In this document: one piece after another, positions 1-64,000 of the stretch | Numbering within the stretch: position 1 is the first letter of the stretch | Layout: each line of letters starts with the position of its first letter | Assembly: GCA_963742735.1 (NCBI GenBank) | Contig: CAVUMN010000002.1 | Location: 64,001 to 128,000, forward strand | Length of the DNA: 64,000 nt | Origin: an uncultured Actinomycetes bacterium | GTDB taxonomy: Bacteria; Actinomycetota; UBA4738; JBBDTT01 | Reading direction: 5' to 3' | Notes under the pieces: generated by a model | Told to the model about the DNA's origin: nothing | The model's database searches: none | What the model saw: only the letters and a program-made list of their open reading frames with translations | Program-made: the position numbers and the translations under genes

Positions 1-804
1 TGCGCGGGCAACGGCCGGGCCCGGTTGAGCCCCCGGGCCATCAGCCAGCCGTGGCTGGTCGAGGCCATCGGCACGGCCGAGTGGACCGGAACGCCGCTGC
101 GCGAGGTGCTGGAGGACACGGGGGTACGCGAGGAGGCCGTGGAGCTGGTGTTCACCGGCGCCGACCACGGCGTTCAGGGCGACGTCGAGCAGGACTACCA
201 GCGGAGCCTGACCGTGGACGAGGCCACGGCGCCGGACGTGCTGCTCGCGTACGCCATGAACGGCCGGCCCCTGGAGCCGCAGCACGGTGCGCCGGTGCGC
301 CTGCTCGTCCCGGGCTGGTACGGGATGACCAGCGTGAAGTGGCTGAACCGGATCGAGGCGGTGGCCGAGCCGTTCGAGGGCTACCAGCAGAAGGACGCCT
401 ACCGGTTCCAGCGAGACGAGGACGACCTGCCGGGAGAGCCCGTCACCCGGATCCGCGTCCGGGCGTTGATGATCCCGCCCGGCGCCCCGGACTTCATGAC
501 CCGGCGGCGGATGGTCGACGCCGGCACCGTCCTGGTGCGCGGCCGGGCGTGGTGCGGCCAGGCCGCGGTGGATCGCGTCGAGCTGGGGGTGGACGGGGAA
601 TGGACCGAGGCCCGGCTGGGGCCGGCGCTCGGCGAGTACGCGTGGCGGGCGTGGGAGGCCGACTGGAAGGCGACGCCGGGCGAGCACGAGCTGTCCTGCC
701 GGGCCACCGATGCGGCCGGCAACGCCCAGCCCCTCGAGCAGCCGTGGAACCTCCAGGGGATGGCCAACAACCTGGTCCAGACCGTGCCGGTGACGGTCCG
801 CTGA
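1..804 (+). CDS. Sulfite oxidase-family molybdopterin oxidoreductase (5' truncated)
   Basis: Frame open from base 1 reading CAGNGR (Mo-ligating Cys); AYAMNG..L...HGAPVRL.VPGWYG..SVKW; C-terminal dimerisation domain (SRATD-like CRATD). Confidence 0.9.
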   Translation, partial: CAGNGRARLSPRAISQPWLVEAIGTAEWTGTPLREVLEDTGVREEAVELVFTGADHGVQGDVEQDYQRSLTVDEATAPDVLLAYAMNGRPLEPQHGAPVRLLVPGWYGMTSVKWLNRIEAVAEPFEGYQQKDAYRFQRDEDDLPGEPVTRIRVRALMIPPGAPDFMTRRRMVDAGTVLVRGRAWCGQAAVDRVELGVDGEWTEARLGPALGEYAWRAWEADWKATPGEHELSCRATDAAGNAQPLEQPWNLQGMANNLVQTVPVTVR

Positions 805-814
805 GCCGGGCGGC

Positions 815-1759
815 TCAGGCGGCGGTGGAGCGGCGCATCGACAGGCGGACCATCGCCCGGTTGGGCCGGCTGTCGATCTGCACCAGGTCGACGAGCTGGC
901 GGGCGATCCACAGCCCCCGGCCGCCGGGGGTCTTCTCCGACGGCGGGTGATAGCCGGCCACGGGGTCGGACGGGCCGCGGCCCTCGTCCTCGATCTGACA
1001 GACGAACCGTCCGTCCTCGCCCCACACCGACAGTGTCACCTGCCCGTGACCGTGGACGAGCCCGTTGGTGAGGATCTCGTTCGCGGCGAGCAGGAGGTCG
1101 GTGATCCGCTCGGACGCCAGCCCGGCGTCGATGGCCTGGGTCTTCAGGAAGTGGCGCGCCGCGAAGAGCTCGAACGGGGACCGCAGGCGGGCAGCCTCCA
1201 GGGGGGGCGGATCGAGCCGGTGCGCCCACCGCTCGAGGAACGCGGCCGGGGGCACGAAGTCCATGCTGTGAACCTCCATGGGGAGCTGCACCGTGGGATG
1301 GGTCACGCGGGCCACGTCGACGATCGAGCTCGGAAGCGACGCCGCGTCATAGGTGCAGATGAGGGTGACGGGATACGCGCTCATGACGTCGTTCAGGACG
1401 GACTCGTAGCGCTGCCACTCCAGGACGTCGTCCGAGTCGAGCGACCACACCGGCTCGCCGGCCAGCCGGATGTGCCGCGCGCCGACGGCGAGTCGCTCCT
1501 CGACGTAGTCCGTGAACGCGCGGAGCCTGGGCATCGGGCGTGGATGCCAGGCGAGCGTGTCCTTCCACACGACGCCGTCCTGGTTGCCGATCCGGCTCCG
1601 AAGGGCCTCGAGGTGCTCGGACCCCACGGCCACGAACACCGGCTCGTTGCGCTCCAGGCCCTCCTGGACGAACGGCAGCATGACCTGGAGGAATTGCTCG
1701 AGCGTCGAGTGCAATAGCGCCGGGTGCTCGAACCCAACGCGCGTCATCTCCTGCTGCAT
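815..1759 (-). CDS. MEDS sensor domain + HATPase_c anti-sigma/RsbW-like kinase
   Basis: EH.ALL...F..EGL...EPV, W.RYES.LN, LICTYD, TH.P; C-terminal E..TN...HG, D.GRG, GGRGLW; start chosen at ATG 1759 (1747 possible). Confidence 0.8.
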   Translation of the reverse strand: MQQEMTRVGFEHPALLHSTLEQFLQVMLPFVQEGLERNEPVFVAVGSEHLEALRSRIGNQDGVVWKDTLAWHPRPMPRLRAFTDYVEERLAVGARHIRLAGEPVWSLDSDDVLEWQRYESVLNDVMSAYPVTLICTYDAASLPSSIVDVARVTHPTVQLPMEVHSMDFVPPAAFLERWAHRLDPPPLEAARLRSPFELFAARHFLKTQAIDAGLASERITDLLLAANEILTNGLVHGHGQVTLSVWGEDGRFVCQIEDEGRGPSDPVAGYHPPSEKTPGGRGLWIARQLVDLVQIDSRPNRAMVRLSMRRSTAA

Positions 1760-1853
1760 CTGCTCTCCGACCCAAACGGCCAACCGGACGCCTGTCTCTA
1801 CCCCCCAGAGCGACAAAACATGCGCAGAAAGGAGCAAACTCTCCTACGGGGGG

Positions 1854-2711
1854 TCAGGCGCCGGGGAGGAAGTCCCGGATCGCGTCGGCGAGCTCCTTGG
1901 GTTTGTCTTCGGATACGAAGGTCCGGGCGCCGTCGATCAGGATCACCTTCGAGTTCGGGATGATCTTGGCCAGCGCGTGGGCGTGGGCCTCGGGGAAGAG
2001 CTTCTCGCCCTTCGCCCACACCAGCAGCGCGGGCTTGTCGAAGGTCTTCAGGCGTTCCGCGGCCTCGATCGTGTAGCGCTTGCTGATGCCCCGCAGGAGC
2101 TTGCCGGCGTCACGACGGATCAGTCGGTCGGACAGACCGGGGCGGACCCACTCGTCGAGGACCTCGTCGGGGATGGGGTCCTTCGTCAGGGCGCCGAAGG
2201 CGATGGGCAGCCGCCGAGCCGCGCGGGGCCGCTGGGTCTGGCCGGTGAGCCACAGCGCGCCGGGGATCCTCGCCAGCACCTGCAGGTACTTGAACCGAGG
2301 GGGCAGGAAGTTGTCGAAGGCGTCGCAGGGGGTCAGGACCAGCCGGCCCAGGCGCTCGGGGTGCCGCGTCGCGACGACCTGGCTGATCGCGCCGCCGGTG
2401 TCGTTGCCCACCAGCGTCACGTCTCGCAGGTCGAGCTCCTCGAGCAGCTGCGCCACGAGCTTCGCCAGGCCGCGGATAGACAGGTCCGCGTCGGGGCGCA
2501 TCGGGGCCGGGTGGGAGCCCATCGGGAGGTCGGGGCTGATGCACCGGGCCGAGCCCGCGAGCAGCGGCACGACCTTGCGCCACAGCAGCGCGTTGACCAG
2601 CGCCCCGTGGACGAACACGACCGGGGGGCCCTCGCCCCGCTCCCAGACCCGGATCGGGCCCTGGTCGACGTGGACCTCGCGCGAGGTCCCCAGCGCGTCC
2701 CACAGCGGCAT
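1854..2711 (-). CDS. Alpha/beta hydrolase (Asp nucleophile; epoxide hydrolase/dehalogenase-like)
   Basis: VFVHG, GNDTGG nucleophile elbow. Confidence 0.85.
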   Translation of the reverse strand: MPLWDALGTSREVHVDQGPIRVWERGEGPPVVFVHGALVNALLWRKVVPLLAGSARCISPDLPMGSHPAPMRPDADLSIRGLAKLVAQLLEELDLRDVTLVGNDTGGAISQVVATRHPERLGRLVLTPCDAFDNFLPPRFKYLQVLARIPGALWLTGQTQRPRAARRLPIAFGALTKDPIPDEVLDEWVRPGLSDRLIRRDAGKLLRGISKRYTIEAAERLKTFDKPALLVWAKGEKLFPEAHAHALAKIIPNSKVILIDGARTFVSEDKPKELADAIRDFLPGA

Positions 2712-2890
2712 CCCGTTAGCCTAGAGCCACGGCCCGAACGGGGCACGAAACGGCGGAGGTCTCGAGCTGCGCCCCTGAGCCCGAGACCTTCCGCCGACCC
2801 GATCGTCCCACTCGCGAACCGAAAAGTAGCGTCGGGCGTTCGATGGACGGCTTCCGTTCCCCCAGATGTCCCACAGCGCAACCGAAACGG

Positions 2891-3469
2891 CTACGGGACC
2901 GAGCGGAGCCTCCCGCGCAGGACCAGGCCCGCGACCAGGCCGAGCACCGCCGCGCCCACGGCCACGGCCGGCCCGGACGCCCCGGAGGTGGTGGCCGCCG
3001 CGGGCACGGCGTCCTCGACGGTCTCGACGGCGTCCTCCACGGTCTCCTCGACGATCTCGGGGATCGCCTGCGGGTCGGCCGCCGCGCCCTCGACGCTCGG
3101 GGCCGCGACGTCGCCCACGACGACCGCCCCGATCATTCCGAGGTGGTAGTGGCAGAAGTACGGGTACACGCCCGTCTCGTCGAAGCGGATGGCGGCGGAG
3201 TCGCCGTCGGCGAGCTCGCTGCCCCACTCACCGCCCAGTCCGGTGACGGTGTGCGCGGTCCCCGACAGGTTCGTGAACGTCACCGTCTGGCCCGGCAACG
3301 CATGGATCAGGTTCGGCGAGAAGCAGCCCGAGTCCATCCCGACCTCGGTGCCGGCCATGGAGACCAGCGGCTCGTAACACGACCCGCCCGCCGAGGCGGG
3401 GGCCGCGAACAACAGTGAGGCGCCGAGGGCGAGCGCCATCGTGGCGAGCAACGCGATGCGTCGTGACAT
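2891..3469 (-). CDS. Secreted, membrane-anchored cupredoxin (plastocyanin/azurin-like)
   Basis: Signal peptide, HTVT, YFCHYHLGM type-1 Cu motif, C-terminal TM. Confidence 0.8.
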   Translation of the reverse strand: MSRRIALLATMALALGASLLFAAPASAGGSCYEPLVSMAGTEVGMDSGCFSPNLIHALPGQTVTFTNLSGTAHTVTGLGGEWGSELADGDSAAIRFDETGVYPYFCHYHLGMIGAVVVGDVAAPSVEGAAADPQAIPEIVEETVEDAVETVEDAVPAAATTSGASGPAVAVGAAVLGLVAGLVLRGRLRSVP

Positions 3470-3502
3470 GTGGAACCTCCCTTTCCGTCCCGGTCACCTG
3501 TC

Positions 3503-3529
3503 GTACAACCGGCGGAGGCGGGAGGTTCC
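3503..3529 (-). promoter_or_regulatory. ECF-type promoter GGAAC-N15-GTTGTA upstream of cupredoxin
   Basis: Same motif and spacing as the site in front of the ECF sigma gene (6848-6874). Confidence 0.65.
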
Positions 3530-3545
3530 CTTCGGCCCCGCTAGC

Positions 3546-5438
3546 TCACGGGATGCAGCGAACCGCGTCCTGCTCGCCGCAGCCGACCTCGGGCCCCAGC
3601 TTGACCCCGTTGAGCGGCACGACCGGCAGGGTGATCTTCGATGCCTGGGCGCCGCCGAGGAACAGGGTGTTCAGCGAGGGCAGCCGCTGCGGCGCGTACG
3701 CGTAGTAGCTGTCGGTGAGCGGCGGGGCCATGACCTTGACCAGGATCCGGTGGCCGGGACGGAACACGTGGCCGACCGGCCAGATCTCGATCAGGTACTC
3801 GTAGGTCGCGCCGGGCGTGAGGTTGGTCGGGGTCGTGTGCGGGCGGTACGGCCGGTAGAGGACCCTCTCCTTGCCCCGGACGAACCAGTCCGACAGCCCG
3901 GGGTCGATCGAGTTGTGGCTGGCCTTGAGGATCCCCCGGTTCAGGTACGAGTGGCTGCCGTCGGGGGCCTCGTCGATGAGCTGGACGAACAGGTCGGTGT
4001 CGATTGCCGTCGCCGCCACGTACAGGGTGGCGGTGATCGGTCCGGCGATGGCCAGGTTCCCCTTCACCGGCTCGCTGCGGAAGTTCAGCTCGTCGGGGCC
4101 CTCGGGCGTCGTGATCTCCGAGCCGCCCGTCTCGCCGGTCTCCCAGAACCACGACTGCCGGCCGGGCCCGGAGAACCAGTCCGCGGAGCCCTCGGCCACG
4201 TCGGCCTTTCGGGTGGTCAGGCCGCCGTCGGCGCGCAGCAGGTAGTCGGTCCAGCGGGTGGTCTCGAGCGGGAACGTGCGCGCGTCCAGGATGCCGTTCG
4301 GCGTCGCGCCGTGCTCGGCGTGATGGGTCTCGAAGTAGACCCGAACGCTGGTCTTGTCCTGCGCCAGGCGGCCGTGGCCCTTGTTGACGCCGCGCATCCA
4401 GTGGTCCATCCACGGGACGCGCTCCTGGGTCATGACGTACTCGCTCTGGTTCGTGCCGTGGTCGCCGTTCGTGATGACCAGCCGCTTGGGGACGCCCTTG
4501 ACCGCCTCCCACAGGTGGGTCGGGCCGCGGGGACCGGTCTGCTCGTCCTGGTACGCGCCGGTGATGTGGATCGGGACGTTGATGCGCTCGACGTAGTTGA
4601 TCAGCGAGCGCGCGCGGTACCAGTCGTTGTCGGTCTGGCCGGCCAGCCCCTGGATCACCGGGTCGTTGATGACGGTCCGGCGGTGGGTGGCGATGTTCGC
4701 CAGGCACCGGGCGCGGTCCTCGTCGTCGGAGATCAGCGGCTGCGCGGTGGCGCCGGCGACGTCGTAGGCGGGGCGGACGCCGAGGGTCCACGTGACGGGG
4801 AACCCGACGTCGCTCACGCCGCCGGGGTAGGTGATCGCGCGGTACAGGTCGTCGATGAGGCCGGAGACCGTCACCGCGCTCAGGTGGGGCGGGCGGGTGG
4901 TGGCCACCATGAACCCGGTGATCCCGGAGTAGGAGTGGCCCATGATCCCGACCTTGCCGTTCGACCAGCCCTGCTGCGCGATCCACTCGATGACCTCGCG
5001 GCCGTCCATGGCCGAGCGGTAGGAGAACAGGTCGAATTCGCCGCCCGAGCAGCCGGTGCCGCGGACCGAGGCGTGCACGGTCGCGTAGTTCGCGTAGAAC
5101 CACTTGGTGAGCTGGCGGCTGCCCTCGGCGAGGCCGGCGGCGTCCGGGACGCCCTCCTCGTACAGGTACCCGAGATACGTCTTGTCGTTGTTCGAGGCGC
5201 CGTCGTAGCCGCTCATCTCGAAGATCGTGGGGACCTTCGTGCCGGCCTTGTAGCCGACGGGCATGCGGACGTTGATGGCGATCTCGATGCCGTCGGACAT
5301 GACGACGAAGTCGGTCGGCCCGACGGGGGGCGGGGGGACCTCGGCCGAGGCCGTGGGAGCGCTCGCCACCAGGGTGGCGCCCACCAACGCGACGAGGAGG
5401 AAGACGGAACGGAATCTGGGCATGGTCGATTTGGTCAT
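3546..5438 (-). CDS. Secreted CocE/NonD family (S15) serine hydrolase
   Basis: Signal peptide, RGTGCSGG, GHSYSG nucleophile, GH.FRPGHRI C-terminal jelly-roll. Confidence 0.88.
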   Translation of the reverse strand: MTKSTMPRFRSVFLLVALVGATLVASAPTASAEVPPPPVGPTDFVVMSDGIEIAINVRMPVGYKAGTKVPTIFEMSGYDGASNNDKTYLGYLYEEGVPDAAGLAEGSRQLTKWFYANYATVHASVRGTGCSGGEFDLFSYRSAMDGREVIEWIAQQGWSNGKVGIMGHSYSGITGFMVATTRPPHLSAVTVSGLIDDLYRAITYPGGVSDVGFPVTWTLGVRPAYDVAGATAQPLISDDEDRARCLANIATHRRTVINDPVIQGLAGQTDNDWYRARSLINYVERINVPIHITGAYQDEQTGPRGPTHLWEAVKGVPKRLVITNGDHGTNQSEYVMTQERVPWMDHWMRGVNKGHGRLAQDKTSVRVYFETHHAEHGATPNGILDARTFPLETTRWTDYLLRADGGLTTRKADVAEGSADWFSGPGRQSWFWETGETGGSEITTPEGPDELNFRSEPVKGNLAIAGPITATLYVAATAIDTDLFVQLIDEAPDGSHSYLNRGILKASHNSIDPGLSDWFVRGKERVLYRPYRPHTTPTNLTPGATYEYLIEIWPVGHVFRPGHRILVKVMAPPLTDSYYAYAPQRLPSLNTLFLGGAQASKITLPVVPLNGVKLGPEVGCGEQDAVRCIP

Positions 5439-5446
5439 GCCTAGGT

Positions 5447-5473
5447 ATTCGCCCCGAGGGCTTCGATTTCCTG
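5447..5473 (-). promoter_or_regulatory. CAGGA-N18-GAAT promoter-like motif, 8 nt before CocE ATG
   Basis: Motif recurs before five secreted hydrolases. Confidence 0.5.
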
Positions 5474-5476
5474 TGC

Positions 5477-6277
5477 TCAGCGAAGCGAGCGAGCGATCTC
5501 CAGGGCCCGTTCGAGGGTGACCTCACCCTCCAGGCGGAACGTGATCCCGTCGTGCTCCCACAGCAGGGTGGGCCCGGCAAGTCGGAGCGTGTCCTGCACC
5601 GGAACGCCCTCGGGGTCGAGGTAGATGAGCACGTGGTCCTCGCCGCCCAGCCAGAAGCCCGGCTCGCCGTCGATCGTGACGGGCTGGACCGTCCCGCCCT
5701 CGCCGATCTGCTTGCGGATGTTCGGCTCGTCGATCGACCCCCGGAACTGGGCGAGCAGCAGCCGGTAGCCCGTGTGCTCGCTGACGGGCTCGCCCGTGTA
5801 GCCGAAGGTGACGCGGCCGCCGGGGAGACGCTCGTCGAAGAACACCTCGCCGGGCGGGCCGAGCTCCGCGGGGATGCGGATCTCGAACCCGGCGCGGCCG
5901 CGGGCCTCGGCCAGGGTGACGTGCTCGCCCAGGAGCAGGTCGATCGGGCTGCGCGCGGGGGTGGGGATGGTGGGCAGGGTGGGGACGGTCTCGATCTTCA
6001 CGCCGCGCAGGCCGAGCCAGCGGGCGACGGCCTCGCGGGCGGCGGGGGAGAAGGTGAGGATCCCGCTGGCCAGGATGACCAGGGACAGGGTCGCGGCGAC
6101 GGCCACCCGGCGCGGCATCCGCCACCAGGGAGCGCGGGCGGGCGCGGGGCGGGTCTGCGCGCGCAGGCGATCGCCGACGGCGGTGGCCAGGGCGGGCGTC
6201 GCGGGGTACTCGATCTGCCGCGCCAGGGCGCGGAGCTCCCGGTCGAGGACGTCGTCGGGCCAGCGCGTCTCAGGCAT
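5477..6277 (-). CDS. Putative membrane anti-sigma factor
   Basis: Overlaps 3' end of ECF sigma; short cytoplasmic N-terminus, one TM, extracytoplasmic domain. Confidence 0.65.
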   Translation of the reverse strand: MPETRWPDDVLDRELRALARQIEYPATPALATAVGDRLRAQTRPAPARAPWWRMPRRVAVAATLSLVILASGILTFSPAAREAVARWLGLRGVKIETVPTLPTIPTPARSPIDLLLGEHVTLAEARGRAGFEIRIPAELGPPGEVFFDERLPGGRVTFGYTGEPVSEHTGYRLLLAQFRGSIDEPNIRKQIGEGGTVQPVTIDGEPGFWLGGEDHVLIYLDPEGVPVQDTLRLAGPTLLWEHDGITFRLEGEVTLERALEIARSLR

Positions 6278-6845
6278 CGTCCGCCTCCATGCGTTCGCGC
6301 AGCTTGGCCAGCGCCCGGGAGAGGCGGGACTTCACGGTCCCCTTGGCCACGCCCATGACCTCGGCGGTCTCGGCCTCGGTCAGCTCCAGGAAGTAGCGAC
6401 AGGCCACGACGTCGCGGTCTCGCTCGGGGAGGTCTCGAAGGGCGGCCAGCAGAACCCGGCGAGGCTCCCCCGCCAGGACCGCCGCCTCGGGGGATGGGAC
6501 CGCATCCTCCGGGCGGCGATCCATGGCGAGGCGCAGCTCCAGCCCGGTCCGGCGGCCCGCGGCCTTGCGGCGGTTGCGGGCCTCGTTCGCCACGATGCGC
6601 AGGATCCACGGCTTGAACGGCGCGCCCGGACGGAACCGGCCCAGGGCGTAGTACGCCTTGACGAACGCCGTCTGCGCGGCGTCGTCGGCCTCGGCCGCTC
6701 CGGCGATCAGCGTCGCCGTGCGGTGCGCGATGCCCTGGTATCTCCTCACGAGCTCCTCGTAGGCGCTCACCTCGCCGAGCCTCGCGCGCTCGACGAGCTC
6801 CGATTCGTCCAGTGGTCGGCCCTCCACGGACTCGTTCTCGGTCAT
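6270..6845 (-). CDS. ECF (sigma-70 group 4) RNA polymerase sigma factor
   Basis: AYEELV.RYQ, DAAQ.AF, F.PW.LRI..N, GTVKSRLSRA. Confidence 0.92.
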   Translation of the reverse strand: MTENESVEGRPLDESELVERARLGEVSAYEELVRRYQGIAHRTATLIAGAAEADDAAQTAFVKAYYALGRFRPGAPFKPWILRIVANEARNRRKAAGRRTGLELRLAMDRRPEDAVPSPEAAVLAGEPRRVLLAALRDLPERDRDVVACRYFLELTEAETAEVMGVAKGTVKSRLSRALAKLRERMEADDA

Positions 6846-6847
6846 GG

Positions 6848-6874
6848 GTACAACCGGCGGGCGCGCACGGTTCC
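6848..6874 (-). promoter_or_regulatory. ECF-type autoregulatory promoter GGAAC-N15-GTTGTA
   Basis: Directly upstream of the sigma ATG; near-identical copy at 3503-3529. Confidence 0.65.
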
Positions 6875-6876
6875 GG

Positions 6877-7485
6877 CTACGGCCTCGGATGGGCGCCGTG
6901 CGCGCCCGGCTCGTACTCGATGAGCTCGAAGACGCCGGGGTAGTCGACGACGAGGTCGCCGGCCACCCAGATGTCGCGGGTGAAGCCGTCGGGGATCGAG
7001 GAGTACCGCCACCGCACGGCGTCGAACTCCCCGACGGGCGTCGTGACGGAGCCCGGGCCGAGGCGCTCGTAGCGCTGGCGGACGCCCCGAGGTTCGCAGG
7101 TGTACGGGTCGAACCACGCCACCTGGATCTCGGCGGAGGTGTCGCCGAGGCGGTTCACCGTGACCGCGTTGAAGCAGGGGGAGAGGTAGTCGAGCTCGAC
7201 CTCCGGGCCCCAGTCGAGGTCCAGCTCCTCGTCGTCCAGGTGGCCACTGAGACGGTCGCCGTGGGGCGCCATCTGCAGGAGGTGCTCGGCGGTGTCGATA
7301 CGCAGCCGGTGGGGCCGCCAGTCCGAGTCGACGGTCAGGTCGACGGTCTCGCGATGCGGGACGGGCTCGCTGGTCTCGATCTCGGAGAAGTACCGCCAGC
7401 CGGCCGGCCCCGGCGCGCACCGGAACCGCTCGGTCCCGCGAGGGTTCCCCTCGCCGTCCATCACTCGATACATCCCGGCCGGCAC
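6877..7485 (-). CDS. Hypothetical beta-rich protein (possibly glycolipid-binding-domain-like)
   Basis: Coding-like ORF with SP.FN and QRY motifs; TAGCAT -10 6 nt upstream of GTG. Confidence 0.55.
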   Translation of the reverse strand: MPAGMYRVMDGEGNPRGTERFRCAPGPAGWRYFSEIETSEPVPHRETVDLTVDSDWRPHRLRIDTAEHLLQMAPHGDRLSGHLDDEELDLDWGPEVELDYLSPCFNAVTVNRLGDTSAEIQVAWFDPYTCEPRGVRQRYERLGPGSVTTPVGEFDAVRWRYSSIPDGFTRDIWVAGDLVVDYPGVFELIEYEPGAHGAHPRP

Positions 7486-7535
7486 GGACGGATGCTAGGT
7501 CAGCGGCGGAGGAACAGGCTCAGCGGTTCCTTGGG

Positions 7536-7937
7536 CTAGGTGCGGCCGGCGACCAGGGCGTGGTTCAACCGCCGCAGCTGCCGCAGCTCGGCGAGCTTCA
7601 GGATCAGCCACGCGCCGCCGACGCCCGCGGCCCAGTTGCGCCACGTGCCGTCCTCGAGGGTCTTCGTGACCTTCTTCGCCCACTGGTCGGGCAGGACGTT
7701 GATCACCTGGTTGATCGGCTGCTTCGCGAACTTCTTCGCCGCCCGCTTCTTCCGGGTCCGGCGCACCGCGAACATGACCGCGGTTCCGGCGACGCCGCCG
7801 CCGACGGCCACGCCGACCGCCCGCTTGCCCCACACCGCGGGCCGCGGCATGCGGTCCTCGAGCTCGCGGAGGTCGTCCTCGAGCCGGTCCCGGGTCTCCT
7901 CGATCTCCGTCACCGTTTCAGCTGCGCTCGCGCCCAT
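7536..7937 (-). CDS. DUF3618-like membrane protein
   Basis: EIEETRDRL..DL.EL motif plus TM; paired with holin-like gene. Confidence 0.65.
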   Translation of the reverse strand: MGASAAETVTEIEETRDRLEDDLRELEDRMPRPAVWGKRAVGVAVGGGVAGTAVMFAVRRTRKKRAAKKFAKQPINQVINVLPDQWAKKVTKTLEDGTWRNWAAGVGGAWLILKLAELRQLRRLNHALVAGRT

Positions 7938-8317
7938 TGCACGTCCTCCTTTACCGTCCGGATCGTCTCCTCCGGCTTGATCGACGGGACCTTCATGGCC
8001 CGCTTCGCGTACAGCGCCGCGAACGTCGCGAGCAGGATGAACGCCCCGGCGACGATCAGGTACGCGAGCCACGGGGCGACGACCTTCGCCAGCGCCGCCG
8101 CCGCCGCCATGCCGAGGAAGCCGACGATGAACAGCCCGAGCACGCCGGCCGCGGCGTAGGCCGCTCCCGCCTTCAGCCGGGCCGTCAGGCCCTCCATCAG
8201 CTCCTGCTTGAAGAGCTCCAGCTCCTTGCGGAACAGCGTGCCGGTGTCGCCGGCGATGTCCTTCAGCAGCGTCGGGGTGGAACGCGCGGGCGAAGCGTCC
8301 TTTGCGCTGGTTGCCAT
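7910..8317 (-). CDS. Actinobacterial holin-like (superfamily III, DUF1469-type) membrane protein
   Basis: L.R.ELEL.K.E, two TMs, P.ETI.T.KED..W. Confidence 0.75.
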   Translation of the reverse strand: MATSAKDASPARSTPTLLKDIAGDTGTLFRKELELFKQELMEGLTARLKAGAAYAAAGVLGLFIVGFLGMAAAAALAKVVAPWLAYLIVAGAFILLATFAALYAKRAMKVPSIKPEETIRTVKEDVQWARAQLKR

Positions 8318-8373
8318 ACGGACTGTGTTCCCCGCCCAACGGCCGGGTACACACGACTGCGGAGGTGTCTGTC

Positions 8374-8952
8374 ATGCGCAAACTCATCGTGGCGAACATG
8401 GTCTCGCTGGACGGCTTCGTCGCCGGGCCGGGGGACGACCCCGCGGCGCTGCCGATGGACGGCTCGTTCGACGCCTACAACGCCGAGCGCCTCCGGAAGG
8501 CCGACACGTTCCTTCTCGGCCGGTGCACCTACGAGATGTTCAAGGGGTTCTGGCCCTCGGTGGCCGATGACCCCGAGGCCCCGGACGCCCACCGGGAGTT
8601 CTCGAAGCTCGAGAACGACGTCGAGAAGATCGTCGTCTCCGACACCCTCACGGACGAGGAGACCGACCCGTGGCGCGACACCACCCGCATCGTCTCCCGG
8701 GCCGACGCCCACCACGCGATCGAGGAGCTGAAGGCCGGCAAGGGCCGGCAGATCCTGGTGACCGGCAGCCACGTCCTGTGGAACGACCTGCTGGCCCGCG
8801 GCCTGGTCGACGAGCTCCACCTGATGATCGGCCCGGTGGTGCTGGGCGAGGGCACGCCGGCCTTCACGTCGCCGCCGCCGCCGCTTCGGACGATCGGCGT
8901 GCGCCGGATGCCGGACTCGGAGAACCTGCTGGTGCGCTACGGGATGGCGTAG
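8374..8952 (+). CDS. Dihydrofolate reductase-like (RibD C-terminal) protein
   Basis: VSLDGF, LGR.TYE, LVDE.HL...P.VLG.G; GGAGG RBS. Confidence 0.85.
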   Translation: MRKLIVANMVSLDGFVAGPGDDPAALPMDGSFDAYNAERLRKADTFLLGRCTYEMFKGFWPSVADDPEAPDAHREFSKLENDVEKIVVSDTLTDEETDPWRDTTRIVSRADAHHAIEELKAGKGRQILVTGSHVLWNDLLARGLVDELHLMIGPVVLGEGTPAFTSPPPPLRTIGVRRMPDSENLLVRYGMA

Positions 8953-8955
8953 CGC

Positions 8956-10098
8956 CTAGCCGACGGGCCCGATCATGCGGCCGGCGACCATCAGGGCGAT
9001 CGGCACGAAGAACAGCACGCCCACGAACAGGTAGAGCCGCCGGTTCGACCCGATCACCCAGTCGTCCAGGCCGATCACGGCCCGCCGCAGCGGCGAGTAC
9101 GCGAACGCGAGCAGGAGCAGGGTGACGATGGCCACCCCGATCGCCTCGGCCAGGACGACCTGCACGCCGGAGGACTTCCCCAGCAGCATCGCCGCGACCA
9201 GCGTGTCGGCGAGGGTGGTGATGTTCGCCCCGGCGATGTAGGGGAGCGCCTCCCGCCGGTTGAGGTAGCCCTTGCTGGCCAGGGGGACCAGGACGGTCAG
9301 TGCCACCGCCACCGAGAGCGTGAGCAGCGCCGCGACGCAGCCGAGGAAGAACATCGGCCAGGGCTTCTTCAGCCAGTGCTCGTGGGTGGTGTGGTGCTGC
9401 TCGGGGTCGAGCTCGGGCAGGACCCGGTCCAGGAGCTTGAACGAGACGAGGATCACGCCGAGGCCGACCGGGAACAGCAGCCCGAGCGGCAGGTTGTCGG
9501 AGGCCAGGTTCACCGCCCAGCCCCAGCCGCCGTCGATCAGGCTCTGGAGCTCGCTCGAGGCCGTCCAGTGGACGCCGTCGAGCAGGCCCAATCGCAGGAT
9601 CCCGTAGCCGAGCATCATCCCCGGCAGGTACTGCACCGCCGTCATCGACAGCGCCAGCACGCCCATCCCCAGCGAGGTCTTCCGGTCCTTGCTGCGGACG
9701 TAGTAGATGAACCCGATCAGCAGGACGATGAAGGACGCCCCCAGGCGCGAGCCCGAGAGCATGGTGAATGTCTGCAGGGGCGTGATCCCGCCCGCGGAGT
9801 GGAACGACAGCGCGGTGGCGGCGATCGGGGAGCCGGAGAGGACGATGTACGCGCCGATCCACCCCAGCCCCAGCGTGGAGATCCCGTTGTCGAAGAACCC
9901 CGAGTCCCGCAGCAGCGGGGCCAGGGCGCCGGCCCCCTTCTTCATCAGCTGGATGGCCAGGATGAACAGGAACATCGCCGGCAGGAAGTGGGCCAGCTTC
10001 GAGAGCACGACCTTCCAGTGCGGCAGGCCGTTGCGCTTGGGCTGGGGAACGAGGTCGTCGCCGCTGTCGTCGGTGCCCGCAGTGCCTTCGGGGTTCAT
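8956..10098 (-). CDS. Na+/Pi cotransporter-like multi-pass membrane protein
   Basis: Many TMs; repeated GSRLGAS / GANITT motifs. Confidence 0.6.
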   Translation of the reverse strand: MNPEGTAGTDDSGDDLVPQPKRNGLPHWKVVLSKLAHFLPAMFLFILAIQLMKKGAGALAPLLRDSGFFDNGISTLGLGWIGAYIVLSGSPIAATALSFHSAGGITPLQTFTMLSGSRLGASFIVLLIGFIYYVRSKDRKTSLGMGVLALSMTAVQYLPGMMLGYGILRLGLLDGVHWTASSELQSLIDGGWGWAVNLASDNLPLGLLFPVGLGVILVSFKLLDRVLPELDPEQHHTTHEHWLKKPWPMFFLGCVAALLTLSVAVALTVLVPLASKGYLNRREALPYIAGANITTLADTLVAAMLLGKSSGVQVVLAEAIGVAIVTLLLLAFAYSPLRRAVIGLDDWVIGSNRRLYLFVGVLFFVPIALMVAGRMIGPVG

Positions 10099-10258
10099 GG
10101 GGAGTTCGACGGCCACGGCAGGTTCGGTATCGGAGCTCAGAGGGTGATCCTTCGGGGTCGGGGGGAAGGGTGGGCGGTAGGATATCGGCCCCCCTGGAGG
10201 GCGACAACGTCGGCGGGCGGCCGTCGGGCCCCCGGGATCCCAGGACCCGAGGTGACGC

Positions 10259-12691
10259 GTGCGGAGATATGACCCGTTCGAGGTCGAGCCCAGGTGGGCC
10301 GAGCGATGGGAGGCCGAGGGCCGCTATCGTGCCGCCGGGCCCGACGACCCGCGTCCGAAGTTCTACGCGCTGGACATGTTCCCGTACCCCTCGGGCGACC
10401 TCCACATGGGCCACGCCGAGGCGTTCGCGATCGGCGACGTGGTCGCCCGCTACCGGGCGCTGCAGGGCCACAACGTGCTGCACCCCATCGGGTGGGACTC
10501 GTTCGGCCTGCCCGCCGAGAACGCCGCGATCAAGCGGGGGACCCACCCCCGCGAGTGGACCTACGCGAACATCGAGCAGCAGGCCGCCTCGTTCAAGGCC
10601 TACGGGATCTCCTTCGACTGGACCCGGCGGCTGCACACGAGCGACCCCGAGTACTACAAGTGGACGCAGTGGCTGTTCCTGAAGCTGCACTCCATGGGGC
10701 TGGCGTACCGGAAGAACGCGCCCGCGAACTGGTGCCCCACCGACCAGACCGTGCTGGCCAACGAGCAGGTGATCAACGGGCTGTGCGAGCGGTGCGACAC
10801 GCCGGTCGTTCGCAAGGACCTGACCCAGTGGTTCTTCAGGATCACCGACTACGCGCAGCGGCTCCTGGACGACATGGCCCAGCTGGAGGACGCCTGGCCC
10901 GAGCGGGTCCTGACCATGCAGCGCAACTGGATCGGGCGGTCCCAGGGCGCCGAGGTGACGTTCGAGATCGCCGAGACCGGCGAGAAGATGCCGGTGTTCA
11001 CCACCCGCCCGGACACGCTGTGGGGGGTCACGTTCTTCGTCCTGGCCCCGGAGCATCCCCGGGTGCTGGAGCTGGCGGCGGCCGGCGGGACGGCCGAGGA
11101 GGTCCGTGCGCTGCTCGACCGGCTGCAGGCCACCCCGCTGACGAACCGTGAGCAGGCCGAGTCCCGGGAGGGCGTGCCACTGGGGGTCCACGCGGTCAAC
11201 CCGGTGAACGGCGAGAAGGTGCCGGTGTTCGTGGCCCCCTACGTGCTGATGGAGTACGGGACGGGCGCGGTGATGGGCGTGCCCGGCCACGACCAGCGCG
11301 ACTTCGAGTTCGCCCGCCGGCACGGCCTGGAGGTGCGGGTGGTCATCGAGCCGAAGGGGTCCGACGAGATCGACCCCGCGACCATGACCGAGGCGTTCCC
11401 GCACGAGGGGGTCATGGTCCGCAGCGGCCCGTTCGACGGGGTGCCCTCGCCGGCCTCGATCGAGACCGTCATCGACTGGCTGGAGCAGGAGGGCAAGGGC
11501 CGGCGCGCGGTGTCGTTCCGGCTGCGGGACTGGCTGATCTCGCGGCAGCGGTACTGGGGCGCGCCGATCCCGATCATCCACTGCCCCGAGCACGGCGAGG
11601 TCCCCGTCCCCGAGCAGGACCTGCCCGTGAAGCTGCCCCACAACGTGGACTTCTCGCCGAAGGGCATCTCGCCGCTGGCGACGGCCGAGGAGTTCGTGAA
11701 CGTCACGTGTCCGGTGTGCGGCGCGGCCGCGAAGCGGGAGACCGACACGATGGACACGTTCGTGGACTCCTCCTGGTACTTCCTGCGCTACCTGTCGCCG
11801 GGCGCCGAGGACCAGCCGTTCGACCCCGAGCAGGCGGCGCGCTGGATGCCGGTCGACCAGTACACCGGCGGGGTCGAGCACGCGATCCTGCACCTGCTGT
11901 ATTCGCGGTTCTTCGCGAAGGCGCTGTTCGACGCCGGGCTGGTGAGCTTCACCGAGCCGTTCACGCGGCTGCAGAACCAGGGCCAGGTGATCATGGGCGG
12001 CGCGGCGATGAGCAAGAGCCGGGGCAACCTGGTCGAGTTCGCCGACGAGCGGGCGAAGTGGGGCGCGGACGTGGTGCGGCTGTCGATGCTGTTCGCCTCG
12101 CCGCCCGAGGACGACGTGGACTGGGCGACCGTCTCGGCCGACGGCGTGCGGTCGTGGGTGGGCCGGGTGTGGCGGGCCGTGAACGAGGCGGCCGGGCTCG
12201 CCGGTGCGATGTCGGACGAGCTGACGAAGTTCATGCACCACGCCACGGCGCGGGTCACCGAGGACCTGGACCGGTTCAAGTACAACACCGCGATCGCGCG
12301 GCTGATGGAGCTGACCACCGAGGTCGGGCGGGCGGCCCGGGCGGGCGAGCCCTCGAGGGAGGCGGCCGAGCGGCTCTCGCTGATGCTGGCGCCGTTCGCG
12401 CCCTTCCTGGCCGAGGAGCTGTGGCGCGAGGTCCTCGGCCACGACGAGAGCGTTCACGCGGCCCGGTGGCCGGAGTTCGACGCGGAGCTGGCCGCGCCCG
12501 AGGTGGTGACGATGGTGGTGCAGGTCGACGGCAAGGTCCGCGACCGCATCGAGGTCCCTCCCGACATCGCCGAGGAGGCTGCCGTGGCCACCGCCCGCGA
12601 GTCCGAGAACGCGATCCGCTACCTGCAGGGCCGCGAGATCGTGAAGGTCATCGCGCGCCCGCCCCGGCTGGTCAACTTCGTCACCCGCTAG
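10259..12691 (+). CDS. leuS: Leucyl-tRNA synthetase
   Basis: [38 protein letters not shown]. Confidence 0.97.
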
Positions 12692-12777
12692 TCCGGGAGC
12701 TTCTCCTCTCTCCGTGTCACTGGGTCGCGCTAGCCTGCGCGGCGTTCCTCCCCCGGGGATCGTTCGGGGGTCGTCGC

Positions 12778-13389
12778 GTGGAGGAACCGCTTCGTGAGCG
12801 GCTGGGCGACTGGGTCGCCGCGCTCGGCCGCCGCCAGCTGATCGGGCTCGCCTGCGTCGCGGTCGTGACCGTGGGCGGGGCCGCGCTGTGGTACGTGCGG
12901 TCGCTGCCCCGGGCGGTCGCGGTCACCCCGGCCGTGGCGCCCTCCGCGGTGGCCCGCGCGTCGCCGACTCCGCCGGCCCTGGTCGTGCACGTGGCCGGAT
13001 GGGTCCGGCATCCGGGCGTCTACGAGTTCGCCGAGGGCTCCCGGGTGGTCGACGCCATCGAACGCGCCGGCGGGGCGAAGCAGGGGGCCGACCTGGCGGC
13101 GCTGAACCTCGCCGCGCTGCTCAGCGACGGCCAGCAGGTCCTGGTCCCGCGGCGCGGTCCGCCAGGTTCCACCGCGGGCACGGGCGTCGCTGCGAACGGC
13201 CTCATCAACATCAACACGGCCACGGCCGAGCAGCTCGAGGAGCTGCCGGGGATCGGGCCCGTCCTGGCCCAGAACATCGTCGACTACCGGACCGAGCACG
13301 GACCGTTCGCCACGGTGGAGGACCTCATGAACGTGAGCGGGATCGGGGAGGCTCGCCTGGAGGAGCTCCGGGACAAGGTGACCGTGTGA
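12778..13389 (+). CDS. comEA: ComEA DNA-binding competence protein
   Basis: TM, SLBB domain (VHVAG.V..PGVY), ININTA...L..LPGIG HhH. Confidence 0.92.
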   Translation: MEEPLRERLGDWVAALGRRQLIGLACVAVVTVGGAALWYVRSLPRAVAVTPAVAPSAVARASPTPPALVVHVAGWVRHPGVYEFAEGSRVVDAIERAGGAKQGADLAALNLAALLSDGQQVLVPRRGPPGSTAGTGVAANGLININTATAEQLEELPGIGPVLAQNIVDYRTEHGPFATVEDLMNVSGIGEARLEELRDKVTV

Positions 13390-15830
13390 GCGGGGCCTGG
13401 CTGGCCCCGGTCGCGGCCGGGGCGTTCTGGGCCGGCATCCTTGCGGCGGCCGGGGCGGGGCTCCGGGGTGGCTGGGCGTGGGCCGCGCTGGTGGCGGGCT
13501 GCGCGATGACCTCGGCCGCGGCGCTGCTGGTCGTGTACTCCGGGCCGGACGGGGAGCCGCTGTTGCGCGGCGCCGGGTTGCTTCCGCCGGTCGAGGCCGA
13601 GGGGCATCGGGGACGGGTGCTGGGAGCGGTCCGCGGCGTCCCGGCGCCTCCCGGACCGCGCTCGTCGGTGGCGGCGTCCCTGTTGCTGGCGGTGGTCGGG
13701 ATGTCGCTGCTCGGGGCGGGGTGGTTCTCGGTGCGCGACTCGGCCTCGGGGCGGTCGGTCCTGGCGGGGATCGGCGGATACGTGCGGGCCGAGGGGGTGA
13801 TGTCGACCGACCCGCAGATCGGGCCGTTCGGGTGGTCGGCCCGGGCGCGCCTCGAGCGGGTGGCGTCGGACGCGGGAGCGTGGCGGGTCCACGAGCCCGT
13901 GTGGCTGCAGGGTCGCGGGCCGCCGCCGCCCGTCGAGCTGGGGGACCGGGTGCGGCTCTCCGGCGCGGCCGGCGAGATCCCCACGGGCGACTTCGGTGAG
14001 TACTTGCGTACGCAAGGAATCGCCGCGACGCTCCGCGTATCGGAGGTCGAGCGGACCGCTCCGCCGGCCAACCCGCTGCTTCGCGCGGCCAACGCGGTCC
14101 GCAACGCGCTGCGCCGGGCGGCGCTGGAGCTGTGGCCGGAGCGACGGGCCGGGCTGTTCCTCGGCCTCGCCCTGGGCGACACGTCTCGCCTGGATCCCGG
14201 GCTGGAGGAGGACTTCCGGGCCACCGGCCTCGGACACCTCCTCGCGGTGAGCGGCTCGAACGTGGCGATGTTCCTCGGCCCCATCCTGATGGTGGCGGGG
14301 GCGGCGCGCGCCGGGCGACGGACCCGGTTCGTGGTGGGGATCGGGTCCGTGGCGTTCTTCGCGCTGCTGACTCGGGCCGAGCCGTCGGTCCTGCGCGCCT
14401 CGGTCATGGCCGGGCTGGTCCTGGTCGGGGTCTTCCTCGGTCGGGCCCGGTCGACCCCGGCCGTGATGGGGACGGCCATCCTGATCCTGCTGGCGTTCGA
14501 TCCGCGGCTGGCGTCGGCACTCGGGTTCCAGCTGTCGGTGGCGGCGACGGCGGGGATGGTCGCGTTCGCCACGCCCATCGCCGACCGGATCCCCGGGCCG
14601 AGGGCGGTGGCGATCGCCACAGGGGCGACCCTCGGGGCGCAGGCGGCGGTGACCCCGCTCCTGTTGTTTCGGTTCCACGTCGTGCCCACCGTGGCGCTGC
14701 CGGCGAACGTGCTGGCGTTTCCCGCCGTCGCGCCGGCCATGCTGGTCGGCCTGGCGGCGGCGGGGCTGTGGCTCGTCTGGCCGCCGGCGGGGGAGGCCCT
14801 CGCCTCGGTCGCGAACATGCCGATGGCCTACCTCTCCGGCGTGGCCGACCGGATGGCGACGGCGCCGCTGCCCTCGCTGACCTCCGACGGGGGGCTGGAC
14901 GCGTTCGTCCTCGGGATGGCCGTCCTGGCCTGGCTCGCCTTCAGGGTGCATCGGGCTCGCCGGCCGCGGACGCGCGACCCGGGCCGGCGGCGGGGGATCG
15001 CGGCGGCGGTCGTCATGGCCGTGGCGCTGCCCGCGCTGGTGTGGGGCCGCGCGCTGCGGGCCGGGCCGCCGGGGTCGCTCGAGGTCGTCTTCTTCGACGT
15101 CGGGCAAGGCGACGCGGCCCTGGTCCGCTCGCCCCAGGGCGCCGCGGTGCTGATCGACGCAGGCCCCGAACCCGACCAGGTCGCGGCCGAGCTCGCCGCC
15201 GAGGGCGTCCACCGGCTCGACGTGGTGATCGCCACTCACGCTCACGCCGACCACGTCGCGGGATTCCCCGCGGTGCTTGCCCGGTTCCCCGTGGGGCTGA
15301 TGCTGGAGCCCGGATGCGGCGGCGAGTCGCCGGCGTACGAGGACCTGGTCCGCGCCCTGAGGGACGAGGAGATCACGCCGGCGCATCCACGGCCGGGCGA
15401 CGCCTACCGGGTGGCCGACCTGCGCATCGACGTCCTCGGCCCGCCGGCCTGCTTCCGGGGGACCGAGTCCGACGAGAACAACGACTCGATCGTCGTTCGG
15501 ATCTCGGCCGGCCCGGCGACCGTGCTGTTCACCGGCGACGTCGAGGAGCCCGCGCAGCTGGCGATCCTGGAGGCGGGGGTCGACGTCCGGGCCGCGGTCC
15601 TGAAGGTGCCGCACCACGGCGGCGGGACGTCCATGGACGAGTTCCTGCTCGAGGTGCACGCCGCGCTCGCCGTGGTCAGCGTCGGCGCCGGCAACGACTA
15701 CGGGCACCCGGTGGAGTCGGTGCTGGTGACCCTTCGCGCCGCGGGCGCCCAGGTGGTGCGCACCGACCAGGCCGGAGAGGTGGTGGTTCGGTTCGGCCCC
15801 GACGGGCCGTACGTAGAATCGCCTCCGTGA
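13386..15830 (+). CDS. comEC: ComEC/Rec2 DNA uptake channel
   Basis: GL.HLLAVSG.N, GFQLS, DVGQGD, HAHADH, LKVPHHG, N.YGHP. Confidence 0.93.
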   Translation: MSGAWLAPVAAGAFWAGILAAAGAGLRGGWAWAALVAGCAMTSAAALLVVYSGPDGEPLLRGAGLLPPVEAEGHRGRVLGAVRGVPAPPGPRSSVAASLLLAVVGMSLLGAGWFSVRDSASGRSVLAGIGGYVRAEGVMSTDPQIGPFGWSARARLERVASDAGAWRVHEPVWLQGRGPPPPVELGDRVRLSGAAGEIPTGDFGEYLRTQGIAATLRVSEVERTAPPANPLLRAANAVRNALRRAALELWPERRAGLFLGLALGDTSRLDPGLEEDFRATGLGHLLAVSGSNVAMFLGPILMVAGAARAGRRTRFVVGIGSVAFFALLTRAEPSVLRASVMAGLVLVGVFLGRARSTPAVMGTAILILLAFDPRLASALGFQLSVAATAGMVAFATPIADRIPGPRAVAIATGATLGAQAAVTPLLLFRFHVVPTVALPANVLAFPAVAPAMLVGLAAAGLWLVWPPAGEALASVANMPMAYLSGVADRMATAPLPSLTSDGGLDAFVLGMAVLAWLAFRVHRARRPRTRDPGRRRGIAAAVVMAVALPALVWGRALRAGPPGSLEVVFFDVGQGDAALVRSPQGAAVLIDAGPEPDQVAAELAAEGVHRLDVVIATHAHADHVAGFPAVLARFPVGLMLEPGCGGESPAYEDLVRALRDEEITPAHPRPGDAYRVADLRIDVLGPPACFRGTESDENNDSIVVRISAGPATVLFTGDVEEPAQLAILEAGVDVRAAVLKVPHHGGGTSMDEFLLEVHAALAVVSVGAGNDYGHPVESVLVTLRAAGAQVVRTDQAGEVVVRFGPDGPYVESPP

Positions 15831-16801
15831 CGGGCGCGCCGATCCGGCTGCTGTGGGGGGAGGACTCGTTCCTCGTCCGGGAGGCGGCGATCGAGGCCCT
15901 CGACGGCATCCAGCCCCGCGAGGTCGACGGCGCCGACTGGTCCGGCGGCGAGACGGCCGACCTGGCCACGCCCTCGCTGTTCGGCGAGCCGCGCGCCCTG
16001 CTGATCACGAACTGCCAGGACCTGACCGACGAGGGTCTCCGCGAGCTGCGGACGTACGTGCTCTCGCCCTCGCCCGACGCGACCCTGGTCGTCACCGGCC
16101 GGGGGATCAAGGCCGCGCCGCCGATCGCCAAGGACTTCGAGAAGGCCGGGTTCAAGCCCGAACGCATCGAGCTGGCCCGCAAGGAGCTCTCCGGCTGGCT
16201 GGTCAAGCGGGCCCGGGCCCGGGACATCCAGCTCCGCGCGCCGGCGGCGAACACCCTGGTCGAGCTGATCGGGGAGAGCCCGGCCGAGCTCGACCGCGCC
16301 GTGGACCAGATGGCGGCGGCGTTCCCCGGCCGGCCCATCGAGCCCGCGCTGGTCGAGCGCCAGTTCCGGGGGCTCGGCGACCACAAGACCTGGGAGGTGT
16401 GCGACAAGGCGTTCGGCGGCGACCTGTCGGGCGCGATCCGGGCGCTGCAGGCGATGCTCGCCGGTCGGGAGGAGCCGCTGGTGATCCTCGGCGGCATCGC
16501 CGCCCGGGTCCGCGACCTCCAGCGCGTCGCCGCGGTCCCCGCCGACGTGCAGCCGAAGGACGCCGCGCGGATGGCGGGCCTCCGGTTCGAGTGGCAGTTC
16601 AAGCGCTACCGCGACACCGCCCGCCGCCAGCCGCCCGGGGCGCTCGCGTCGCTGCACCTGGCCGTGGCCAACGCCGACCGCGCGTTGAAGAACGGCGCCG
16701 GCGGCGACGTGGTCCTGCCGATGCTCCTCGCCCGCATCGCCGGCGAGGTCCCCGCCGACGCCCCCATCGAGGTCGGCTCGGTCGCCCGCGCCCTTCGCTG
16801 A
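15827..16801 (+). CDS. holA: DNA polymerase III delta subunit
   Basis: LLWGED.FL, TPSLFG; position after comEC. Confidence 0.85.
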   Translation: MTGAPIRLLWGEDSFLVREAAIEALDGIQPREVDGADWSGGETADLATPSLFGEPRALLITNCQDLTDEGLRELRTYVLSPSPDATLVVTGRGIKAAPPIAKDFEKAGFKPERIELARKELSGWLVKRARARDIQLRAPAANTLVELIGESPAELDRAVDQMAAAFPGRPIEPALVERQFRGLGDHKTWEVCDKAFGGDLSGAIRALQAMLAGREEPLVILGGIAARVRDLQRVAAVPADVQPKDAARMAGLRFEWQFKRYRDTARRQPPGALASLHLAVANADRALKNGAGGDVVLPMLLARIAGEVPADAPIEVGSVARALR

Positions 16802-16888
16802 GCCCGCCCGAGCCGGGTGTGAGGCGCGCCACGGTGTGGTCGGAATCCGGCGTCTAGAATCGCGCTCCCGAAAGGACGAGTACGCCCC

Positions 16889-17773
16889 ATGGCCCCAGCC
16901 CCGCCCGTCAGGATCGTCACGGACACCACCGGCTACCTGCCGCAGGAGCTGGTTACCGAGCATGGGATCGAGCTCGTCTCTCTCTACTACTCCTTCGACG
17001 GCGCCGAGTGGCTGAAGGAGGACGACGTCGTGGACGGCGACTGGGGGCCGTTCTACGAACGGCTCACCTCGTCCCCGGGTCTGCCCACCACGCGGCCGCC
17101 CGAGGTCGAGGACTTCCGCGCGGTCTACGAGCCGATCCTGGCGACCGGCGCCGGCATCGTCTCGCTCCACATCTCCTCGGGCCTCTCCGAGACCTGCGCG
17201 CACGCCCGCAAGGCCGGCGAGCAGCTCGCCGACGAGGGGCTGGGCGCGGAGCGCATCCTGGTCGTGGACGCCGCGTGCACGGGCGGCCAGCAGGGCTTGC
17301 TGGCGCTGGCGGCCGCGCGGGCGGCGGAGGGGGGCGCCGACGCCGAGGCGGTGGCCGACCACGTCCGGCGGGCCCGTCTGGAGGCCCGGAGCTGGTTCAC
17401 GCTGGACACCCTGGAGTTCCTCAAGCGCGGCGGACGGATCGGCGGCGGCGCGGCGTGGCTCGGCTCGACCCTGAGGATCAAGCCCATCCTGACCATCCAG
17501 TCCGAGGTCCACGCGGTTGAGCGCGTCCGAACCCGCGAGCGCGCCGTCGAGCGCCTCATCGAGTTCGGCCGCGAGCTGCACGCCGGCGGCGCCGACGGGT
17601 ACTGCGTACAGCACGCTCGCTGCGAGCCGGAGGCCCGCCACGTCGTCGACCGGCTTTCGGAGGTCTACGAGCGCCCGCCCGTGTTCGTGGGGGAGATGGG
17701 CCCGGTCCTGGGGACCCATGGCGGGCCGGGGTTCCTGGGCGTCGCCGGGTTACCATCCGGCTTCCTCGAGTAG
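16889..17773 (+). CDS. DegV family lipid-binding protein (copy 1)
   Basis: IVTDTT.YLP, LEFLKRGGRIG, IKPIL, GTHGGPG. Confidence 0.9.
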   Translation: MAPAPPVRIVTDTTGYLPQELVTEHGIELVSLYYSFDGAEWLKEDDVVDGDWGPFYERLTSSPGLPTTRPPEVEDFRAVYEPILATGAGIVSLHISSGLSETCAHARKAGEQLADEGLGAERILVVDAACTGGQQGLLALAAARAAEGGADAEAVADHVRRARLEARSWFTLDTLEFLKRGGRIGGGAAWLGSTLRIKPILTIQSEVHAVERVRTRERAVERLIEFGRELHAGGADGYCVQHARCEPEARHVVDRLSEVYERPPVFVGEMGPVLGTHGGPGFLGVAGLPSGFLE

Positions 17774-17792
17774 CCATGGAGAGCCCCAAGCC

Positions 17793-18671
17793 ATGACGAC
17801 GCCGGTCACGGTGGTCACCGACACCACGGCCTACCTGCCGCGCGAGACGGTGGACAAGCACGGCCTGCGCGTGATCTCCCTCTACTACTCGTTCGGCAAC
17901 GACGAGTGGATCAAGGAGAGCGACCACGACGGCGGCGACTGGGGATCGTTCTACGAGCGCCTGTCGAGCTCCGACACCCTCCCCACCACCCAGCCCCCCA
18001 CGGTCGAGGACTTCCGTGCGGTCTACGAGCCCCTCCTGGCGGAGGGCGGAAGCGTGGTCTCGATCCACCTGTCGTCGGTGCTGTCGGAGACGTGCGCCAA
18101 CGCCCGCAAGGCGGTGGAGGAGCTCACCGAGGCCAGCCGGGGCGGGGACCGAGTCCGGGTGATCGACTCGGCGAGCACCGCGGTCCAGGAAGGGCTGTTG
18201 GCCCTGGCCGCGGCGCATGCCGCCGGGGAGGGCAAGGACGCGGACTCGGTCACGGAGGTGATCCGGTCCGCGCGGGCCGAGGCCAAGAACTGGTTCGTGC
18301 TCGACACCCTGGAGTACCTGAAGCGCGGCGGCCGGATCGGCGGCGCGACGGCGTGGATGGGGTCGGCGCTGCAGGTGAAGCCGGTCTTGACCCTCGAGTC
18401 GGGGATCCGCGCGGTGGAGCGCGTTCGGACGGCCGACAAGGCGTTCGTGCGCCTGGTCGAGTACGGCCACCAGCTCCACGGCGCCGGGGCCGACGCGTGG
18501 GCCGTGCAGCACTCCCGGCGGGAGGACGACGCCCGCAAGCTGATCGACCGCCTCTCCCACGTGTTCGGCCGCGCGCCCGAGTTCGTCTCCGAGGTAGGCC
18601 CGGTCATCGGGACGCACGCCGGTCCGGGCGCGTTCGGCCTCGGTGGCATCCCCTCCAGGTTCCTCGGCTAG
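17793..18671 (+). CDS. DegV family lipid-binding protein (copy 2)
   Basis: VVTDTTAYLP, LEYLKRGGRIG, GTHAGPG. Confidence 0.9.
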   Translation: MTTPVTVVTDTTAYLPRETVDKHGLRVISLYYSFGNDEWIKESDHDGGDWGSFYERLSSSDTLPTTQPPTVEDFRAVYEPLLAEGGSVVSIHLSSVLSETCANARKAVEELTEASRGGDRVRVIDSASTAVQEGLLALAAAHAAGEGKDADSVTEVIRSARAEAKNWFVLDTLEYLKRGGRIGGATAWMGSALQVKPVLTLESGIRAVERVRTADKAFVRLVEYGHQLHGAGADAWAVQHSRREDDARKLIDRLSHVFGRAPEFVSEVGPVIGTHAGPGAFGLGGIPSRFLG

Positions 18672-18819
18672 CTCTCCAGAAAGAGACCAGGGTCACAGTG
18701 TGCTCAAGGTCGGTCACTCTTCCCGTTCCGTACGGGCAGGACTAGAATGTGCTTGGTTCGAAGTAACTAGTCACCCGACACAGGAGCGCCCCGATGATCG
18801 AGCCACGCGAGGTCCCATC

Positions 18820-19698
18820 GTGACCTCGCCCGTCACGGTCGTCACCGACAGCACGGCCTACCTCCCGCGCGAGCTCATCGCCAAGCACGGGATCGAGCTC
18901 ATCTCCCTGTACTACAGCTTCGACGGCGTCGAGTGGCTGAAGGAGGGCGACGTCGAGGGCGAGGACTGGGGCCCGTTCTACGATCGCCTGGTCGCGTCCG
19001 AGACGATGCCGACCACCCGGCCCCCGCACGTCGAGGACTTCCGCGCGCTGTACGAGCCGATCCTGGCCGAGGGGCGAAGCATCGTCTCGATCCATCTGTC
19101 CTCCGGGCTGTCCGAGACGTGCGACCACGCGCGCAAGGCCGTGGAGGAGCTCACCGAGGAGGGCCTCGGCGGGGAGCGGGTGCACGTGGTCGACTCGGCG
19201 AGCGCGTGCCTGCAGCAGGCTCTGCTCGTGCTGGTTGCCGCCCACGCCGCGGCCGAGGGAGGCGACCCCGACACGGTCTTCGACCAGGTCCGCCGGGCCC
19301 GGGTCGAGGCGCGCAACTGGTTCGCCCTCGACACGCTCGAGTTCCTGAAGCGCGGCGGCCGGGTCGGCGGCGCCGCGGCCTGGCTGGGCTCGACGCTGAA
19401 GATCAAGCCCATCCTGACCGTGGAGTCGGAGATCAAGGCCGTCGAACGGGTGCGAACCTCCGACCGCGCGTTCGAGCGCCTGATCGAGTGCGGGCGCCAG
19501 CTCCACGGCGCGGGCGCGGACGCCTACGTCGTCCAGCACGCCCGCGCGGGGAAGGAGGCGCAGGTCCTGAGCGAGCGGCTGCACGAGGTCTTCGGCAGGC
19601 CGCCGGTGATGATGTCTGAGGTCGGGCCGGTCATCGGCACGCACACGGGGCCGGGACTGCTCGGCGTGGGCGGACTCCCGTCCAGATTCCTGGAGTAG
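18820..19698 (+). CDS. DegV family lipid-binding protein (copy 3)
   Basis: VVTDSTAYLP, LEFLKRGGRVG, GTHTGPG; GTG start inferred from paralog alignment. Confidence 0.9.
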   Translation: MTSPVTVVTDSTAYLPRELIAKHGIELISLYYSFDGVEWLKEGDVEGEDWGPFYDRLVASETMPTTRPPHVEDFRALYEPILAEGRSIVSIHLSSGLSETCDHARKAVEELTEEGLGGERVHVVDSASACLQQALLVLVAAHAAAEGGDPDTVFDQVRRARVEARNWFALDTLEFLKRGGRVGGAAAWLGSTLKIKPILTVESEIKAVERVRTSDRAFERLIECGRQLHGAGADAYVVQHARAGKEAQVLSERLHEVFGRPPVMMSEVGPVIGTHTGPGLLGVGGLPSRFLE

Positions 19699-19702
19699 GG
19701 CG

Positions 19703-22700
19703 ATGAACGAGCTGAGCGCCTCCTCGAGCTCGTCGGTCCCCTGCCCGCGGTGCGGCCGCGGGAACCGGGACACGGCCAAGTTCTGCAAGGGATGCGGCCT
19801 GTCCTTCGCGCCGGAGATCACCTGCGTGAGCTGCGGCAGCAAGCTCGAGGCCGACGCCGTCTTCTGCGACGAGTGCGGCACCGCGGTCACGGCCTCCCAG
19901 CCGGCGGTGAAGGCCCCGGTCCGCGAGTCGGCTCGACTGCCGGAGACCTTTGGGGGCGGCCGCTACAAGGTCGTCCGGTTCCTGGGCGAGGGGGGACGCA
20001 AGCGGGTCTACCTGGCCGAGGACACCCGGCTGACCCGTGAGGTCGCCGTCAGCGTCTTCAAGGCCGAGGGGGTGGACGAGACGGCGCTGATTCGCGCCCG
20101 GCGCGAGGCCGAGGCGATGGGCAAGCTCGGCGACCATCCCAACATCGTCACGATCTACGACTTCGGCGAGGAGGACGGCGGCTTGTTCCTCGTCAGTCAG
20201 TACATGTCGGGAGGCGACCTCTCGGGCATGCTCTCCCAGGCCCCGGACCGCCGGCTGGCGATCGCCGAGGTGGCGCGGATCTCCACGGAGATCGCCCGCG
20301 GCCTGGAGCACGCGCACGCGAACGGCGTGATCCACCGCGACCTCAAGCCCCAGAACGTGTGGCTGTCCCCGGACGGGACCGCCAAGCTCGGCGACTTCGG
20401 CCTGGCCCTCGCCGCCGACCGCTCCCGCCTGACCGTGGACGGGGCGATGGTCGGGACGGTCGCGTACATGCCGCCCGAGCAGGGTCTGGGCCGGCCGGCC
20501 GACGAGCGGTCGGACCTCTACTCCCTGGGCGCGGTGATGTACGAGCTGATCTGTGGGGTCCCGCCGTTCACCGGCGGGGACGCCGCGGCGATCATCTCCC
20601 AGCACGTCAGCACCGTTCCCGTCGGCCCCAGCTGGCACCGCTCCGACCTGCCCACCGCGCTCGAGCGGCTGGTGCTGAAGCTCCTGGCGAAGACCCCTGA
20701 TGAGCGGTTCCAGTCGGCCACCGAGACCCGCGAGGCACTCCAGGCCATCGAGTCGGCGTCGGGGGTCGCGCCGGCGCCCGCCGAAGGCACGGTCGCCCTC
20801 GAGCGTCTGACCGACGGCATCTTCCTTGGCCGGGAGTCCGAGATGAAGGAGCTTCGGGCGGCGCTCGACGAGTCGATCGCCGGTCGAGGGCACGTAACCC
20901 TCATTGCCGGCGACGCCGGGATCGGCAAGACGCGGCTGGCGACGGAGGTCAAGGCGTACGCCGAGCTCCGGGGCGCCCGGGTGCTCTCCGGCCGCTGTCA
21001 CGCCGGCGAGGGCGCGCCGCCGTACTGGCCCTGGGTCCAGGTGATCCGCACGTACGTCCGCGAGCGCAAGGCCGAGGAGCTCCTGGCCGAGCTCGGCTCC
21101 GGCGCCACCGACATCGCCCAGGTCGTCTCCGACGTCCGGGCCTGCCTGCCCGACCTCCCCGAGCCGCAGGTCCTGGACCCCGACCAGGCCCGGTTCCGGC
21201 TGTTCGACGCCGTCACCACGTTCCTGCGCAACGCCTCGAGCACCGGCCCGCTGGCGATCTTCATCGAGGACCTGCACCGCGCGGACGAGCCCTCGCGCGA
21301 GCTGCTGGACTTCGTATCCCGGGAGCTCGGCGGCGCGCGGATCTTCCTGCTCGGCACCTATCGCGACACCGAGCTCGGCGAGGACCACGCGCTGAACGAG
21401 CTCCACGCCTCACTGTCCCGCGAGCGCAATTACTCGCGCCTGCGCCTCCGGGGCCTGAACGAGCGCGAGGTCAAGGCGCTCCTGGAGGACGTGTCCCGCC
21501 AGACCCTGGAGACCACCCAGGAGCTCGCGCTGGTCGACGCGGTCTTCCGCGAGTCCGACGGCAACCCGTTCTTCATCGAAGAGATCCTGCGGACGCTGCT
21601 CGAGTCGGAGGTCATCTACCTGCGCGAGGGCAAGTGGGTGAGCGACGCGACCCACATGAGCGACCTGTCGATCCCGAAGTCCATCCGCGAGCTCGTGGAA
21701 CAGCGCCTGGCCCGGCTGCCCGAGGAGAGCCGGGAGCTCCTGTCGATCGCGTCGGTCATCGGCTACGAGTTCGACATGCAGACCCTGGAGACGGTGGCCG
21801 GCATCCCCGTGGCCTCGGTGTTCGACCGGGTGCGGGCGGCCGTGGACGCCGCCATCGTCTCGCCGGTCCCCGACGAGCCCAACCGGTACCGGTTCGCGTA
21901 CGGCGCCACGCGCGACGCGCTCTACGAGGAGCTTCCCGAGTCCCGCCGCTTCGAGCTGCACCGGGCCATCGGCGAGGCCCTCGAGGAGATGTACGACGAC
22001 CGCATCGAGTCCCACTTGGCCGAGCTGGCCCACCACTTCGCGCTCGCCGCCCCGCTCGGCCTGGCCGGCAAGGCCGCCGACTACTCGTGGTGGGCCGGCG
22101 AGCGAGCCGCCACGCTGGCCGCCCACGAGGAAGCGGTCCTGCACTTCACCCGGACCATCCAGCTGTTCGACACCTTGACCGAGGAGGAGCCCACCCGGCG
22201 GTGCGAGCTGCTCATCGTCCTCGGCGAGTCGCGGTGGCGGGCCGGGGACGTGCGGGGGGCGAAGGAGACGTTCCTCAAGGCTGCCGAGGCCGCCGAGAAG
22301 CACGCGCTGCGCGACCAGTACGCGCGGGCGGCGCTCGGCTTCGCCGGCGGGCCCGGCGGGTTCTCCGCCGCCGACAAGCCGGACGACCAGCTGGTCGAGC
22401 TGCTGCGCACGGCGCTCCGCGGCCTGTCCGAGCGCGACAGCCTGCTGCGCGTGCGGCTGCTGGCGCGCCTGTCCCTCGAGATGCGCCTGACCACCGACGC
22501 CGTGGAGCCGGACAAGCTCTCCCGCGAGGCGCTGGAGATGGCCGAGCGGCTGGGCGACGCGCGGATCACGCTGCTGGCGATGTACAGCCGCCAGTGGGCG
22601 ACGATGGGGCCCGACGGGCTCGAGGACGATCTGACCGCCGGCGAGGAGATCGTCCGGCTGGCCCGGGTGGTCGGCGACAAGGAGATGGACTTCCACGGCC

Positions 22701-24214
22701 ATCACCTCCGGATCCACGGGTTCCTCGCCCTGGGCGACATGGTCTCGGTCGACCGCGAGATCCGCAGCTGCGAGAAGCTGGCCCGCGAGCTGCGCCAGCC
22801 GTACTACGAGTGGCACGTGGCGGTGTTCAGGGTGATGCGGGCTCTCATGCAGGGACGGTTCGACGAGGCCGGCCGGCTGGCGAGCTCCGCGGCGGCGATC
22901 GGTGCGCGAAGCCAGCCGGAGATCGCCACCACCGTGTTCGGCGTGCACGCCCTGCTCGGGAGCCTCCACACCAACTCGATGGCCGACCTGGTCCCGGGGG
23001 GCGAGCTCTTCGCCACGAACTATCCCCACTCGGCGTGGCCCTCGGCCTACGCCTGGATTCTCACCGAGGTCGGGGAGAACGCCAAGGCCCGCCCGGTGTT
23101 CGACGGCGTGGCCCGTGACCGTTTCGCCGGCCTGCGCCGGGACTCGAATTGGCTGACCGCCATGACGTGCGGCTCCCTGGCGTGTAGCGCCCTCGGCGAC
23201 GAGGAGGCGGCCGCCGTCATGTACGAGCTGCTCTCGCCCTACGCCGACTACTGCACGTCGATCCTGACCGCCGCGGCGTTCGTGGGCTCGATCCATATGT
23301 ACCTGGGGTTCCTGGCCGAGACCATGCGCCACCTGGACACCGCGATCGACCACTTCCAGAAGGGCATCGAGGTGAACGAGCGGATCGGCGCGTACCTCCT
23401 GGTTCCGCGGACCTACTTCGGTCTGGCGAGGGCCCTGCTCGCCCGGGACGGGGCCGGCGACCGGGAGCGCGCGTCGCAGGCCATCGAGAAGGGGCTGGAT
23501 CGAGCCCGCGAGGTGCAGATGCCGGGCGAGGTCGAGCGCCTGCTGGGGCTGAAGCTCGGCGGGCAGGGGATCACCTCGATCGACACACAGGCGTCGATCT
23601 ACCTGGTGGCGAAGTCGGTGGAGCAGGCCCGGCCCGACCTCACCCGCGCCGTCGCGCCGGACGGGACCGTGACGATCATGTTCTCCGACATCGAGGACTC
23701 AACGGTTCTCACCGAGCGGCTCGGAGACCGGCAGTGGCTGGAACTCCTGGAGGGGCACAACCAGATCATCCGCGAGAACTGCGCGAAGCATGACGGCTAC
23801 ACGGTCAAGTCGCAGGGCGACGGCTTCATGCTCGCCTTCGCCAGCGCCCGCAAGGCCATCCACTGTGCGATCGACGTGCAGCGGGCGATGGCGGAGCACC
23901 GCGGTGCGCACCCCGAGGCGCCCCTCAAGGTCCGCATCGGGCTGCACACCGGCGAAACGCTTCGCTCCGAGGAGGACTTCTTCGGCAAGAACGTTATCCT
24001 CGCCGCTCGGATAGCCGCCCAGGCGACCGGGGACCAGATCCTGGTGTCGTGGCTGCTCCGCGAGCTCGTGTCGAGCACCGGTGAGTTCGGGTTCGGCAAC
24101 GAACGCGAGCTGGAGCTGAAGGGCCTCTCCGGCAGCTATCGAGTCTTCGAGGTCCAGTGGGATGGCGCTACCGCGCCGGGAGCCGCACCTGCAGTGAGCT
24201 CACCTCGATCCTGA
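19703..24214 (+). CDS. Multidomain signalling protein: double Zn ribbon + Ser/Thr kinase + AAA/STAND-type ATPase + helical repeats + class III nucleotidyl cyclase
   Basis: 4x CxxC; HRDLKPQN, DFG; Walker A GDAGIGKT, Walker B IFIEDLH, GNPFF; FSDIEDST, GDGF, RIGLHTGE. Confidence 0.9.
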   Translation: MNELSASSSSSVPCPRCGRGNRDTAKFCKGCGLSFAPEITCVSCGSKLEADAVFCDECGTAVTASQPAVKAPVRESARLPETFGGGRYKVVRFLGEGGRKRVYLAEDTRLTREVAVSVFKAEGVDETALIRARREAEAMGKLGDHPNIVTIYDFGEEDGGLFLVSQYMSGGDLSGMLSQAPDRRLAIAEVARISTEIARGLEHAHANGVIHRDLKPQNVWLSPDGTAKLGDFGLALAADRSRLTVDGAMVGTVAYMPPEQGLGRPADERSDLYSLGAVMYELICGVPPFTGGDAAAIISQHVSTVPVGPSWHRSDLPTALERLVLKLLAKTPDERFQSATETREALQAIESASGVAPAPAEGTVALERLTDGIFLGRESEMKELRAALDESIAGRGHVTLIAGDAGIGKTRLATEVKAYAELRGARVLSGRCHAGEGAPPYWPWVQVIRTYVRERKAEELLAELGSGATDIAQVVSDVRACLPDLPEPQVLDPDQARFRLFDAVTTFLRNASSTGPLAIFIEDLHRADEPSRELLDFVSRELGGARIFLLGTYRDTELGEDHALNELHASLSRERNYSRLRLRGLNEREVKALLEDVSRQTLETTQELALVDAVFRESDGNPFFIEEILRTLLESEVIYLREGKWVSDATHMSDLSIPKSIRELVEQRLARLPEESRELLSIASVIGYEFDMQTLETVAGIPVASVFDRVRAAVDAAIVSPVPDEPNRYRFAYGATRDALYEELPESRRFELHRAIGEALEEMYDDRIESHLAELAHHFALAAPLGLAGKAADYSWWAGERAATLAAHEEAVLHFTRTIQLFDTLTEEEPTRRCELLIVLGESRWRAGDVRGAKETFLKAAEAAEKHALRDQYARAALGFAGGPGGFSAADKPDDQLVELLRTALRGLSERDSLLRVRLLARLSLEMRLTTDAVEPDKLSREALEMAERLGDARITLLAMYSRQWATMGPDGLEDDLTAGEEIVRLARVVGDKEMDFHGHHLRIHGFLALGDMVSVDREIRSCEKLARELRQPYYEWHVAVFRVMRALMQGRFDEAGRLASSAAAIGARSQPEIATTVFGVHALLGSLHTNSMADLVPGGELFATNYPHSAWPSAYAWILTEVGENAKARPVFDGVARDRFAGLRRDSNWLTAMTCGSLACSALGDEEAAAVMYELLSPYADYCTSILTAAAFVGSIHMYLGFLAETMRHLDTAIDHFQKGIEVNERIGAYLLVPRTYFGLARALLARDGAGDRERASQAIEKGLDRAREVQMPGEVERLLGLKLGGQGITSIDTQASIYLVAKSVEQARPDLTRAVAPDGTVTIMFSDIEDSTVLTERLGDRQWLELLEGHNQIIRENCAKHDGYTVKSQGDGFMLAFASARKAIHCAIDVQRAMAEHRGAHPEAPLKVRIGLHTGETLRSEEDFFGKNVILAARIAAQATGDQILVSWLLRELVSSTGEFGFGNERELELKGLSGSYRVFEVQWDGATAPGAAPAVSSPRS

Positions 24215-25976
24215 ACCAGCCGTTCGACGGGCGCGCGTAGGGCGCGTCCGCGCCGACGAGCTCGAGCACGGCCGAGTTACCTTTCGCGAAGCGCCAGGCT
24301 CCGGGGTGCAGCCACCACGCGTTCGGACCATTCGCCGGGCGGTACGTACCCCGCGCGACCAAACGCTGCGACCCACCTCCCGGGGCGACGTCCCACAGGC
24401 GCGCGACGAGCTGGGCGTGCTCGGCCGGGACGCCGGTGACCGTCAGGTCGGCGGTGAGCCGTGGCGCACCGATCAGCGTCCACGCCGGGGCGCCCTCCTC
24501 CTTGATCACGTAGCGCGCGGTGCCGGGGGCGGTCTCGGCCGGCGTCTCGGCACAGACCGTCCCGGTCGCGGGGTCGATGGCCAGGGCCACGCGGGGGTCG
24601 CCGCTCCCCGAGACGACCGTCCGGGACCCGGTCGTCGCGAACACCACCTGCCGGCGGGCCAGGGCCGCGAACGTCGGGGCGACGTACGGCCCGAGGCTGG
24701 GCTCCGTCGCCGGACAGGTGACCACATAGGCCGTCACCCCCAGCCGCGGCGAGCCCTCGCCCTTCAGGTAGCGGTCGAACCAGCCGTGGATCCGCGCCAG
24801 CAGCTCGGCCCGCTCAACCGGCTTCTGCGCCGAGCGCTGGTGGCCGAAGTCGCCGAAGAAGAGCGACAGCGGCACCTTTGGATACATCCGGCGCATGCGG
24901 TTCGCGAAGCGCAGGGCCTCGTCCACCGGGAACAGGTCGTCGGTGAAGCCCGAGGCGATGAAGAGCGGGGGTGGGGGGCGGCTCGGGTCGATGAAGTACG
25001 CGGAGTGGTAGTCGCGTGCCACGCGAACGATGTCCGTCGCGACGGGGTCGGTGTACGGCTCGCCCAGGTCGATGCGCGCCACCGACCGCTGGATCTCGGC
25101 CTCCGGGTCGGTCCCCGGCAGGGCCAGGAAGCCCATCGGGCGGCCCGGGATGAACGGCTCGCCCACCGGCTGGCCGGGACCGATCGCGTTCTGGGCCGCG
25201 AGGAGGATCCCGTTCACGAACGATCCCTTCGGCACACCGATCGGGGAGTGGGCGACGGCGGCGCCGGTGACGCCGGTCGGTGAGACGCGCCCGTTCGGGG
25301 CGGCGGCGGTGACCAGGTCGCTCCACGGGATCACCGGCGCGGCCGCCGCGATCCGTAGGGGCCGGCCCGCCGGGCTCCGCCACGGGACCAGGCGGCCGTC
25401 CGGCAGCATGACCCGGTCCCGCAACGCGGCCAGCATCAGCGTCTGCCCGCCGCCGTAGGAGTCGGCGGTCACGCCGATCCGGCCCGCGGCGGCCACGCCC
25501 TCGTCCACCAGGCGGCCGATCAGGTGCTGCGCGTCCCGCACCTCGTAGCGGACGTCCGCCAGGTGGAGGTACCCGCCCAGGCAGGCCTCGGGGCTCGCCG
25601 CGCGCGACTCGGGCGTGCCGCACGACCCCCACAGCCCGCGCGCGGTGAACGTGAGGACCGCGTATCCCTCCCGGGCCCACGCGTAGGCGTTGTCGGTGTA
25701 CGCGGTGGAGGCCGGGTCCAGGTACTCGTGCTTCGAGTTGCCGAAGCCGTTGAGCTCGACGACCAGGGGAAGGTCGCGGGCGCCCTCGGCGGGCAGCGTC
25801 ACGGTCGTGTCGAGGGGCACGCCGTCCCACGTCTCGGCCAGCCCCGAGCACAGGTACACGCCCTCCGCCGGCCCGCAGTCGGTCAGCCCCAGCGGGGGTG
25901 CGGACGCGGTGGCGGTGCCGGCCGGCATCCCCAGCACGAGCGAGACGGCCAGCGCGAGTGGGCGGGCTCGACGCAA
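24168..25976 (-). CDS. Secreted CocE/NonD-like (S15) hydrolase
   Basis: Signal peptide, RG.WGSCG, DSYGG nucleophile; TTG start inferred; overlaps the kinase 3' end by 47 bp. Confidence 0.75.
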   Translation of the reverse strand: MRRARPLALAVSLVLGMPAGTATASAPPLGLTDCGPAEGVYLCSGLAETWDGVPLDTTVTLPAEGARDLPLVVELNGFGNSKHEYLDPASTAYTDNAYAWAREGYAVLTFTARGLWGSCGTPESRAASPEACLGGYLHLADVRYEVRDAQHLIGRLVDEGVAAAGRIGVTADSYGGGQTLMLAALRDRVMLPDGRLVPWRSPAGRPLRIAAAAPVIPWSDLVTAAAPNGRVSPTGVTGAAVAHSPIGVPKGSFVNGILLAAQNAIGPGQPVGEPFIPGRPMGFLALPGTDPEAEIQRSVARIDLGEPYTDPVATDIVRVARDYHSAYFIDPSRPPPPLFIASGFTDDLFPVDEALRFANRMRRMYPKVPLSLFFGDFGHQRSAQKPVERAELLARIHGWFDRYLKGEGSPRLGVTAYVVTCPATEPSLGPYVAPTFAALARRQVVFATTGSRTVVSGSGDPRVALAIDPATGTVCAETPAETAPGTARYVIKEEGAPAWTLIGAPRLTADLTVTGVPAEHAQLVARLWDVAPGGGSQRLVARGTYRPANGPNAWWLHPGAWRFAKGNSAVLELVGADAPYARPSNGWFRIEVSSLQVRLPAR

Positions 25977-26112
25977 GGAGAGGATTGTGACGCGTTGGCG
26001 GGGGTTGCGGAAATGGGCACCTTGACCGGCGTTCGCCCCAGTGATTGGGTAATCGTCAGATTTGTCCAACTGAGCTGGACTGCGCTCCGCGGTCCCGAGG
26101 GGAGAAGGCACC

Positions 26113-27654
26113 ATGCGTGCTCGGTCGATCGCTCTGCTCAGCATCCTGACCATTGTCGCAAGCATGTTCGGCATCACCACGGCGACGGCCGGCGGGCCGA
26201 TCACGATCATGGTCGACGACGACGGCATGGCCGTCCCGGGGAACTGTGGGTCCACGACGGTGACCCACGACACCATCCAGGAAGCGGTGGACGCGGCGCT
26301 GGCCGGGGACACCATCAGCGTCTGCCCGGGGGACTACCCCGACCCGGTCAACGTGGACAAGACCCTGGAGATCCTGGGTGCCCAGGCCGGGGTCGACGCC
26401 CGCACCCGGCCGGGGACGCTCTCCTTGGAATCCGCCGTGGGGCCGGAAGGTGAGAGCTTGCTGGGATTCTTCGTCACGGCCCCGAACGTGGTCATCTCCG
26501 GGTTCATGTTCATCGGCTGGTCCGACGCCGTCAGGAGCACCTCGGAGGCCGCGAGCCTCCGGGTCCTCGACAGCATCTTCTCCGAGAACTTCGCCGGTCT
26601 CCGGATCCAGTCGAACAACAGCCTGGCCCGTCGGAACCTGTTCGCCGACAACTTCGTCGGCATCCTGATGTTGGGCGGGACGAAGGCCCTCTTCACGCTG
26701 AACGACTTCCTGGGCAACGACGTCGGGATCGACCTCGAGGGGGACACGGACGACTTCACCGGTCAGGGAGAGCCGCCTCCCATCAATCCCTTCCCGACGG
26801 ACGTCCGGATCCTGCGGAACGAATTCCTGGGCCCCGATCTGGGTCCCGGCGAGGTGGGGACCAACACCATCTCGCAGACCGTGGGGATCGAGGCCTCGAG
26901 CACGACCGGCCTGATCATCACGGAGAACACCATCTCCGAGGTCCTGATCGGGATATGGCTCGCCGGAGGCACCGACGCGACGACCGTCGAGCTGAACGAC
27001 GTGAGCGCATTCGATGTGGACCTCCTCCTCGATGACGGCGGGCAGATCAGCACCACCGACGTCTGCTGTGCGCCGAACTCGAACGTGACGGTCAAGTCCA
27101 ATCGCCTCACGAACAGCGGCTCGGGCATCGCGATCTTCTCCCTGACCGGGTCCATGGTCGTGTCCCGCAACACCATCACGGGGAACAACGGCGGGATCTT
27201 CAACGACTCCGGCGCCCAGGTGAACGCGGCCGAGAACTGGTGGGGCGCCGCCTCCGGCCCCTCGGACTGGTCCACGGGGACCGGCGACCCGGTGTCGCCG
27301 GACGTTCGGTTCTTCCCGTGGTCCACGAACGCGACGTTCACGGCGTTCTCCAAGTGCAAGAACACGCCGACGGCCGCGAACCAGACCATCAACGGGACCA
27401 CCGGCAACGACATCCTGTGCGGCGGCGGCGGTCAGGACACCATCGACGGCAAGGCGGGTAACGACCTCATCCTGGGCGACGCCGGTAGCGACATCCTGAT
27501 GGGTGCGCTGGGCGCCGACGCCATTCTGGGCGGCCAGGGAGACGACACCCTCAACGGCAACGCCGGGTTCGATCACCTGCAGGGACAGTCCAACTCCGAC
27601 TCGTGTCTGGTCGGGGTGGACGGAGGACAGACGGCCACCTGCGAAGGACCCTGA
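26113..27654 (+). CDS. Secreted right-handed beta-helix protein with C-terminal RTX-like Ca-binding repeats (paralog 1)
   Basis: Signal peptide, TIQ.AVDAA..GDTI.VCPG.Y, NAAENWWG, G.xG.D.L nonapeptides. Confidence 0.8.
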   Translation: MRARSIALLSILTIVASMFGITTATAGGPITIMVDDDGMAVPGNCGSTTVTHDTIQEAVDAALAGDTISVCPGDYPDPVNVDKTLEILGAQAGVDARTRPGTLSLESAVGPEGESLLGFFVTAPNVVISGFMFIGWSDAVRSTSEAASLRVLDSIFSENFAGLRIQSNNSLARRNLFADNFVGILMLGGTKALFTLNDFLGNDVGIDLEGDTDDFTGQGEPPPINPFPTDVRILRNEFLGPDLGPGEVGTNTISQTVGIEASSTTGLIITENTISEVLIGIWLAGGTDATTVELNDVSAFDVDLLLDDGGQISTTDVCCAPNSNVTVKSNRLTNSGSGIAIFSLTGSMVVSRNTITGNNGGIFNDSGAQVNAAENWWGAASGPSDWSTGTGDPVSPDVRFFPWSTNATFTAFSKCKNTPTAANQTINGTTGNDILCGGGGQDTIDGKAGNDLILGDAGSDILMGALGADAILGGQGDDTLNGNAGFDHLQGQSNSDSCLVGVDGGQTATCEGP

Positions 27655-27720
27655 GCAACTGTGGCATTGTTCCGCACACACGAACGGGCGCCGGCTGGGG
27701 GCCCAGAAGGAGGAAGAACG

Positions 27721-29292
27721 ATGCGTCGTCGGTCGGTCGCTCTACTCAGCATCCTGACGCTTGCCGCGGGACTCCTCGGGATCACCGGGGCCCACGCTGG
27801 CGGCCCCATCACCCTGGCGGTGGACGACGACGGCATGGCCGTCCCGGGGAACTGCGACTCGGCGACGGCGACGTTCACCACGATCCAGGCGGCGGTGGAC
27901 GCCGCCCTGGCGGGGGACACGATCCAGGTGTGCCCGGGGACCTACGAGGAACAGGTGTACGTGGACAAGACCCTGGAGCTCCTGGGGGCCCAGGCCGGGA
28001 TCGACGGCCGCACCCGGCCCGGAACGCCGGCCGTGGAGTCCGTCCTGGACTCGGACGCGGTCGACCAGACGGGCATCTACGTCGACGCCCCGAACGTGGT
28101 CATCAACGGGTTCCTCATCCAGGGCTATGACGCCGGCATCAGCACCAACATCATCATCGACCCGGTCCCGGCCTCCGGGCTCCGGGTCCTGAACAACATC
28201 CTCTTCCAGAACGGGACCGGTCTCCAGATCGAGTCGGACAACAGCCTCGTCCGCCGAAACCTCTTCGAAGACAACGTCCTCGGCATCCACATGCTCACCG
28301 GGACGAAGGCCACGTTCACGACCAACGAGTTCCTTGGCAACCACGCCGTCGGCATCCTGCTCGAGGGCTGCTTCGAGTACTGCGACTCGGGCATCAACGG
28401 TTTCGGCCCCCCGACGGACGTGACCATCTCGACGAACGAGATCGTGGGCCCGGAGATCACGGAGACCGGTGGCGGGGGCGGTGGGGGCCCGACGGTTGGG
28501 ATCGAGGCCCACAACACGACCGGCGTGCGGATCACCGGGAACAACATCTCGGTGGTGGATTTCGGAATCTGGCTCGCTGAGGGCAACGACGCGGTGACCG
28601 TCGAGACGAACACCGTGGACGACACGGGGATCGCCCTCCTGCTGGGCTTCCTCCGGAGGGAGGTCAACACGGAGGGGATTGGCGGCGGTCCGAACTCGAA
28701 CGTCACGGTCAAGTCCAACCGCTTCACCAACAGCGAAACGGGCATCGAGATCGACGACTTCTCGCTCTCCGGGAACTTCGTCGTCTCCCGCAACACCATC
28801 ACGGGGAACGATGACTGGGGGATCGTGAACTTCTCCAGTGCCCAGGTGAACGCGGCGGAGAACTGGTGGGGCGCCGCCTCGGGGCCGTCGGACTGGTCCA
28901 CCGGGACCGGTGACTCGGTTTCGCCCAACGTCCGGTTCTTCCCGTGGTCCACGAACGCCACGTTCACCACGTTCGCCAAGTGCAAGAACAAGTACACGGC
29001 CGGCAACGACACCGTCAACGGGACCACCGGCAACGACATCCTGTGCGGCGGCGGCGGTCAGGACACCATCGACGGCAAGGCGGGGAACGACCTCATCCTG
29101 GGCGACGCCGGCAGCGACATCCTGATGGGTGCGCTGGGCGCCGACGCCATCCTGGCCGGCCAGGGCGACGACACCCTGAGGGGCAACGCCGGGTTCGACT
29201 CCCTGCAGGGCCAGGCCAACTACGACTTCTGCGATGTCGGGGTCGACTCAGGACAGATCGCCACCTGCGAGGAAGTGCCCATAGGACCCTGA
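27721..29292 (+). CDS. Secreted beta-helix/RTX protein (paralog 2)
   Basis: Same architecture; GGAGG RBS. Confidence 0.8.
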   Translation: MRRRSVALLSILTLAAGLLGITGAHAGGPITLAVDDDGMAVPGNCDSATATFTTIQAAVDAALAGDTIQVCPGTYEEQVYVDKTLELLGAQAGIDGRTRPGTPAVESVLDSDAVDQTGIYVDAPNVVINGFLIQGYDAGISTNIIIDPVPASGLRVLNNILFQNGTGLQIESDNSLVRRNLFEDNVLGIHMLTGTKATFTTNEFLGNHAVGILLEGCFEYCDSGINGFGPPTDVTISTNEIVGPEITETGGGGGGGPTVGIEAHNTTGVRITGNNISVVDFGIWLAEGNDAVTVETNTVDDTGIALLLGFLRREVNTEGIGGGPNSNVTVKSNRFTNSETGIEIDDFSLSGNFVVSRNTITGNDDWGIVNFSSAQVNAAENWWGAASGPSDWSTGTGDSVSPNVRFFPWSTNATFTTFAKCKNKYTAGNDTVNGTTGNDILCGGGGQDTIDGKAGNDLILGDAGSDILMGALGADAILAGQGDDTLRGNAGFDSLQGQANYDFCDVGVDSGQIATCEEVPIGP

Positions 29293-29397
29293 CGAGCGCG
29301 ACGGAACCCTTGACCTGATCCGGGAGGCGTGCTTGGCTTCGACTGATTTGTCCACTTGAACCGGGCGGCGGTTGGCGGCCCCGAAGGAGGAACCACG

Positions 29398-30945
29398 ATG
29401 CGTGGCAGGTCCATCGCTCTGTTCAGCATCCTGACGCTCGTGGCGGGCCTTCTGGGCCTCACCGCGGCGTACGCCGGCGGCTCCCCGACCACCCGCGTGG
29501 TGGACGACGACGGCATGGCGGTCCTGGGGAACTGCGACTCGGCGACGGCGACCTTCTCCACGATCCAGGCGGCGGTGGACGCGGCGAACACCGCTGACAC
29601 CATCAAGGTGTGTCCGGGGCTGTACGAGGAAGCGGTGGACGTGGGCAAGACCCTGGAGATCCTGGGTGCCCAGTCCGGGATCGACGGCCGCACCCGTCCC
29701 GGGACGCTCGCCGGGGAATCCGTGGTGAGCCCGCTCAATGAGCCCGGTGCGGGCTTCTACGTCAACGCCCCGAGCGTGGTCATCAACGGGTTCACCCTCC
29801 AGCTGTGGGAAGGGTCGGCCATCGACAGCACGCAGAGCCCTCCGTTCGTGGCCGCCGGTCTCCGGGTCCTGAACAACATCTTCAGGCAGAACGGAACCGG
29901 TCTCCTGATCGGCTCGGACAACAGCCTGGCCCGGCGGAACCTGTTCGAGGACAACTTCTTCGGGATCCACATGGTCACCGGGACGAAGGCCACGTTCACG
30001 ACCAATGAGTTCCTCGGCAACGAGATCGGCATCCTGCTCCAGGGGCAGATCCTTTGTCAGGGGTACTGCACCGGGGGTGCCCAGGGCTTCCCGACGGACG
30101 TCACTATCTCGACCAACGAGATCGTGGGGCCCGAGCAGGCGCCTGCCGGCTCAGGAGAGCCCACGGGGATCGAGGCCAACAACACGACCGGCCTGCGGAT
30201 CATCGGCAACACCATCTCCGAGGTCGGTGCGGGCATCTGGTTGGTCGGGGGCAACGACGCCACGACCATCGAGACGAACACCGTGACCGACACGGGACGC
30301 GCGGTCCTGCTCGGCCTCGGCATCTTCGAGAACGCGATTACCTACATCAACGCCAACCCGAACTCGAACGTGACCGTCAAGTCGAACGGCCTCACGAACG
30401 GCGGAATCGGCGTCCTGCTGGAGGAGTTCTCCCTGGAGGGATCGATGGTCGTCTCCCGCAACACGATCTCGGGCAACGAGTTCGGGATGTCCAATTTCTC
30501 GAGCACCCAGGTGAACGCGGCCGAGAACTGGTGGGGCCACGCCTCCGGCCCGTCGGAGTGGTCGAACGGGACGGGTGACGGCGTGGGAGTCGAGATCCGG
30601 TTCTTCCCGTGGGCGACCAACGCCACGTTCACCGCGTTCGCCAAGTGCAAGAACACGCCGACGGCCGCGAACCAGACCATCAACGGGACCACCGGCAACG
30701 ACATCCTGTGCGGCGGCGGCGGTCAGGACACCATCGACGGCAAGGCCGGAAACGACCTCATCCTGGGCGACGCCGGCAGCGACATCCTGATGGGCGCGCT
30801 CGGCGACGACGCCATCCTGGGTGGCCAGGGCGACGACACCCTGAACGGCAACGCCGGGTTCGACCACCTGCAGGGCCAGGCCAACACCGACACCTGCATC
30901 GTCGGGGTGGACGGAGGACTGACCGCCACCTGCGAGGGACCGTAA
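29398..30945 (+). CDS. Secreted beta-helix/RTX protein (paralog 3)
   Basis: Same architecture; GGAGG RBS. Confidence 0.8.
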   Translation: MRGRSIALFSILTLVAGLLGLTAAYAGGSPTTRVVDDDGMAVLGNCDSATATFSTIQAAVDAANTADTIKVCPGLYEEAVDVGKTLEILGAQSGIDGRTRPGTLAGESVVSPLNEPGAGFYVNAPSVVINGFTLQLWEGSAIDSTQSPPFVAAGLRVLNNIFRQNGTGLLIGSDNSLARRNLFEDNFFGIHMVTGTKATFTTNEFLGNEIGILLQGQILCQGYCTGGAQGFPTDVTISTNEIVGPEQAPAGSGEPTGIEANNTTGLRIIGNTISEVGAGIWLVGGNDATTIETNTVTDTGRAVLLGLGIFENAITYINANPNSNVTVKSNGLTNGGIGVLLEEFSLEGSMVVSRNTISGNEFGMSNFSSTQVNAAENWWGHASGPSEWSNGTGDGVGVEIRFFPWATNATFTAFAKCKNTPTAANQTINGTTGNDILCGGGGQDTIDGKAGNDLILGDAGSDILMGALGDDAILGGQGDDTLNGNAGFDHLQGQANTDTCIVGVDGGLTATCEGP

Positions 30946-31013
30946 GCGAAGAGGGCTCCATTCCATCGGCACGTGAACGGGCGGCGGTGGCCGGCCCAGA
31001 GGGAGGACGAACG

Positions 31014-32552
31014 ATGCGAGGACGCGCGGCTCTGCTCTGCATCCTGACCCTGGCCGGAAGCCTCTACGGGATCATCGGGGCCCAGGCCGGTCCCGGGGCG
31101 ATCACCATCATGGTCGACGACGACGGTATGGCCGCGGTCGGCAACTGCGGCTCGGCCACGGTCACCCACGACACGATCCAGGAGGCGGTGGACGCCGCGA
31201 TCTCCGGGGACACCATCAGGGTGTGTCCGGGGACCTACCCGGACCCGGTCCTCGTGGACAGGACCCTGGAGATCCAGGGCGCCCAGGCCGGGGTCGACGC
31301 ACGCACCCGGCCCGGAACGCTCTCCGCGGAATCCGTCCTCGACGGGGTGGACGGCGAATTCGACGGGATCGCCGTCGCCGCCCCGAACGTGGTCATCTCC
31401 GGGTTCACGTTCCTCAACTGGGACCGGGCGGTGGGGACGGCGGCGAGCGCGTCGCCCGCGCTCCGGGTCCTGGACTCCATCTTCACGAACAACTTCACGG
31501 GCGTCCACATCGACTCGGACAACAGCCTGGTCCGTCGGAGCCGCTTCCAGGACGGCACCCTCGGCATCCGGATGGTCGGAGGGACGAAGGCGCTGTTCAC
31601 GCTGAACGAGTTCGAGGGCAACATCGTCGGCATCCTGATCGAGGGGGGCTTCTGCGACCTCTGCGCCCAGGGAACGCCCGTGGTGAGTCTGCCTGCGGAC
31701 ATCCGGATTCATCGCAACGACATCCAGGGGGGCGCGGTGATTCCGACCGGACCGTTGTCTACGACGGGGATCGAGTCCGAGGCCGCGACCGGCCTGACGA
31801 TCACGGAGAACACCATCTCCGGGCTCGGCCGCGGAATCTGGCTCATCGAGGGCAACGACACGGTGACCATCGAGCTGAACGACGTGGACGACTCGACGGT
31901 CGCCCTCCTCCTGGGCTTCGGCCCGAAGGAGGTCGAAACCACGGGGATCTGCTGCTTCGGCCCGAACTCGAACATCTCGGTGAGGTCGAACCGGTTCACC
32001 AACGGGGAAACGGGCGTCCAGGTGGAGGAGGAGTCCTTCACGGGGAACTTCGTCCTCTCCCGCAACACCATCTCCGGGAACCTGGACTGGGGGATCGTGA
32101 ACTTCTCGGGTGTCCAGGTGAACGCGGCGGAGAACTGGTGGGGCCACGCCTCGGGGCCCGACGACTGGTCGAACGGAACCGGTGACGACGTGTCGCCCGA
32201 CGTTCGGTTCTTCCCGTGGTCCACGAACGCCACCTTCACGGCCTTCGCCAAGTGCAAGAACACGCCTACGGCCGCGAACCAGACCATCAACGGGACCACC
32301 GGCAACGACATCCTGTGCGGCGGCGGCGGTCAGGACACCATCAACGGCAAGGCCGGCAACGACCTCATCCTGGGCGACGCCGGGAGCGACATCCTGACGG
32401 GCGCGCTGGGCGACGACGCCATCCTGGGCGGCCAGGGCGACGACACCCTGAACGGCAACGCCGGGTTCGACTCCCTGCAGGGCCAGGCCAACAACGACTT
32501 CTGCGACCTCGGGGTGGACTCGGGACAGTCGGCCACCTGCGAAGGATCTTGA
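31014..32552 (+). CDS. Secreted beta-helix/RTX protein (paralog 4)
   Basis: Same architecture; GGAGG RBS. Confidence 0.8.
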   Translation: MRGRAALLCILTLAGSLYGIIGAQAGPGAITIMVDDDGMAAVGNCGSATVTHDTIQEAVDAAISGDTIRVCPGTYPDPVLVDRTLEIQGAQAGVDARTRPGTLSAESVLDGVDGEFDGIAVAAPNVVISGFTFLNWDRAVGTAASASPALRVLDSIFTNNFTGVHIDSDNSLVRRSRFQDGTLGIRMVGGTKALFTLNEFEGNIVGILIEGGFCDLCAQGTPVVSLPADIRIHRNDIQGGAVIPTGPLSTTGIESEAATGLTITENTISGLGRGIWLIEGNDTVTIELNDVDDSTVALLLGFGPKEVETTGICCFGPNSNISVRSNRFTNGETGVQVEEESFTGNFVLSRNTISGNLDWGIVNFSGVQVNAAENWWGHASGPDDWSNGTGDDVSPDVRFFPWSTNATFTAFAKCKNTPTAANQTINGTTGNDILCGGGGQDTINGKAGNDLILGDAGSDILTGALGDDAILGGQGDDTLNGNAGFDSLQGQANNDFCDLGVDSGQSATCEGS

Positions 32553-32565
32553 TCAGTTCGCCGGC

Positions 32566-32832
32566 CTAGGAGGCCTGCGAGGTCTGGCGGTTCAGCGCCT
32601 TGGCGGCGCGGGACTTGCGGTTGGCGGCGCGGCGCTTGTGGATGACGCCCTTCGACGCGGCCTTGTCCAGGGACCGGGTGAGGTCGCGGAGACGCTCCTG
32701 ACCGGTCGCGGCGTCCTCGGCCTCGCCGACGCGGCGGGCCTTGGTCTTGAGCGCGCTGCGCACGCCCTTGTTGCGTTCCCGCGCGCGCTCGTTCTGCCGG
32801 TTGCGCTTGATCTGTGACTTGATGTTCGCCAT
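32566..32832 (-). CDS. rpsT: 30S ribosomal protein S20
   Basis: [24 protein letters not shown]. Confidence 0.97.
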
Positions 32833-32886
32833 GAGCCGCGGAGTTTAGCAGGCGAAGGATCGCGCGCCCGCTACGCTTGGGCCGTC

Positions 32887-34694
<1,808 letters not shown>

Positions 34695-34698
<4 letters not shown>

Positions 34699-35795
34699 AC
34701 GCCGGCCTGTACGTCCACGTCCCGTTCTGCCTGACCCGCTGCGGGTACTGTGACTTCAATGCGTATGCCGGACTGGATCACCTGGCGGGCCGCTACACGC
34801 GGGCGTTGCGAGCCGAAGCCGACCTGTGGTCGGACGAGTGGCGAGGGACCGGAATCGCCAGCACCTTTGTAGGGGGTGGAACGCCCACCACGCTGGCGGC
34901 GCGCGAGTTGGTCAAGCTGCTTGACCATTTCCGTGGAGCGTTCCACATCGCTGGCGGTGGTGAAGTCACCGTGGAGGCGAACCCGGACACCGTGGATGCG
35001 GACTACTTCTCTGCGTTGCTTGCCGGCGACGTCAACCGGATCTCGATGGGGGCGCAGTCGTTCGACCCGGCGGTCCTGGCGTCGCTGGAGCGCGTGCACG
35101 GGCCGGAGTCGGTTCGCGCGGCGGTCGCGGCGGCCCGCGCGGCCGGGGTCGAGAACCTCTCGCTCGACCTGATCTACGGGGCCGAGGGCGAGACCGACGC
35201 GTCGTGGCGGCGGACGCTGGAGGAGACGATCGCGCTCGAGCCCGAGCACGTGAGCGCCTACGCGCTGACCGTCGAGCCGAACACGGCCCTGGGCCGGCAG
35301 GTCGGGCTCGGGCTCCGGCCCGCCCCGGACCCGGACGTCCAGGCCGATCGGTACGAGGTGGCGTGCGAGCTGCTCTCGGCCGCGGGCTACGAGCACTACG
35401 AGGTCTCGAACTGGGCGACGCCCGGCCGGCGGTGCGTGCACAACGAGGGGTACTGGGAGGGCCGTCCGTACCTGGGCCTCGGCGCCGGCGCCCACTCCTA
35501 CCGCAATGGCGTCCGCTGGTGGAACGTTCGTCCTCCCACCGACTACCTGCTCCGGGTCGAGGTGGGAGAGCGCCCGGTGGGGGCCCGGGAGCGACTCACC
35601 GACGACGAGCGCCGGACCGAACGGTTGTTGCTCGGCCTGCGCATGCGCGAGGGCGTCCCCGCCGAGTGGGTGGACGCCGCCCGCGCCGACGACTACGTCG
35701 CCGAGGGGCTGGCGGAGCGCCGCAACGGACACCTCGCCTTGACCGAGCGCGGCTGGTTCGTCGCCAACGACCTGGTGCTCGAGCTGGGCCGTTAG
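34695..35795 (+). CDS. hemW: Radical SAM heme chaperone HemW
   Basis: YVHVPFC..RC.YCDF, GGGTP, HN..YW. Confidence 0.9.
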
Positions 35796-35818
35796 CACTC
35801 GACCGGCGAGAGTGCCAA
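35792..35818 (+). promoter_or_regulatory. CIRCE operator (HrcA site)
   Basis: TTAGCACTC-N9-GAGTGCCAA, then TACAAT (35820-35825) and the hrcA GTG. Confidence 0.95.
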
Positions 35819-35831
35819 CTACAATGGGTGC

Positions 35832-36875
35832 GTGAGTCCCTCCGAGGAGCTCGGGCAGCGCAAGGGGACCGTGCTCCGCGCGGTCGTGACCGAGCACATC
35901 CGCACGGGCGAGCCGGTGGGCTCGGGGGCGGTCGTCACCCGGTATCGCCTGCGGGTGAGCCCGGCGACCATCCGCAACGACATGGCCGCGCTCGAAGACT
36001 TCGGCTACCTGGCGCAGCCACACACCTCCGCGGGCCGGATCCCCACCGACAGCGGCTACCGGTACTACGTGGACACCTCGCCGCGCGCGGCGATGTTGCG
36101 CGAGGCCCACAAGCAGGCCATCGCCCGGTTCTTCGGCGACGCCCAGCCCGACCTGGACGAGGTCGTGCGCGGCACCACCCAGCTCCTCTCGGAGCTGACC
36201 CGTCACGCCTCGCTCGCCCTGGCCCCCAGCCTGACCGACAGCGCGATCGTCCGCCTGGACCTCATGCGGATCGGGTCGGCGCTCGTCCTGCTGGTCATCG
36301 TCGACACCGGCCGAGTGGAGAAGCGCGTGCTGGCCGGAGGCTCGGAGCTTTCCGCGCCGGCGGCGGAGCGCCTGGGCGCCCGGGCCGAGCATGCGGCGGC
36401 CGGGCGAACCCTTGCCGAGGCCGCTACCGCGTTGGCCGGCGTGGCCCGCGAGGCGACCGGCGACGACGCCGAGGTGCTGGGGGACGTGGCCGCGGCCGTC
36501 GGTGAGATGGCCGGCGAGGCGCCGTCCGGCGACGTCATCCTGGGCGGCGTGGGCAACCTGGCCGCCGAGGAGGGCTTCGAGCGCCGCGAGTCGGTGCGCC
36601 AGCTCTTCGAAGCCCTGGAGCGCCACGCCGAGGTCACCGACCTGATGCGCACCGCGAGCGACGCCCCCGACGTCACCGTCTCGATCGGCGGCGAGAACCC
36701 GCTGCCGACCATGCACAACGCGAGCCTGGTGATCGCGTCGTACCGCGTGGACGATCGTCCCCTGGGCTCGATCGGGGTGGTCGGGCCCACGCGCATGGAC
36801 TACCTGGAGGCGATCACCGCCGTGCGCGCCGTGGCCCGGCGCCTGTCCGAGGCCATCGGCCCCCTCACGAGTTGA
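35832..36875 (+). CDS. hrcA: Heat-inducible transcription repressor
   Basis: EPVGS, SPATIRNDM, QPHTSAGRIPT, GPTRMDY. Confidence 0.96.
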   Translation: MSPSEELGQRKGTVLRAVVTEHIRTGEPVGSGAVVTRYRLRVSPATIRNDMAALEDFGYLAQPHTSAGRIPTDSGYRYYVDTSPRAAMLREAHKQAIARFFGDAQPDLDEVVRGTTQLLSELTRHASLALAPSLTDSAIVRLDLMRIGSALVLLVIVDTGRVEKRVLAGGSELSAPAAERLGARAEHAAAGRTLAEAATALAGVAREATGDDAEVLGDVAAAVGEMAGEAPSGDVILGGVGNLAAEEGFERRESVRQLFEALERHAEVTDLMRTASDAPDVTVSIGGENPLPTMHNASLVIASYRVDDRPLGSIGVVGPTRMDYLEAITAVRAVARRLSEAIGPLTS

Positions 36876-37972
36876 GCACGCAGCTCCCCGACCTGTACGG
36901 CGTCCTCGGGGTCCCCCACGACGCCACGGCCGAGGACATCAAGCGCGCCTACCGCCGCCTGGCCCGCGAGCACCACCCGGACGTCAGTGCCAACCCTGAG
37001 GCCGAGCAGCGGTTCAAGGAGATCTCGGCCGCGTACGAGACGCTGTCCGACCCCGCGAAGCGCCGGCAGTACGACCTGTTCGGGTCGGGCCAGCTCGGCT
37101 CCGACGCGTTCCCGTTCGGCGGCCTGGGCGACCTGTTCGAGGCGTTCTTCGGCGGGGGGTTCCCCGGGCGGTCCCAGAGCCCGCGGACGCGGGTCCGCCG
37201 CGGCGAGGACCTGTACGCGCGCGTCGCCCTGTCGTTCGAGGAGGCTGCGTTCGGGGTGGAGCGCGAGCTCTCGCTGGAGAGCCTGGAGACGTGCGCGACC
37301 TGTCAGGGCTCGGGCTGCTCTCCGGGGACGTTCCCGTCCCGGTGCACGAGCTGCGGCGGGACCGGCCAGGTGCAGGACGTCGCGCGGAGCGTCTTCGGCA
37401 CCGTCGTGACCGCGCACGCGTGCGGGACGTGCGACGGCAGCGGGCAGGAGATCGGCTCGCCGTGCGCGCAGTGCCGCGGCGAGGGGCGGGTGCGATCGCA
37501 GCAGCGGATGACGGTCCAGGTCCCGCCCGGCGTGGCCAGCGGGACCGAGCTACGGGTGGCCGACGCCGGTGCGGCCGGACGCTCGGGCGGCCCCGCGGGC
37601 GACCTGTACGTCGGCGTTGAGGTCGCCGCCCACCCGGTGTTCGAACGCCGTGGGGCCGACCTCGTCTGCGCGCTTCGCCTCCCGGTGACGCAGGCGCTCC
37701 TTGGGACCGACCTGGAGATCGACACGCTGGAGGGACCGGAGACCCTGCGAGTGGAGCCCGGAACCGAGTCCGGTGCCGTGATCCGGCTGCGGGGCCGGGG
37801 CATCCCGCACCTCGGGCGCCGGGGCCGGGGCGACCTGCTCATCCAGGTGGCCGTGGAGATGCCGGAGAAGCTCTCACGCAAGGAGCGGGAGCTGGTCGAG
37901 CGGCTGGCCGAGCTCCGCGGCGAGGATCGCGGGAAACCGGCGAAGGGCCGGCTCGGCCGGCTCGAGCGCTGA
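36872..37972 (+). CDS. dnaJ: Chaperone DnaJ
   Basis: HPD J-domain, four CxxCxGxG repeats. Confidence 0.96.
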   Translation: MSTQLPDLYGVLGVPHDATAEDIKRAYRRLAREHHPDVSANPEAEQRFKEISAAYETLSDPAKRRQYDLFGSGQLGSDAFPFGGLGDLFEAFFGGGFPGRSQSPRTRVRRGEDLYARVALSFEEAAFGVERELSLESLETCATCQGSGCSPGTFPSRCTSCGGTGQVQDVARSVFGTVVTAHACGTCDGSGQEIGSPCAQCRGEGRVRSQQRMTVQVPPGVASGTELRVADAGAAGRSGGPAGDLYVGVEVAAHPVFERRGADLVCALRLPVTQALLGTDLEIDTLEGPETLRVEPGTESGAVIRLRGRGIPHLGRRGRGDLLIQVAVEMPEKLSRKERELVERLAELRGEDRGKPAKGRLGRLER

Positions 37973-37978
37973 GGCCCG

Positions 37979-38689
37979 ATGCCCAAGGGCCTGCCGTACT
38001 TCTACGTCGACGAGCCGGGCGAGCGCGTTCGTCCGTCCGAGGACGACGCCGCCCACGCGGTGCGCTCCTTGCGGCTCCGGCCGGGCGACGAGATCACCGT
38101 CGCCGACGGCCGCGGATGGGTCGGGCGCGGGACGCTCACTCCCGACGGCGACGTCCAGATCGTGGAGTCGCGCACCCTCGGGCCGCCGACGCCGCGGGTG
38201 CGCGTGGCGATGGCCCCGCCGGCGAGCGACCGGGCGTGGTGGGCGGTCCAGAAGCTGACCGAGCTCGGAGTCGACGAGATCGCGCTCGTGGAGTCGACGC
38301 GATCGACCCGCGCGCTCGGTCGTGACGGGCACGCGCTTCGGCGAGCCGTCGCCGTCGCCCGCGAGGCCTCGAAGCAATCGCGCCGGACGTTTCTTCCGGA
38401 GGTCACCGTCAGCGGTGCTCGCGGCCTGTTTGTCGGCGCGCCCGATCAGGAAACCTCGGTGGTCCTGTTCGAGGACGCGACCGAGCCCTTGAGCTCGGTT
38501 CTGCCCGAACGTCTGGAAAGGATCTCGGCCTACATCGGCCCCGAGGGCGGGCTGGCGCCGGAGGACCTGGACGCGGCCCGGGAGCGGGGTGCCGTCCTGG
38601 CCTCGCTCGGCGAGCCCAACCTGCGCACCGAGACGGCGGCGATCGCCGCCGCGGCCATCGTGCTGTCCCGGTACGGCCGGCTCGGGTAG
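37979..38689 (+). CDS. rsmE: 16S rRNA m3U1498 methyltransferase
   Basis: H..R.LRL, K.TELG, IGPEGG, LRTETA. Confidence 0.92.
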   Translation: MPKGLPYFYVDEPGERVRPSEDDAAHAVRSLRLRPGDEITVADGRGWVGRGTLTPDGDVQIVESRTLGPPTPRVRVAMAPPASDRAWWAVQKLTELGVDEIALVESTRSTRALGRDGHALRRAVAVAREASKQSRRTFLPEVTVSGARGLFVGAPDQETSVVLFEDATEPLSSVLPERLERISAYIGPEGGLAPEDLDAARERGAVLASLGEPNLRTETAAIAAAAIVLSRYGRLG

Positions 38690-38705
38690 GGGTAGGCTCG
38701 ACGCC

Positions 38706-38936
38706 ATGAGGAAGCTGGAGTCGAGGCTCTGGTTGGCGGTCGTCCTGATCCTGCTCGCGGCGGCCGCCCTCGTGTTGATCCCGTTCAACCTGCGGTGGGC
38801 CGGCGTGTACGTGCCGGTCGCGATCCTGTCGGCGGCGGTCGCGGCGTTCCTGGCGGTCTCCGTCGTCCGGGGGCGTCGCGCGTCGGGATCGTTCGGAGAT
38901 GTGGGGCGTCGCGTGGACGAGGTCGAGACGCAGTGA
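38706..38936 (+). CDS. Small two-TM membrane protein
   Basis: Two hydrophobic segments; TAGGCT 7 nt upstream; stop overlaps HIT start (TGATG). Confidence 0.55.
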   Translation: MRKLESRLWLAVVLILLAAAALVLIPFNLRWAGVYVPVAILSAAVAAFLAVSVVRGRRASGSFGDVGRRVDEVETQ

Positions 38937-39277
38937 TGGACTGCCTGTTCTGCAAGATCGTCGCGGGCGACGTGGACGCCGACGTCGTCCACCGCACCGA
39001 GAGCGTCGTGGCGTTCCCCGACATCAATCCGCAGGCTCCGACGCACATCCTGATCATCCCCGTGGAGCACATCGAGTCCGCGCTCGCGGTGCGCGAGCAG
39101 CACGGCGAGCTCCTGGCCGAGCTGTTCTCCGCCGCGCAGCACCTGGCGAGTACCGAAGGGCTCGACGAGCGCGGCTGGCGACTGGTGACGAACGTCGGCC
39201 CCGACGCCGGGCAGACCGTGCACCACCTGCACCTCCACCTGCTCGGGGGCCGGCAGATGGCGTGGCCCCCGGGGTAG
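38936..39277 (+). CDS. HIT family (histidine triad) nucleotide hydrolase
   Basis: DCLFCKI, DINPQAPTH, HLHLH. Confidence 0.93.
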   Translation: MDCLFCKIVAGDVDADVVHRTESVVAFPDINPQAPTHILIIPVEHIESALAVREQHGELLAELFSAAQHLASTEGLDERGWRLVTNVGPDAGQTVHHLHLHLLGGRQMAWPPG

Positions 39278-39357
39278 GAGCCGAAGGGCCCGCTGGTATG
39301 ATCGGGCACGAAGCCGGGGCCGCGAGCGCGGCGTCGCCTTCACGGAGAAGCACTCCC

Positions 39358-40335
39358 TTGGCGGAAGCCACGCAGGTACGAATCATCGTCCCCGGCCACC
39401 AACCCATGGTGGCGCTCCTCGGACAACGCGACGAGCTCCTCAAGCTGATCGAGGGCGCGTTCGAGTCGCGCATCCTGGTTCGCGGAAACGAGATCACCAT
39501 CGAGGGGGACAAGGCCGAGACCGAGCGGCTGGCCACGCTGTTCGAGGAGCTCCTGAACCTGGTCTCGGCGGGCCAGGTCCTGACCGCGGAGTCGGTCGGA
39601 CACACGATCAACCTGATCAAGGACGACGAGGCGACCACGCCGGCGGATGTGCTGCGCGACGTCGTCCTGTCCGCGCGCGGGAAGTCGATCGCCCCCAAGA
39701 CGGTGGGACAGAAGCGCTACGTCGACGCCATCCGGCGCGCCACCGTCACCTTCGCGATCGGGCCGGCCGGAAGCGGCAAGACGTTCCTGGCGGTCGCGGC
39801 CGCGGTGAAGGCCCTGAACGGGGGAGACGTCTCGCGGATCATCCTGACCCGGCCTGCGGTCGAGGCCGGCGAGAAGCTGGGGTTCCTGCCCGGCACGCTC
39901 TACGAGAAGATCGACCCGTACCTGAAGCCGTTGTACGACGCGCTCTACGACATGATGGCGCCCGAGGCGTTCCAGCGGCTCGTCGAGCGGGGGACGATCG
40001 AGGTCGCGCCGCTCGGGTTCATGCGGGGCCGGACCCTGAACGACTCATTCATCATCCTGGACGAGGCGCAGAACACGACCCCCGAGCAGATGAAGATGTT
40101 CCTGACGCGCCTGGGGTTCGGCTCGAAGGCGGTCGTCAACGGCGACGTCACCCAGACCGACCTGCCCACCGCCCAGCGATCGGGCCTGTCGGTGGTCGAG
40201 GAGATCCTGCAGGGGATCCCCGGTCTCGAGTTCATCCGCCTCGGGGCTCGCGACGTGGTCCGGCACAAGATCGTGCAGGACATCGTGGAGGCCTACCGGC
40301 GCTACAGCGAGGAACCCTCCGAGCGCCGCGCCTGA
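39358..40335 (+). CDS. phoH: PhoH-like ATPase
   Basis: GPAGSGKT, RPAVEAGE.LGFLPG, MRGRTL, DEAQN. Confidence 0.93.
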   Translation: MAEATQVRIIVPGHQPMVALLGQRDELLKLIEGAFESRILVRGNEITIEGDKAETERLATLFEELLNLVSAGQVLTAESVGHTINLIKDDEATTPADVLRDVVLSARGKSIAPKTVGQKRYVDAIRRATVTFAIGPAGSGKTFLAVAAAVKALNGGDVSRIILTRPAVEAGEKLGFLPGTLYEKIDPYLKPLYDALYDMMAPEAFQRLVERGTIEVAPLGFMRGRTLNDSFIILDEAQNTTPEQMKMFLTRLGFGSKAVVNGDVTQTDLPTAQRSGLSVVEEILQGIPGLEFIRLGARDVVRHKIVQDIVEAYRRYSEEPSERRA

Positions 40336-40340
40336 TCCCC

Positions 40341-40772
40341 ATGCCCGACGACCTCCCTCGATTGCTCGTGTCCGATCGGCAGGACCTGCCGGTTGAGCTG
40401 GTCCCCCTGCTGCAGGCCGCGCGCGCCGTCCTGGTGGCCGAGGACGCGAAGCAGGCCGAGCTCTCGATCTCGTTCGTGAGCCGCGAGGAGATGGAAGCCC
40501 TGCACGTCCGGTGGATGGGCGAGCCCGGCCCGACCGACGTCCTGTCCTTCCAGATCGGCGACAGCGACGACGACGGCATGCGCATCCTGGGCGACGTGGT
40601 GATCTGCCCCGACGTCGCGAAGGAGGGCGCCAACGCGTTCGACGACGAGCTGCGGCTGCTGCTCGTGCACGGCATCCTCCACCTGCTCGGCCATGACCAC
40701 GAGGAGCTCGCGGACCGCCGCGCCATGTGGGAGAAGCAGGAGGCCCATACCGGCATCCGGGTGCAGCTGTGA
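40341..40772 (+). CDS. ybeY: rRNA maturation endonuclease YbeY
   Basis: PTDVLSF, HGILHLLGHDH. Confidence 0.93.
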   Translation: MPDDLPRLLVSDRQDLPVELVPLLQAARAVLVAEDAKQAELSISFVSREEMEALHVRWMGEPGPTDVLSFQIGDSDDDGMRILGDVVICPDVAKEGANAFDDELRLLLVHGILHLLGHDHEELADRRAMWEKQEAHTGIRVQL

Positions 40773-42031
40773 CCTGGATGCTCGTCGTGGTCGGGTTCCT
40801 GGTCGTGTTCGGCTCGCTGCTGGCGATCGCCGAGGCGGCCATCAGCCGGATGACGCGGGTCCGCGCGATGGCCCTGAAGGAGGACGGCCGGCGCAACGCG
40901 GCGCTCCTGGAACGCATCGAGAACGACCCGCCCACGTACCTGAACTCGATCTACCTCGCCGTGATGTTCGCGCAGAACGGTTCGGCCATCCTCATGGCGA
41001 TCTACGCCGAGCGACGGTTCGACTCCCTGGGCATCACCCTCACCTCGATCGGGTTCACGCTCCTGTATTTCGTCTTCGTCGAGGCGATGTCGAAGACGTA
41101 CGGCATCCTGCACAGCGACCGCGCCGCCCTGCTCCTGGCGCCGTTCGTCTACGGCCTGGCCCGTCTGTTCGCGTGGCCGACGAAGGCGCTGATCGGGCTG
41201 GCCAACGTCCTGCTGCCGGGCAAGGGGCTCAAGGCCGGGCCGTTCGTCTCCGAGGAGGACATCCGCTCGATGGCCGAGGTCGGCCGCGAGGAGGGCGCCA
41301 TCGAGGCCGAGGAGACCGAGCTGATCCACTCGATCTTCGAGTTCGGCGACACGATCGTGCGCGAGGTGATGGTCCCCCGGCCCGACATCGTGGCGATCGA
41401 GGTCAAGAAGAGCCTGCGCGCCGTGCAGGACCTGGTCCTGAAGCACGGCTTCTCCCGCCTGCCGGTCTACCGCGAGCAGCTCGACGACGTCGTCGGCGTG
41501 ATCTACGCGAAGGACGTGCTGAAGACCCTGCACCAGCGCAAGTCGGACGTGAAGATCGACGACATCGCCCGCAAGCCGCACTTCGTTCCCGAGTCGAAGA
41601 AGGTCGCCGAGCTCCTGCGAGAGATGCAGCGCGACAAGTTCCACATCGCGATCGTCACCGACGAGTACGGCTCGGTGGTGGGGCTGATCACCCTGGAGGA
41701 CCTCCTGGAGGAGCTGGTGGGCGAGATCGCGGACGAGTACGACCGCGAGGAGCCCCAGATCGAGCCGGTGGACGACCACACGTTCCGCGTGAACGCGCGG
41801 CTGGCGATCGACGAGGCGAACGAGATCCTCGACGCCTCGTTTCCCGACACCGAGTGGGACACGGTGGGCGGGCTGATGCAGGGGCTGCTCGGTCAGATCC
41901 CGCGCCAGGGCCAGGAGGTCACCTTCGAGAACTTCCGGTTCGTGGCCGAGCGGGTCAAGGGCCGGCGGATCGGGCGGATCCTCATCGAGCGACTCCCGGA
42001 GGCGGACGAGGATGGACAGCGCCCCGCCTGA
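40769..42031 (+). CDS. Hemolysin-family CNNM/CBS/CorC protein
   Basis: N-terminal TMs, REVMVPR, SRLPVY, DEYG...G..TLED. Confidence 0.9.
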   Translation: MTWMLVVVGFLVVFGSLLAIAEAAISRMTRVRAMALKEDGRRNAALLERIENDPPTYLNSIYLAVMFAQNGSAILMAIYAERRFDSLGITLTSIGFTLLYFVFVEAMSKTYGILHSDRAALLLAPFVYGLARLFAWPTKALIGLANVLLPGKGLKAGPFVSEEDIRSMAEVGREEGAIEAEETELIHSIFEFGDTIVREVMVPRPDIVAIEVKKSLRAVQDLVLKHGFSRLPVYREQLDDVVGVIYAKDVLKTLHQRKSDVKIDDIARKPHFVPESKKVAELLREMQRDKFHIAIVTDEYGSVVGLITLEDLLEELVGEIADEYDREEPQIEPVDDHTFRVNARLAIDEANEILDASFPDTEWDTVGGLMQGLLGQIPRQGQEVTFENFRFVAERVKGRRIGRILIERLPEADEDGQRPA

Positions 42032-42434
42032 CCTGCGCGCGCGCCTGGACGAGCTCCTGGCCGCCGCCCGCGAGGCCCGCGACGGCGCCTACGCCCCGTA
42101 CAGCAACTACACGGTCGGCGCCGCGCTGCTGGCCGGCGATCGGATCGTGACGGGCGCGAACGTCGAGAACGCCTCGTACTCGGTGGCGATCTGCGCCGAG
42201 CGGGTGGCGGCGGGCCACGCGGTGGCCCACGGGCTGCGCGACCTGCAGGCCGTGGCGGTGGTCGGGCCCGGCGAGGACCCGATCACGCCGTGCGGCGTCT
42301 GCCGGCAGTTCCTGAACGAGTTCAACCCGAACCTGATCGTGGTCTCCGAGGGGTCCTCCGGCGAGCGCTTCGCCGAGCCGCTGTCCGCACTGCTGCCCGA
42401 GGCGTTCGGCCCGGCCAACCTCGAGGACACGTGA
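42012..42434 (+). CDS. cdd: Cytidine deaminase
   Basis: AYAPYS, NVENASY, CAER, PCGVCRQ. Confidence 0.94.
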   Translation: MDSAPPDLRARLDELLAAAREARDGAYAPYSNYTVGAALLAGDRIVTGANVENASYSVAICAERVAAGHAVAHGLRDLQAVAVVGPGEDPITPCGVCRQFLNEFNPNLIVVSEGSSGERFAEPLSALLPEAFGPANLEDT

Positions 42435-43318
42435 CGTTCCGCAGCGGCATCGCCGGCGTGGTCGGCCGGCCGAACGTCGGGAAGTCGACCCTCGTCAACG
42501 CCCTGGTGGGGGCAAAGGTAGCGATCGTCTCCGACGTCCCCCAGACCACCCGCACCCGGATCCGCGGAGTGCTCTCGACCGAGGACTCCCAGATCGTGTT
42601 CACCGACACGCCGGGGTTTCACAAGCCACGCAGCCGGCTGGGGGACCGCCTCAACAAGCTGGTGGGGGAGTCGCTCGCGGACGTCGACGTGTGCGTGATG
42701 GTCGTCGACGGCCACGCCGGCATCGGGAAGGGAGACGGGTTCGTCTACCGCCGCCAGGTGGCGCCGCTGGGGATGCCCAAGGTCTGCGTGCTCAACAAGA
42801 TCGACCGGATCTCGCACCAGCGGGTGGTCAGTCAGCTGTCCCGAGCCCAGGCCCTGGGCGACTTCGACGAGATCATCCCGGTGTCGGCGAAGGCGGGGAC
42901 CGGGCTGGACGAGCTGCGTGGGCTGATCGTGGCGCGGCTTCCGGAGGGCCCGCCGCTGTTCCCCGTCGGCGAGGTGACCGACCAGACCCTGGAGCACCGA
43001 ATGGCCGAGGTCATCCGCGAGAAGGCGATCCTGGCCACGCGCGAGGAGATCCCGCACTCGATCGCGGTGGTCATCGACGAGGTCGAGCCGCCCGAGCACG
43101 ACGACGTGACGCGCATCCATTCGACGGTGCTCGTCCAGCGCGAGTCGCAGAAGGGCATCGTCATCGGCAGGGGCGGCGAGATGCTCAAGGGCATCGGCAC
43201 CCACGCACGCGAGGAGCTCGAGGTCCTCCTGGGCACCCGCGTCTACCTGGAGCTGCGGGTCAAGGTCCAGAAGGAATGGCAGCGCGACGACAACGCGCTG
43301 ACCCGCCTCGGGTTCTGA
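42431..43318 (+). CDS. era: GTPase Era
   Basis: GRPNVGKS, QTTR, DTPG, NKID, KH domain. Confidence 0.95.
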   Translation: MTFRSGIAGVVGRPNVGKSTLVNALVGAKVAIVSDVPQTTRTRIRGVLSTEDSQIVFTDTPGFHKPRSRLGDRLNKLVGESLADVDVCVMVVDGHAGIGKGDGFVYRRQVAPLGMPKVCVLNKIDRISHQRVVSQLSRAQALGDFDEIIPVSAKAGTGLDELRGLIVARLPEGPPLFPVGEVTDQTLEHRMAEVIREKAILATREEIPHSIAVVIDEVEPPEHDDVTRIHSTVLVQRESQKGIVIGRGGEMLKGIGTHAREELEVLLGTRVYLELRVKVQKEWQRDDNALTRLGF

Positions 43319-43325
43319 GCCGTCG

Positions 43326-43715
43326 CTACTGCGCGGTCAGTGTCCCCGTCATCTCCGGGTGGTACTTGCAGACCATCTCGTACTCGCCCGGAGCCACGGC
43401 GTTGCCCTCGCCGTTGAACGGCTCGCCAGGGGAGACGTCGACGTCGACCTGGGTGCCGGGGAGCTGGAAGTTATGCAGGGCGGTGCCGGTGTTCTCGACG
43501 CTGATCGGCTGTGACGCGAGGACGATCAGACACTCGGGCTCGAAGAAGTTGTCCCCCATCTCGATCTGGATCAGGTCCTGGTCGGTCTGATCGACGCAGG
43601 GCTCCTGGGTCTCGGTGGGCTCGTCGGTTCCGTTCGTGCCGGGAGTATCAGAGCCGCCGCAGGCGGCGGCGGTGAGCATCAGCAGGGCGAACAGCATGTA
43701 GAGGGTCTTGCGCAT
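43326..43715 (-). CDS. Cupredoxin-domain lipoprotein
   Basis: Lipobox AAC, DNFFEP, HN, CKYHPEM. Confidence 0.8.
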   Translation of the reverse strand: MRKTLYMLFALLMLTAAACGGSDTPGTNGTDEPTETQEPCVDQTDQDLIQIEMGDNFFEPECLIVLASQPISVENTGTALHNFQLPGTQVDVDVSPGEPFNGEGNAVAPGEYEMVCKYHPEMTGTLTAQ

Positions 43716-43741
43716 ATGTGGCCTCCTGGATGCGTGGGCGA

Positions 43742-44179
43742 TCAGACGACGGTGAGGGTCCCCGACATGCCGCCGCCGGCGGCGGAGCCGTGGAACCGGC
43801 AGTAGAAGGTGTACTCGCCGGGATCGAGCGGAGAGGGTCCCGACAGGGTCCGGGCCTGTCCCGGGTCGAGCTCGGCGTCGATGGGCGAGTTCGCGATCGT
43901 GAACGTGTGCGTCGCCGAGCCGTCGTTGCTCAGCAGGATGTCCGAGGACGCGTCGGCGGTGAAGCACTCGGGCTCGAAGAAGTTGTCGCCGATGCTCAGG
44001 CTGGCGTCCTGGCCGGAGAAGTCGGTGCAGTCGTCGGTGGGCTCGTCCGTGGGCTCATCGGTCGGCTCGTCCGTGGCGGTGGTGGGGCTCCCCTCGATGG
44101 CCGGGTTGTCGTCGCCGCCGCACGCCACGGCGAACAGGGCCAGCACGACCAGCAGGAGGATCGACACGGATCTGCGCAT
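43742..44179 (-). CDS. Cupredoxin-domain lipoprotein (paralog)
   Basis: Lipobox VAC, TDEP repeats, DNFFEP, HT, CRFH-x7-M. Confidence 0.8.
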   Translation of the reverse strand: MRRSVSILLLVVLALFAVACGGDDNPAIEGSPTTATDEPTDEPTDEPTDDCTDFSGQDASLSIGDNFFEPECFTADASSDILLSNDGSATHTFTIANSPIDAELDPGQARTLSGPSPLDPGEYTFYCRFHGSAAGGGMSGTLTVV

Positions 44180-44259
44180 GGGAGGTACCTCCTCGATCGG
44201 AATGGGGTCAACCCAGCGTAGCATTGGAGGTCCCCCCTCGATGGCGAAGGGAGACGTTC

Positions 44260-45222
44260 GTGGCCAAGGCCCCCGTCCGGGCAACCGGCGAAGTCCCGCA
44301 GACGAGCGGCCCTCAGGCCGTGTTTGCCGGCGGACGCCTGTCCCGGGTGACGCCCGTCGACGCGGTGGGGCTCGAGGAGCGAGCCGCCGGGCTGGCCACG
44401 CGCTCGATCAAGCGCGAGTCCAAGCTGTGGGCGCTCGACCTGGCCATCCGGTCGATGGACCTCACCACGCTGGAGGGCTCGGACACCGCCGGCAAGATCG
44501 TGCAGATGAGCGCGAAGGCCGTGCGTCCCGACCCGACGGACCCGTCGATCCCCAGCGTCGCCGCCGTGTGCGTCTACCCCGAGCTGGTCCCGGTGGCCGC
44601 CGCGCACCTGCGGGGGACCGGCGTAAAGGTCGCCAGCGTGGCCGGCGCGTTCCCCAGTGGGCACGGACCGCTGCAGGCGCGCCTGGAGGAGATCCGGTGG
44701 GCGGTGGCCAACGGCGCCGACGAGATCGACATCGTCCTGAACCGCGGCGCGTTCCTGGCTGGCGACTACCGCAAGGCGTTCGACGAGTGCGTCGCGGAGA
44801 TCGATGCGTCCCGGCCCGCCCACGTGAAGGTGATCCTGGAGGTGGGCGAGCTCGGCTCCTACGATCAGGTCCGGCGGGCCTCCGTCCTGGCCATGGCCGC
44901 CGGCGCCGACTTCATCAAGACCTCGACCGGCAAGATCCAGAAGGGGGCCAGCCTGCCCGCGGCGCTGTGCATGATGGAGGCCGTCCGCGAGTTCGCCCAG
45001 GAGGCCGGCCGCCGCGTCGGCGTGAAGGTCGCCGGCGGCGTCCGCTCCTCGAAGAACGCCATCCAGTACCTGGTCCTGCTGCACGAGACCCTGGGCGAGG
45101 ACTGGATGACGCCGGACCTGTTCCGCATCGGCGCCTCCACCCTGCTCAACGACGTGCTGATGCAGATCCACAAGGAGCGCACCGGCGCGTACCAGAGCCC
45201 CGACTACTTCACGATCGACTGA
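44260..45222 (+). CDS. deoC: Deoxyribose-phosphate aldolase
   Basis: DLTTLEG, DEIDIV, KVILE, FIKTSTGK, RIGAS. Confidence 0.93.
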   Translation: MAKAPVRATGEVPQTSGPQAVFAGGRLSRVTPVDAVGLEERAAGLATRSIKRESKLWALDLAIRSMDLTTLEGSDTAGKIVQMSAKAVRPDPTDPSIPSVAAVCVYPELVPVAAAHLRGTGVKVASVAGAFPSGHGPLQARLEEIRWAVANGADEIDIVLNRGAFLAGDYRKAFDECVAEIDASRPAHVKVILEVGELGSYDQVRRASVLAMAAGADFIKTSTGKIQKGASLPAALCMMEAVREFAQEAGRRVGVKVAGGVRSSKNAIQYLVLLHETLGEDWMTPDLFRIGASTLLNDVLMQIHKERTGAYQSPDYFTID

Positions 45223-45226
45223 CGCG

Positions 45227-46747
45227 ATGGCCGACGACTCGAAGGACCTCCAGCCCCGGGCGGGGACGCCGGCCACACGGCCGCCGGCGTGGGAGTACGC
45301 CGACGCGCCGGAGTCCCGCGACCTGGTCCGCATCGAGCCGCGCTACGGCCTGTTCATCGGCGGCGAGTTCGTCGAGCCCCGCTCCGGCCGGGTGTTCAGC
45401 ACGATCGACCCCGCCACCGAGGAGGCCCTGTCCGAGGTGGCGGAGGCCGGGCCCGAGGACGTCGAGCTCGCGGTGACCGCGGCCCGCGAGGCCCAGGAGA
45501 ACGTGTGGGGCGAGATGCCCGGACGCGAGCGGGCGAAGTACCTCTACCGCATCGCCCGCGAGATCCAGGAGCGAGCCCGCGAGTTCGCCGTCCTGGAGTC
45601 GATCGACGGCGGCAAGCCGATCAAGGAGTCGCGCGACGTGGACGTCCCGCTCGCCGCGGCGCACTTCTTCTACTACGCGGGGTGGGCCGACAAGCTCGGC
45701 TACGCGTTCCCGGGCCGGCGGCCGAAGCCCCTCGGCGTGGCCGGCCAGATCATCCCGTGGAACTTCCCGCTGTTGATGGCGGCGTGGAAGCTCGCGCCGG
45801 CGCTGGCCACGGGCAACACCGTCGTGCTGAAGCCGGCGGAGACCACGCCGCTGACGGCGTTGCTGCTGGCACAGGTGCTGCGCGACGTGGAGCTGCCGCC
45901 CGGCGTGGTGAACATCGTCACCGGCAACGGCGAGACCGGCGGGTACCTGGTCCGGCACCCGGGCGTGGACAAGCTCGCGTTCACCGGCTCGACCGAGGTC
46001 GGCAAGGCCATCCGCAAGGCCACGGCCGGGACGCGCAAGCGGCTCACCCTGGAGCTCGGCGGCAAGGCCGCCAACATCGTGTTCGAGGACGCGCCGCTGG
46101 ACCAGGCCGTCGAGGGGATCGTCAACGGGATCTACTTCAACCAGGGCCACGTGTGCTGCGCGGGCTCGCGGCTGCTCGTCCAGGAGTCGGCGTTCGACGC
46201 GGTGCTCGAGAAGCTGAAGGCGCGGCTGGGGACGCTGCGGGTCGGCAACCCCCTCGACAAGAACACCGACCTCGGTGCGATCAACTCGAAGGCGCAGCTC
46301 CGGCGGATCGAGGAGCTCGTGGCCTCGGGCGTCGAGGAGGGTGCCGAGATCTACCAGCCCCCGTGCGAGCTCCCCGAGCGCGGGTTCTGGTTCGCGCCGA
46401 CGCTGTTCACCGGCGTCAGCCAGTCGCACCGCATCGCCCGCGAGGAGATCTTCGGCCCGGTGCTGTCGATCCTCACGTTCCGCACGCCCGACGAGGCCGT
46501 CGAGAAGGCGAACAACACGCCGTACGGCCTGTCGGCGGGGGTGTGGACCGAGAAGGGCTCGCGCATCCTGTGGATGGCGGAGCGCCTGCGCGCCGGGGTG
46601 GTGTGGGCCAACACCTACAACCGGTTCGACCCGGCCTCGCCGTTCGGCGGGTACAAGGAGTCCGGGTTCGGCCGCGAGGGCGGCCTGCACGGGCTGTCCC
46701 CGTACCTGGAGCTCGAGCCCATGGCCACGAACGGCGGCGGCGCGTGA
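45227..46747 (+). CDS. Aldehyde dehydrogenase
   Basis: PWNFP, FTGST, LELGGK, QG.VCCA, EEIFGP. Confidence 0.93.
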   Translation: MADDSKDLQPRAGTPATRPPAWEYADAPESRDLVRIEPRYGLFIGGEFVEPRSGRVFSTIDPATEEALSEVAEAGPEDVELAVTAAREAQENVWGEMPGRERAKYLYRIAREIQERAREFAVLESIDGGKPIKESRDVDVPLAAAHFFYYAGWADKLGYAFPGRRPKPLGVAGQIIPWNFPLLMAAWKLAPALATGNTVVLKPAETTPLTALLLAQVLRDVELPPGVVNIVTGNGETGGYLVRHPGVDKLAFTGSTEVGKAIRKATAGTRKRLTLELGGKAANIVFEDAPLDQAVEGIVNGIYFNQGHVCCAGSRLLVQESAFDAVLEKLKARLGTLRVGNPLDKNTDLGAINSKAQLRRIEELVASGVEEGAEIYQPPCELPERGFWFAPTLFTGVSQSHRIAREEIFGPVLSILTFRTPDEAVEKANNTPYGLSAGVWTEKGSRILWMAERLRAGVVWANTYNRFDPASPFGGYKESGFGREGGLHGLSPYLELEPMATNGGGA

Positions 46748-47604
46748 GCGACGACCGGCTGCCCGTCCGCAAGACCTACAAGCTCTACGTGGGCGGCGAG
46801 TTCCCGCGCAGCGAGTCGGGGCGCTCGTACCCGGTCAACGACCACGACGGGAATTTGCTGGCGTGGGCGGCGCGGGCCTCGCGCAAGGATCTCCGCGAGG
46901 CCGCGCGGGCGGCGCGAGCGGCGTTCGGTGGATGGGCGGCGAAGACCGCCTACAACCGCGGCCAGGTCCTGTACCGGGTGGCGGAGCTCATGGAGGGCCG
47001 CCGGGCGCAGTTCGAGGACGAGGCCGGCCGAAGCGGCTCGGACGACCCGGCCCGCGAGGTGGCGATCGCCATCGACCGGTGGGTCTGGTACGCGGGGTGG
47101 GCGGACAAGGTCCACCACGTGATGGGCACCGTGAACCCGGTGGCCGGCCCGTACTTCAACTTCACGTTCCCCGAGCCGACCGGCGTGGTGGGCATCGTCG
47201 CGCCGGAGGGCCCGCCGCTGCTGGGCCTGGTGTCGCGGCTCGCCCCGGCGATCGTCAGCGGCAACGCGACGGTCCTGCTGGCCAGCGAGGAGGCGCCGCT
47301 GCCCGCGGTCACGCTGTCCGAGGTCCTGGCGACGAGCGACGTCCCCGGCGGCGTGGTCAACGTGCTGACCGGGTTGAAGACCGAGCTGATCCCGTGGCTC
47401 GCCGGGCACATGGACGTGAACGCCCTCGACCTGACCGGCGTCCCCGAGCACCTGCGGATGGAGGTCGAGCAGCTCTCCGCGGAGAACGTGAAGCGGCTGG
47501 TGAGCGCGGACGGCGCCGACCCGTTCGACGACGCCGCCCAGTCGCCCTACGCCGTCACCGATCTCATGGAGATGAAGACGGTCTGGCACCCCATGGGCGC
47601 CTGA
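46744..47604 (+). CDS. Short aldehyde dehydrogenase-like protein (NAD-binding part only)
   Basis: KTYKLY.GG.FPRSESGR, EP.GVV; lacks ELGGK and the catalytic Cys domain. Confidence 0.85.
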   Translation: MSDDRLPVRKTYKLYVGGEFPRSESGRSYPVNDHDGNLLAWAARASRKDLREAARAARAAFGGWAAKTAYNRGQVLYRVAELMEGRRAQFEDEAGRSGSDDPAREVAIAIDRWVWYAGWADKVHHVMGTVNPVAGPYFNFTFPEPTGVVGIVAPEGPPLLGLVSRLAPAIVSGNATVLLASEEAPLPAVTLSEVLATSDVPGGVVNVLTGLKTELIPWLAGHMDVNALDLTGVPEHLRMEVEQLSAENVKRLVSADGADPFDDAAQSPYAVTDLMEMKTVWHPMGA

Positions 47605-47614
47605 TCCGGAGGCT

Positions 47615-47639
47615 TACATCACCATCATCGAGTGATGTA
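47615..47639. promoter_or_regulatory. Palindromic operator of the TA promoter
   Basis: TACATCAC-N9-GTGATGTA perfect 8-bp inverted repeat overlapping TATCCT -10. Confidence 0.7.
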
Positions 47640-47649
47640 TCCTCCACCC

Positions 47650-47868
47650 ATGGCCATGAAGCGGCTGCAGATCTCGATCGAGCCCGAGCTCGACGACGCG
47701 CTCGCGGTCGAGTCCGTACGGACCGGGCGGTCGAAGGCCGACCTGATCCGGTCCTACGTGCGCGAGAAGCTCTCGCGGAAACGGGGCGGACGCGACCCGA
47801 TCGACGACCTGGTCGGCGCGTTCGACTACGAACCGGCGGATATCGACACCGTCGTGTACGAAGAGTGA
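47650..47868 (+). CDS. vapB: RHH/CopG-type antitoxin (VapB-like)
   Basis: MKRLQISI..ELD..L.....GRSKA.LIR; acidic C-terminus; overlaps toxin start. Confidence 0.8.
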   Translation: MAMKRLQISIEPELDDALAVESVRTGRSKADLIRSYVREKLSRKRGGRDPIDDLVGAFDYEPADIDTVVYEE

Positions 47869-48266
47869 GGTTCGTCGATTCCTCCTTCTGGATCGGGCTA
47901 AGCAGTCCGAGGGACCACCGGCACGTCGACGCAGTCGCCATCTGGCGCTCGGGCCCAGGCCCGCTCGTAACGTCGAACCACGTCCTGGGAGAGTCGTGGA
48001 CGTTCCTGCGCAGGCGCGCCGGTCATCGCGCGGCAGGTCTGCTGCTTGACCGAGTGTCGAGCTCGCCACAGGTCGAGGTTCAATTCGTCGATGAGGGAAC
48101 CGAGGACGTCGCCTGGCGGTGGCTTCGCCGCCATGACGAGCGTCCGTACTCCTTCGTGGACGCGACGAGCTTTGCGGTCATGCGTCGCCTACGGATACGA
48201 GAAGCGCTGGCGTTCGACGGCGACTTCTCCGCGGCCGGGTTCATCGAGGTCCGGCCGGTGGGCTGA
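47865..48266 (+). CDS. vapC: PIN-domain toxin (VapC-like)
   Basis: FVDSS, E, SFVDA.SF..M, FD.DF. Confidence 0.88.
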   Translation: MRFVDSSFWIGLSSPRDHRHVDAVAIWRSGPGPLVTSNHVLGESWTFLRRRAGHRAAGLLLDRVSSSPQVEVQFVDEGTEDVAWRWLRRHDERPYSFVDATSFAVMRRLRIREALAFDGDFSAAGFIEVRPVG

Positions 48267-48271
48267 CCGTT

Positions 48272-49909
48272 CTACGACAGGGGCAAGCCGTATCGGCGGG
48301 CCGAGGCCTTGATCAGCGGCGCGTAACCCGTCTGTCTGAGGGCCTTCGCCGCCGTGATCAGGGCGGCGACGCCGTCGCCGAAGTCCGCGTTCGTCGACAT
48401 GAACTCGTGCGAGGTGAGGACGAGCTTCAGGACGCGGTCGGTGCGGAGGGCGGCGAGCTGCGCGGGACTGCGCTTCTTGCAGACCTTCGTCTTCTCGTTC
48501 GGGGTGCAGCCGAGGGACGTCCGCAGCCTCCACAGGAAGGCCGACCAGATCTCGCCGTCGTCGTGGACCTCCGGTGGATCGACCATGTCCTCCGGATAGT
48601 GCTTGGGTTCGTTCGTGAGCCGCAGGCAGACCGGGCCCGCGGCGGGATCCGCGTACGAGGTCGCGTCCCACTCGCCCACGCACTCGTCCTGGAAGCCCTT
48701 GCTGATCGAGCGGGCGTAGTACGCGGCGGCCAGGAAGTCGCCCCAGCCCTCGCCCATCGAGCCGCCCTCGTGGTGCTGACCCCATCCTGGGACCTGGGCG
48801 TCGTGCACGGCGTGCCCGTACTCGTGGACGATGATCTCGGCGTCCTCGCCGTCGTCGACGCCGCCCGAGCCGAACAGCATCAGGTCATTCCCCGGCTGGT
48901 AGAAGCTGTTGTCGAAGCCGGGGACGATGACCGCGATCACCTGCTGCGGCTCGGCGTTCACCCCGGCCTCGCCGCGGAACCCGAGTGACTGGAAGTACCG
49001 CTGGATGCGGTCCAGGTGCGCATAGGCCATGGTCGCCTCGAATCGCGGGTCGCCGCGCGTGAACGAGAAGGCCGGGCCGAGGAGCAGGGGAAGCGGCGCC
49101 TGGACGTCCACGTACGGCCCCACGAGCCGGGCGAACGGAAGCTGTCCCTCGTCGAGGTCCCGGAGGGGGAGGCCGACGAGCTCGGCCGTCAGCTCGGCGC
49201 TGTCCAGGTCGGTGTCCACGCCTCCCTCGTCGAAACCCGGCTGCCGCATCGCCGGGTTCCGAGCAGAGACGGTGGGGCTCGGGTCGAACACCGTCGCCGA
49301 GCCGTCCGCGAACCGCCGCCCGTCGCGGATCTCGATCGGGCGCCCGGTCGCGGCGTCCACGACCGCGGTGCCGGCGATCGCGGGCCGCAGGGACAGCGCG
49401 GTGACGTGCCACGCGTCGACCAGGCGGCCGGCGTGGATCGTGAGCATCCGCGCCACGGCGGGCGGGGAGTAGGGGGTCGCGATACCGAGCGCGGCCAGGC
49501 CGAGCTCCCCGGCGGCCGCGGCGGAGATCGGATGGAGCGCAGGCCCTCCGGGAAGGCTCGACGGGCGGGCCTCGATCTGCCAGACCCGTCCGCGGACCAT
49601 GTGGACGGCGGTTGAGGTCGTCTCGACGGGCACCCCACCGCGGAACTCGCGTCCCCGGACATGCACGCCGACGATGGAGCGGCGGACCGACTCGAAGCGG
49701 AAGGCGGAGCCATCCAGGCCGAGCTCGGCCGAGTGAGCCGCCAGGGCTCGCCGGGCCACCGTCAGGGGCGCGCCGGCGCCGGGGCCCAGGTCGCCGCGGA
49801 GGATCCCGCCGGCATGGGCAGAAGCGGGTGTGGCCGAGCCTGCCCCGGCCGGGAGCAGGCCGGCGGTCATCACGACGACGAGCAGCGCGGCGATGCGCAT
49901 CCGGCCCAT
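48272..49909 (-). CDS. Secreted M36/M4-like zinc metallopeptidase
   Basis: Signal peptide, propeptide, HEYGH, GEGWGDF, EVH.DGEIW. Confidence 0.85.
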   Translation of the reverse strand: MGRMRIAALLVVVMTAGLLPAGAGSATPASAHAGGILRGDLGPGAGAPLTVARRALAAHSAELGLDGSAFRFESVRRSIVGVHVRGREFRGGVPVETTSTAVHMVRGRVWQIEARPSSLPGGPALHPISAAAAGELGLAALGIATPYSPPAVARMLTIHAGRLVDAWHVTALSLRPAIAGTAVVDAATGRPIEIRDGRRFADGSATVFDPSPTVSARNPAMRQPGFDEGGVDTDLDSAELTAELVGLPLRDLDEGQLPFARLVGPYVDVQAPLPLLLGPAFSFTRGDPRFEATMAYAHLDRIQRYFQSLGFRGEAGVNAEPQQVIAVIVPGFDNSFYQPGNDLMLFGSGGVDDGEDAEIIVHEYGHAVHDAQVPGWGQHHEGGSMGEGWGDFLAAAYYARSISKGFQDECVGEWDATSYADPAAGPVCLRLTNEPKHYPEDMVDPPEVHDDGEIWSAFLWRLRTSLGCTPNEKTKVCKKRSPAQLAALRTDRVLKLVLTSHEFMSTNADFGDGVAALITAAKALRQTGYAPLIKASARRYGLPLS

Positions 49910-50016
49910 GACCGATTTGTTCGACCCCGCCGGGCACCGTACCTGCGTGGGGAGTTCCACGGCTTCTTCACATCTGCGCGGCCGAGCGCGTCCGGGCCGG
50001 TAGTACGATGCCGACG

Positions 50017-50772
50017 ATGCCGCTCTACAAGGAACAGGGCGTCGTCCTTCGTGCCACGAAGCTCGCCGAGGCGGACAAGATCGTCTCGATCCTCACGCAG
50101 GGTTCGGGGAAGGTGCGCGCCGTCGCGAAGGGCGTCCGGCGCACCCAGAGCAAGTTCGGGGCGCGGCTCGAGCCGTTCACCCACGTGTCGCTGCTGCTGT
50201 ACCAGGGCCGCTCGCTCGACACGATCACCCAGGCGGAGATCCTCTCGCCGTTCGTGGCCATCCGCGAGGACTTCACGCGGTTCTCCGCTGGGGAGGCCAT
50301 GCTCGAGGCCGTCGACCGCGTCTCCGAGGAGCACGAGAAGAACGTCCCGCTGTTCCTCCTCCTGCTGAACGGCCTGCGCGCGCTCGACACCCGCCCGCCC
50401 GACCCGGCCGCCGTGGCGGAGTCGTTCATCCTCAAGCTGCTCTCGCTGTCCGGGTTCCACCCGAGCCTGTCCGCATGCGCGGAGTGCGGGTCGCCGGACG
50501 TCGTGGCGTTCAGCTCGTCACAGGGCGGGGCGGTGTGCGCCGACCACGCCGAGCGCGACGCGATGCCGGTCGGGCGCGAGGTCCTGGTTTGGCTCGACGC
50601 CCTGGCCGAGGCCGAGCTGGCCCAGGCCGGTCAGGGCGGCGCCCCCGACCTGCTGCGCCGCGAGGCCTGGCAGCTCCTCTCCGGCTACACCGAGTACCAC
50701 CTGGAGCGCCGGATGCGCTCGCTGCCGCTGCTGTCCCGAACCGCGCCCCCGGCCACCCTCCCGCTCGCATGA
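50017..50772 (+). CDS. recO: DNA repair protein RecO
   Basis: EADKI, GKVRAVAKG, LEPF, CxxC...CxxH Zn finger. Confidence 0.93.
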   Translation: MPLYKEQGVVLRATKLAEADKIVSILTQGSGKVRAVAKGVRRTQSKFGARLEPFTHVSLLLYQGRSLDTITQAEILSPFVAIREDFTRFSAGEAMLEAVDRVSEEHEKNVPLFLLLLNGLRALDTRPPDPAAVAESFILKLLSLSGFHPSLSACAECGSPDVVAFSSSQGGAVCADHAERDAMPVGREVLVWLDALAEAELAQAGQGGAPDLLRREAWQLLSGYTEYHLERRMRSLPLLSRTAPPATLPLA

Positions 50773-51509
50773 GCTATCGCTCCGACCTCGACCTGTCGAA
50801 GATCCCCCGGCATGTCGCCATCGTCATGGACGGCAACGGGCGGTGGGCCAAGCAGCGCGGCCTTCCCCGGACCGAGGGCCACGGCGCGGGCGAGCAGGCC
50901 CTGTGGGACACGGTCATGGGCGCGCTCGACGTCGGCGTGAAGTGGCTGACCGTGTACGCCTTCTCCACGGAGAACTGGCGCCGCCCGAAGGCCGAGGTGC
51001 AGTACCTGATGAACTTCAACCGGGGGCTGCTCCAGCGCCGGCGCGACGAGCTGAACGAGCTGGGCACGCGGGTCCGCTTCGCCGGCCGGCGCGACTGGAA
51101 GGTCCCGCGCTCGGTCCTGCGGGAGATGGACCGCTCGCAGGAGCTGACCAAGGACAACCGGCGGATGACCCTCACCATCGCGTTCAACTACGGCGGGCGG
51201 ACCGAGGTCATCGACGCGGTGAAGCAGATCCTGGAGGAGGCGAAGCGGGGCAAGCTCCGCGGCGAGCGGCTCACCCCGGACTCGATCACCAAGCGGCTGT
51301 ACCACCCGGACATGCCCGACCCCGACCTGCTGATCCGCACCGGCGGCGAGATGCGCATCTCGAACTTCCTGCTGTGGGAGGCCGCCTACGCCGAGCTCTG
51401 GTTCACGCCGGTGTTCTGGCCGGACTTCAACCGCGAGAACCTGTTCGAGGCCATCCGCGACTACCAGAAGCGCGACCGCCGCTTCGGCAAGATCGAAGAC
51501 GCCGAGTAG
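50769..51509 (+). CDS. uppS: Polyprenyl diphosphate synthase (cis-prenyltransferase)
   Basis: HVAIVMDGNGRWA, FSTENW.RP, YGGR, RISNFLLW. Confidence 0.94.
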   Translation: MSYRSDLDLSKIPRHVAIVMDGNGRWAKQRGLPRTEGHGAGEQALWDTVMGALDVGVKWLTVYAFSTENWRRPKAEVQYLMNFNRGLLQRRRDELNELGTRVRFAGRRDWKVPRSVLREMDRSQELTKDNRRMTLTIAFNYGGRTEVIDAVKQILEEAKRGKLRGERLTPDSITKRLYHPDMPDPDLLIRTGGEMRISNFLLWEAAYAELWFTPVFWPDFNRENLFEAIRDYQKRDRRFGKIEDAE

Positions 51510-51540
51510 CAACGCCTCCGCCGGACTCACGATCGCCCTC

Positions 51541-51870
51541 GTGGTTGTTCTCGTCCTGATCGGGGCGTTCTGCTTCTCCGTGGCCACATTGATCTCGCTT
51601 TCCACCTCGAGGCCGGTGCAGATCCGCGCCGCACACGAGTACGGGGGATGCGGAGTCCTTCCGGCGCACTCAGATGAACGCGAGAGGTGCGCGGCGGACT
51701 ACGCCCGGACGAACCCTGCGCCGTTTCCTTTGAGGTGGATGCTCCTGGCCGGCCTTTGCGGTATCGCGGCGACCGCGCTCCTCTGGTCAGCGTCTCGCCG
51801 GGCAGAATCACGTGGAGCTCGTGATTCCGGATCCGCCGTTCGCCCTCGTGTCTCGCGCGTCCGCCGGTGA
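51541..51870 (+). CDS. Hypothetical two-TM membrane protein
   Basis: Two hydrophobic segments around a loop with two Cys; start uncertain. Confidence 0.35.
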   Translation: MVVLVLIGAFCFSVATLISLSTSRPVQIRAAHEYGGCGVLPAHSDERERCAADYARTNPAPFPLRWMLLAGLCGIAATALLWSASRRAESRGARDSGSAVRPRVSRVRR

Positions 51871-52238
51871 GGTCTCAGGAGACGCCCCGTTCGACTGCAG
51901 TCGCGTTCGTGGTGATCCTGATCCTCCTGCTCGGCTCGCTCTTTACGAGTCTCACCCTGCTCCCGGGCACCGTTCTGCTTGAGAGCGACCTTGGGGCGCC
52001 GCGGTGGAGTGATTGTTGGCAGGTCGTCGGTGACGCGCGAATGGAGTGTCTCGGTCCGGCATTCTGGCGAGAGAAGCTGGCGGACACATCGCCCTCGTTC
52101 GCCATCACGCTCATCGCGTCCGTGGGAGCGCTCGTGCTGTCCGCTCGGTTTCGCCTTACGGGCGGGATCGCAGTCTCCGTCGGGGTGTTCGGTGCTGCCG
52201 TCTTGGTAAGCGTCGCCGGGGCACTGCGCGTGTCCTGA
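51867..52238 (+). CDS. Hypothetical three-TM membrane protein
   Basis: Hydrophobic segments, loop with two Cys; 4-bp overlap with the previous ORF. Confidence 0.4.
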   Translation: MRSQETPRSTAVAFVVILILLLGSLFTSLTLLPGTVLLESDLGAPRWSDCWQVVGDARMECLGPAFWREKLADTSPSFAITLIASVGALVLSARFRLTGGIAVSVGVFGAAVLVSVAGALRVS

Positions 52239-52288
52239 CCACACGGACCTGGCCGATCGACTCTCGTGGGCGCCGGTAGGCTTCGCGG

Positions 52289-52882
52289 ATGACTCCATCG
52301 ATTCAGATCCCGGACACGTCGATCGCCGTCGCGTCGCGTGAGCTGGCGCGGGAGGTGTCGAGCCCCGCGCTGTACCACCACTGCGAGCGGACGTACGCGT
52401 TCGGGTCGGTGCTCGGCGAGCGGGAGGGCTTCGAGTTCGACCCGGAGCTGCTGTACGTCGCCAGCATCCTGCACGACCTCGGGCTGACCGAGCGCTTCGA
52501 CGGGCCGGACGAGTTCGAGGTCCAGGGGGCGAACGCGGCGCACGCGTTCCTGACCGAGCAGGGATGGGATCCGGCGAAGGCCGACCTGGTCCGCGAGGCG
52601 ATCACGTTCCACACCCGCCCCGCGAACGAGGACCACGAGCGCAAGGAGGTCCCCCTGCTCACGATCGGGGCCGGGGTCGACGTCCTGGGCCTGGGGATCG
52701 AGGACGTGCCGTCCGAGTGGCTGCATCGCATCGTGGAGGAGTGGCCGCGGGAAGGGCTCAAGGCCGAGCTGGTCGAGCGGTTCGGCGACCAGGCCCGCCG
52801 CAAGCCGGGGTCGTGGATCGGCATGCTCGTCGAGAACCTCGAGTGGCTCGAGCGGATCCAGGCGGCCCCGTTCGACGAGTGA
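52289..52882 (+). CDS. HD-domain metal-dependent hydrolase (cyanamide hydratase-like subgroup)
   Basis: H.ERTY, LHDLG, FEV.GA.AA, G..D. Confidence 0.82.
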   Translation: MTPSIQIPDTSIAVASRELAREVSSPALYHHCERTYAFGSVLGEREGFEFDPELLYVASILHDLGLTERFDGPDEFEVQGANAAHAFLTEQGWDPAKADLVREAITFHTRPANEDHERKEVPLLTIGAGVDVLGLGIEDVPSEWLHRIVEEWPREGLKAELVERFGDQARRKPGSWIGMLVENLEWLERIQAAPFDE

Positions 52883-52902
52883 GCCGGGGTAGCATCCCGC
52901 CC

Positions 52903-53814
52903 GTGAGCGCCCCTGCCGCCGCCGACACCGACGCCGTCACGCTCGACGAGGCCGACCTGCCTGAGGTCTTCCGCTCGGGCAACCGGGTCTCGATGAGCGG
53001 GCAGAACCGGTACATCCGGTCCACCGCCGCCCAGCTCATCCTGCTGGTCGTCGCGGCCGTCGCCGGGGCGATCCAGGTCGCGGGCGACGCCCCCGACGCC
53101 GCGGTGATCGTGGCCGCGGCCGCCTTCCTTGGAGCCGCGCTGCTGAAGGTCCAGGTCATCGCCACGCACCCCGAGCAGGACTGGTACGAGGGGCGGGCCG
53201 TCGCCGAGTCCACGAAGACCCTCGCCTGGCGCTACGCCGTGGGGGGCGAGCCGTTCCCCGTCCGCAAGGGCCCCGAGCGGAAGATGAAGGAGCTGTTCCT
53301 GGCGCGGCTGCGCGACATCGGGCAGTCCATCGACCTCCCGCTCGTCTCCGGCACGCAGCGCGTCGAACAGATCACCGACGGCATGGAGCGCCTGCGATCC
53401 CAGCCCCTCGCCGCGCGCCGGGCGGCCTACGAGCAGGGGCGCCTGCGGGACCAGCTCGCGTGGTACTCGAGCAAGGCCGTGTGGAACCAGACGCGGGCCC
53501 GGCTGTGGAACGGCGGGATGCTCGGGCTGATGGTTGCGGGCGGGGTGATCGCGCTGGTGAGCCTGAGCTCGGGTATCAACCTGAGCCTGGTGGACGCGAT
53601 CGCCACCCCGGTGGGGGGCATCGGCGCGTGGATCGCGACGAAGCAGCACCAGACCCTGGCCAGCGCTTACTCGGTGACCGCCCGGGAGCTCGCCGACATC
53701 CTGGACCTGGCCGAGATGCCGAAGAGCGAGGCCGAGTGGGCGGCCTTCGTCTCCCACGCGGAGGAGGCCGTCTCCAGGGAACACACGCTGTGGCGGGCCT
53801 CACGGGGCAAGTGA
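52903..53814 (+). CDS. SLATT-domain (DUF4231-type, double SLATT) membrane effector
   Basis: 2TM + WYEGRA.AES.KTLAWRY..GGEPF; R..DQ..WY..KA..N, 2TM, L..AY.....EL, E.A.SREH..W. Confidence 0.8.
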   Translation: MSAPAAADTDAVTLDEADLPEVFRSGNRVSMSGQNRYIRSTAAQLILLVVAAVAGAIQVAGDAPDAAVIVAAAAFLGAALLKVQVIATHPEQDWYEGRAVAESTKTLAWRYAVGGEPFPVRKGPERKMKELFLARLRDIGQSIDLPLVSGTQRVEQITDGMERLRSQPLAARRAAYEQGRLRDQLAWYSSKAVWNQTRARLWNGGMLGLMVAGGVIALVSLSSGINLSLVDAIATPVGGIGAWIATKQHQTLASAYSVTARELADILDLAEMPKSEAEWAAFVSHAEEAVSREHTLWRASRGK

Positions 53815-53869
53815 AGATTCCCCCCTTCCTCAACGCGCGGCCGGGGATGTACCCTGCGCCGAGTGCCCC

Positions 53870-55435
53870 ATGAGTGAGACCCCCGAGGACCGCGAGCACG
53901 CCGACCTCCCGCCCGTGCGGGTGCTGATCAGCTACCGCCGGGACGACACCGCGGGTCACGCCGGACGCCTGTACGACTCGCTCAGCGAGCGCTTCGGCCG
54001 GGAGCAGATCTTCATCGACATCGCGGCCATCGAGCCGGGTGTGGACTTCAGCGAGACGATCGCCCGCGAGGTCGGCTCCTGCGACGTCCTGCTCGCCGTC
54101 ATCGGCCGCCAGTGGCTGACCGTCACCGACGCCAAGGGCCGGCGCCGGCTGGACAACCCCGACGACTACCACCGGCTGGAGATCCAGGCCGCCCTGGAGC
54201 GCAACATCCGGGTCATCCCGTGCCTGGTCCAGAACGCGCAGATGCCGGCCCTCGACGACCTCCCCGAGGCGATTCAGCGGCTCGCGCTGCGCAACGCGCT
54301 GGAGCTCTCCGACGAGCGGTGGAGCTACGACGTCGGACGCCTCGACGCGGCCATCTCGAGCGTCGCCCGCGCGAAGGCCCTGCGCCCGAAGGAGGAAGAC
54401 GAGGCGCCGAAGGAGCCCGAGCCCGAGGAGCCCGAAGCGCCGCCGACCATCGAGGAGCTTCAGGCAAACGCGGTACCGGAGGAGATCCCCCCGGTCGAGG
54501 AACCGGCAGGCGAGGCCGAGCCACTCCCGACCCCCGCGGTCCCGATGGAGCCGGACGCGTTCGTCCACGTCGAACCGCCCGACCTGCCGGGGACGCCACC
54601 GCCACCACCCACCCCGATGCCCGAACCAACGCCCGAGCCCGAACCCGAACCAACGGAGCCCGCCCCCGAGCCCGAGCCCGAGCCCGAGCCGGCACCGGCG
54701 GCGTTCGTTCCGCCGCCGCCGGTCGAGCCCGCGGCGATGGTGACCGCGCCGATCACGCCCGCGCCGCCCACGGAGTCCTTCCCCCCGGTCGCCCCACCCC
54801 CGCCCCCGCCCGGGCCCTCCGAGCCGAAGCGATCCAGGCGAGGGTTGTTGATCGGGATCGTCATCGCGGCCGTCATCCTCGGGGGCGGCGCCACGGCCTT
54901 CGTCCTCACCCGAGACGACACCCCGGAGCGCACCATCCCAACCGTCGACCCGACCTCCCCGACCCCGACCATCACCGTCACCACCACGACGACCCCGGCG
55001 CCCGCCGACCCGCACGCCGAGCTCATCGCCCGCGTCCCGGCGTCGTTCAGCGCCACCTGCGCGGACGACGACGCGAACTACCTTCCGGACCTGGCCCTGG
55101 GCGGGATCCGGTGCACCGCTTCCGGGATCGAGGTCTGGTACTACCTGTTCTCGACCGGCGCGGACGTGGACGACTGGTACTCGCGGCGGATCGCGGACAC
55201 CGGGATCACCCAGGGCATGGGCGGCGACTGCGCGTCCGACGACACCGCCGAGGACCAGCTGCAGGTGGGCGGCGTCGACGTCGAGGGCCGGCTGTTCTGC
55301 CTGACGAACGACCGCGGCCGGTGGATCGAGTGGAAGCGCACCGACTATCGGATCTACGCGTACGTGCTTCGCGCCGACGGGAACCGCTCCTCGCTGTACG
55401 AGTTCTGGACCGGCGCGGGACCGAACGCCCTCTAG
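53870..55435 (+). CDS. TIR-domain membrane protein (TIR - Pro/Glu linker - TM - Cys-containing extracellular domain)
   Basis: ISYRRDD, F.D...I.PG.DF, D..RLEI..AL, IP.LV; PEPEPE linker; one TM. Confidence 0.85.
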   Translation: MSETPEDREHADLPPVRVLISYRRDDTAGHAGRLYDSLSERFGREQIFIDIAAIEPGVDFSETIAREVGSCDVLLAVIGRQWLTVTDAKGRRRLDNPDDYHRLEIQAALERNIRVIPCLVQNAQMPALDDLPEAIQRLALRNALELSDERWSYDVGRLDAAISSVARAKALRPKEEDEAPKEPEPEEPEAPPTIEELQANAVPEEIPPVEEPAGEAEPLPTPAVPMEPDAFVHVEPPDLPGTPPPPPTPMPEPTPEPEPEPTEPAPEPEPEPEPAPAAFVPPPPVEPAAMVTAPITPAPPTESFPPVAPPPPPPGPSEPKRSRRGLLIGIVIAAVILGGGATAFVLTRDDTPERTIPTVDPTSPTPTITVTTTTTPAPADPHAELIARVPASFSATCADDDANYLPDLALGGIRCTASGIEVWYYLFSTGADVDDWYSRRIADTGITQGMGGDCASDDTAEDQLQVGGVDVEGRLFCLTNDRGRWIEWKRTDYRIYAYVLRADGNRSSLYEFWTGAGPNAL

Positions 55436-55452
55436 GGCATAGGCTCGACCCC

Positions 55453-56559
55453 GTGGACGAGGGCTTCCTCACCATCGGGATCGAGGAGGAGTTCCAGATC
55501 GTCGACGCGGAGACCCGCGAGCTCCGCGCCCACATCGACGCGGTCATGGAGGTCGCCGGCCCCACCCTCGGCGACGAGGTCAAGCCCGAGATGATGCAGT
55601 CCGTCGTCGAGGTCGGGACCAAGGTCTGCGCCGACGTGGCCGAGGCCCGGCGCGAGATCGTGCGCCTGCGCGCCACCGTCGCCGGGATCCTGGAGGCCTC
55701 CGGCCTGCGCCTGGTCTCCGCCGGTACCCACCCGTTCAGCCGGTGGCAGGAGCAGCTGATCACCAACAAGGAGCGCTACAAGCTCATGGAGGAGGAGATG
55801 CAGGACGTCGTCCGCGAGCTCCTCATCTTCGGACTCCACGTCCACGTGGGCATCCCCGATCCGGAGCTGCGGATCGAGCTCATGAACGAGGCCCGCTACT
55901 TCCTGCCCCACCTGCTGGCGCTGTCGTCCTCGAGCCCGTTCTGGATGGGCCGGGAGACCGGCGTGAAGTCCTACCGGACCGTCCTGTGGTCGAGGTTCCC
56001 GCGCACCAGCATCCCCCCGGACTTCGACTCGTGGAGCGAGTACCAGGGCTTCATCGACCTGCTGGTGAAGACGAACTCGATCGAGGACGGCACGAAGATC
56101 TGGTGGGACATCCGCCCCCACGTCATCTACCCGACCCTCGAGTTCCGGATCTGCGACGCGGCCACCCGGGTGGACGAGACGATCTGTCTGGCCGCGCTCA
56201 TCCAGGCGACGGTGGCCAAGCTCCTGAAGCTCCGCCGGCAGAACCTGGGGTTCCGCAAGTACCCGCCGCGTCTGGTGCGAGAGAACAAGTGGCGGGCCCT
56301 GCGCGGCGGCCTGGAGGGCAACCTGATCGACTTCGGCAAGCAGACAGAGGTGCCGATGCGCGACCTGGCCCTGGAGTACCTGGACTTCGTCGACGACGTG
56401 GTCGACGAGCTCGGCTCGCGGGCCGAGGTCGACTACGTCCACACCATCATCGAGGGCGGCACGAGCGCCGACCGCCAGCAGGCCACGTGGCGGGAGACCG
56501 GGGACCTGAAGGCCGTGGTCGACCGCCTTGCCGAGGAAACCCTCGAGGGGGTCCGTTGA
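55453..56559 (+). CDS. Carboxylate-amine ligase (YbdK/GCS2 family)
   Basis: TIGIEEEFQ, GTHPF, GLHVHVG, WWDIRP, TLEFRICD. Confidence 0.92.
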   Translation: MDEGFLTIGIEEEFQIVDAETRELRAHIDAVMEVAGPTLGDEVKPEMMQSVVEVGTKVCADVAEARREIVRLRATVAGILEASGLRLVSAGTHPFSRWQEQLITNKERYKLMEEEMQDVVRELLIFGLHVHVGIPDPELRIELMNEARYFLPHLLALSSSSPFWMGRETGVKSYRTVLWSRFPRTSIPPDFDSWSEYQGFIDLLVKTNSIEDGTKIWWDIRPHVIYPTLEFRICDAATRVDETICLAALIQATVAKLLKLRRQNLGFRKYPPRLVRENKWRALRGGLEGNLIDFGKQTEVPMRDLALEYLDFVDDVVDELGSRAEVDYVHTIIEGGTSADRQQATWRETGDLKAVVDRLAEETLEGVR

Positions 56560-56573
56560 CGTACACCGGGGTG

Positions 56574-57086
56574 ATGCGCTCGCTCCGGGTCGCCCTCGCC
56601 GCCCTGCTCGTCGTCGGCCTGCTGGCCATGCCGGCGGAGGCGGCCAAGAAGAAGAAGCCCAAGCCCGACCGGACGCCGCCCCGCTCGGTCATCCACGACG
56701 AGAACAACGCCGTGAAGATCGGGATGGACGCCGACCAGGACGCGCCGGCGCAGCCGCCGGCGGAGCTCGAGCCCTACACGAAGGTCACCGGCATCACCAC
56801 CGACGCCAAGGGCGGGCTGATCGACTACGTGGTCATCCGCTTTCACCGCGAGGACCCGGTGGGGGGCACCCTCGGCGAGATCGAGACCGCCACCTGTGAG
56901 CCGCCCCGGCGGACGTGCCACTGGGAGGCCCGCGTCCCCTGGCTCGACGACGACCTGATCATGGCCGACCCCGTCCTGGGTCTCACCCACGGGATCCCGG
57001 CGATCTGGACCGTGACCGTGAAGGCCTACGACGAGGCCGGCAACGTCGAGACGAACGGGCCGGAGATCCAGATCGTCGTGATCTGA
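56574..57086 (+). CDS. Secreted hypothetical protein with Ig-like fold
   Basis: Signal peptide (AEA), D.TPP, V.A.D.AGN.E. Confidence 0.6.
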   Translation: MRSLRVALAALLVVGLLAMPAEAAKKKKPKPDRTPPRSVIHDENNAVKIGMDADQDAPAQPPAELEPYTKVTGITTDAKGGLIDYVVIRFHREDPVGGTLGEIETATCEPPRRTCHWEARVPWLDDDLIMADPVLGLTHGIPAIWTVTVKAYDEAGNVETNGPEIQIVVI

Positions 57087-57111
57087 ACCGCCGGCCGGTT
57101 CCCCGTCTGGG

Positions 57112-58719
57112 TCAGCTGCTGGCGGTCTGGACGTCGTTCACCAGGCGAAGCGTGTGCATCAGGACCGCGTCGCCGAAGCACGCGTCGAGCCCGTAGGCGT
57201 CCTCGTACTCCGACAGGACGAGCTCGTCCTGTCCCACTCCGTCCGTCACCTCACTGGGGACGCTGCCGACGAACCCGACGCCCTGGCGCCCGACGTGGTC
57301 GGTCTCGAAGGACTGCATGATGTAGCCGAGGCCGTCGTTCACCTGGGCCAGCGGGAAGGCGATGAACGGCGTCTCCTCCTCGATGGTGTTCGACAGGTTG
57401 GAGAACGTCTCGCCGGGGGCGCCGGTGAAGATCAGGTTCCCGACTCGGGCTGCGGACACCGCGGTGCTCACCCCGAGCGGAGACGCCGAGCGGCACCAGC
57501 GGAGCTCGCTCTTGCCGGCCCCCACGAGGCCGAGCGGGGTGAACGGCCGATCGAAGAACCCGACCGCGCCCAGCGTGCCGAGCGGGATGTTCGTGATGGG
57601 CTGGGTCCAGAACGTCTGCCTGACCACCACGTCGGTGCCGGTCACGGCCTGGCCGCCGCCGGGCTGCGGGATCAGGTTGGCCAGCCCGTTGCCGACCCCC
57701 TGAGTTCCGCCCGAGTTGCTCATGTTGCCCAGGCCGGTCTGGAAGAAGAGGCCGACCCCGCCGAACCGATCCTCCACGCGCTTCTCGAAGACGGCGGGGA
57801 AGTCGGCGTGCGCGGTGCCGCCGTTGTTCCCCACCGACGTCGGGTGGGCGGCGTAGGCGCCGAGGGTCCCGATGGTCGCCCCGGTGGCGCTGTTGGTGAA
57901 CCGCGCCCACGAGAACGTGTTCTCCTCCGCGGACCAGTACAGGTCGCGGCGCTCGCCGTTGAACTGCCGGGCGAGCACGTCGCCGGCCTCCACCGAGGCG
58001 GGGACGCGGTTGGCGATGGCGTTGCCCACGGAGGTGCGGATCGCGTCCGCCACCTGCTCCATGTACCAGCTGGGCACGCCGCCCCATCCGCCGATGAAGT
58101 CCGGGGCGGCGTGGCTGTGCGTCGAGGCGAGCATGAACCCGGCCGGGTTGAAGCCGTGTTCCGCCCCGAGCTCCTCGGCCAGGTCGAAGGCGCCGCAGCC
58201 GTCGCAGAGCTTGCCGTACTTGCCGAAGTAGGAGGTGCCGTCCAGGATCGACAGGACGAACGAGTCCCGGCCGTCGGAGATGAACAGCGTGCGGACCCAC
58301 AGGCCGTACTGCTGGTCCCAGGCCGTGATGGGGTTCATCGGGCCGATGCCGAACCCGCCCTGGTACAGGCAGCTCGGGTTCTCCGGCCAGGTCAGCCGGA
58401 GGTCGCCCAGGTGGCCGAACGCCTCGGGGGCGTCGTCACCCATGGTGGCGCAGCCCTCCTTCGCCCAGGTCCCGCCGTAGGCGGCGGGCTTCGGCTCGAT
58501 CGACACCTTCGCGGCGCCGACGACGAACTGGCCGGGGACGAGCGCCGCGGCCGCGGACTCCGAGCCGGCCTCGCCGGCCAGGAGGGGGGCCTCGATCCCG
58601 AGATTGTCGGCCGTCCCGGAGACCGGGGCCAGCCCGACTCCTGCCCACGCCACCGAGACGGTGAGCACGCCGGTGAGGAGCGAGACGAACAGGGTTCGTA
58701 CGGGACGTCGAGCGGGCAT
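57112..58719 (-). CDS. Secreted neutral/alkaline ceramidase-like amidohydrolase (paralog B)
   Basis: Signal peptide, STHSHAAP, AAHP, PGE; GGAGG RBS. Confidence 0.6.
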   Translation of the reverse strand: MPARRPVRTLFVSLLTGVLTVSVAWAGVGLAPVSGTADNLGIEAPLLAGEAGSESAAAALVPGQFVVGAAKVSIEPKPAAYGGTWAKEGCATMGDDAPEAFGHLGDLRLTWPENPSCLYQGGFGIGPMNPITAWDQQYGLWVRTLFISDGRDSFVLSILDGTSYFGKYGKLCDGCGAFDLAEELGAEHGFNPAGFMLASTHSHAAPDFIGGWGGVPSWYMEQVADAIRTSVGNAIANRVPASVEAGDVLARQFNGERRDLYWSAEENTFSWARFTNSATGATIGTLGAYAAHPTSVGNNGGTAHADFPAVFEKRVEDRFGGVGLFFQTGLGNMSNSGGTQGVGNGLANLIPQPGGGQAVTGTDVVVRQTFWTQPITNIPLGTLGAVGFFDRPFTPLGLVGAGKSELRWCRSASPLGVSTAVSAARVGNLIFTGAPGETFSNLSNTIEEETPFIAFPLAQVNDGLGYIMQSFETDHVGRQGVGFVGSVPSEVTDGVGQDELVLSEYEDAYGLDACFGDAVLMHTLRLVNDVQTASS

Positions 58720-58822
58720 TCGATTTCCTCCGGGAGTGGGAGCGCTGCGGGCGAGTACTGCCAGACTCATTCCAGGGAGGGGCCTCGATTCCTGCCCGGC
58801 GCGCCGAAGCCGCCGGCTCGAG

Positions 58823-60367
58823 CTAGAGGGACCCCATGAGGGTCAAGGTCTTCTCCAGGACCGCGTCGCCGAAGCACGCGTCCAGGCTGAACGCGTCCTC
58901 GTACTCCGCGACGGGGTCCCCGGCGAAGCCGGTGCCCTGGCGCCCGAGGTGGTCGGTCTCGAAGGACTGAATGATGTAGCCGAGCCCGTCGTTGACCTGG
59001 GCCAGCGGGAACGCGACGAAGGGCGCCTTCTCCTCGATGGTGTTGGTCAGGTTCGAGAACGTCTCGCCGGGGGCGCCGGTGAACCACAGGTCCCCGACTT
59101 TCGCCCCCGAGACGGAGGTGTTCACCCCGAGGGGTGAGACGGAGCGACACCGGCGCACGTCGTTCTCGCCCTCGTCGACCAGCGAGCCCGCCGAGAACGA
59201 GCGGTCGAAGAACCCGGCCGTGCCGAGGGTCCCCAGCGGGATGTTCGTGATCGGCTGGTCCCAGAACACCTGCCCGACCTTCACGTCGGTCCCGGTCACC
59301 CGCTCGCCCTGCCCCTTGCCGGGGACCAGGGCGGCCAGGCCGTTGCCCATCTCCTCGGTGCTCCCGCGCGGGCTCATGTTGCCGAGCCCGGTCTGGAAGA
59401 ACATGCCGATGCCGCCGAAGCGCTGCTCGACCTTCCGGTCGAACACCCCGGGGAAGTCGGCGTTGGCGACGCCCATGCTCTCGTCCGCGGTGACCGGGTG
59501 TGCCGCGAACGCGCCCAGCGTCGCGATGGTCTTGCTCGTGCCGGCGCGGTAGAAGCGGACCCAGGACATCGTGGGGTCCTCGGACGACCGGTAGAAGTCG
59601 CGGCGCTCGCCGCTGAAGTCGCGGGCGAGCACCTCGCCCGCCTCGACGCTCGCGGGCTTCCGCTGGGCGTACGCCCCGCCGACTGCGCCGCGGATCGCGT
59701 CGGCCACCTGCTCCATGTACCAGCCGGGGACGCCGCCCCACCCGCCGATGAAGTCGGGCGCCGTGTGACTGTGGGTCGAGGCGAGCATGAACCCGGCCGG
59801 ATCGAAGTGGTACTTCGCGCCGAGCTCCTGGGCCAGGTCGATGGCGCCGCAGCCGTCGCACAGGTTGTTGAAGTGACCGAAGTACGAGGTCCCGTCGAGG
59901 ATCGCCAGGACCAGCGCGTCCTTGCCGTCGGAGATGTAGAGCGCCCGAACCCACAAGCCGTACTTCGTGTCCCACGAGGTGATGGGGTTCATCGGCCCGA
60001 TCCCGTAGCCGCCGCTGTACAGGCAGCCCGGGTCCTCGGGCCAGGGCAGCCGGATGTCGCCCAGGTGACCGAACGTCGCGGCGCCCGCGTCCTCCTCCAG
60101 CGTCGCGCAGCCCTCCTTCTGCCAGGTCGCGCCGTACTTGGCGGGCTTCGGCTCGATGGAGACCTTCGCGGCGCCGACCGTGAACTGGCGCCCGCGGGGG
60201 AGCGCCGCGGACGTCTCGCCCCCGCCCTTCGAAGGCGCGGCCGCGTCGAGCACCGGGTCGAGGAGGCCCTTCACGGGGGCCAGGCCGATCCCGGCCCAGG
60301 CGGCGCCCACGGTCAGCGCACCCGTGAGGGCCGCGACGATCAGGGTGCGAACGGTGCGTCCAGTCAT
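58823..60367 (-). CDS. Secreted neutral/alkaline ceramidase-like amidohydrolase (paralog A)
   Basis: Signal peptide, STHSHTAP, AAHP, PGE; GGAGGA RBS. Confidence 0.6.
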   Translation of the reverse strand: MTGRTVRTLIVAALTGALTVGAAWAGIGLAPVKGLLDPVLDAAAPSKGGGETSAALPRGRQFTVGAAKVSIEPKPAKYGATWQKEGCATLEEDAGAATFGHLGDIRLPWPEDPGCLYSGGYGIGPMNPITSWDTKYGLWVRALYISDGKDALVLAILDGTSYFGHFNNLCDGCGAIDLAQELGAKYHFDPAGFMLASTHSHTAPDFIGGWGGVPGWYMEQVADAIRGAVGGAYAQRKPASVEAGEVLARDFSGERRDFYRSSEDPTMSWVRFYRAGTSKTIATLGAFAAHPVTADESMGVANADFPGVFDRKVEQRFGGIGMFFQTGLGNMSPRGSTEEMGNGLAALVPGKGQGERVTGTDVKVGQVFWDQPITNIPLGTLGTAGFFDRSFSAGSLVDEGENDVRRCRSVSPLGVNTSVSGAKVGDLWFTGAPGETFSNLTNTIEEKAPFVAFPLAQVNDGLGYIIQSFETDHLGRQGTGFAGDPVAEYEDAFSLDACFGDAVLEKTLTLMGSL

Positions 60368-60464
60368 CGAGTCCTCCACGCGTCGCCGTTGGCAGGAGGC
60401 AGGGCGCCGCACCGCCATACCTGACAGATTTCCCCGGATTCGCTCGGATTCCTGCTCGGCGGAG

Positions 60465-60860
60465 CTACACCGGGGGGCGGGGCGGCAGCGTGCGAGGGAT
60501 GTCCTGGGCCAGCTCGACCACGTGGCCGTCGGGGTCGAGCACGTGCACGGTCCGGTGCCCCCATGGGCGGTCGACGGGCCCGTGGACCTCCAGGCCGGCA
60601 GCGCGGAGGCGATCCGCCTCGGCCTCCGCGTCCTCCACCGAGAACACCACCTCGGCGGTGGGGCCGGGCTCGCCCGGCGGGCGGCGGATCAGCCCGGGGA
60701 CCCGGGCCCGCTCGAACAGGGCGAACCGCGGCGCGTCCGTCGAGAACTCCGCGTAACCGTGCTCGGTGAACTTCAGCTCGAGCCCGAGGGCGTCGCGGTA
60801 GAAGGCCACGCTCGCGCCGAGGTCCGCGACGAACAGGATGACGTGGCTCAGGCGACGCAC
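60465..60860 (-). CDS. VOC/glyoxalase family protein
   Basis: H..L.V.DL..S..FY...LG, PWG.R.....DPDG..VE. Confidence 0.88.
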   Translation of the reverse strand: MRRLSHVILFVADLGASVAFYRDALGLELKFTEHGYAEFSTDAPRFALFERARVPGLIRRPPGEPGPTAEVVFSVEDAEAEADRLRAAGLEVHGPVDRPWGHRTVHVLDPDGHVVELAQDIPRTLPPRPPV

Positions 60861-60884
60861 GGCCGAACACTCTACGATCGAGGC

Positions 60885-61160
60885 GTGAAGGGCGATCGGG
60901 TCGAGATCGTCGTGGACGCCGGGGACGGCGCCCGGACCTTCGAGATCGAGGCGACGAAGGCGGGCCGGCGCGTGGAGGTCTCCACCGCACGCGGCGTGGT
61001 CGAGGTGGCCGAGCTCACCCGGACCGGCCAACCCGTGCGCACCGGCCGGTTCATGGCCAGCCGGGTGATCGCGCTGGTGGAGCACCCCGCCGAGGACGAA
61101 CGCCCTAAGGCCTCCGGGCCTCGCGCGCGCGACCAGGCCTCCTTGCTCTCGCCCGGCTGA
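60885..61160 (+). CDS. Small hypothetical protein
   Basis: Coding-like ORF; TACGAT 6 nt before GTG. Confidence 0.55.
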   Translation: MKGDRVEIVVDAGDGARTFEIEATKAGRRVEVSTARGVVEVAELTRTGQPVRTGRFMASRVIALVEHPAEDERPKASGPRARDQASLLSPG

Positions 61161-61198
61161 GCAGGATTCGCCCGCCAGGGCATGGAATCACCTTTCCC

Positions 61199-63559
61199 AT
61201 GCGCCCGGCCCGCGTCTGCGCCCTGCTGCTCGCCCTCGGCCTGCTCGCGCCCACCTCGGCGCACGCGGCCGAGCCCCTCATCCCCGTCGACCTGCCCGTC
61301 GGCGGCCACGAGCTGAACAAGGGCACCGGCAAGGTCGTACCCGCCACCCCCATCGCACCCGTCGCGAAGACCATCGACGGGGCCATCGGCGACTGGGTCG
61401 GCCTGCCCTCACGGTACGCCGGCACCAGCGTGTACTCGGGCGGCGAGTACGTGTACCAGGACCACCTCTTCGACGCGTTCGGCGCCGACGCCGGCGAGGA
61501 CGTGGAGCTCAACGCGACCCTCGACCCCCTGGCCGCGGCGGTCCCCGAGACCTACCGCACCGAGGGCATCTTCCGGTACCTGGCCGGTGAGCTCGGCCTG
61601 CCCCCGCCCTTCGAGGCGACGGTCAACTACGGCAACCTGGGGCCGCTGTTCGGCGCGGACCTCGAGGAGCTCCACGTCTCCCTCGACGCGGACAACGTCT
61701 ACCTTCTGGCCCGCACGACCAAGCTCGCCACCGCGAACGAGACGGGCCTGCTCCTGCTGGTCGACCTCGGGGGCGGCTCGATCGACCGGGCGGTGCCGTT
61801 CAACACCGGCCTGCGCACCACCAGGGCGGACCTGGCCGTGCTGGTCGCCGGGACCAGCGGCTGGGTGGCCGACCTGGGGACCGGCGCCGTGACACCGCTG
61901 GGCGCCGGGTCCGTCGCCACCGACCCCACGGCGTTCAACAACGCCATCGAGGCCCGCATCCCGCGGGCGGCCCTGCACCTGGGGGCGACCGCCGGTACCC
62001 TGCGCATCGCGGCGGGGACCGGTCCGTTCGACGCCGCGAAGAACGCCTTCGCCGACACCGGCCTTCCGTCGAACCTGGCCAACGTCGCGTTCCGCGCCGC
62101 CGAGCCGGTCCGCGAGTGGTTCGAGAAGCAGCAGGCCTTCAGCCTGTACGCGAAGACGATCGACCCGTTCTTCGCCAACGTCGACATCGCGCGGGTCCTG
62201 CGCGGGGCCACCGAGCGCTTCGTGCCCGGTCCGGGCTACCACGAGCGCGTGTTCATCTCCAAGGCCCAGGCCAGCGAGGGGTCCCGCGACGGCATCTGGC
62301 AGCCGTACGGGCTGTTCCTGCCGAAGGCCTTCGCCGAGGGCAAGACGCTCCCGCTGCAGTTCTGGCTCCACTGGCGGGGAGGGACGGCGCACAGCGCGGG
62401 GACGGCCACCCCCGACATCTTCCGCCAGCTGGGCGAGAAGCAGAACACGATCGTCGTCGCTCCGCGGGGACGGGGGACGTCGTCGTGGTACGTGGGCGCC
62501 GGGCACGTGGACGTCCTCGAGGTCTACGAGCAGGTCACCAGCTCGTTCGCGATCGACCTCAACCGCGTGTACCTGGCCGGTCACTCGATGGGCGGGTGGG
62601 GGTCCTACCTGTTCGCCATCACGCACCCGGACCTGTTCGCCGCCGCGCTGCCCGCCTCGCCGCCCCAGACACAGGGCCTGTGGACCGGACTCGACTTCGA
62701 GGGCTGCGACGGCTACACGGCCGGCGACTACAACCTCTGCTACAGCCCGACGGACGACGGCCGGGCCCGCGACCAGGCCGTGGTGAAGATGATCGGCAAC
62801 CTGCGGAACCTGCCCGTGGCGGTGTTCCAGGGGATGGCCGACGAGCTCGTCTGGTACCCGGGGGTGGCCCGCACCAGCCTGACCCTCACGCAGATCGGCT
62901 ACCGCAACCGCCTGTACTCGTTCCCGACCCAGGAGCACTACGGCCCGCCGGTGTGGGACCAGTGGAAGGACGCCGCGACCTATCTGCACTCGTTCGTGCG
63001 CAACCCGAACCCGCCCCGTGTGACCTTCCGTCGCGACATGCTCTTCGAGCGTGCCGTCGAGGAGATCCGCACCCAGGGCGCCAAGCTCTCCTTCGACTTC
63101 GACCGCGCCTACTGGATGTCCGAGCTGATCCCCGCGAACAACGTGAGCGCCGCGGCCACGTTCGACGGCCGCTCGCTGGCGATCCCCCAGGCGCCCTACC
63201 TGGAGGTCCCCGAGGTGGGCGGGCCGGCGGCCATCGGCAACACCGGCCCGTACTTGATGACCGGCCTGCGGTGGCTCGACGACCCGACCGCGACGGCGCC
63301 GGCGACGGTCAACGGGTTCCAGGCCACACTGTCCGGCGCCAAGGCCGTGCGTCTGGACCTGGGGCGGATGGCGATCGATTCCTCCAGGACCGTCACCGGC
63401 ACGGTCACCACCGACCGGTCGATGCAGCTGCGGCTGTTCGGGACGTGGACCACCGCCCCGGTCGTGAAGCGGAACGGCGTGGGGGTCGCGCGAACCCTGG
63501 CCTCGGGCGTCCTGTCCATCACCTTGCCCGCGGGGACGTCCACGCTCACCATCGGCTAG
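61199..63559 (+). CDS. Secreted multidomain alpha/beta hydrolase (esterase/peptidase S9-like)
   Basis: Signal peptide, IDG...DW sugar-binding-like N-domain, GHSMGG nucleophile, D and H downstream. Confidence 0.75.
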   Translation: MRPARVCALLLALGLLAPTSAHAAEPLIPVDLPVGGHELNKGTGKVVPATPIAPVAKTIDGAIGDWVGLPSRYAGTSVYSGGEYVYQDHLFDAFGADAGEDVELNATLDPLAAAVPETYRTEGIFRYLAGELGLPPPFEATVNYGNLGPLFGADLEELHVSLDADNVYLLARTTKLATANETGLLLLVDLGGGSIDRAVPFNTGLRTTRADLAVLVAGTSGWVADLGTGAVTPLGAGSVATDPTAFNNAIEARIPRAALHLGATAGTLRIAAGTGPFDAAKNAFADTGLPSNLANVAFRAAEPVREWFEKQQAFSLYAKTIDPFFANVDIARVLRGATERFVPGPGYHERVFISKAQASEGSRDGIWQPYGLFLPKAFAEGKTLPLQFWLHWRGGTAHSAGTATPDIFRQLGEKQNTIVVAPRGRGTSSWYVGAGHVDVLEVYEQVTSSFAIDLNRVYLAGHSMGGWGSYLFAITHPDLFAAALPASPPQTQGLWTGLDFEGCDGYTAGDYNLCYSPTDDGRARDQAVVKMIGNLRNLPVAVFQGMADELVWYPGVARTSLTLTQIGYRNRLYSFPTQEHYGPPVWDQWKDAATYLHSFVRNPNPPRVTFRRDMLFERAVEEIRTQGAKLSFDFDRAYWMSELIPANNVSAAATFDGRSLAIPQAPYLEVPEVGGPAAIGNTGPYLMTGLRWLDDPTATAPATVNGFQATLSGAKAVRLDLGRMAIDSSRTVTGTVTTDRSMQLRLFGTWTTAPVVKRNGVGVARTLASGVLSITLPAGTSTLTIG

Positions 63560-63605
63560 GCCGGGGCGAGGGCGGTTCCGCCCGCCGGGATATCATCGCC
63601 GCGAC

Positions 63606-64000
63606 GTGGAGACCGTTCGCTACTTCGCGTACGGGTCGAACATCGAGCCCGGCTTCATCCACGAACGATGTCCGTCCGCGACGAACCCCGTCGTCGGCCG
63701 ACTGGACGGCTTCCGCCTGGAGTTCAACGTCTACTCCGACGTGTGGGGCGGGGGCGCGGCGAACCTGGAGCTCGACCCCGACACGCACGTGTGGGGCGTG
63801 GTGTGGGAGGTGGACCGCGACGACCTCCCGAAGCTCGACACGTTCCAGGGCCACCCCACGTACTACCGGCACGAGAGCGTCGTGGTGGTGTCCGGCGAGG
63901 AGCTGATGCCGTGCACGACCTTCCGGGTGGCGCACCTGCAGGGGTTCGTCCGGCCCACCGACGACTACCTGGAGCGGGTCCGCTCGGGGATGGCCCAGCT
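63606..64000 (+). CDS. Gamma-glutamylcyclotransferase-like protein (3' truncated)
   Basis: YFAYGSN, VWGVVW, LD..QG, P...YL; absent from the ORF track because the frame runs off the window. Confidence 0.82.
   Translation, partial: METVRYFAYGSNIEPGFIHERCPSATNPVVGRLDGFRLEFNVYSDVWGGGAANLELDPDTHVWGVVWEVDRDDLPKLDTFQGHPTYYRHESVVVVSGEELMPCTTFRVAHLQGFVRPTDDYLERVRSGMAQ

Follow-up and report, generated by a model that had tools for sequence, protein, structure and literature searches.

To our knowledge, proteins of the DegV/FakB family have been described only as carriers that supply fatty acid kinase (Fak) with its substrate, and many extra DegV paralogues are present in Gram-positive bacteria. Two other protein groups come into consideration here, namely the STAND ATPases, which in their MalT-type members receive the input through the sensor and whose kinase-bearing representatives include M. 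tuberculosis PknK, and the class III cyclases, the catalytic domains of which must pair for activity. In S. suis FakB2 the fatty-acid carboxylate is held by T61, S93, R170 and H264, the R170A substitution abolishes Fak activity, and L181/L182 and R202 are located in the FakA-binding loops, where mutation abolishes FakA binding, as reported (PMC10848957). Among cyclases, Rv1625c is reported as a fatty-acid or lipid-regulated mycobacterial enzyme (PMC12505454), and cyclases of this type provide a precedent in mycobacteria for lipid control of cAMP synthesis.

The locus considered here lies in a stretch of DNA of 64,000 nucleotides, the whole of which is termed the window, and consists of three DegV genes and a gene for a large multidomain protein, termed the hub (Table 1). 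The sequence-only reading described three co-oriented DegV paralogues, the third ending 4 bp before the hub gene, and this arrangement stands: according to profile matches and translation all four genes are intact and placed on the same strand, and between the DegV3 stop codon, ending at 19698, and the hub ATG at 19703 there is a gap of 4 nt. DegV1 and DegV2 are separated by 19 nt and are 68% and 67% identical to DegV3, respectively. The N-terminus of DegV3 read from GTG 18820, MTSPVTVV, parallels the MTTPVTVV of DegV2, and an open reading frame at 17906-18745 was rejected as a gene, being in the wrong frame and without a family match. The spacer between DegV2 and DegV3 contains a second CTAGAAT (18742-18748), a near-palindrome GTAACTAGTCAC (18763-18774) and a 9-codon upstream ORF running from ATG 18794 to TGA 18823, the stop of which overlaps the DegV3 GTG start; an Rfam search of this spacer gave no match and its RNA fold z-score was only -2.1. 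A scan of 15500-26500 for consensus promoters found none, which leaves the -10-like box in front of DegV1 as a lead only.

Table 1. Features of the DegV-hub locus; positions refer to the window, residues to the hub protein.
Feature	Position	Strand	Basis
CTAGAAT, -10-like box 28 nt 5' of DegV1, possible promoter after holA	16854..16860	+	sequence reading only
DegV1, hub-type DegV/FakB-like fatty-acid-binding protein, 294 aa	16889..17773	+	PF02645 E 2.8e-62, 211 bits; TIGR00762 235.7 bits
DegV2, hub-type DegV, 292 aa	17793..18671	+	PF02645 E 6.8e-66, 222.9 bits, scored on the longer frame 17517-18671; real start ATG 17793 by sequence reading and translation check
Spacer DegV2-DegV3, 148 nt	18672..18819	+	sequence reading
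DegV3, hub-type DegV nearest the hub, 292 aa, GTG start	18820..19698	+	PF02645 E 2.4e-69, 234.2 bits; TIGR00762 250.8 bits; scored on frame 18643-19698; real start GTG 18820 by sequence reading and translation check
Hub: double zinc ribbon, Ser/Thr kinase, STAND ATPase, TPR sensor, putative adenylyl-type class III cyclase, 1503 aa	19703..24214	+	Pfam domains
Double zinc ribbon DZR, residues 14-59	19742..19879	+	PF12773 E 5.7e-9; eight Cys invariant in alignments
Hanks-type Ser/Thr kinase, residues 88-337	19964..20713	+	PF00069 E 1.3e-46
STAND NTPase core AAA_16, residues 374-543	20822..21331	+	PF13191 E 7.6e-28; P-loop GDAGIGKT, Walker B IFIEDLH
Winged-helix/arm and TPR-type sensor superhelix, residues 600-1300	21500..23602	+	clade-specific conservation, AlphaFold model, fold match
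Predicted DegV-docking patch, residues 765-990 (incl. W796, W797, R832, R911, 949-956)	21995..22672	+	complex prediction
Class III cyclase catalytic domain Guanylate_cyc, residues 1320-1476	23660..24130	+	PF00211 E 2.1e-20

The three DegV proteins score over their full length above the curated cut-offs of the family, which are 27 bits for PF02645 (DegV1-3) and 99.7 bits for TIGR00762 (DegV1 and DegV3). By motif alignment rather than superposition, the residues reported to hold the carboxylate in FakB2 have equivalents T66, S95, R181 and H275 in all three, and across 31 DegVs of the same type these are kept in 31, 30, 29 and 27 cases, respectively; the equivalents of FakA-docking residues, L193 and R212, are kept in hub-type DegVs as well. 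The window contains no FakA/DAK2 gene, just as the earlier reading had it; the genome of the window (G000) encodes one FakA on another contig (G000:C3:558173-560227, with Dak2, FakA_M and FakA_C domains) that adjoins no DegV. Since FakA is encoded elsewhere in the genome, a Fak role is possible for hub-type DegVs, which may simply be FakBs.

The hub carries the P-loop, Walker B, winged-helix/arm and C-terminal repeat sensor of a MalT-like STAND protein. The motifs GDAGIGKT, EDLH and GNP, picked out in the sequence-only reading, are all present in it, the last in the form GNPFF, together with HRDLKPQN, DFG, FSDIEDST, KSQGDGFM and EDFFGKNVILAARIA. The kinase catalytic set (K120, H211-R212-D213, N218, D231-F232-G233) is complete and invariant in a 12-row alignment; with 26 rows K120 is nearly invariant and the rest fully so. 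The cyclase domain has D1329, K1369, D1373, D1425, N1430 and R1436, of which D1329, D1373, D1425 and R1436 are invariant in the alignment; we take their roles to be those of the two metal-binding Asp, the substrate-specifying Lys/Asp and the transition-state Asn/Arg, the Lys/Asp pair being presumably typical of adenylyl cyclases. Judged by its residues, the cyclase is probably of the adenylyl type, with cAMP as the putative product. TPR_MalT matches the hub only weakly at 899-1068 (27 bits, below the 45-bit cut-off); the AlphaFold model of residues 560-1300 (pLDDT 80.7) consists entirely of helical repeats and folds as a TPR superhelix, resembling protein-binding TPR scaffolds, and among known folds it comes closest to the STAND-TPR protein 6MFV (E 1.9e-7).

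The sequence-only reading named as adverse the case that homologues of the large protein are unlinked to DegV elsewhere, and the opposite was found. Of 68 related genome loci, 8 have a co-oriented DegV gene immediately upstream, and it is these that encode the closest hub homologues. When 43 full-length homologues were placed in a tree, the 9 rows with a linked DegV, one of them the window, came out as a single clade with support 99, and none of the remaining 34 rows has a DegV. When Mycobacterium loci are added, 14 of the 15 clade loci, in 14 genomes and in differing genomic contexts, have one to five upstream DegVs, although some of the 14 genomes are closely related (L052/L217, L054/L213) and the independent lineages are fewer, about six. 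The pairing recurs in actinobacteria that are only distantly related. Within this family the full-length hubs are 46-68% identical, and the positions conserved specifically in the clade are concentrated not in the catalytic domains, but in the sensor (62 of 78 in residues 600-1300, 1 in the cyclase). The flanks of the DegV-hub loci differ from one another. The caveat that a single degV is often found near comEA/holA in actinobacteria does not apply to this DegV type, and no homologue of comEC, holA or leuS was seen in any of the 68 related loci.

The distribution of the two genes is patchy and shared. The hub occurs in 8 of 251 sampled Mycobacterium genomes and the hub-type DegV in the same 8 of 250, all 21 copies being placed at hub loci; 40 relatives of the same order have neither a full-length hub nor a hub-type DegV. 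Hub-type DegVs away from a hub are a pair in the window's genome and one in another genome (G426). The linked DegVs form a clade of their own, outside which the housekeeping DegV of these genomes falls: a hub-type profile gives at least 301 bits for 31 rows vs at most 152 bits for 6 other same-genome DegVs, the split has support 99, and the DegV topology mirrors the hub tree.

A prediction of the complex with controls supports direct docking of DegV on the sensor domain. With hub residues 600-1300 and DegV3 the scores were 0.76, 0.78 and 0.78 (controls 0.00, 0.29 and 0.00), at least 91% of contacts were common to the runs and partner pLDDT was at least 88; of 157 solved complexes 116 reach the mark of the tool, as do 2 of 215 mismatched pairs, counts that are rough here, own alignments having been used, and a pass, by the tool's own statement, supports binding without showing it. 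A sequence comparison found no solved structure for the ATPase-sensor part, so that the tool is unlikely to have merely reproduced a known structure. DegV3 is placed on the first TPR repeats of the sensor. The predicted contact residues W796/W797 are WW in all 13 DegV-linked hubs aligned (the window and 12 others), RR in the sole clade hub without DegV (L216) and WW in 0 of 33 hubs of other clades, which makes the L216 hub, as far as its residues tell, a natural negative control for the putative docking. On the DegV side of the predicted interface, R161 is present in 31/31 hub-type vs 0/6 other DegVs, S203 in 31/31 hub-type proteins with Gly in 6/6 others, E163, E204 and E209 are further subfamily-specific residues, and conservation is 0.84 vs 0.72 for the rest of the protein. 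On the hub side the predicted interface coincides with clade-specific positions in 4 of 34 cases vs about 3 expected, that is, not above expectation, and K790, Y794, L836 and L986 of the patch are conserved also in clades without DegV, so that the patch may have some other, general role.

The third partner at many of these loci is a lipase. A gene for a cNMP-binding patatin lipase adjoins the hub in 9 of the 15 clade loci, in three gene orders; a search of 60 non-clade loci for such genes gave no match. The lipases combine cNMP_binding and Patatin domains, in one case also NTE_Ploop, and are fused to MFS or FtsX-like membrane parts. In the window no such gene is adjacent to the hub, and the only one of the genome lies at G000:C4:1482763-1484499. 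A link of cNMP-patatin lipases to a cassette of DegV and a STAND-cyclase was not found in the literature searched.

We hold the chances to be evenly balanced that the locus is a conserved lipid-signalling cassette, in which a DegV subfamily acts as the fatty-acid-loaded co-sensor of the downstream STAND hub and gates its kinase and cAMP output. The observed basis is the gene order, its conservation and the co-phylogeny, the shared phyletic distribution, the intact motifs and an interface prediction that stands up to its controls, from which we infer that DegV binds the hub and that the signal runs in this direction. Each DegV would hold its ligand, presumably a fatty acid, in the usual tunnel, which retains the Thr, Ser, Arg and His that bind the carboxylate, and would dock through its FakA-facing side, near the tunnel entrance, onto the first TPR repeats of the sensor. 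The lipid loading of DegV, or the kind of lipid, may then set the switch-on and oligomerisation of the STAND ATPase, and oligomerisation would pair the C-terminal cyclase domains to yield cAMP and allow the N-terminal kinase domains to phosphorylate one another as well as their targets. In most relatives the neighbouring transporter-fused lipase probably reads cAMP and, once triggered, would release fatty acids, thus closing a loop; in the window's genome a lipase of this type lies away from the hub. A more far-reaching version, which we advance tentatively and rate as somewhat doubtful, is a soluble lipid-receptor pathway, likened to animal lipid chaperones that bring ligands to receptors: DegVs would deliver individual fatty-acid species to the TPR sensor and the switch would translate the make-up of the pool of free fatty acids into cAMP and protein phosphorylation, the cAMP-gated lipase would close this into a homeostatic loop governing the turnover of membrane lipids, and the arrays of one to five paralogues would be ligand-specific inputs competing with FakA for the docking face. 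No description of the DegV-hub pairing was found in the literature searched, and the pairing looks like an undescribed bacterial route from lipid status to signal.

The opposite direction has DegV as the output: the hub would sense something else and phosphorylate the DegVs, or hold them on its TPR repeats against FakA, and tune the amount and kind of fatty acid entering phospholipid synthesis. We regard this as unlikely, although the FakA-docking and ligand residues kept in hub-type DegVs, the FakA of the genome and the intact hub kinase are in line with it, and another DegV of the window's genome and one in an Acidimicrobiales genome adjoin a Ser/Thr kinase. By motif alignment the predicted docking face, around the tunnel entrance, also coincides with the FakA-binding loops reported for FakB2 (L181/L182 and R202; PMC10848957). 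The clade-specific change, however, is concentrated in the sensor, the input side of STAND proteins, and the single M. gastri-type DegV has R181K and H275N, at positions where Arg and His are needed for Fak activity, yet is retained beside its hub, which is more in keeping with a regulatory subunit than with a Fak client.

Physical contact would be dispensable in a co-regulated lipid-salvage operon, where the patatin lipase is activated by cAMP from the hub and the freed fatty acids pass through the DegVs to FakA for re-use. The lipase adjoining the hub at 9/15 loci, the canonical ligand residues of the DegVs and the presence of FakA and a DegV-plsY gene pair in the genome agree with such an operon, but it leaves unexplained the change of WW to RR in the only DegV-less clade hub, the hub-type-specific surface residues of DegV with the passing complex prediction, and the loci, the window included, that have DegV and hub without a lipase; we consider it distinctly unlikely. 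Very improbable in our estimate is an anti-phage abortive infection system of the Pycsar/CBASS kind, in which the STAND sensor fires the cyclase and the cyclic nucleotide activates a membrane-destroying cNMP-binding phospholipase. The patchy, transfer-like distribution and an integrase fragment near one locus (L049) would suit it, and the lipases match Pycsar effector and cyclase models over the cNMP-binding region (PycTIR, E 3.7e-15 to 3e-27) and, weakly, CBASS-type phospholipase effector models (about E 6e-6). Against it, DegV matches no defence model, the best 25 of the 35 PADLOC hits of the hub all fall on the kinase domain and none on the ATPase or cyclase, the cyclase is closest to Ma1120 and keeps the Lys/Asp pair presumably typical of adenylyl cyclases, no effector lies beside the window copy, and we know of no role for fatty-acid-binding proteins, here one to five, in systems of this type. 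Chance adjacency in a cyclase-crowded genome, 3.08 Mb with 44 class III cyclase matches (42 over the cut-off) and 7 DegV matches, is contradicted by conserved adjacency, co-phylogeny and phyletic co-occurrence, and because of these comparative data its probability is negligible and the adjacency is not due to chance.

The DegV-hub cassette offers a concrete case of DegV as a candidate signalling subunit with a predicted interface, and it comes with diagnostic residues, WW on the hub and R161, E163 and S203 on DegV, the RR hub serving as a presumed negative control. It joins free fatty acids, cAMP and Ser/Thr phosphorylation, which are usually separate topics, in actinobacteria including some non-tuberculous mycobacteria, and a lipid presented by a protein would become a possible input for STAND ATPases. 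Should the lipase loop prove true, bacteria would have a counterpart to the cNMP-regulated phospholipases of NTE type, one whose upstream signal is defined.

Compared with FakA/FakB of S. aureus and Streptococcus, the window DegVs belong to the same family, DegV3 having B. subtilis DegV (3FYS, E 6e-39) and S. aureus FakB1 as its closest solved relatives; they keep the Thr/Ser/Arg/His for the fatty-acid carboxylate, and several paralogues occur per genome, as with FakB1/2/3, which by analogy suggests differing fatty-acid preferences. Unlike FakB, they belong to a clade apart from the plsY-adjacent DegV and the housekeeping DegV of other genomes, remain below the 350-bit cut-off of the FakB1 equivalog NF038249 (122 bits for DegV1, 153.3 bits for DegV3), are tied to a STAND kinase-cyclase and not to FakA, and have conserved surface residues of their own. 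The recurrent third gene, with its cNMP_binding and Patatin domains, resembles NTE/PNPLA6/Swiss-cheese-type phospholipases and mycobacterial MFS-cNMP-patatin proteins, but in the window no such gene stands beside the hub. The clade loci likewise share with Pycsar/CBASS the logic of a cyclase with a cNMP-binding or patatin effector, from which the putative adenylyl type of the cyclase, a DegV foreign to defence models and, in the window, the lack of an adjacent effector set them apart. The best NCBIfam match of the hub is the TOMM system kinase/cyclase fusion (TIGR03903, E 1.5e-88), in which a Ser/Thr kinase and a class III cyclase are likewise combined with an AAA_16/TPR module; membership in that family was rejected (298 bits vs a cut-off of 705.75). 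Only the ATPase part aligns (hub 374-828 to profile 483-927), so that the domain order differs, and no TOMM genes were seen near the hub. With MalT/LAL-type STAND regulators and 6MFV the hub shares the AAA_16 P-loop NTPase, the winged-helix/arm with its GNP motif and the TPR-type sensor, and over the NOD region it shows 27% identity to a LuxR-type STAND encoded in the same genome, but it has two enzymatic outputs on one chain, the N-terminal kinase and the C-terminal cyclase, and the partner of its sensor is apparently a dedicated lipid-binding protein instead of a small-molecule inducer. The cyclase domain itself is a close relative of M. avium Ma1120 (4WP3, E 1.5e-52), the nearest solved structure; unlike in the lipid-regulated mycobacterial cyclases, the lipid would reach the hub not through a membrane anchor or a fused regulatory domain, but through a separate soluble DegV that presents it to the STAND sensor.

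The window, with 71% G+C, lies on contig 2 of a five-contig, 3.08-Mb actinobacterial genome, and the layout of its cassette had first been read from the sequence alone. Three co-oriented genes for DegV/FakB-like fatty-acid-binding proteins (DegV1-3), followed 4 nt past the DegV3 stop by the gene of a large multidomain protein (the hub) with the quoted GDAGIGKT, EDLH and GNP motifs, are borne out both by profile matches and by the sequence. Pfam DegV matches of DegV1-3 have E values of 1e-62 to 1e-69, TIGR00762 scores lie far over the cut-off, and pairwise identity among the three proteins is 67-68%. The hub additionally contains complete catalytic sets of kinase and cyclase, and these residues and the motifs are invariant or nearly so in homologue alignments; the nearest solved relative of its cyclase domain is Mycobacterium avium Ma1120 (4WP3, E 1.5e-52). 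The fatty acid kinase FakA, said in the sequence-only reading to be missing, is indeed absent from the window (0 copies), yet one copy is present on contig 3 of the same genome. An ORF at 17906-18745, taken from a mechanical list, is in the wrong frame and was rejected as a gene. Two neighbouring right-handed beta-helix (NosD-like) genes with RTX calcium-binding repeats are found 3' of the cassette (26113-29292).

Features of the cassette and its surroundings, with the predicted interface patches
Feature	Position	Remarks
leuS	10259-12691	5' of the DegV genes
comEC	12888-15830	between leuS and holA
holA	ends 16801	last gene before DegV1
CTAGAAT box	16854-16860	before DegV1
DegV1	16889-17773	co-oriented with DegV2 and DegV3; Pfam DegV and TIGR00762
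DegV2	17793-18671	co-oriented with DegV1 and DegV3; Pfam DegV
DegV2-DegV3 spacer	from 18672	148 nt
CTAGAAT box	18742-18748	in the DegV3 spacer, identical to the box before DegV1
Near-palindrome GTAACTAGTCAC	18763-18774	in the DegV3 spacer
Upstream ORF	ATG 18794, TGA 18821-18823	9 codons, in the DegV3 spacer; stop overlaps the DegV3 GTG
DegV3	18820-19698	GTG start, co-oriented; Pfam DegV and TIGR00762
Hub	19703-24214	1503 aa
Hub double zinc ribbon	residues 14-59	
Hub Ser/Thr kinase	residues 88-337	
Hub AAA_16 STAND ATPase	residues 374-543	
Hub helical sensor		weak MalT-TPR match
Hub class III cyclase	residues 1320-1476	
S15/S9-type alpha/beta hydrolase	24168-26315	opposite strand, 3' of the hub
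Hub interface patch (predicted)	residues 765-804, 829-839, 911-914, 949-956, 986-990	
DegV interface patch (predicted)	residues 94-96, 125-127, 158-165, 186-193, 202-204, 209-216	

DegV3 and the hub may have a separate promoter or operator of their own, as candidate elements are present in the spacer before DegV3. A scan of the cassette region for promoter and terminator consensus sequences and an Rfam search of the leader gave no matches, and the RNA fold of the leader is unremarkable.

With cyclase-domain matches numbering 44, of which 42 exceed the cut-off, and seven DegV matches at four places in the genome, a chance adjacency of the two is plausible from numbers alone, and therefore comparative evidence is required. 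Proteins sharing the hub architecture over the full length were numerous in a protein search (46-68% identity) and have generic names only; their sources are MAGs of Thermoleophilia type, a number of species of Mycobacterium, and Dehalococcoidia. When one genome per species was scanned (68 loci, flanks up to 10 kb), local tblastn with DegV1-3 as queries matched a DegV in eight loci, in all of which the DegV shares the strand of the hub gene and stops a few bases 5' of it; these eight carry the closest hub homologues (53-57% identity, 46% for one Acidimicrobiales copy). In a tree of 43 near-full-length hub proteins, the nine DegV-linked rows, window included, form a single clade (SH-like support 99), the DegV label requires one change (equally low in 0 of 500 shuffles), and no DegV was matched in the flanks of the remaining 34 rows, for two of which the upstream flank is shorter than 1 kb. 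Homologues of leuS, comEC and holA are absent from all 68 loci, and the genes flanking the hub vary, so that the conserved unit is the DegV-hub pair and not the neighbourhood; the caveat that a degV is often found near comEA/holA does not account for the link.

The survey, which covered locus sets of up to 80 and genome samples of about 250-400, was extended in Mycobacterium, where the hub is present in 8 of 251 sampled genomes, at nine loci. Mycolicibacterium hodleri is one environmental carrier of the cassette. Seven further Mycobacterium loci, from six genomes, were added, one of them the same contig as L051. The combined set comprises 15 distinct clade loci in 14 genomes, and the linkage read from a single cassette recurs, as 14 of the 15 have one to five hub-type DegVs directly upstream of the hub. 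There is one DegV in L049 (plus a remnant), L050, L052, L054, L066, L105, L213 and L217, two in L215, three in the window and L051, and four in L107, L211 and L214, the last with one broken copy in addition. None is found in L216 (G788:C1), a second, paralogous hub copy in the genome that also has L215. Close relationship within the set of 14 genomes (L052/L217, L054/L213) reduces the number of independent lineages to about six.

The DegVs of these loci constitute a subfamily of their own. In each of five carrier genomes, the hub-linked DegV or DegVs are accompanied by exactly one other DegV elsewhere. Against a profile built from the DegVs of the window, 31 hub-type sequences (28 hub-adjacent, a tandem pair elsewhere in the window's genome and one in genome G426) score 301-599 bits vs 100-152 bits for six others, and the phylogeny separates the 31 from the six with support 99. 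The hub-type DegV tree mirrors that of the hub, with Acidimicrobiales basal, then the window, Thermoleophilia and mycobacteria. With a hub-type DegV from mycobacteria as the query (E ≤ 1e-50), 8 of 250 scored Mycobacterium genomes gave matches, precisely those that have the hub, and all 21 matches are at hub loci. Neither a full-length hub nor a hub-type DegV (E ≤ 1e-40) was found in 40 same-order relatives (0/40 each), and sensor-domain identity never exceeded 38% in 400 other genomes of the phylum; these negative counts take in genomes flagged as unpublished (G006, G014, G027, G030, G031, G039 and G085). In a family-level sample only 2 of 251 genomes were positive. Judged by the sampled sequences, the DegV-linked hub clade is rare. 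Its phyletic pattern and the presence of an integrase fragment close to L049 suggest that the cassette was transferred horizontally as a unit. The plasmid search gave only one distant match (30% identity, Ralstonia megaplasmid) and no plasmid copy of the cassette.

Other DegV genes of the window's genome stand in different settings. The second hub-type pair (L218, G000:C4:246023-251099) lies 331 bp 3' of, and on the same strand as, the gene for a 955-aa AAA_16 and LuxR (GerE) STAND regulator, and makes up a further DegV-STAND neighbourhood, this one with DNA binding as its output; the link is not conserved, since in relatives of the same order no DegV lies within 1.5 kb at any of 24 loci homologous to that of the regulator. 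One DegV is directly 5' of plsY (L219, G000:C4:499958-501459), which encodes an acyltransferase using acyl-phosphate, and probably acts as the genome's housekeeping FakB. A non-hub-type DegV flanked by DUF6049/murJ and by the gene of a Ser/Thr kinase (L220, G000:C4:400845-403584) belongs to a second recurring DegV-kinase neighbourhood, the order DUF6049-DegV-x-kinase being repeated in an Acidimicrobiales genome (L207:1491-6799).

Outside the DegV-linked clade, other genes accompany the hub. In Solirubrobacterales a Zn_peptidase (PF04228) is often upstream and a conserved protein of ~830-857 aa downstream (L088, L089, L099, L101, L102, L103 and L114); the six copies scanned, i.e., all but that of L103, match no Pfam family, and this protein may be the clade's own partner. 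Another clade (L065, L092, L100) has a small LysM protein downstream. These observations fit a family in which the partner gene that a member works with depends on its clade. A metagenome scan keyed to a generic kinase motif recovered mostly unrelated kinases, with DegV in 0 of 78 loci; the short contigs L129 and L135, 52-57% identical to the hub N-terminus and not assignable to the DegV-linked clade, have no DegV upstream. On L129 (897-2971) the C-terminus of one hub homologue is directly followed by the N-terminus of another, i.e., the hubs are in tandem.

A cNMP-binding patatin phospholipase is encoded in 9 of the 15 clade loci, in three gene orders, and was matched in no non-clade locus. 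It is fused to an MFS transporter and placed upstream of the DegVs in L051, L052, L107, L211, L214 and L217, or divergent from the hub in L216; it is downstream of the hub in L050 (Conexibacteraceae) and, as a fusion of two cNMP domains with NTE_Ploop, patatin and FtsX, in L066 (Acidimicrobiales). In L105 the gene immediately 5' of the DegV is instead that of a serine esterase of PGAP1/DUF676 type, and the sole cNMP-patatin gene of the window's genome lies elsewhere (G000:C4:1482763-1484499). One of five DegV copies in L214 is interrupted by stop codons (L214:5153-5911) and the lipase gene of L051 (L051:3622-6910) can be read only in five pieces with frameshifts between them, perhaps through decay or faulty assembly. 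The cyclic-nucleotide signalling repertoire of the window's genome is unusually dense, with 16 cNMP-binding matches besides those of the cyclases.

How the DegV could meet the hub was approached through the hub sensor. Among 78 clade-specific hub positions (conserved in at least 8 of 9 DegV-linked hubs and rare in other clades), 62 fall within residues 600-1300, the arm and sensor, and only one in the cyclase; it is hence on the input side that the DegV-linked clade departs from its sister clades. AlphaFold models residues 560-1300 (pLDDT 80.7) as a superhelix of repeats that is helical throughout; the PDB fold closest to it is that of the STAND-TPR protein 6MFV, and TPR scaffolds that bind proteins rank next, with TM-scores of 0.26-0.44, low values that are usual for flexible solenoids. 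The proposed partnership gained from complex prediction, as hub residues 600-1300 and DegV3, each with its own alignment, scored 0.76, 0.78 and 0.78 vs 0.00, 0.29 and 0.00 for controls, with at least 91% of contacts in common between runs and partner pLDDT of at least 88. Among solved complexes the mark of the tool is attained by 116 of 157, against 2 of 215 among mismatched pairs; these counts are only rough here because own alignments were used. A PDB sequence search with the ATPase-sensor part gave no matches, and since no solved structure resembles it by sequence, a pass owed to memorised structures is unlikely. The prediction supports, short of proof, a binding of DegV3 to the hub sensor.

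Within the clade, conservation of the predicted hub patch is somewhat above that of the remaining sensor (0.79 vs 0.71), and the DegV patch is more conserved than the remainder of its protein (0.84 vs 0.72). Several hub patch residues are common to all hub clades, and clade-specific positions are not enriched in the interface (4/34 observed vs ~3 expected). W796 and W797 are present in 9 of 9 clade hubs and in none of the 33 other hubs, which have E/Q and R instead; the patch also includes R911 (Glu in most others), R832, I768, I955 and R988. In a 26-row clade alignment, to which L217, near-identical to L052, was not added, the WW pair is found in all 13 hubs with an upstream DegV, window included, and L216, the only DegV-less clade hub, has RR there and Pro for E769. 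This natural control is more telling than the clade-specific overlap. In two metagenomic hub proteins of unknown gene context the pair reads RL and WR.

On the DegV side, R161 is present in 31/31 hub-type proteins vs 0/6 others, S203 in 31/31 vs Gly in 6/6, and E163 is replaced by Arg in all six others; A127, E204 and E209 likewise separate the two groups. Acidic gains of the DegV face Arg gains of the hub in the predicted complex, where 202-204 contact 911-914. In the available text of a study on S. suis FakB2, mutation of L181/L182 and R202 abolishes FakA binding (PMC10848957). We infer, by motif alignment and not superposition, that the DegV patch takes in the equivalents of these residues; it also includes the Ser loop of the tunnel entrance as described in that text. 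The hub would accordingly hold the FakA-binding face of the DegV, a position from which it could either read the loaded tunnel or block it.

Equivalents of the carboxylate-binding residues are largely kept in hub-type DegVs (T66 31/31, S95 30/31, R181 29/31, H275 27/31). In cassettes of the M. gastri type, the only DegV (L052:9007-9876, L217:9546-10415) has Arg to Lys, His to Asn and TDS to TNS changes. As R170A kills Fak activity in S. suis, according to the same text (PMC10848957), this protein has probably lost Fak competence, and its retention beside the hub fits a regulatory subunit.

The most likely reading, to which an even chance may be given, is that the DegV is a fatty-acid-loaded co-sensor. 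Loaded DegV would gate the STAND switch of the hub, and the switch would turn on the hub kinase and, via dimerisation, which class III cyclases require, the hub cyclase; in most relatives the cAMP-binding patatin lipase would free fatty acids and close the loop. It is unlikely that the DegV is a client or substrate of the hub, competition with FakA included, and rather improbable that the genes form a co-regulated salvage operon whose products make no physical contact. A Pycsar/CBASS-like defence system is very doubtful: the lipase partners do match Pycsar effector and cyclase models across the cNMP-binding region, but the DegV matches no defence model and the best 25 of the hub's 35 matches are all on the kinase domain. 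That DegV and hub are neighbours by chance, although the genome is rich in both kinds of match, can be dismissed as extremely improbable.

The remark that no described system of this kind was known agrees with the full-text literature outside subscription journals, where no account of a DegV tied to a kinase, cyclase or STAND protein was found. The nearest item, as far as its available text goes, is a preprint on DegV as a characteristic heliorhodopsin neighbour, in which lipid remodelling is speculated (10.1101/2021.02.16.431466). The combination of parts in the cassette and its logic appear to be undescribed so far, while all the parts themselves are of known kinds.

Follow-up and report, generated by a model that had tools for sequence, protein, structure and literature searches.

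The window, that is, the whole stretch of 64,000 nt analyzed here, carries on its plus strand a gene that encodes a Hanks-type protein kinase domain together with several other domains. The ORF list, the translation and Pfam searches give the following features of the gene and of the kinase domain:

19703..24214, plus strand: whole gene, 1503 aa (P0001)
19742..19879, plus strand: double zinc ribbon, residues 14-59 (Pfam DZR PF12773, E 5.7e-9, 36.4 bits, cut-off 27.3)
19964..20713, plus strand: Hanks-type Ser/Thr protein kinase domain, residues 88-337 (Pfam Pkinase PF00069, E 1.3e-46)
19985..20011, plus strand: glycine-rich loop GEGGRKRVY, G95-Y103, with Lys100 at the third-Gly position
20042..20062, plus strand: strand beta-3, VAVSVFK, with Ser117 at the position of the VAxK Lys in the alignment with StkP
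20105..20107, plus strand: alphaC Glu, Glu135, with which the catalytic Lys of kinases usually forms a salt bridge (177/177 in the clade described below)
20333..20356, plus strand: catalytic loop HRDLKPQN, intact
20393..20479, plus strand: activation segment from DFG to PPE, with the conserved T244 and a GT motif
20822..21331, plus strand: AAA_16 STAND-type NTPase domain, residues 374-543 (Pfam PF13191, E 7.6e-28)
22397..23392, plus strand: TPR-like region of helical repeats, detected weakly, at about residues 899-1230
23660..24130, plus strand: class III nucleotidyl cyclase domain, residues 1320-1476 (Pfam Guanylate_cyc PF00211, E 2.1e-20)

The kinase domain scores 159.6 bits, above the curated PF00069 cut-off of 31.7, and the same holds for the AAA_16 domain (98.5 bits vs 32.6), in which the translation contains a Walker A motif, GDAGIGKT, and for the cyclase domain (73.5 bits vs 21.9 for PF00211). 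The TPR-like region matches TPR_MalT with 27 bits and TPR_2 with 22.7 bits, in both cases below the respective Pfam cut-off; Pfam TPR families are present in homologues of the 1503-aa protein. The kinase type is common to 118 of the 120 best full-length matches, and most of these share the entire architecture. The other five kinase domains in the source genome are all canonical. Three DegV genes are located upstream, and none turned up at a distance of up to 1.5 kb from the gene at 20 other family loci.

The kinase domain departs from the canonical layout at two positions. With the ORF start at 19703, the codon at 20000-20002 is AAG and encodes Lys100, and Ser117 is encoded at 20051-20053. The phmmer alignment with StkP is free of gaps between the glycine-rich loop and beta-3, with identical spacing; Ser117 aligns with the Lys of the VAVK motif of StkP, and Lys100 with the third-Gly position, which is Ala in StkP. 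The initial annotation had described a glycine-rich loop with Lys in place of the third Gly, and both the codon and this alignment bear it out. It had also read EVAVS without a Lys at 20042-20053; the absence of the Lys stands, but these coordinates encode only VAVS, and the preceding Glu is located at 20039-20041. The catalytic loop and the DFG motif (20393-20401) are intact, as had been read. Thus, the beta-3 (VAIK) lysine of Hanks-type kinases is missing from the domain, with Ser117 in its place. Under the formal definition, by which a pseudokinase lacks at least one of the VAIK Lys, the HRD Asp and the DFG Asp (as worded in the available text of PMC4718504 and of the preprint 10.1101/2025.01.12.632604), the domain falls among the pseudokinases through the VAIK Lys.

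To place this layout among related kinases, we aligned 512 kinase domains, excluding the two trait columns from the identity counts. Loop Lys together with Ala or Ser at the beta-3 position was present in all 175 domains that share 50% identity or more with the query, whereas 314 of the 336 domains without the loop Lys had the beta-3 Lys. No domain carried both lysines (loop Lys in 0/314 domains with the beta-3 Lys). The initial annotation had proposed to check whether the two positions co-vary in homologs, and the sample contains no exception to such a rule; the co-variation goes back to a single event on a single branch, and therefore does not amount to statistical replication. Among the 177 loop-Lys domains, the beta-3 position is occupied by Ala in 154 and by Ser, as in the window protein, in 23. 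The conservation of the loop Lys in homologs, posed as a test in the same annotation, also held: the residue is invariant across a deep clade in which pairwise identity is as low as 40% (median 60.5%). Furthermore, the loop-Lys layout was found at 20/20 family loci from 17 other genomes of the phylum, picked by E <= 1e-75 alone, and at 17/17 once three loci from unpublished genomes were set aside. As judged from these alignments, the swap of the loop and beta-3 lysines is a trait of the clade and not a chance occurrence.

The remainder of the active site is retained throughout the clade. The alphaC Glu, the HRD Asp, the Asn and the DFG Asp are jointly intact in 177/177 loop-Lys domains and in 277/312 canonical domains, with the apparent conservation inflated in the former because the clade is closer-knit (median identity of about 60%) than the comparison sets. 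Part of the canonical background consists of generic kinases, with identities of 34-43%, from 78 loci among the matches listed. The count is likewise 177/177 for the APE-type Glu, for its partner Arg and for the alphaF Asp, and also, in the adenine pocket, for V22 (domain numbering), with A35 at 176/177. In the activation segment, conservation is 90% or higher at R162 and T164 (domain numbering; alignment A1). In a separate survey of five Planctomycetota genomes, the 30 best PF00069 loci were all canonical, top Pfam scorers being biased toward canonical domains.

In phylogenetic trees, 70 loop-Lys and 65 canonical domains are split on one branch, with a support of 99 in FastTree and, once the trait columns were removed, again of 99 in IQ-TREE. 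The stem branch of the loop-Lys clade is 0.59 changes per site long. The records in the clade carry names of Actinomycetota, including some Mycobacterium species, and of Chloroflexota. By these trees, the loop-Lys swap has a single origin, in the ancestor of the clade.

The AF2 model of the kinase domain (pLDDT 89.9, pTM 0.88) has a bilobal kinase fold in which Lys100 opens the predicted strand beta-2; pLDDT is low in the activation loop (residues 155-170). PknB matches the model with Z 33.9 and rmsd 1.7 over 253 residues, and with a TM of 0.81-0.85 in Foldseek, and the best PDB sequence matches in phmmer are StkP and PknB (E ~1e-55). WNK kinases are absent from the best 60 of the 1910 PDB sequence matches (phmmer), as well as from the 35 Foldseek and the 50 VIA matches listed, where bacterial PknB-type kinases lead, an absence that does not indicate a difference in fold. 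Because both the fold and the nearest relatives are of the PknB type, the resemblance to the eukaryotic WNK kinases is likely convergent, as judged from the bacterial nearest neighbors and from a tree built without a WNK sequence. This agrees with the convergence that had been suggested at the outset on the basis of the motifs; altogether, those parts of the initial annotation that could be tested computationally matched its predictions.

The nearest solved relatives of the window kinase are PknB of Mycobacterium tuberculosis, StkP, PknA and Stk1, canonical Hanks-type kinases of bacteria that share with it the catalytic loop, the DFG motif and the GT...PE segments. They match it with E 1e-53 to 1e-55 at 36-39% identity in sequence, and with Z 33-34 and rmsd 1.5-1.9 over ~253 residues in fold. 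Unlike the window kinase, they have the beta-3 Lys and carry a small residue, G, A or S, at the third-Gly position. They are also receptor kinases of the membrane that contain PASTA domains, whereas the window protein is a STAND/cyclase fusion. WNK (with-no-lysine) kinases have a DLG motif, which is linked to chloride binding, and accessory regions such as autoinhibitory and CCT-like domains. In contrast, the window kinase has DFG, and the WNK accessory domains are absent from the protein, in which Pfam detected only DZR, Pkinase, AAA_16, TPR and cyclase domains. The context of a STAND ATPase/cyclase fusion is likewise unlike that of WNK, and so, in all likelihood, is the ancestry, the window kinase being closest to bacterial PknB, StkP and PknA and having bacterial neighbors in the tree. 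The residue layout, however, is that of WNK1, in which, according to the available text of PMC1821047 and PMC4718504, a Lys (Lys233) occupies the third-Gly position (PKA position 55), beta-3 contains none, and the alphaC Glu, the HRD motif and the metal-binding Asp are kept; at the beta-3 position WNK1 has Cys where the window protein has Ser117. Lys233, located in beta-2, replaces Lys72 and is needed for activity (PMC4718504, PMC1821047 and PMC10211241, in the portions available). From the accessible parts of PMC10211241 and PMC12599244, POMK (SGK196), protein O-mannose kinase, is similar in that the VAIK Lys is replaced from beta-2/the glycine-rich loop and mutation of the replacement kills activity. 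It differs in having a sugar substrate and in lacking the canonical HRD, DFG and alphaC Glu, residues that the window kinase retains. Another shift, described by Kannan et al. (2007) as parallel to that of WNK, concerns the CAK-chloro subfamily of choline/aminoglycoside-kinase-like enzymes, in which the positive charge moved from position 72 to 55 (Met72, Arg55; PMC1821047, available in part). These are small-molecule kinases that use Arg instead of Lys and have lost the alphaC Glu, which is invariant in the window clade.

With respect to domain context, several bacterial proteins resemble the window protein. TIGR03903, the 'TOMM system kinase/cyclase fusion protein', is a similar multidomain kinase fusion (AAA_16/STAND, TPR and/or class III cyclase). 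P0001 is not a member of this family, its score being 298 bits against a cut-off of 705.75. In five genomes, three from myxobacteria and two from other proteobacteria, no TIGR03903 match exceeded the cut-off. The kinase motifs could be read at 11 loci of these genomes and were canonical at every one, 6 of the 11 being sub-threshold TIGR03903-like myxobacterial proteins of 1300-1430 aa. PknK itself has the canonical lysine. PknK-type proteins (kinase + AAA_16 + TPR), as far as described in the available text of the bacterial kinase atlas (10.1101/2025.01.12.632604), are also cytoplasmic fusions of a Hanks-type kinase with a STAND module. The bacterial pseudokinase families ActPs1-3, GLW, CP1, DYD and DLHK, compared by their descriptions in the accessible portions of PMC12599244 and 10.1101/2025.01.12.632604, were considered and rejected because their hallmarks are missing from the window kinase. 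According to these two sources, ActPs1-3 and GLW have degraded HRD/DFG motifs, which are intact here; DYD has Arg at beta-3, a DYD motif and no alphaC Glu, whereas the window clade has Ser or Ala and keeps the Glu; CP1 is cyanobacterial/proteobacterial, in a COG3899 + GAF/PAS context; and DLHK combines a helicase context with a degraded DFG. The context of the window clade, an Actinomycetota/Chloroflexota cyclase fusion, is unlike that of these published families without the VAIK Lys.

The cyclase domain was analyzed across 133 domains. The columns that we take to be the two metal-binding Asp, the substrate Lys and Asp and the transition-state Arg, by a motif numbering that is itself assumed, are occupied by D in 129, D in 130, K in 114, D in 119 and R in 128 domains, respectively. 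The usual transition-state Asn is presumably located four residues before the Arg. The window protein has Ile at this position, and the residue across the 133 domains is Ile in 93, Asn in 25 and Val in 7. With a cyclase that mostly lacks the transition-state Asn, a partly non-catalytic protein is conceivable.

The interpretation that we consider probable is that the domain is a PknB-type kinase in which Lys100 replaces the lost beta-3 Lys, that this arrangement has a single origin outside the WNK family, and that the domain is probably catalytic. The main alternative is a pseudokinase that binds a nucleotide and, without catalysis of its own, regulates the STAND ATPase and the cyclase, as a module that senses ATP or acts through its conformation; the part of Lys100 would then be limited to ligand binding or to the structure of the loop. 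The missing VAIK Lys, a formal criterion in the accessible text of the atlas (10.1101/2025.01.12.632604), would fit this alternative, as would the invariable location of the kinase domain within large multidomain scaffolds and the cyclase domain, which in most members also lacks what we take to be the canonical catalytic Asn. However, residues for which phosphotransfer is the sole requirement show full or almost full conservation: within HRDLKPQN, the Asp and the Asn are present in 177/177 domains and the Lys in 175/177, and the Thr of the GT motif is present in 177/177. Moreover, domains that lack both lysines have decayed, the four core residues being jointly intact in only 4/22 of them, and the exact layout is catalytically competent in WNK and POMK, as reported in the available portions of PMC4718504 and PMC10211241. 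In view of this evidence, we regard the pseudokinase as unlikely, albeit as deserving serious attention. A sensor of anions or other small ligands appears improbable. In WNK1, according to the accessible text of PMC4718504, chloride occupies the pocket freed by the move of the lysine and blocks autophosphorylation; by analogy, the vacated pocket might gate autophosphorylation and, via the STAND switch, cyclic-nucleotide synthesis. If so, the protein would be a prokaryotic ion-sensing kinase-cyclase that reached the WNK principle independently.

Lys120, encoded at 20060-20062, three residues after Ser117, had been named as another candidate for the catalytic lysine, and its presence three residues past VAVS is correct. 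It could substitute functionally for the beta-3 Lys through a bulge or a register shift, Lys100 then being incidental. Indeed, the position is strongly conserved in the clade (K in 168, R in 4, D in 2, E in 2 and N in 1 of the 177 domains), and in the canonical domains of the first data set it is varied, commonly P, R, S, H or L. Nevertheless, Lys120 is less conserved than Lys100: the five domains with D, E or N (P0036, P0224, L016, L017 and L018) all retain Lys100 and every catalytic residue, and Arg is accepted at position 120 but never at position 100. The gap-free alignment with StkP, with the VA pair in the canonical register (A35 in 176/177), also argues against a shift, and so does the model, in which beta-3 is predicted to stop at domain residue 39, so that Lys120, domain residue 40, would lie past the strand. 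An odd offset along a beta-strand is expected to place the side chain on the opposite face, which counts against Lys120 as well. Accordingly, we consider such a role of Lys120 very improbable. An artefact, whether through misalignment, through faulty sequencing or through decay of the gene in a single genome, we regard as practically negligible. The draft state of the assembly (5 contigs, 88.9% complete) calls for general caution only, and against an artefact stand the identical residues in 176 other domains from many sources, the ORF that is open over 1503 codons with every domain intact, the absence of gaps from the alignment with StkP, and the antisense and off-frame ORFs across the gene, which have no Pfam match.

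For the interpretation that we favor, a catalytic kinase with a relocated lysine, the following mechanism can be proposed. The 1503-aa product would be a cytoplasmic multidomain signaling protein composed of a zinc ribbon, a kinase, a STAND ATPase, TPRs and a class III cyclase. The beta-3 lysine has been lost, leaving Ser117 in the window protein and Ala in most relatives, and Lys100, at the third-Gly position and the predicted start of beta-2, most likely assumes its role. By analogy with Lys233 of WNK1, Lys100 would grip ATP at its alpha and beta phosphates and pair with Glu135. The swap would have arisen once, independently of eukaryotic WNK, and would have been retained since. As the layout is kept by the whole bacterial clade, the domain is probably a working, catalytically competent Ser/Thr kinase. 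It is probably controlled via its activation loop, and it probably works in concert with the cyclase and with the nucleotide switch of the STAND module, to which it would be coupled.

The beta-3 lysine is the commonest mutation target for generating 'dead' kinases, and automatic labeling takes a domain without it for a pseudokinase. In 2007, WNK was called the only functional eukaryotic protein kinase family without it (PMC1821047), and POMK joined WNK later (PMC10211241), both as stated in the available text of these sources. The formal pseudokinase definition also sweeps in the active WNK kinases, and motif rules would mislabel the proteins of the loop-Lys clade in the same manner. In the literature searched, we found no description of a bacterial loop-Lys clade; the final atlas of bacterial kinases and Kwon et al. 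(2019) might cover it in their text or supplements. The clade would provide an independent natural replicate for the questions of why and how the catalytic lysine moves and which changes accompany the move, candidates being the loop with its basic R-K-R stretch and the Lys that is conserved three residues past the beta-3 position. It further links a variant kinase to STAND ATPase and cyclic-nucleotide signaling in Actinomycetota, members of which include, by record name, some non-tuberculous mycobacteria, and in Chloroflexota.

The kinase gene is a 1503-codon open reading frame (19703-24214, + strand) in a genome of 3.08 Mb (5 contigs, about 71% G+C), and none of the antisense or off-frame ORFs across it has a Pfam match. 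The encoded protein, P0001, has the following Pfam domains:

residues 14-59, double zinc ribbon
residues 88-337, protein kinase domain (E 1.3e-46)
residues 374-543, AAA_16 STAND-type ATPase
between AAA_16 and the cyclase in domain order, TPR (weak matches)
residues 1320-1476 (window 23660-24130, +), class III nucleotidyl cyclase

The residues of the kinase domain relevant here, read from the codons, are:

19985-20011, +, GEGGRKRVY, including Lys100 (20000-20002, AAG)
20042-20053, +, VAVS
20060-20062, +, Lys120, downstream of VAVS
20333-20356, +, HRDLKPQN, intact
20393-20401, +, DFG, intact

The codons bear out the initial annotation, which had placed a lysine within the G-loop, none at VAVS, and intact HRDLKPQN and DFG motifs; of the EVAVS that it had located at 20042-20053, VAVS is encoded there, but the Glu sits one codon upstream. 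A phmmer search of PDB sequences agreed: the alignments to StkP and PknB (E about 1e-55) are ungapped over the G-loop/beta-3 stretch, with Ser117 opposite the VAVK Lys and Lys100 opposite the small residue at the third-Gly position. Because K233 of WNK1 occupies PKA position 55, the third Gly of GxGxxG (Kannan et al., PMC1821047), the layout of P0001 is that of WNK. The G-loop is also unusually basic (R-K-R). Among the six kinase domains of the genome, only that of P0001 has this arrangement.

The loop Lys is common to 118 of the 120 listed matches of the full-length search, and most of these 118 share the architecture; the remaining two, at 36-39% identity, are multi-kinase proteins. Source names among these matches include several Mycobacterium species, Thermoleophilaceae, Chloroflexota and Dehalococcoidia. 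When this search was pooled with a representative search, 157 of 440 aligned kinase-domain rows had the loop Lys, with Ala (135) or Ser (22) at the beta-3 position. To keep the trait from defining the group, 512 domains were sorted into bins of identity to the query, computed without the trait columns. At 50% identity or more, all 175 domains had the loop Lys and lacked the beta-3 Lys, the co-variation expected from the initial annotation; the bins below 50% comprised 314 canonical domains, 22 with neither lysine and a single domain in which only the loop Lys is present. Both lysines together occurred in none of the 512. In a second, independent selection (E <= 1e-75 across 401 genomes of the phylum), the family was present in 18 genomes, including the source genome, and the swap was seen in all 20 loci from the other 17; when two unpublished genomes (G148 and G048) are left out, the family is present in 16 of 399 genomes, and all 17 remaining loci carry the swap. 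At the sequence level, the Lys swap is not a chance pattern. Within the phylum the distribution is patchy, with the family present in 10 of 21 genomes of one taxonomic family and in no listed genome from the order of the source organism, which hints at loss or horizontal transfer.

The swap is not tied to one architecture. Loop-Lys domains also occur in kinase-cyclase-SPOR (P0240) and cyclase-kinase (P0213) proteins and, without a cyclase, in P0116 and P0049. The metagenomic protein P0126 (3024 aa) carries a GAF domain, a tandem pair of loop-Lys kinase domains and two STAND ATPase modules; its first kinase domain probably accounts for the only loop-Lys entry in the bin of 40-45% identity. Among NCBIfam models, the TOMM kinase/cyclase fusion (TIGR03903) comes nearest; P0001, at 298 bits, falls far under its cut-off of 705.75. 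Three myxobacterial and two further proteobacterial genomes yielded 11 loci in which the kinase motifs are readable, all of them canonical and six of them encoding sub-threshold TIGR03903-like proteins of 1300-1430 aa; the swap is therefore a trait of the clade, not a feature of the architecture. In the P0001 cyclase, the two metal Asp residues, the substrate Lys/Asp and the Arg are all kept. Four residues before this Arg, at the usual position of the transition-state Asn of class III cyclases, it has Ile; of 133 family cyclase domains, 93 have Ile there, 25 Asn and 7 Val. The cyclase may have weak or altered activity, or a regulatory role.

Three tandem DegV-family paralogues (Pfam PF02645, E 1e-62 to 1e-69; 16889-19698, +) lie directly upstream on the same strand, the last stopping 4 bases short of the kinase ATG; in the 20 other family loci, no DegV gene turned up within 1.5 kb of the kinase gene. 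A convergent 715-codon ORF with S15/S9 peptidase matches (24168-26315, -) overlaps, as listed, the last 47 bases of the kinase gene. Two adjacent ORFs (26113-29292, +) with right-handed beta-helix/NosD and RTX calcium-binding repeats probably encode secreted or surface proteins.

For the phylogeny, domains were subsampled from 177 loop-Lys and 341 other domains, retaining all genome loci and the most divergent loop-Lys members and drawing the others at random. A single branch (support 99, one change; FastTree, and IQ-TREE with the trait columns dropped) separates 70 loop-Lys from 65 canonical domains. The stem of the clade is long (0.59 changes per site), and the sampled domains include no close canonical sister. 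These sequences indicate that the swap arose once; its perfect co-variation therefore counts as one event, and the evidential weight lies in its retention. Among solved structures, PknB, StkP, PknA and Stk1 come closest in both sequence and fold (PknB: Z 33.9, rmsd 1.7 over 253 residues), and WNK is absent among the matches listed in the PDB sequence and fold searches. Since the best solved relatives and the neighbours in this tree of 70 loop-Lys and 65 canonical domains are bacterial, the resemblance to WNK is probably convergent, as initially proposed.

Retention is strict in a deep clade (pairwise identity down to 40%, median 60.5%; n = 177 domains, possibly with duplicates between the protein and genome sets). 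Lys100 is never replaced, and the alphaC Glu, HRD Asp, catalytic Asn, DFG Asp, GT Thr, APE-type Glu, alphaF Asp and conserved C-lobe Arg are each present in 177 of 177; the catalytic-loop Lys is kept in 175. The four core residues (alphaC Glu, HRD Asp, catalytic Asn and DFG Asp) are all intact in 277 of 312 canonical domains versus 4 of 22 domains with neither lysine. In keeping these residues, the loop-Lys clade resembles active rather than decayed kinases, although it is tighter than the comparison sets. In the AF2 model (pLDDT 89.9, pTM 0.88), beta-2 begins at Lys100 and beta-3 spans domain residues 32-39. Lys120, initially offered as an alternative catalytic lysine, lies just beyond the end of beta-3. 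The position is K in 168 and R in 4 of the 177 domains, a hallmark of the clade by sequence, whereas the corresponding +3 position varies in canonical kinases (P, R, S, H, L). Five members, however, have D, E or N at this position while retaining Lys100 and every catalytic residue. For the catalytic role, Lys120 is thus the weaker candidate.

Full-text literature searches turned up no account of a bacterial Hanks kinase that carries its Lys in the G-loop, a weaker statement than absence from print. As far as their published descriptions go, none of the seven families without the VAIK Lys in a 2025 review of bacterial pseudokinases (PMC12599244) fits the clade, and the word 'cyclase' is absent from the text of this review and of the atlas preprint (10.1101/2025.01.12.632604).

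In WNK1, Lys233 reaches the ATP phosphates and the alphaC Glu from beta-2 (PMC4718504, PMC10211241). By analogy, we infer from the conservation of Lys100 that it would extend from its place at the head of beta-2 to Glu135 and the phosphates of ATP, in a kinase that is active. The domain would then phosphorylate Ser/Thr, probably after phosphorylation of its activation loop, in which T244 is conserved, and would work together with the STAND nucleotide switch and the cyclase of the same chain.

Follow-up and report, generated by a model that had tools for sequence, protein, structure and literature searches.

Do the four tandem paralogs in this stretch of DNA descend from one series of duplications, or have parts of them been exchanged, and does any exchange amount to a system that diversifies secreted proteins? 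An earlier note on the sequence had proposed a segmental mosaic of that kind. All four genes were found where it had placed them, and the motifs that it quoted are present in the alignment as described. The array lies in the window, i.e. the 64-kb stretch analysed here, which is part of a 224,693-bp contig. It comprises four intact open reading frames (ORFs), arranged head-to-tail on the + strand with spacers of 66-105 nt, and each has an RBS-like motif of its own. No further copy was found in the 64-kb window beyond G1-G4. The features are as follows:

26020-26075, + strand: element upstream of G1, starting with a -35-like hexamer and common to G1 and G3 only
26113-27654, + strand: G1, 513 aa, with signal-peptide-like N-terminus, beta-helix and RTX roll
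27655-27720, + strand: G1-G2 spacer, 66 nt, without the element; carries an RBS-proximal motif common to all three spacers
27721-29292, + strand: G2, paralog of 523 aa; AlphaFold model with a mean pLDDT of 86.9
29308-29361, + strand: second copy of the element, upstream of G3, within the 105-nt G2-G3 spacer
29398-30945, + strand: G3, paralog of 515 aa
30946-31013, + strand: G3-G4 spacer, 68 nt, close in length to the G1-G2 spacer and likewise without the element
31014-32552, + strand: G4, paralog of 512 aa, ending 14 nt ahead of the convergent rpsT stop codon
32566-32832, - strand: rpsT, convergent with G4

Architecture, possible role and relatives of the proteins

All four proteins combine a signal-peptide-like N-terminus with a right-handed beta-helix and a short, disulfide-rich RTX Ca-binding roll. 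The N-termini are basic-hydrophobic and end in A-x-A or similar in four of four cases, as judged by eye and hydropathy, which implies export by the Sec route and not by a type I system; the products were called secreted before, and it is this feature that speaks for it. A lipobox is absent, and the products are not lipoproteins. Variation is concentrated in the long loops, where 9 of 76 positions are invariant, versus 62 of 141 in the strands. The loops align poorly.

The top structural match is the AlgE4 A-module (Z 33.3, rmsd 2.1, 301 aligned residues, just 17% identity), closely followed by NosD, RbmB, PfbA and polygalacturonases with Z values of 29-31. Besides NosD, most of the top fold matches are adhesins or enzymes acting on polysaccharides, and a phmmer search of the G2 helix against the PDB gave 0 matches. 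In the accounts cited, the Azotobacter mannuronan C-5 epimerases AlgE1-7 carry Ca-binding nonapeptide repeats behind a beta-helix module, are encoded by chromosomally clustered paralogs (PMC4444821, PMC8824271, PMC7385640), and use the catalytic residues Y149/D152/H154/D178 (PMC8824271). The array proteins share this order of domains and the clustering of paralogs on the chromosome. In contrast to AlgE, they have an N-terminal signal-peptide-like segment and one short RTX roll instead of 1-4 R-modules, and a sequence test found neither the Y-x-x-D-x-H motif nor an invariant His in G1-G4 and the homologues P0002 and P0006. An AlgE-type epimerase identity would fit the architecture but, judged by this motif, appears to be wrong.

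Two further families were compared. The array proteins resemble NosD/DUF1565-like proteins (PF05048, PF13229; matches above cut-off) in fold and N-terminal cap, with a Z value of 31.1 for NosD. NosD itself was rejected, with TIGR04247 scores of 50-56 versus a cut-off of 300 and no nos genes among the 53 ORFs scanned. They also share Gly/Asp nonapeptide repeats with type I-secreted RTX proteins (PF00353 above cut-off in four of four), from which they differ by their signal-peptide-like N-terminus. The HlyB, HlyD and TolC families were not detected among the 53 ORFs scanned in the window, and an RTX toxin was rejected (NF033943 scores of 40-46 versus a cut-off of 1000). RTX-repeat proteins without type I components are described for actinobacteria in the source cited (PMC3034196).

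A search for family-wide catalytic or binding residues found none. The products could well be Sec-exported, Ca-stabilised rods with variable loops that bind different glycans or surfaces, a reading on which our confidence is evenly balanced; a polysaccharide-modifying enzyme is the next option, possible but distinctly less likely. The family is apparently uncharacterised, and keyword searches of an open-access library listed no paper on it.

A helix-only search and a short-protein search (3 matches, none close) left P0002 and P0006 as the only close homologues. Matches in a 50%-representative search with the untrimmed alignment were dominated by giant RTX proteins, and for the distant relative P0008 the leads in the Atlas were all below 0.9. 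Those full-length relatives that carry a name come from Actinomycetota MAGs. A GTDB scan with G2 alone gave 50 pattern matches, 0 of which were confirmed. A profile scan keyed on the RTX-tail pattern gave 167 confirmed loci, of which 80 were kept; the helix part is present in only three of these 80. L001 has one copy, L002 two divergent copies, and L003 one copy on a 5-kb contig, and no rpsT, lepA or S15 peptidase was seen next to any of the three. Copy number in relatives, a check proposed before, is therefore one or two in distant GTDB relatives, and no orthologous array locus was found among the 80 kept of the 167 confirmed loci.

Tree switch along the four genes

Recombination tests across the four genes, which had also been proposed as a check, were significant. 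The 153 informative nucleotide sites comprise 71 for the grouping 14|23 (G1 with G4, G2 with G3), 49 for 13|24 and 33 for 12|34. To the left of alignment column ~948, the respective numbers are 64, 21 and 15, and to the right 7, 28 and 18 (max-chi2 permutation p=2e-4; codon-level p=6e-4). In the AU test, the p-values of which are optimistic because the breakpoints were picked from the same data, columns 1-948 have the tree 14|23, with both 13|24 and 12|34 rejected (p~2e-4), whereas for columns 949-1230 14|23 is rejected (p=0.004; third positions only, p=0.03), 13|24 is preferred and 12|34 is kept (p=0.195). No one tree is thus compatible with both the first ~950 nt of the genes and their 3′ part.

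The BIC segmentation chose three segments, 14|23, 13|24 and 13|24, with a gain of 13.3 lnL over a fixed topology. The mosaic is a single robust tree switch together with a homogenised RTX core, simpler and older than first claimed: the change of pairing along the gene stands, the four-part mosaic does not. For the late helix, the claimed pairing of 1+3 versus 2+4 is the preferred one, although 12|34 is not significantly beaten; at the 3′ end, columns 1501-1599 likewise prefer it, as claimed. The claimed pairing of 1+2 versus 3+4 in the cap is not statistically established, since it shows only at five or more segments, with a margin of 3.6 lnL, and silent sites for 13|24 occur in between the cap sites. 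With P0006 as the outgroup, derived residues in columns 1-170 are common to 1+4 at nine sites and to 2+3 at five, and in columns 301-410 to 2+4 at six sites. A tandem DegV triple, a weak in-genome control, showed no mosaic signal (p=0.95).

The homologue P0002, on another contig, is 84% G2-like in its 5′ part and 83% G3-like in its 3′ part (p=1e-4). At sites that tell G2 from G3, it matches the two at 42/6 sites in its left part and at 13/40 in its right part (AU 0.016 and 0.020). The segments concerned are:

26113-27039 (G1), + strand: 14|23 block, columns 1-~960, coding for two-thirds of the helix from its N-terminal side; it runs to about 28653 in G2, 30321 in G3 and 31922 in G4
27040-27324 (G1), 28654-28950 (G2), 30322-30615 (G3), 31923-32222 (G4), + strand: 13|24 late-helix and cap block, columns 961-1260
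~28460-28495 (G2 aa ~247-257), + strand: approximate point at which P0002 switches from G2-like to G3-like
27389-27444, 29015-29070, 30680-30735, 32287-32342, + strand: 56-bp RTX-coding block identical in all four genes
27350-27455 (G1), 30641-30746 (G3), + strand: 106-bp block identical in G1 and G3, the longest exact repeat in the array

The block identical in all four genes exists as had been reported, and its length is 56 bp rather than 54 bp. Homogenisation of the RTX core extends to silent sites, where the differences are too few. The same-codon rate is 86-94% versus 72-80% in the helix, and silent identity exceeds the amino-acid-matched expectation in six of six pairs (P 2e-5 to 0.03; the pairs are not independent). 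Identity to the outgroup P0006 is 58% in the RTX part versus 66-83% in the N-cap, and the pattern within the array runs opposite. The conserved core does not coincide with the main switch, which lies ~370 nt upstream, and both of its flanks prefer 13|24.

Proposed history of the array

The non-coding DNA bears on the order of events. The ~55-nt element upstream of G1 matches its copy upstream of G3 (shuffle p=5e-4), while the other five pairs have p>0.3. It may be a promoter; a sigma-70 scan found no site. The spacers agree with the 3′ ends (13|24), not with the central 5′ blocks (14|23). Because the element is common to G1 and G3, the backbone appears to stem from duplication of a block of two genes, in which an internal block was exchanged later.

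We therefore consider it probable that the four secreted beta-helix/RTX paralogs, a tandem array on the chromosome, owe their present form to ordinary homologous recombination, acting between direct repeats and without dedicated machinery. One gene would have duplicated to a,b. Duplication of this pair, including the element upstream of it, would have led to a,b,a′,b′ and so to the 13|24 backbone of spacers, late helix and tail. Central blocks of ~850 nt would then have been exchanged between two neighbours, resulting in 14|23, whether through two conversions or because a segment was excised at one conserved site and re-entered at a second, and short conversions would have kept the RTX core homogenised. 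P0002 would be a 5′G2-3′G3 hybrid, the order expected of a deletion crossover between neighbours. A toy model of excision and re-entry reproduces the observed order. The order and direction of these events are tentative, since the GTDB scans yielded no orthologous locus. A pure offset duplication (14|23 followed by 12|34) was rejected, as it leaves the 13|24 pattern unexplained in the late helix, in the tail and in the upstream element. The recombination is assumed to be RecA-dependent.

Among the 53 ORFs scanned in the window (64 kb of the contig), no Pfam family of recombinases, integrases, transposases or reverse transcriptases was found, only the housekeeping RecO, in line with the earlier proposal that a dedicated enzyme is not involved. 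None of the 25 longest inverted repeat pairs has both arms inside the array, and a diversity-generating retroelement and an invertase shufflon were rejected on these grounds. Of the earlier choice between gene conversion and shuffling, recombination between paralogs is upheld, but conversion is not the sole route, because the pattern would look the same after unequal crossover or after excision with re-integration.

The closest precedent is the lpl array of S. aureus, described in the source cited as tandem paralogs whose 5′ and 3′ trees disagree, with recombination inferred at conserved DNA inside the genes and with spacers that travel with gene halves; apparent conversion and translocation are explained there by unequal crossover together with circle excision and re-integration (Tsuru and Kobayashi 2008, PMC2568036). 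The array is similar in its head-to-tail paralogs, its 5′/3′ tree incongruence and its conserved intragenic block of 56-106 bp. As far as that account goes (PMC2568036), lpl differs in having one central conserved region, where the array has a near-identical region near the 3′ end, and in a unit of 3′ half, spacer and next 5′ half, where the exchanged unit of the array appears to be an internal block. Unlike in lpl, the main switch lies in low-identity DNA, ~370 nt upstream of the near-identical region, and the products are not lipoproteins. A possible sign of rearrangement between strains is the one hybrid homologue, P0002. The 12|34 signal in the 3′ part that an lpl-type unit would predict is weak.

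Alternative explanations and significance

The array might be an actively diversifying repertoire, with frequent segmental conversion under diversifying selection and chimeric alleles within populations, as at antigenic-variation loci. The hypervariable loops, the relatively recent homogenisation of the RTX core and the second, independent switch in P0002 would fit, and P0002 means that shuffling recurs or that its assembly is chimeric; an artefact on its contig of 4,990 bp is possible. The ages argue otherwise. Identity in the main helix segments is 52-66% in all pairs, which points to old homologous recombination rather than a demonstrated diversity generator, and the G2-G4 tract is 64% identical versus 84% between G2 and P0002, so that the main exchange must be old. 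Exact matches outside the RTX part are at most 32 nt long. In the source cited, Anaplasma msp2, Borrelia vlsE and Neisseria pilE recombine silent donor cassettes into an expression site at a high rate under immune selection (PMC4534519). Their mosaics likewise arise by homologous recombination between paralogous surface-protein sequences (PMC4534519); in contrast, the array consists of four intact, deeply diverged genes, each with its own RBS-like motif, without silent cassettes or an expression site. The lack of a recombinase or reverse transcriptase among the scanned ORFs and the low copy number in distant relatives also speak against this reading, which we regard as quite unlikely, and the earlier claim that a secreted repertoire is being diversified finds no sign of an ongoing, selected system.

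It is similarly improbable, if slightly less so, that this is a maintained, recombinase-free shuffling locus of a high-GC actinomycete, in which beta-helix coil blocks with cysteine-containing variable loops are swapped between neighbours, yielding new glycan or surface specificities, while P0002-like chimeric alleles segregate. If true, an uncharacterised family of secreted proteins would hold a modular library of beta-helices made by nature.

Block swaps between interleaved repeats are a known assembly ambiguity. Segments of the array contig could thus have been permuted between the exact repeats of 56-106 bp in the RTX core, or P0002 could be chimeric in its own assembly. However, within columns 850-1110 no two genes have an exact match longer than the maximum of 17 nt, and G3 and G4 share no match of at least 14 nt there or in columns 1-150; a mis-join within the window is therefore unlikely. 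The preference for 13|24 on either side of the RTX core and the four intact ORFs on a long contig also oppose an artefact, which we hold to be very unlikely.

The least probable alternative, already largely refuted, is one 14|23 tree without recombination in the helix, the 13|24 sites being due to convergence, selection or rate variation and the RTX identity to purifying selection and GC3 bias. It could draw on the GC3 of the paralogs (92-93%), on the 23 strictly silent informative sites, which do not cluster on their own (p=0.33 and 0.94), and on a six-sequence protein test, in which a 14|23-type constraint survives in the late helix (p-AU 0.22); the bootstrap of G2+G4 there is just 59-77. 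Against it, the observed statistics were reached by none of 3000 single-tree nucleotide simulations in which rates varied by block, in agreement with the claim that no single duplication tree fits, and codon simulations reached the window statistic in 0 and max-chi2 in 2 of 500 cases, under a null that fits poorly (83 simulated versus 52 observed 14|23 codons). The third positions, the G1+G3 grouping of the non-coding element, the excess silent identity of the RTX part and the changing affinity of P0002 also contradict it.

That homologous recombination turns tandem paralogs into mosaics is already well documented, so the process assigned here to the array is itself no surprise. The value of the case is modest: it is statistically clean, it concerns an apparently uncharacterised family with signal peptide, beta-helix and short RTX roll, and its non-coding DNA allows a compact history to be proposed. 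Its importance would grow if reads from populations revealed that chimeras are still being formed. If the loops bind different glycans or surfaces, block exchange would pair new loop sets with a fixed scaffold. The natural crossover points, at G2 aa ~255 and ~310, mark swappable beta-helix coil blocks and are useful for studying how beta-helix folds change specificity.

The tandem array and its relatives

The array consists of four intact beta-helix/RTX paralogs with pairwise identities of 61-69%:

26113-27654, + strand: G1, intact, 513 aa
27721-29292, + strand: G2, intact, 523 aa
29398-30945, + strand: G3, intact, 515 aa
31014-32552, + strand: G4, intact, 512 aa

The N-termini are basic-hydrophobic, typical of Sec signal peptides, and neither a lipobox nor LPxTG was seen in G1-G4 (both by eye and hydropathy). 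Pfam places a right-handed beta-helix (PF13229, PF05048) after the N-terminus, followed by RTX nonapeptide repeats (PF00353). An AlphaFold prediction for G2 (mean pLDDT 86.9, from a 27-sequence alignment) has the helix at residues ~28-420, ahead of a beta-roll. The setting is chromosomal, with housekeeping genes around the array: a divergent S15 peptidase lies on one side and rpsT-lepA-hemW-hrcA-dnaJ on the other. The GC content is 66-67%, compared with ~71% in the surroundings. GC, the order of the genes and the closest named relatives suggest an actinomycete host.

In GTDB, the helix part was present in three of the 80 loci examined, as one or two copies and never as an array, so that the fourfold array looks lineage-specific on this limited evidence. 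At the GTDB locus L002 (2267-5302), two distant family members are divergent, not in tandem. A helix-only search retrieved many beta-helix proteins that are ~730 aa long and carry PF18998 (P0260-P0305); this large group has the N-terminal cap in common with the array family (~50% identity over a short stretch).

A switch of tree along the genes

The four genes can be paired in three ways (14|23, 13|24 and 12|34). The earlier note had proposed a mosaic with repeated changes of pairing; the paralog motifs it quoted all occur in G1-G4, and a block without any difference among the four genes does exist, with a length of 56 bp instead of 54. The 153 informative nucleotide sites mostly support 14|23 to the left of alignment column ~948 (64 of 100 sites), whereas this pairing accounts for just 7 of 53 to the right, where 28 sites favor 13|24 and 18 favor 12|34 (permutation p=2e-4). 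AU tests rejected the trees other than 14|23 for the left part (p~2e-4) and rejected 14|23 for columns 949-1230 (p=0.004), where 13|24 and 12|34 were not distinguished. Because the breakpoint had been picked from the data, single-tree nulls were simulated. Of 3000 nucleotide simulations, run with block-wise rates, none attained either statistic; the codon simulations, for which the model fit was poor, attained the two statistics in 0 and 2 of 500 cases. Likelihood segmentation under BIC yielded three segments (14|23, 13|24, 13|24), and the 12|34 cap segment of the earlier note was lost, as it emerges only with at least five. The 23 strictly silent informative sites did not cluster, and a six-protein AU test of the late helix did not reject the main tree (p-AU 0.22). 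Taken together, these results make one major switch solid; a fourfold patchwork is not established.

A mis-join of the assembly at this switch is unlikely, because exact matches between genes reach 17 nt at most in columns 850-1110, exact repeats of at least 41 nt are confined to the RTX part, and 13|24 is preferred on either flank of the RTX core.

Proposed duplication, exchange and homogenization

Two of the genes are preceded by a similar element:

26020-26075: ~55-nt element upstream of G1
29308-29361: ~55-nt element upstream of G3

The G1/G3 resemblance is significant (p=5e-4; p>0.3 for the remaining five pairs). The element is absent before G2 and G4, which have short spacers in front of them (66 and 68 nt). 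Both features agree with the 13|24 grouping of late helix and tail, and suggest that a block of two genes was duplicated along with the element in front of it, which would have created a 13|24 backbone and left the 14|23 signal as an internal block of ~850 nt, exchanged later. With the homologue P0006 as outgroup, derived residues in columns 1-170 are common to 1+4 (9 sites) and to 2+3 (5 sites), so that two conversions or one reciprocal swap would be needed. A swap could have proceeded via a circle excised at a conserved 5′ site and re-entering at a 3′ site; a toy model of this route reproduces the observed order, and the route is the "apparent translocation" that an excerpt of PMC2568036 sets out for lpl in S. 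aureus. The proposed history is not unique.

The sole close homologue found elsewhere, P0002 (475 aa, on a 4,990-bp contig), looks like an independent mosaic: as far as G2 residue ~255 it shows 84% identity to G2, and beyond this point 83% identity to G3. Sites discriminating G2/G3 are distributed 42/6 on the left and 13/40 on the right (p=1e-4; AU 0.016 and 0.020 for the two parts). This order, i.e. 5′ upstream gene and 3′ downstream gene, is what a deletion crossover between neighbors would produce; a chimera of its own assembly is possible. G2 and G4 are just 64% identical in their shared tract, below the value for G2 and P0002, suggesting that the main exchange is probably older than the separation of the two lineages.

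Where two paralogs encode the same amino acid, they use the same codon in 86-94% of cases in the RTX part versus 72-80% in the helix, an excess present in all six (non-independent) pairs after matching of amino-acid composition. Identity to P0006 is 58% in the RTX part and 66-83% in the N-cap, and the paralogs show 87-97% and 63-83%, respectively. This indicates homogenization by conversion, which would keep the RTX cores alike, rather than extreme constraint. The pre-RTX linker of G2 alone (28974-29024, + strand) is divergent and resembles P0006, not G1, G3, G4 or P0002; it appears to be a patch left out of homogenization.

The mosaic is real and statistically supported, and we consider it quite probable that its best explanation is old homologous recombination in the tandem array plus RTX homogenization. 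The process is known, and the array adds a further case of it, from an uncharacterized family. An active diversification system is improbable. The earlier claim that no dedicated recombinase or RT is involved holds for the 53 ORFs scanned with Pfam (mostly picked by codon pattern) of the 196 of at least 120 aa: none of the scanned ORFs matched a recombinase, integrase, transposase, RT or type I secretion family.

Possible function and neighboring genes

The top structural match was the A-module of AlgE4 (Z 33.3, 17% identity), followed by NosD (31.1), RbmB (30.5), and an alginate epimerase/lyase, PfbA and polygalacturonases (Z 29-30). The beta-helix fold is generic, and having it in common does not demonstrate a function. 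The array proteins differ from AlgE in that a motif search of the sequences found no match to its catalytic motif (residues from an excerpt of PMC8824271). In a 16-member family alignment, the mid-helix invariants are mainly Asn and Gly ladders, and invariant Cys, Trp and Asp are located in the caps and RTX part. The differences among G1-G4 are concentrated in long loops, where 9 of 76 positions are invariant, in contrast to 62 of 141 strand positions; some of these loops carry Cys pairs. We give non-catalytic glycan or surface binding about an even chance; polysaccharide modification is rather doubtful, and some other function less likely still. Identities as RTX toxin or NosD failed curated cut-offs. 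An excerpt of PMC3034196 already notes actinobacterial RTX-repeat proteins without type I secretion.

Several other loci of the window were recorded:

12888-16857, + strand: ComEC-type competence gene, then an ORF that we take to be holA-like
16889-19698, + strand: three tandem DegV-family paralogs, 60-68% identical
19703-24214, + strand: 1503-aa fusion of zinc-ribbon, Ser-Thr kinase, AAA_16, TPR and adenylate-guanylate cyclase
50008-50772, + strand: recO, a housekeeping recombination gene, in its usual place after era
52289-55435, + strand: HD-domain gene, SLATT_3/SLATT_1 two-TM effector gene and TIR_2 gene in series
57112-60418, − strand: two adjacent genes in tandem for ~540-aa proteins that are 66% identical and begin with a signal-like N-terminus

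The DegV triple gave no sign of a mosaic (p=0.95), its exact matches being 19 nt long at most, and the ~540-aa pair had no Pfam or NCBIfam match. DNA uptake via ComEC could, speculatively, supply donor alleles to the array. The HD/SLATT/TIR_2 row is a possible defense cluster.
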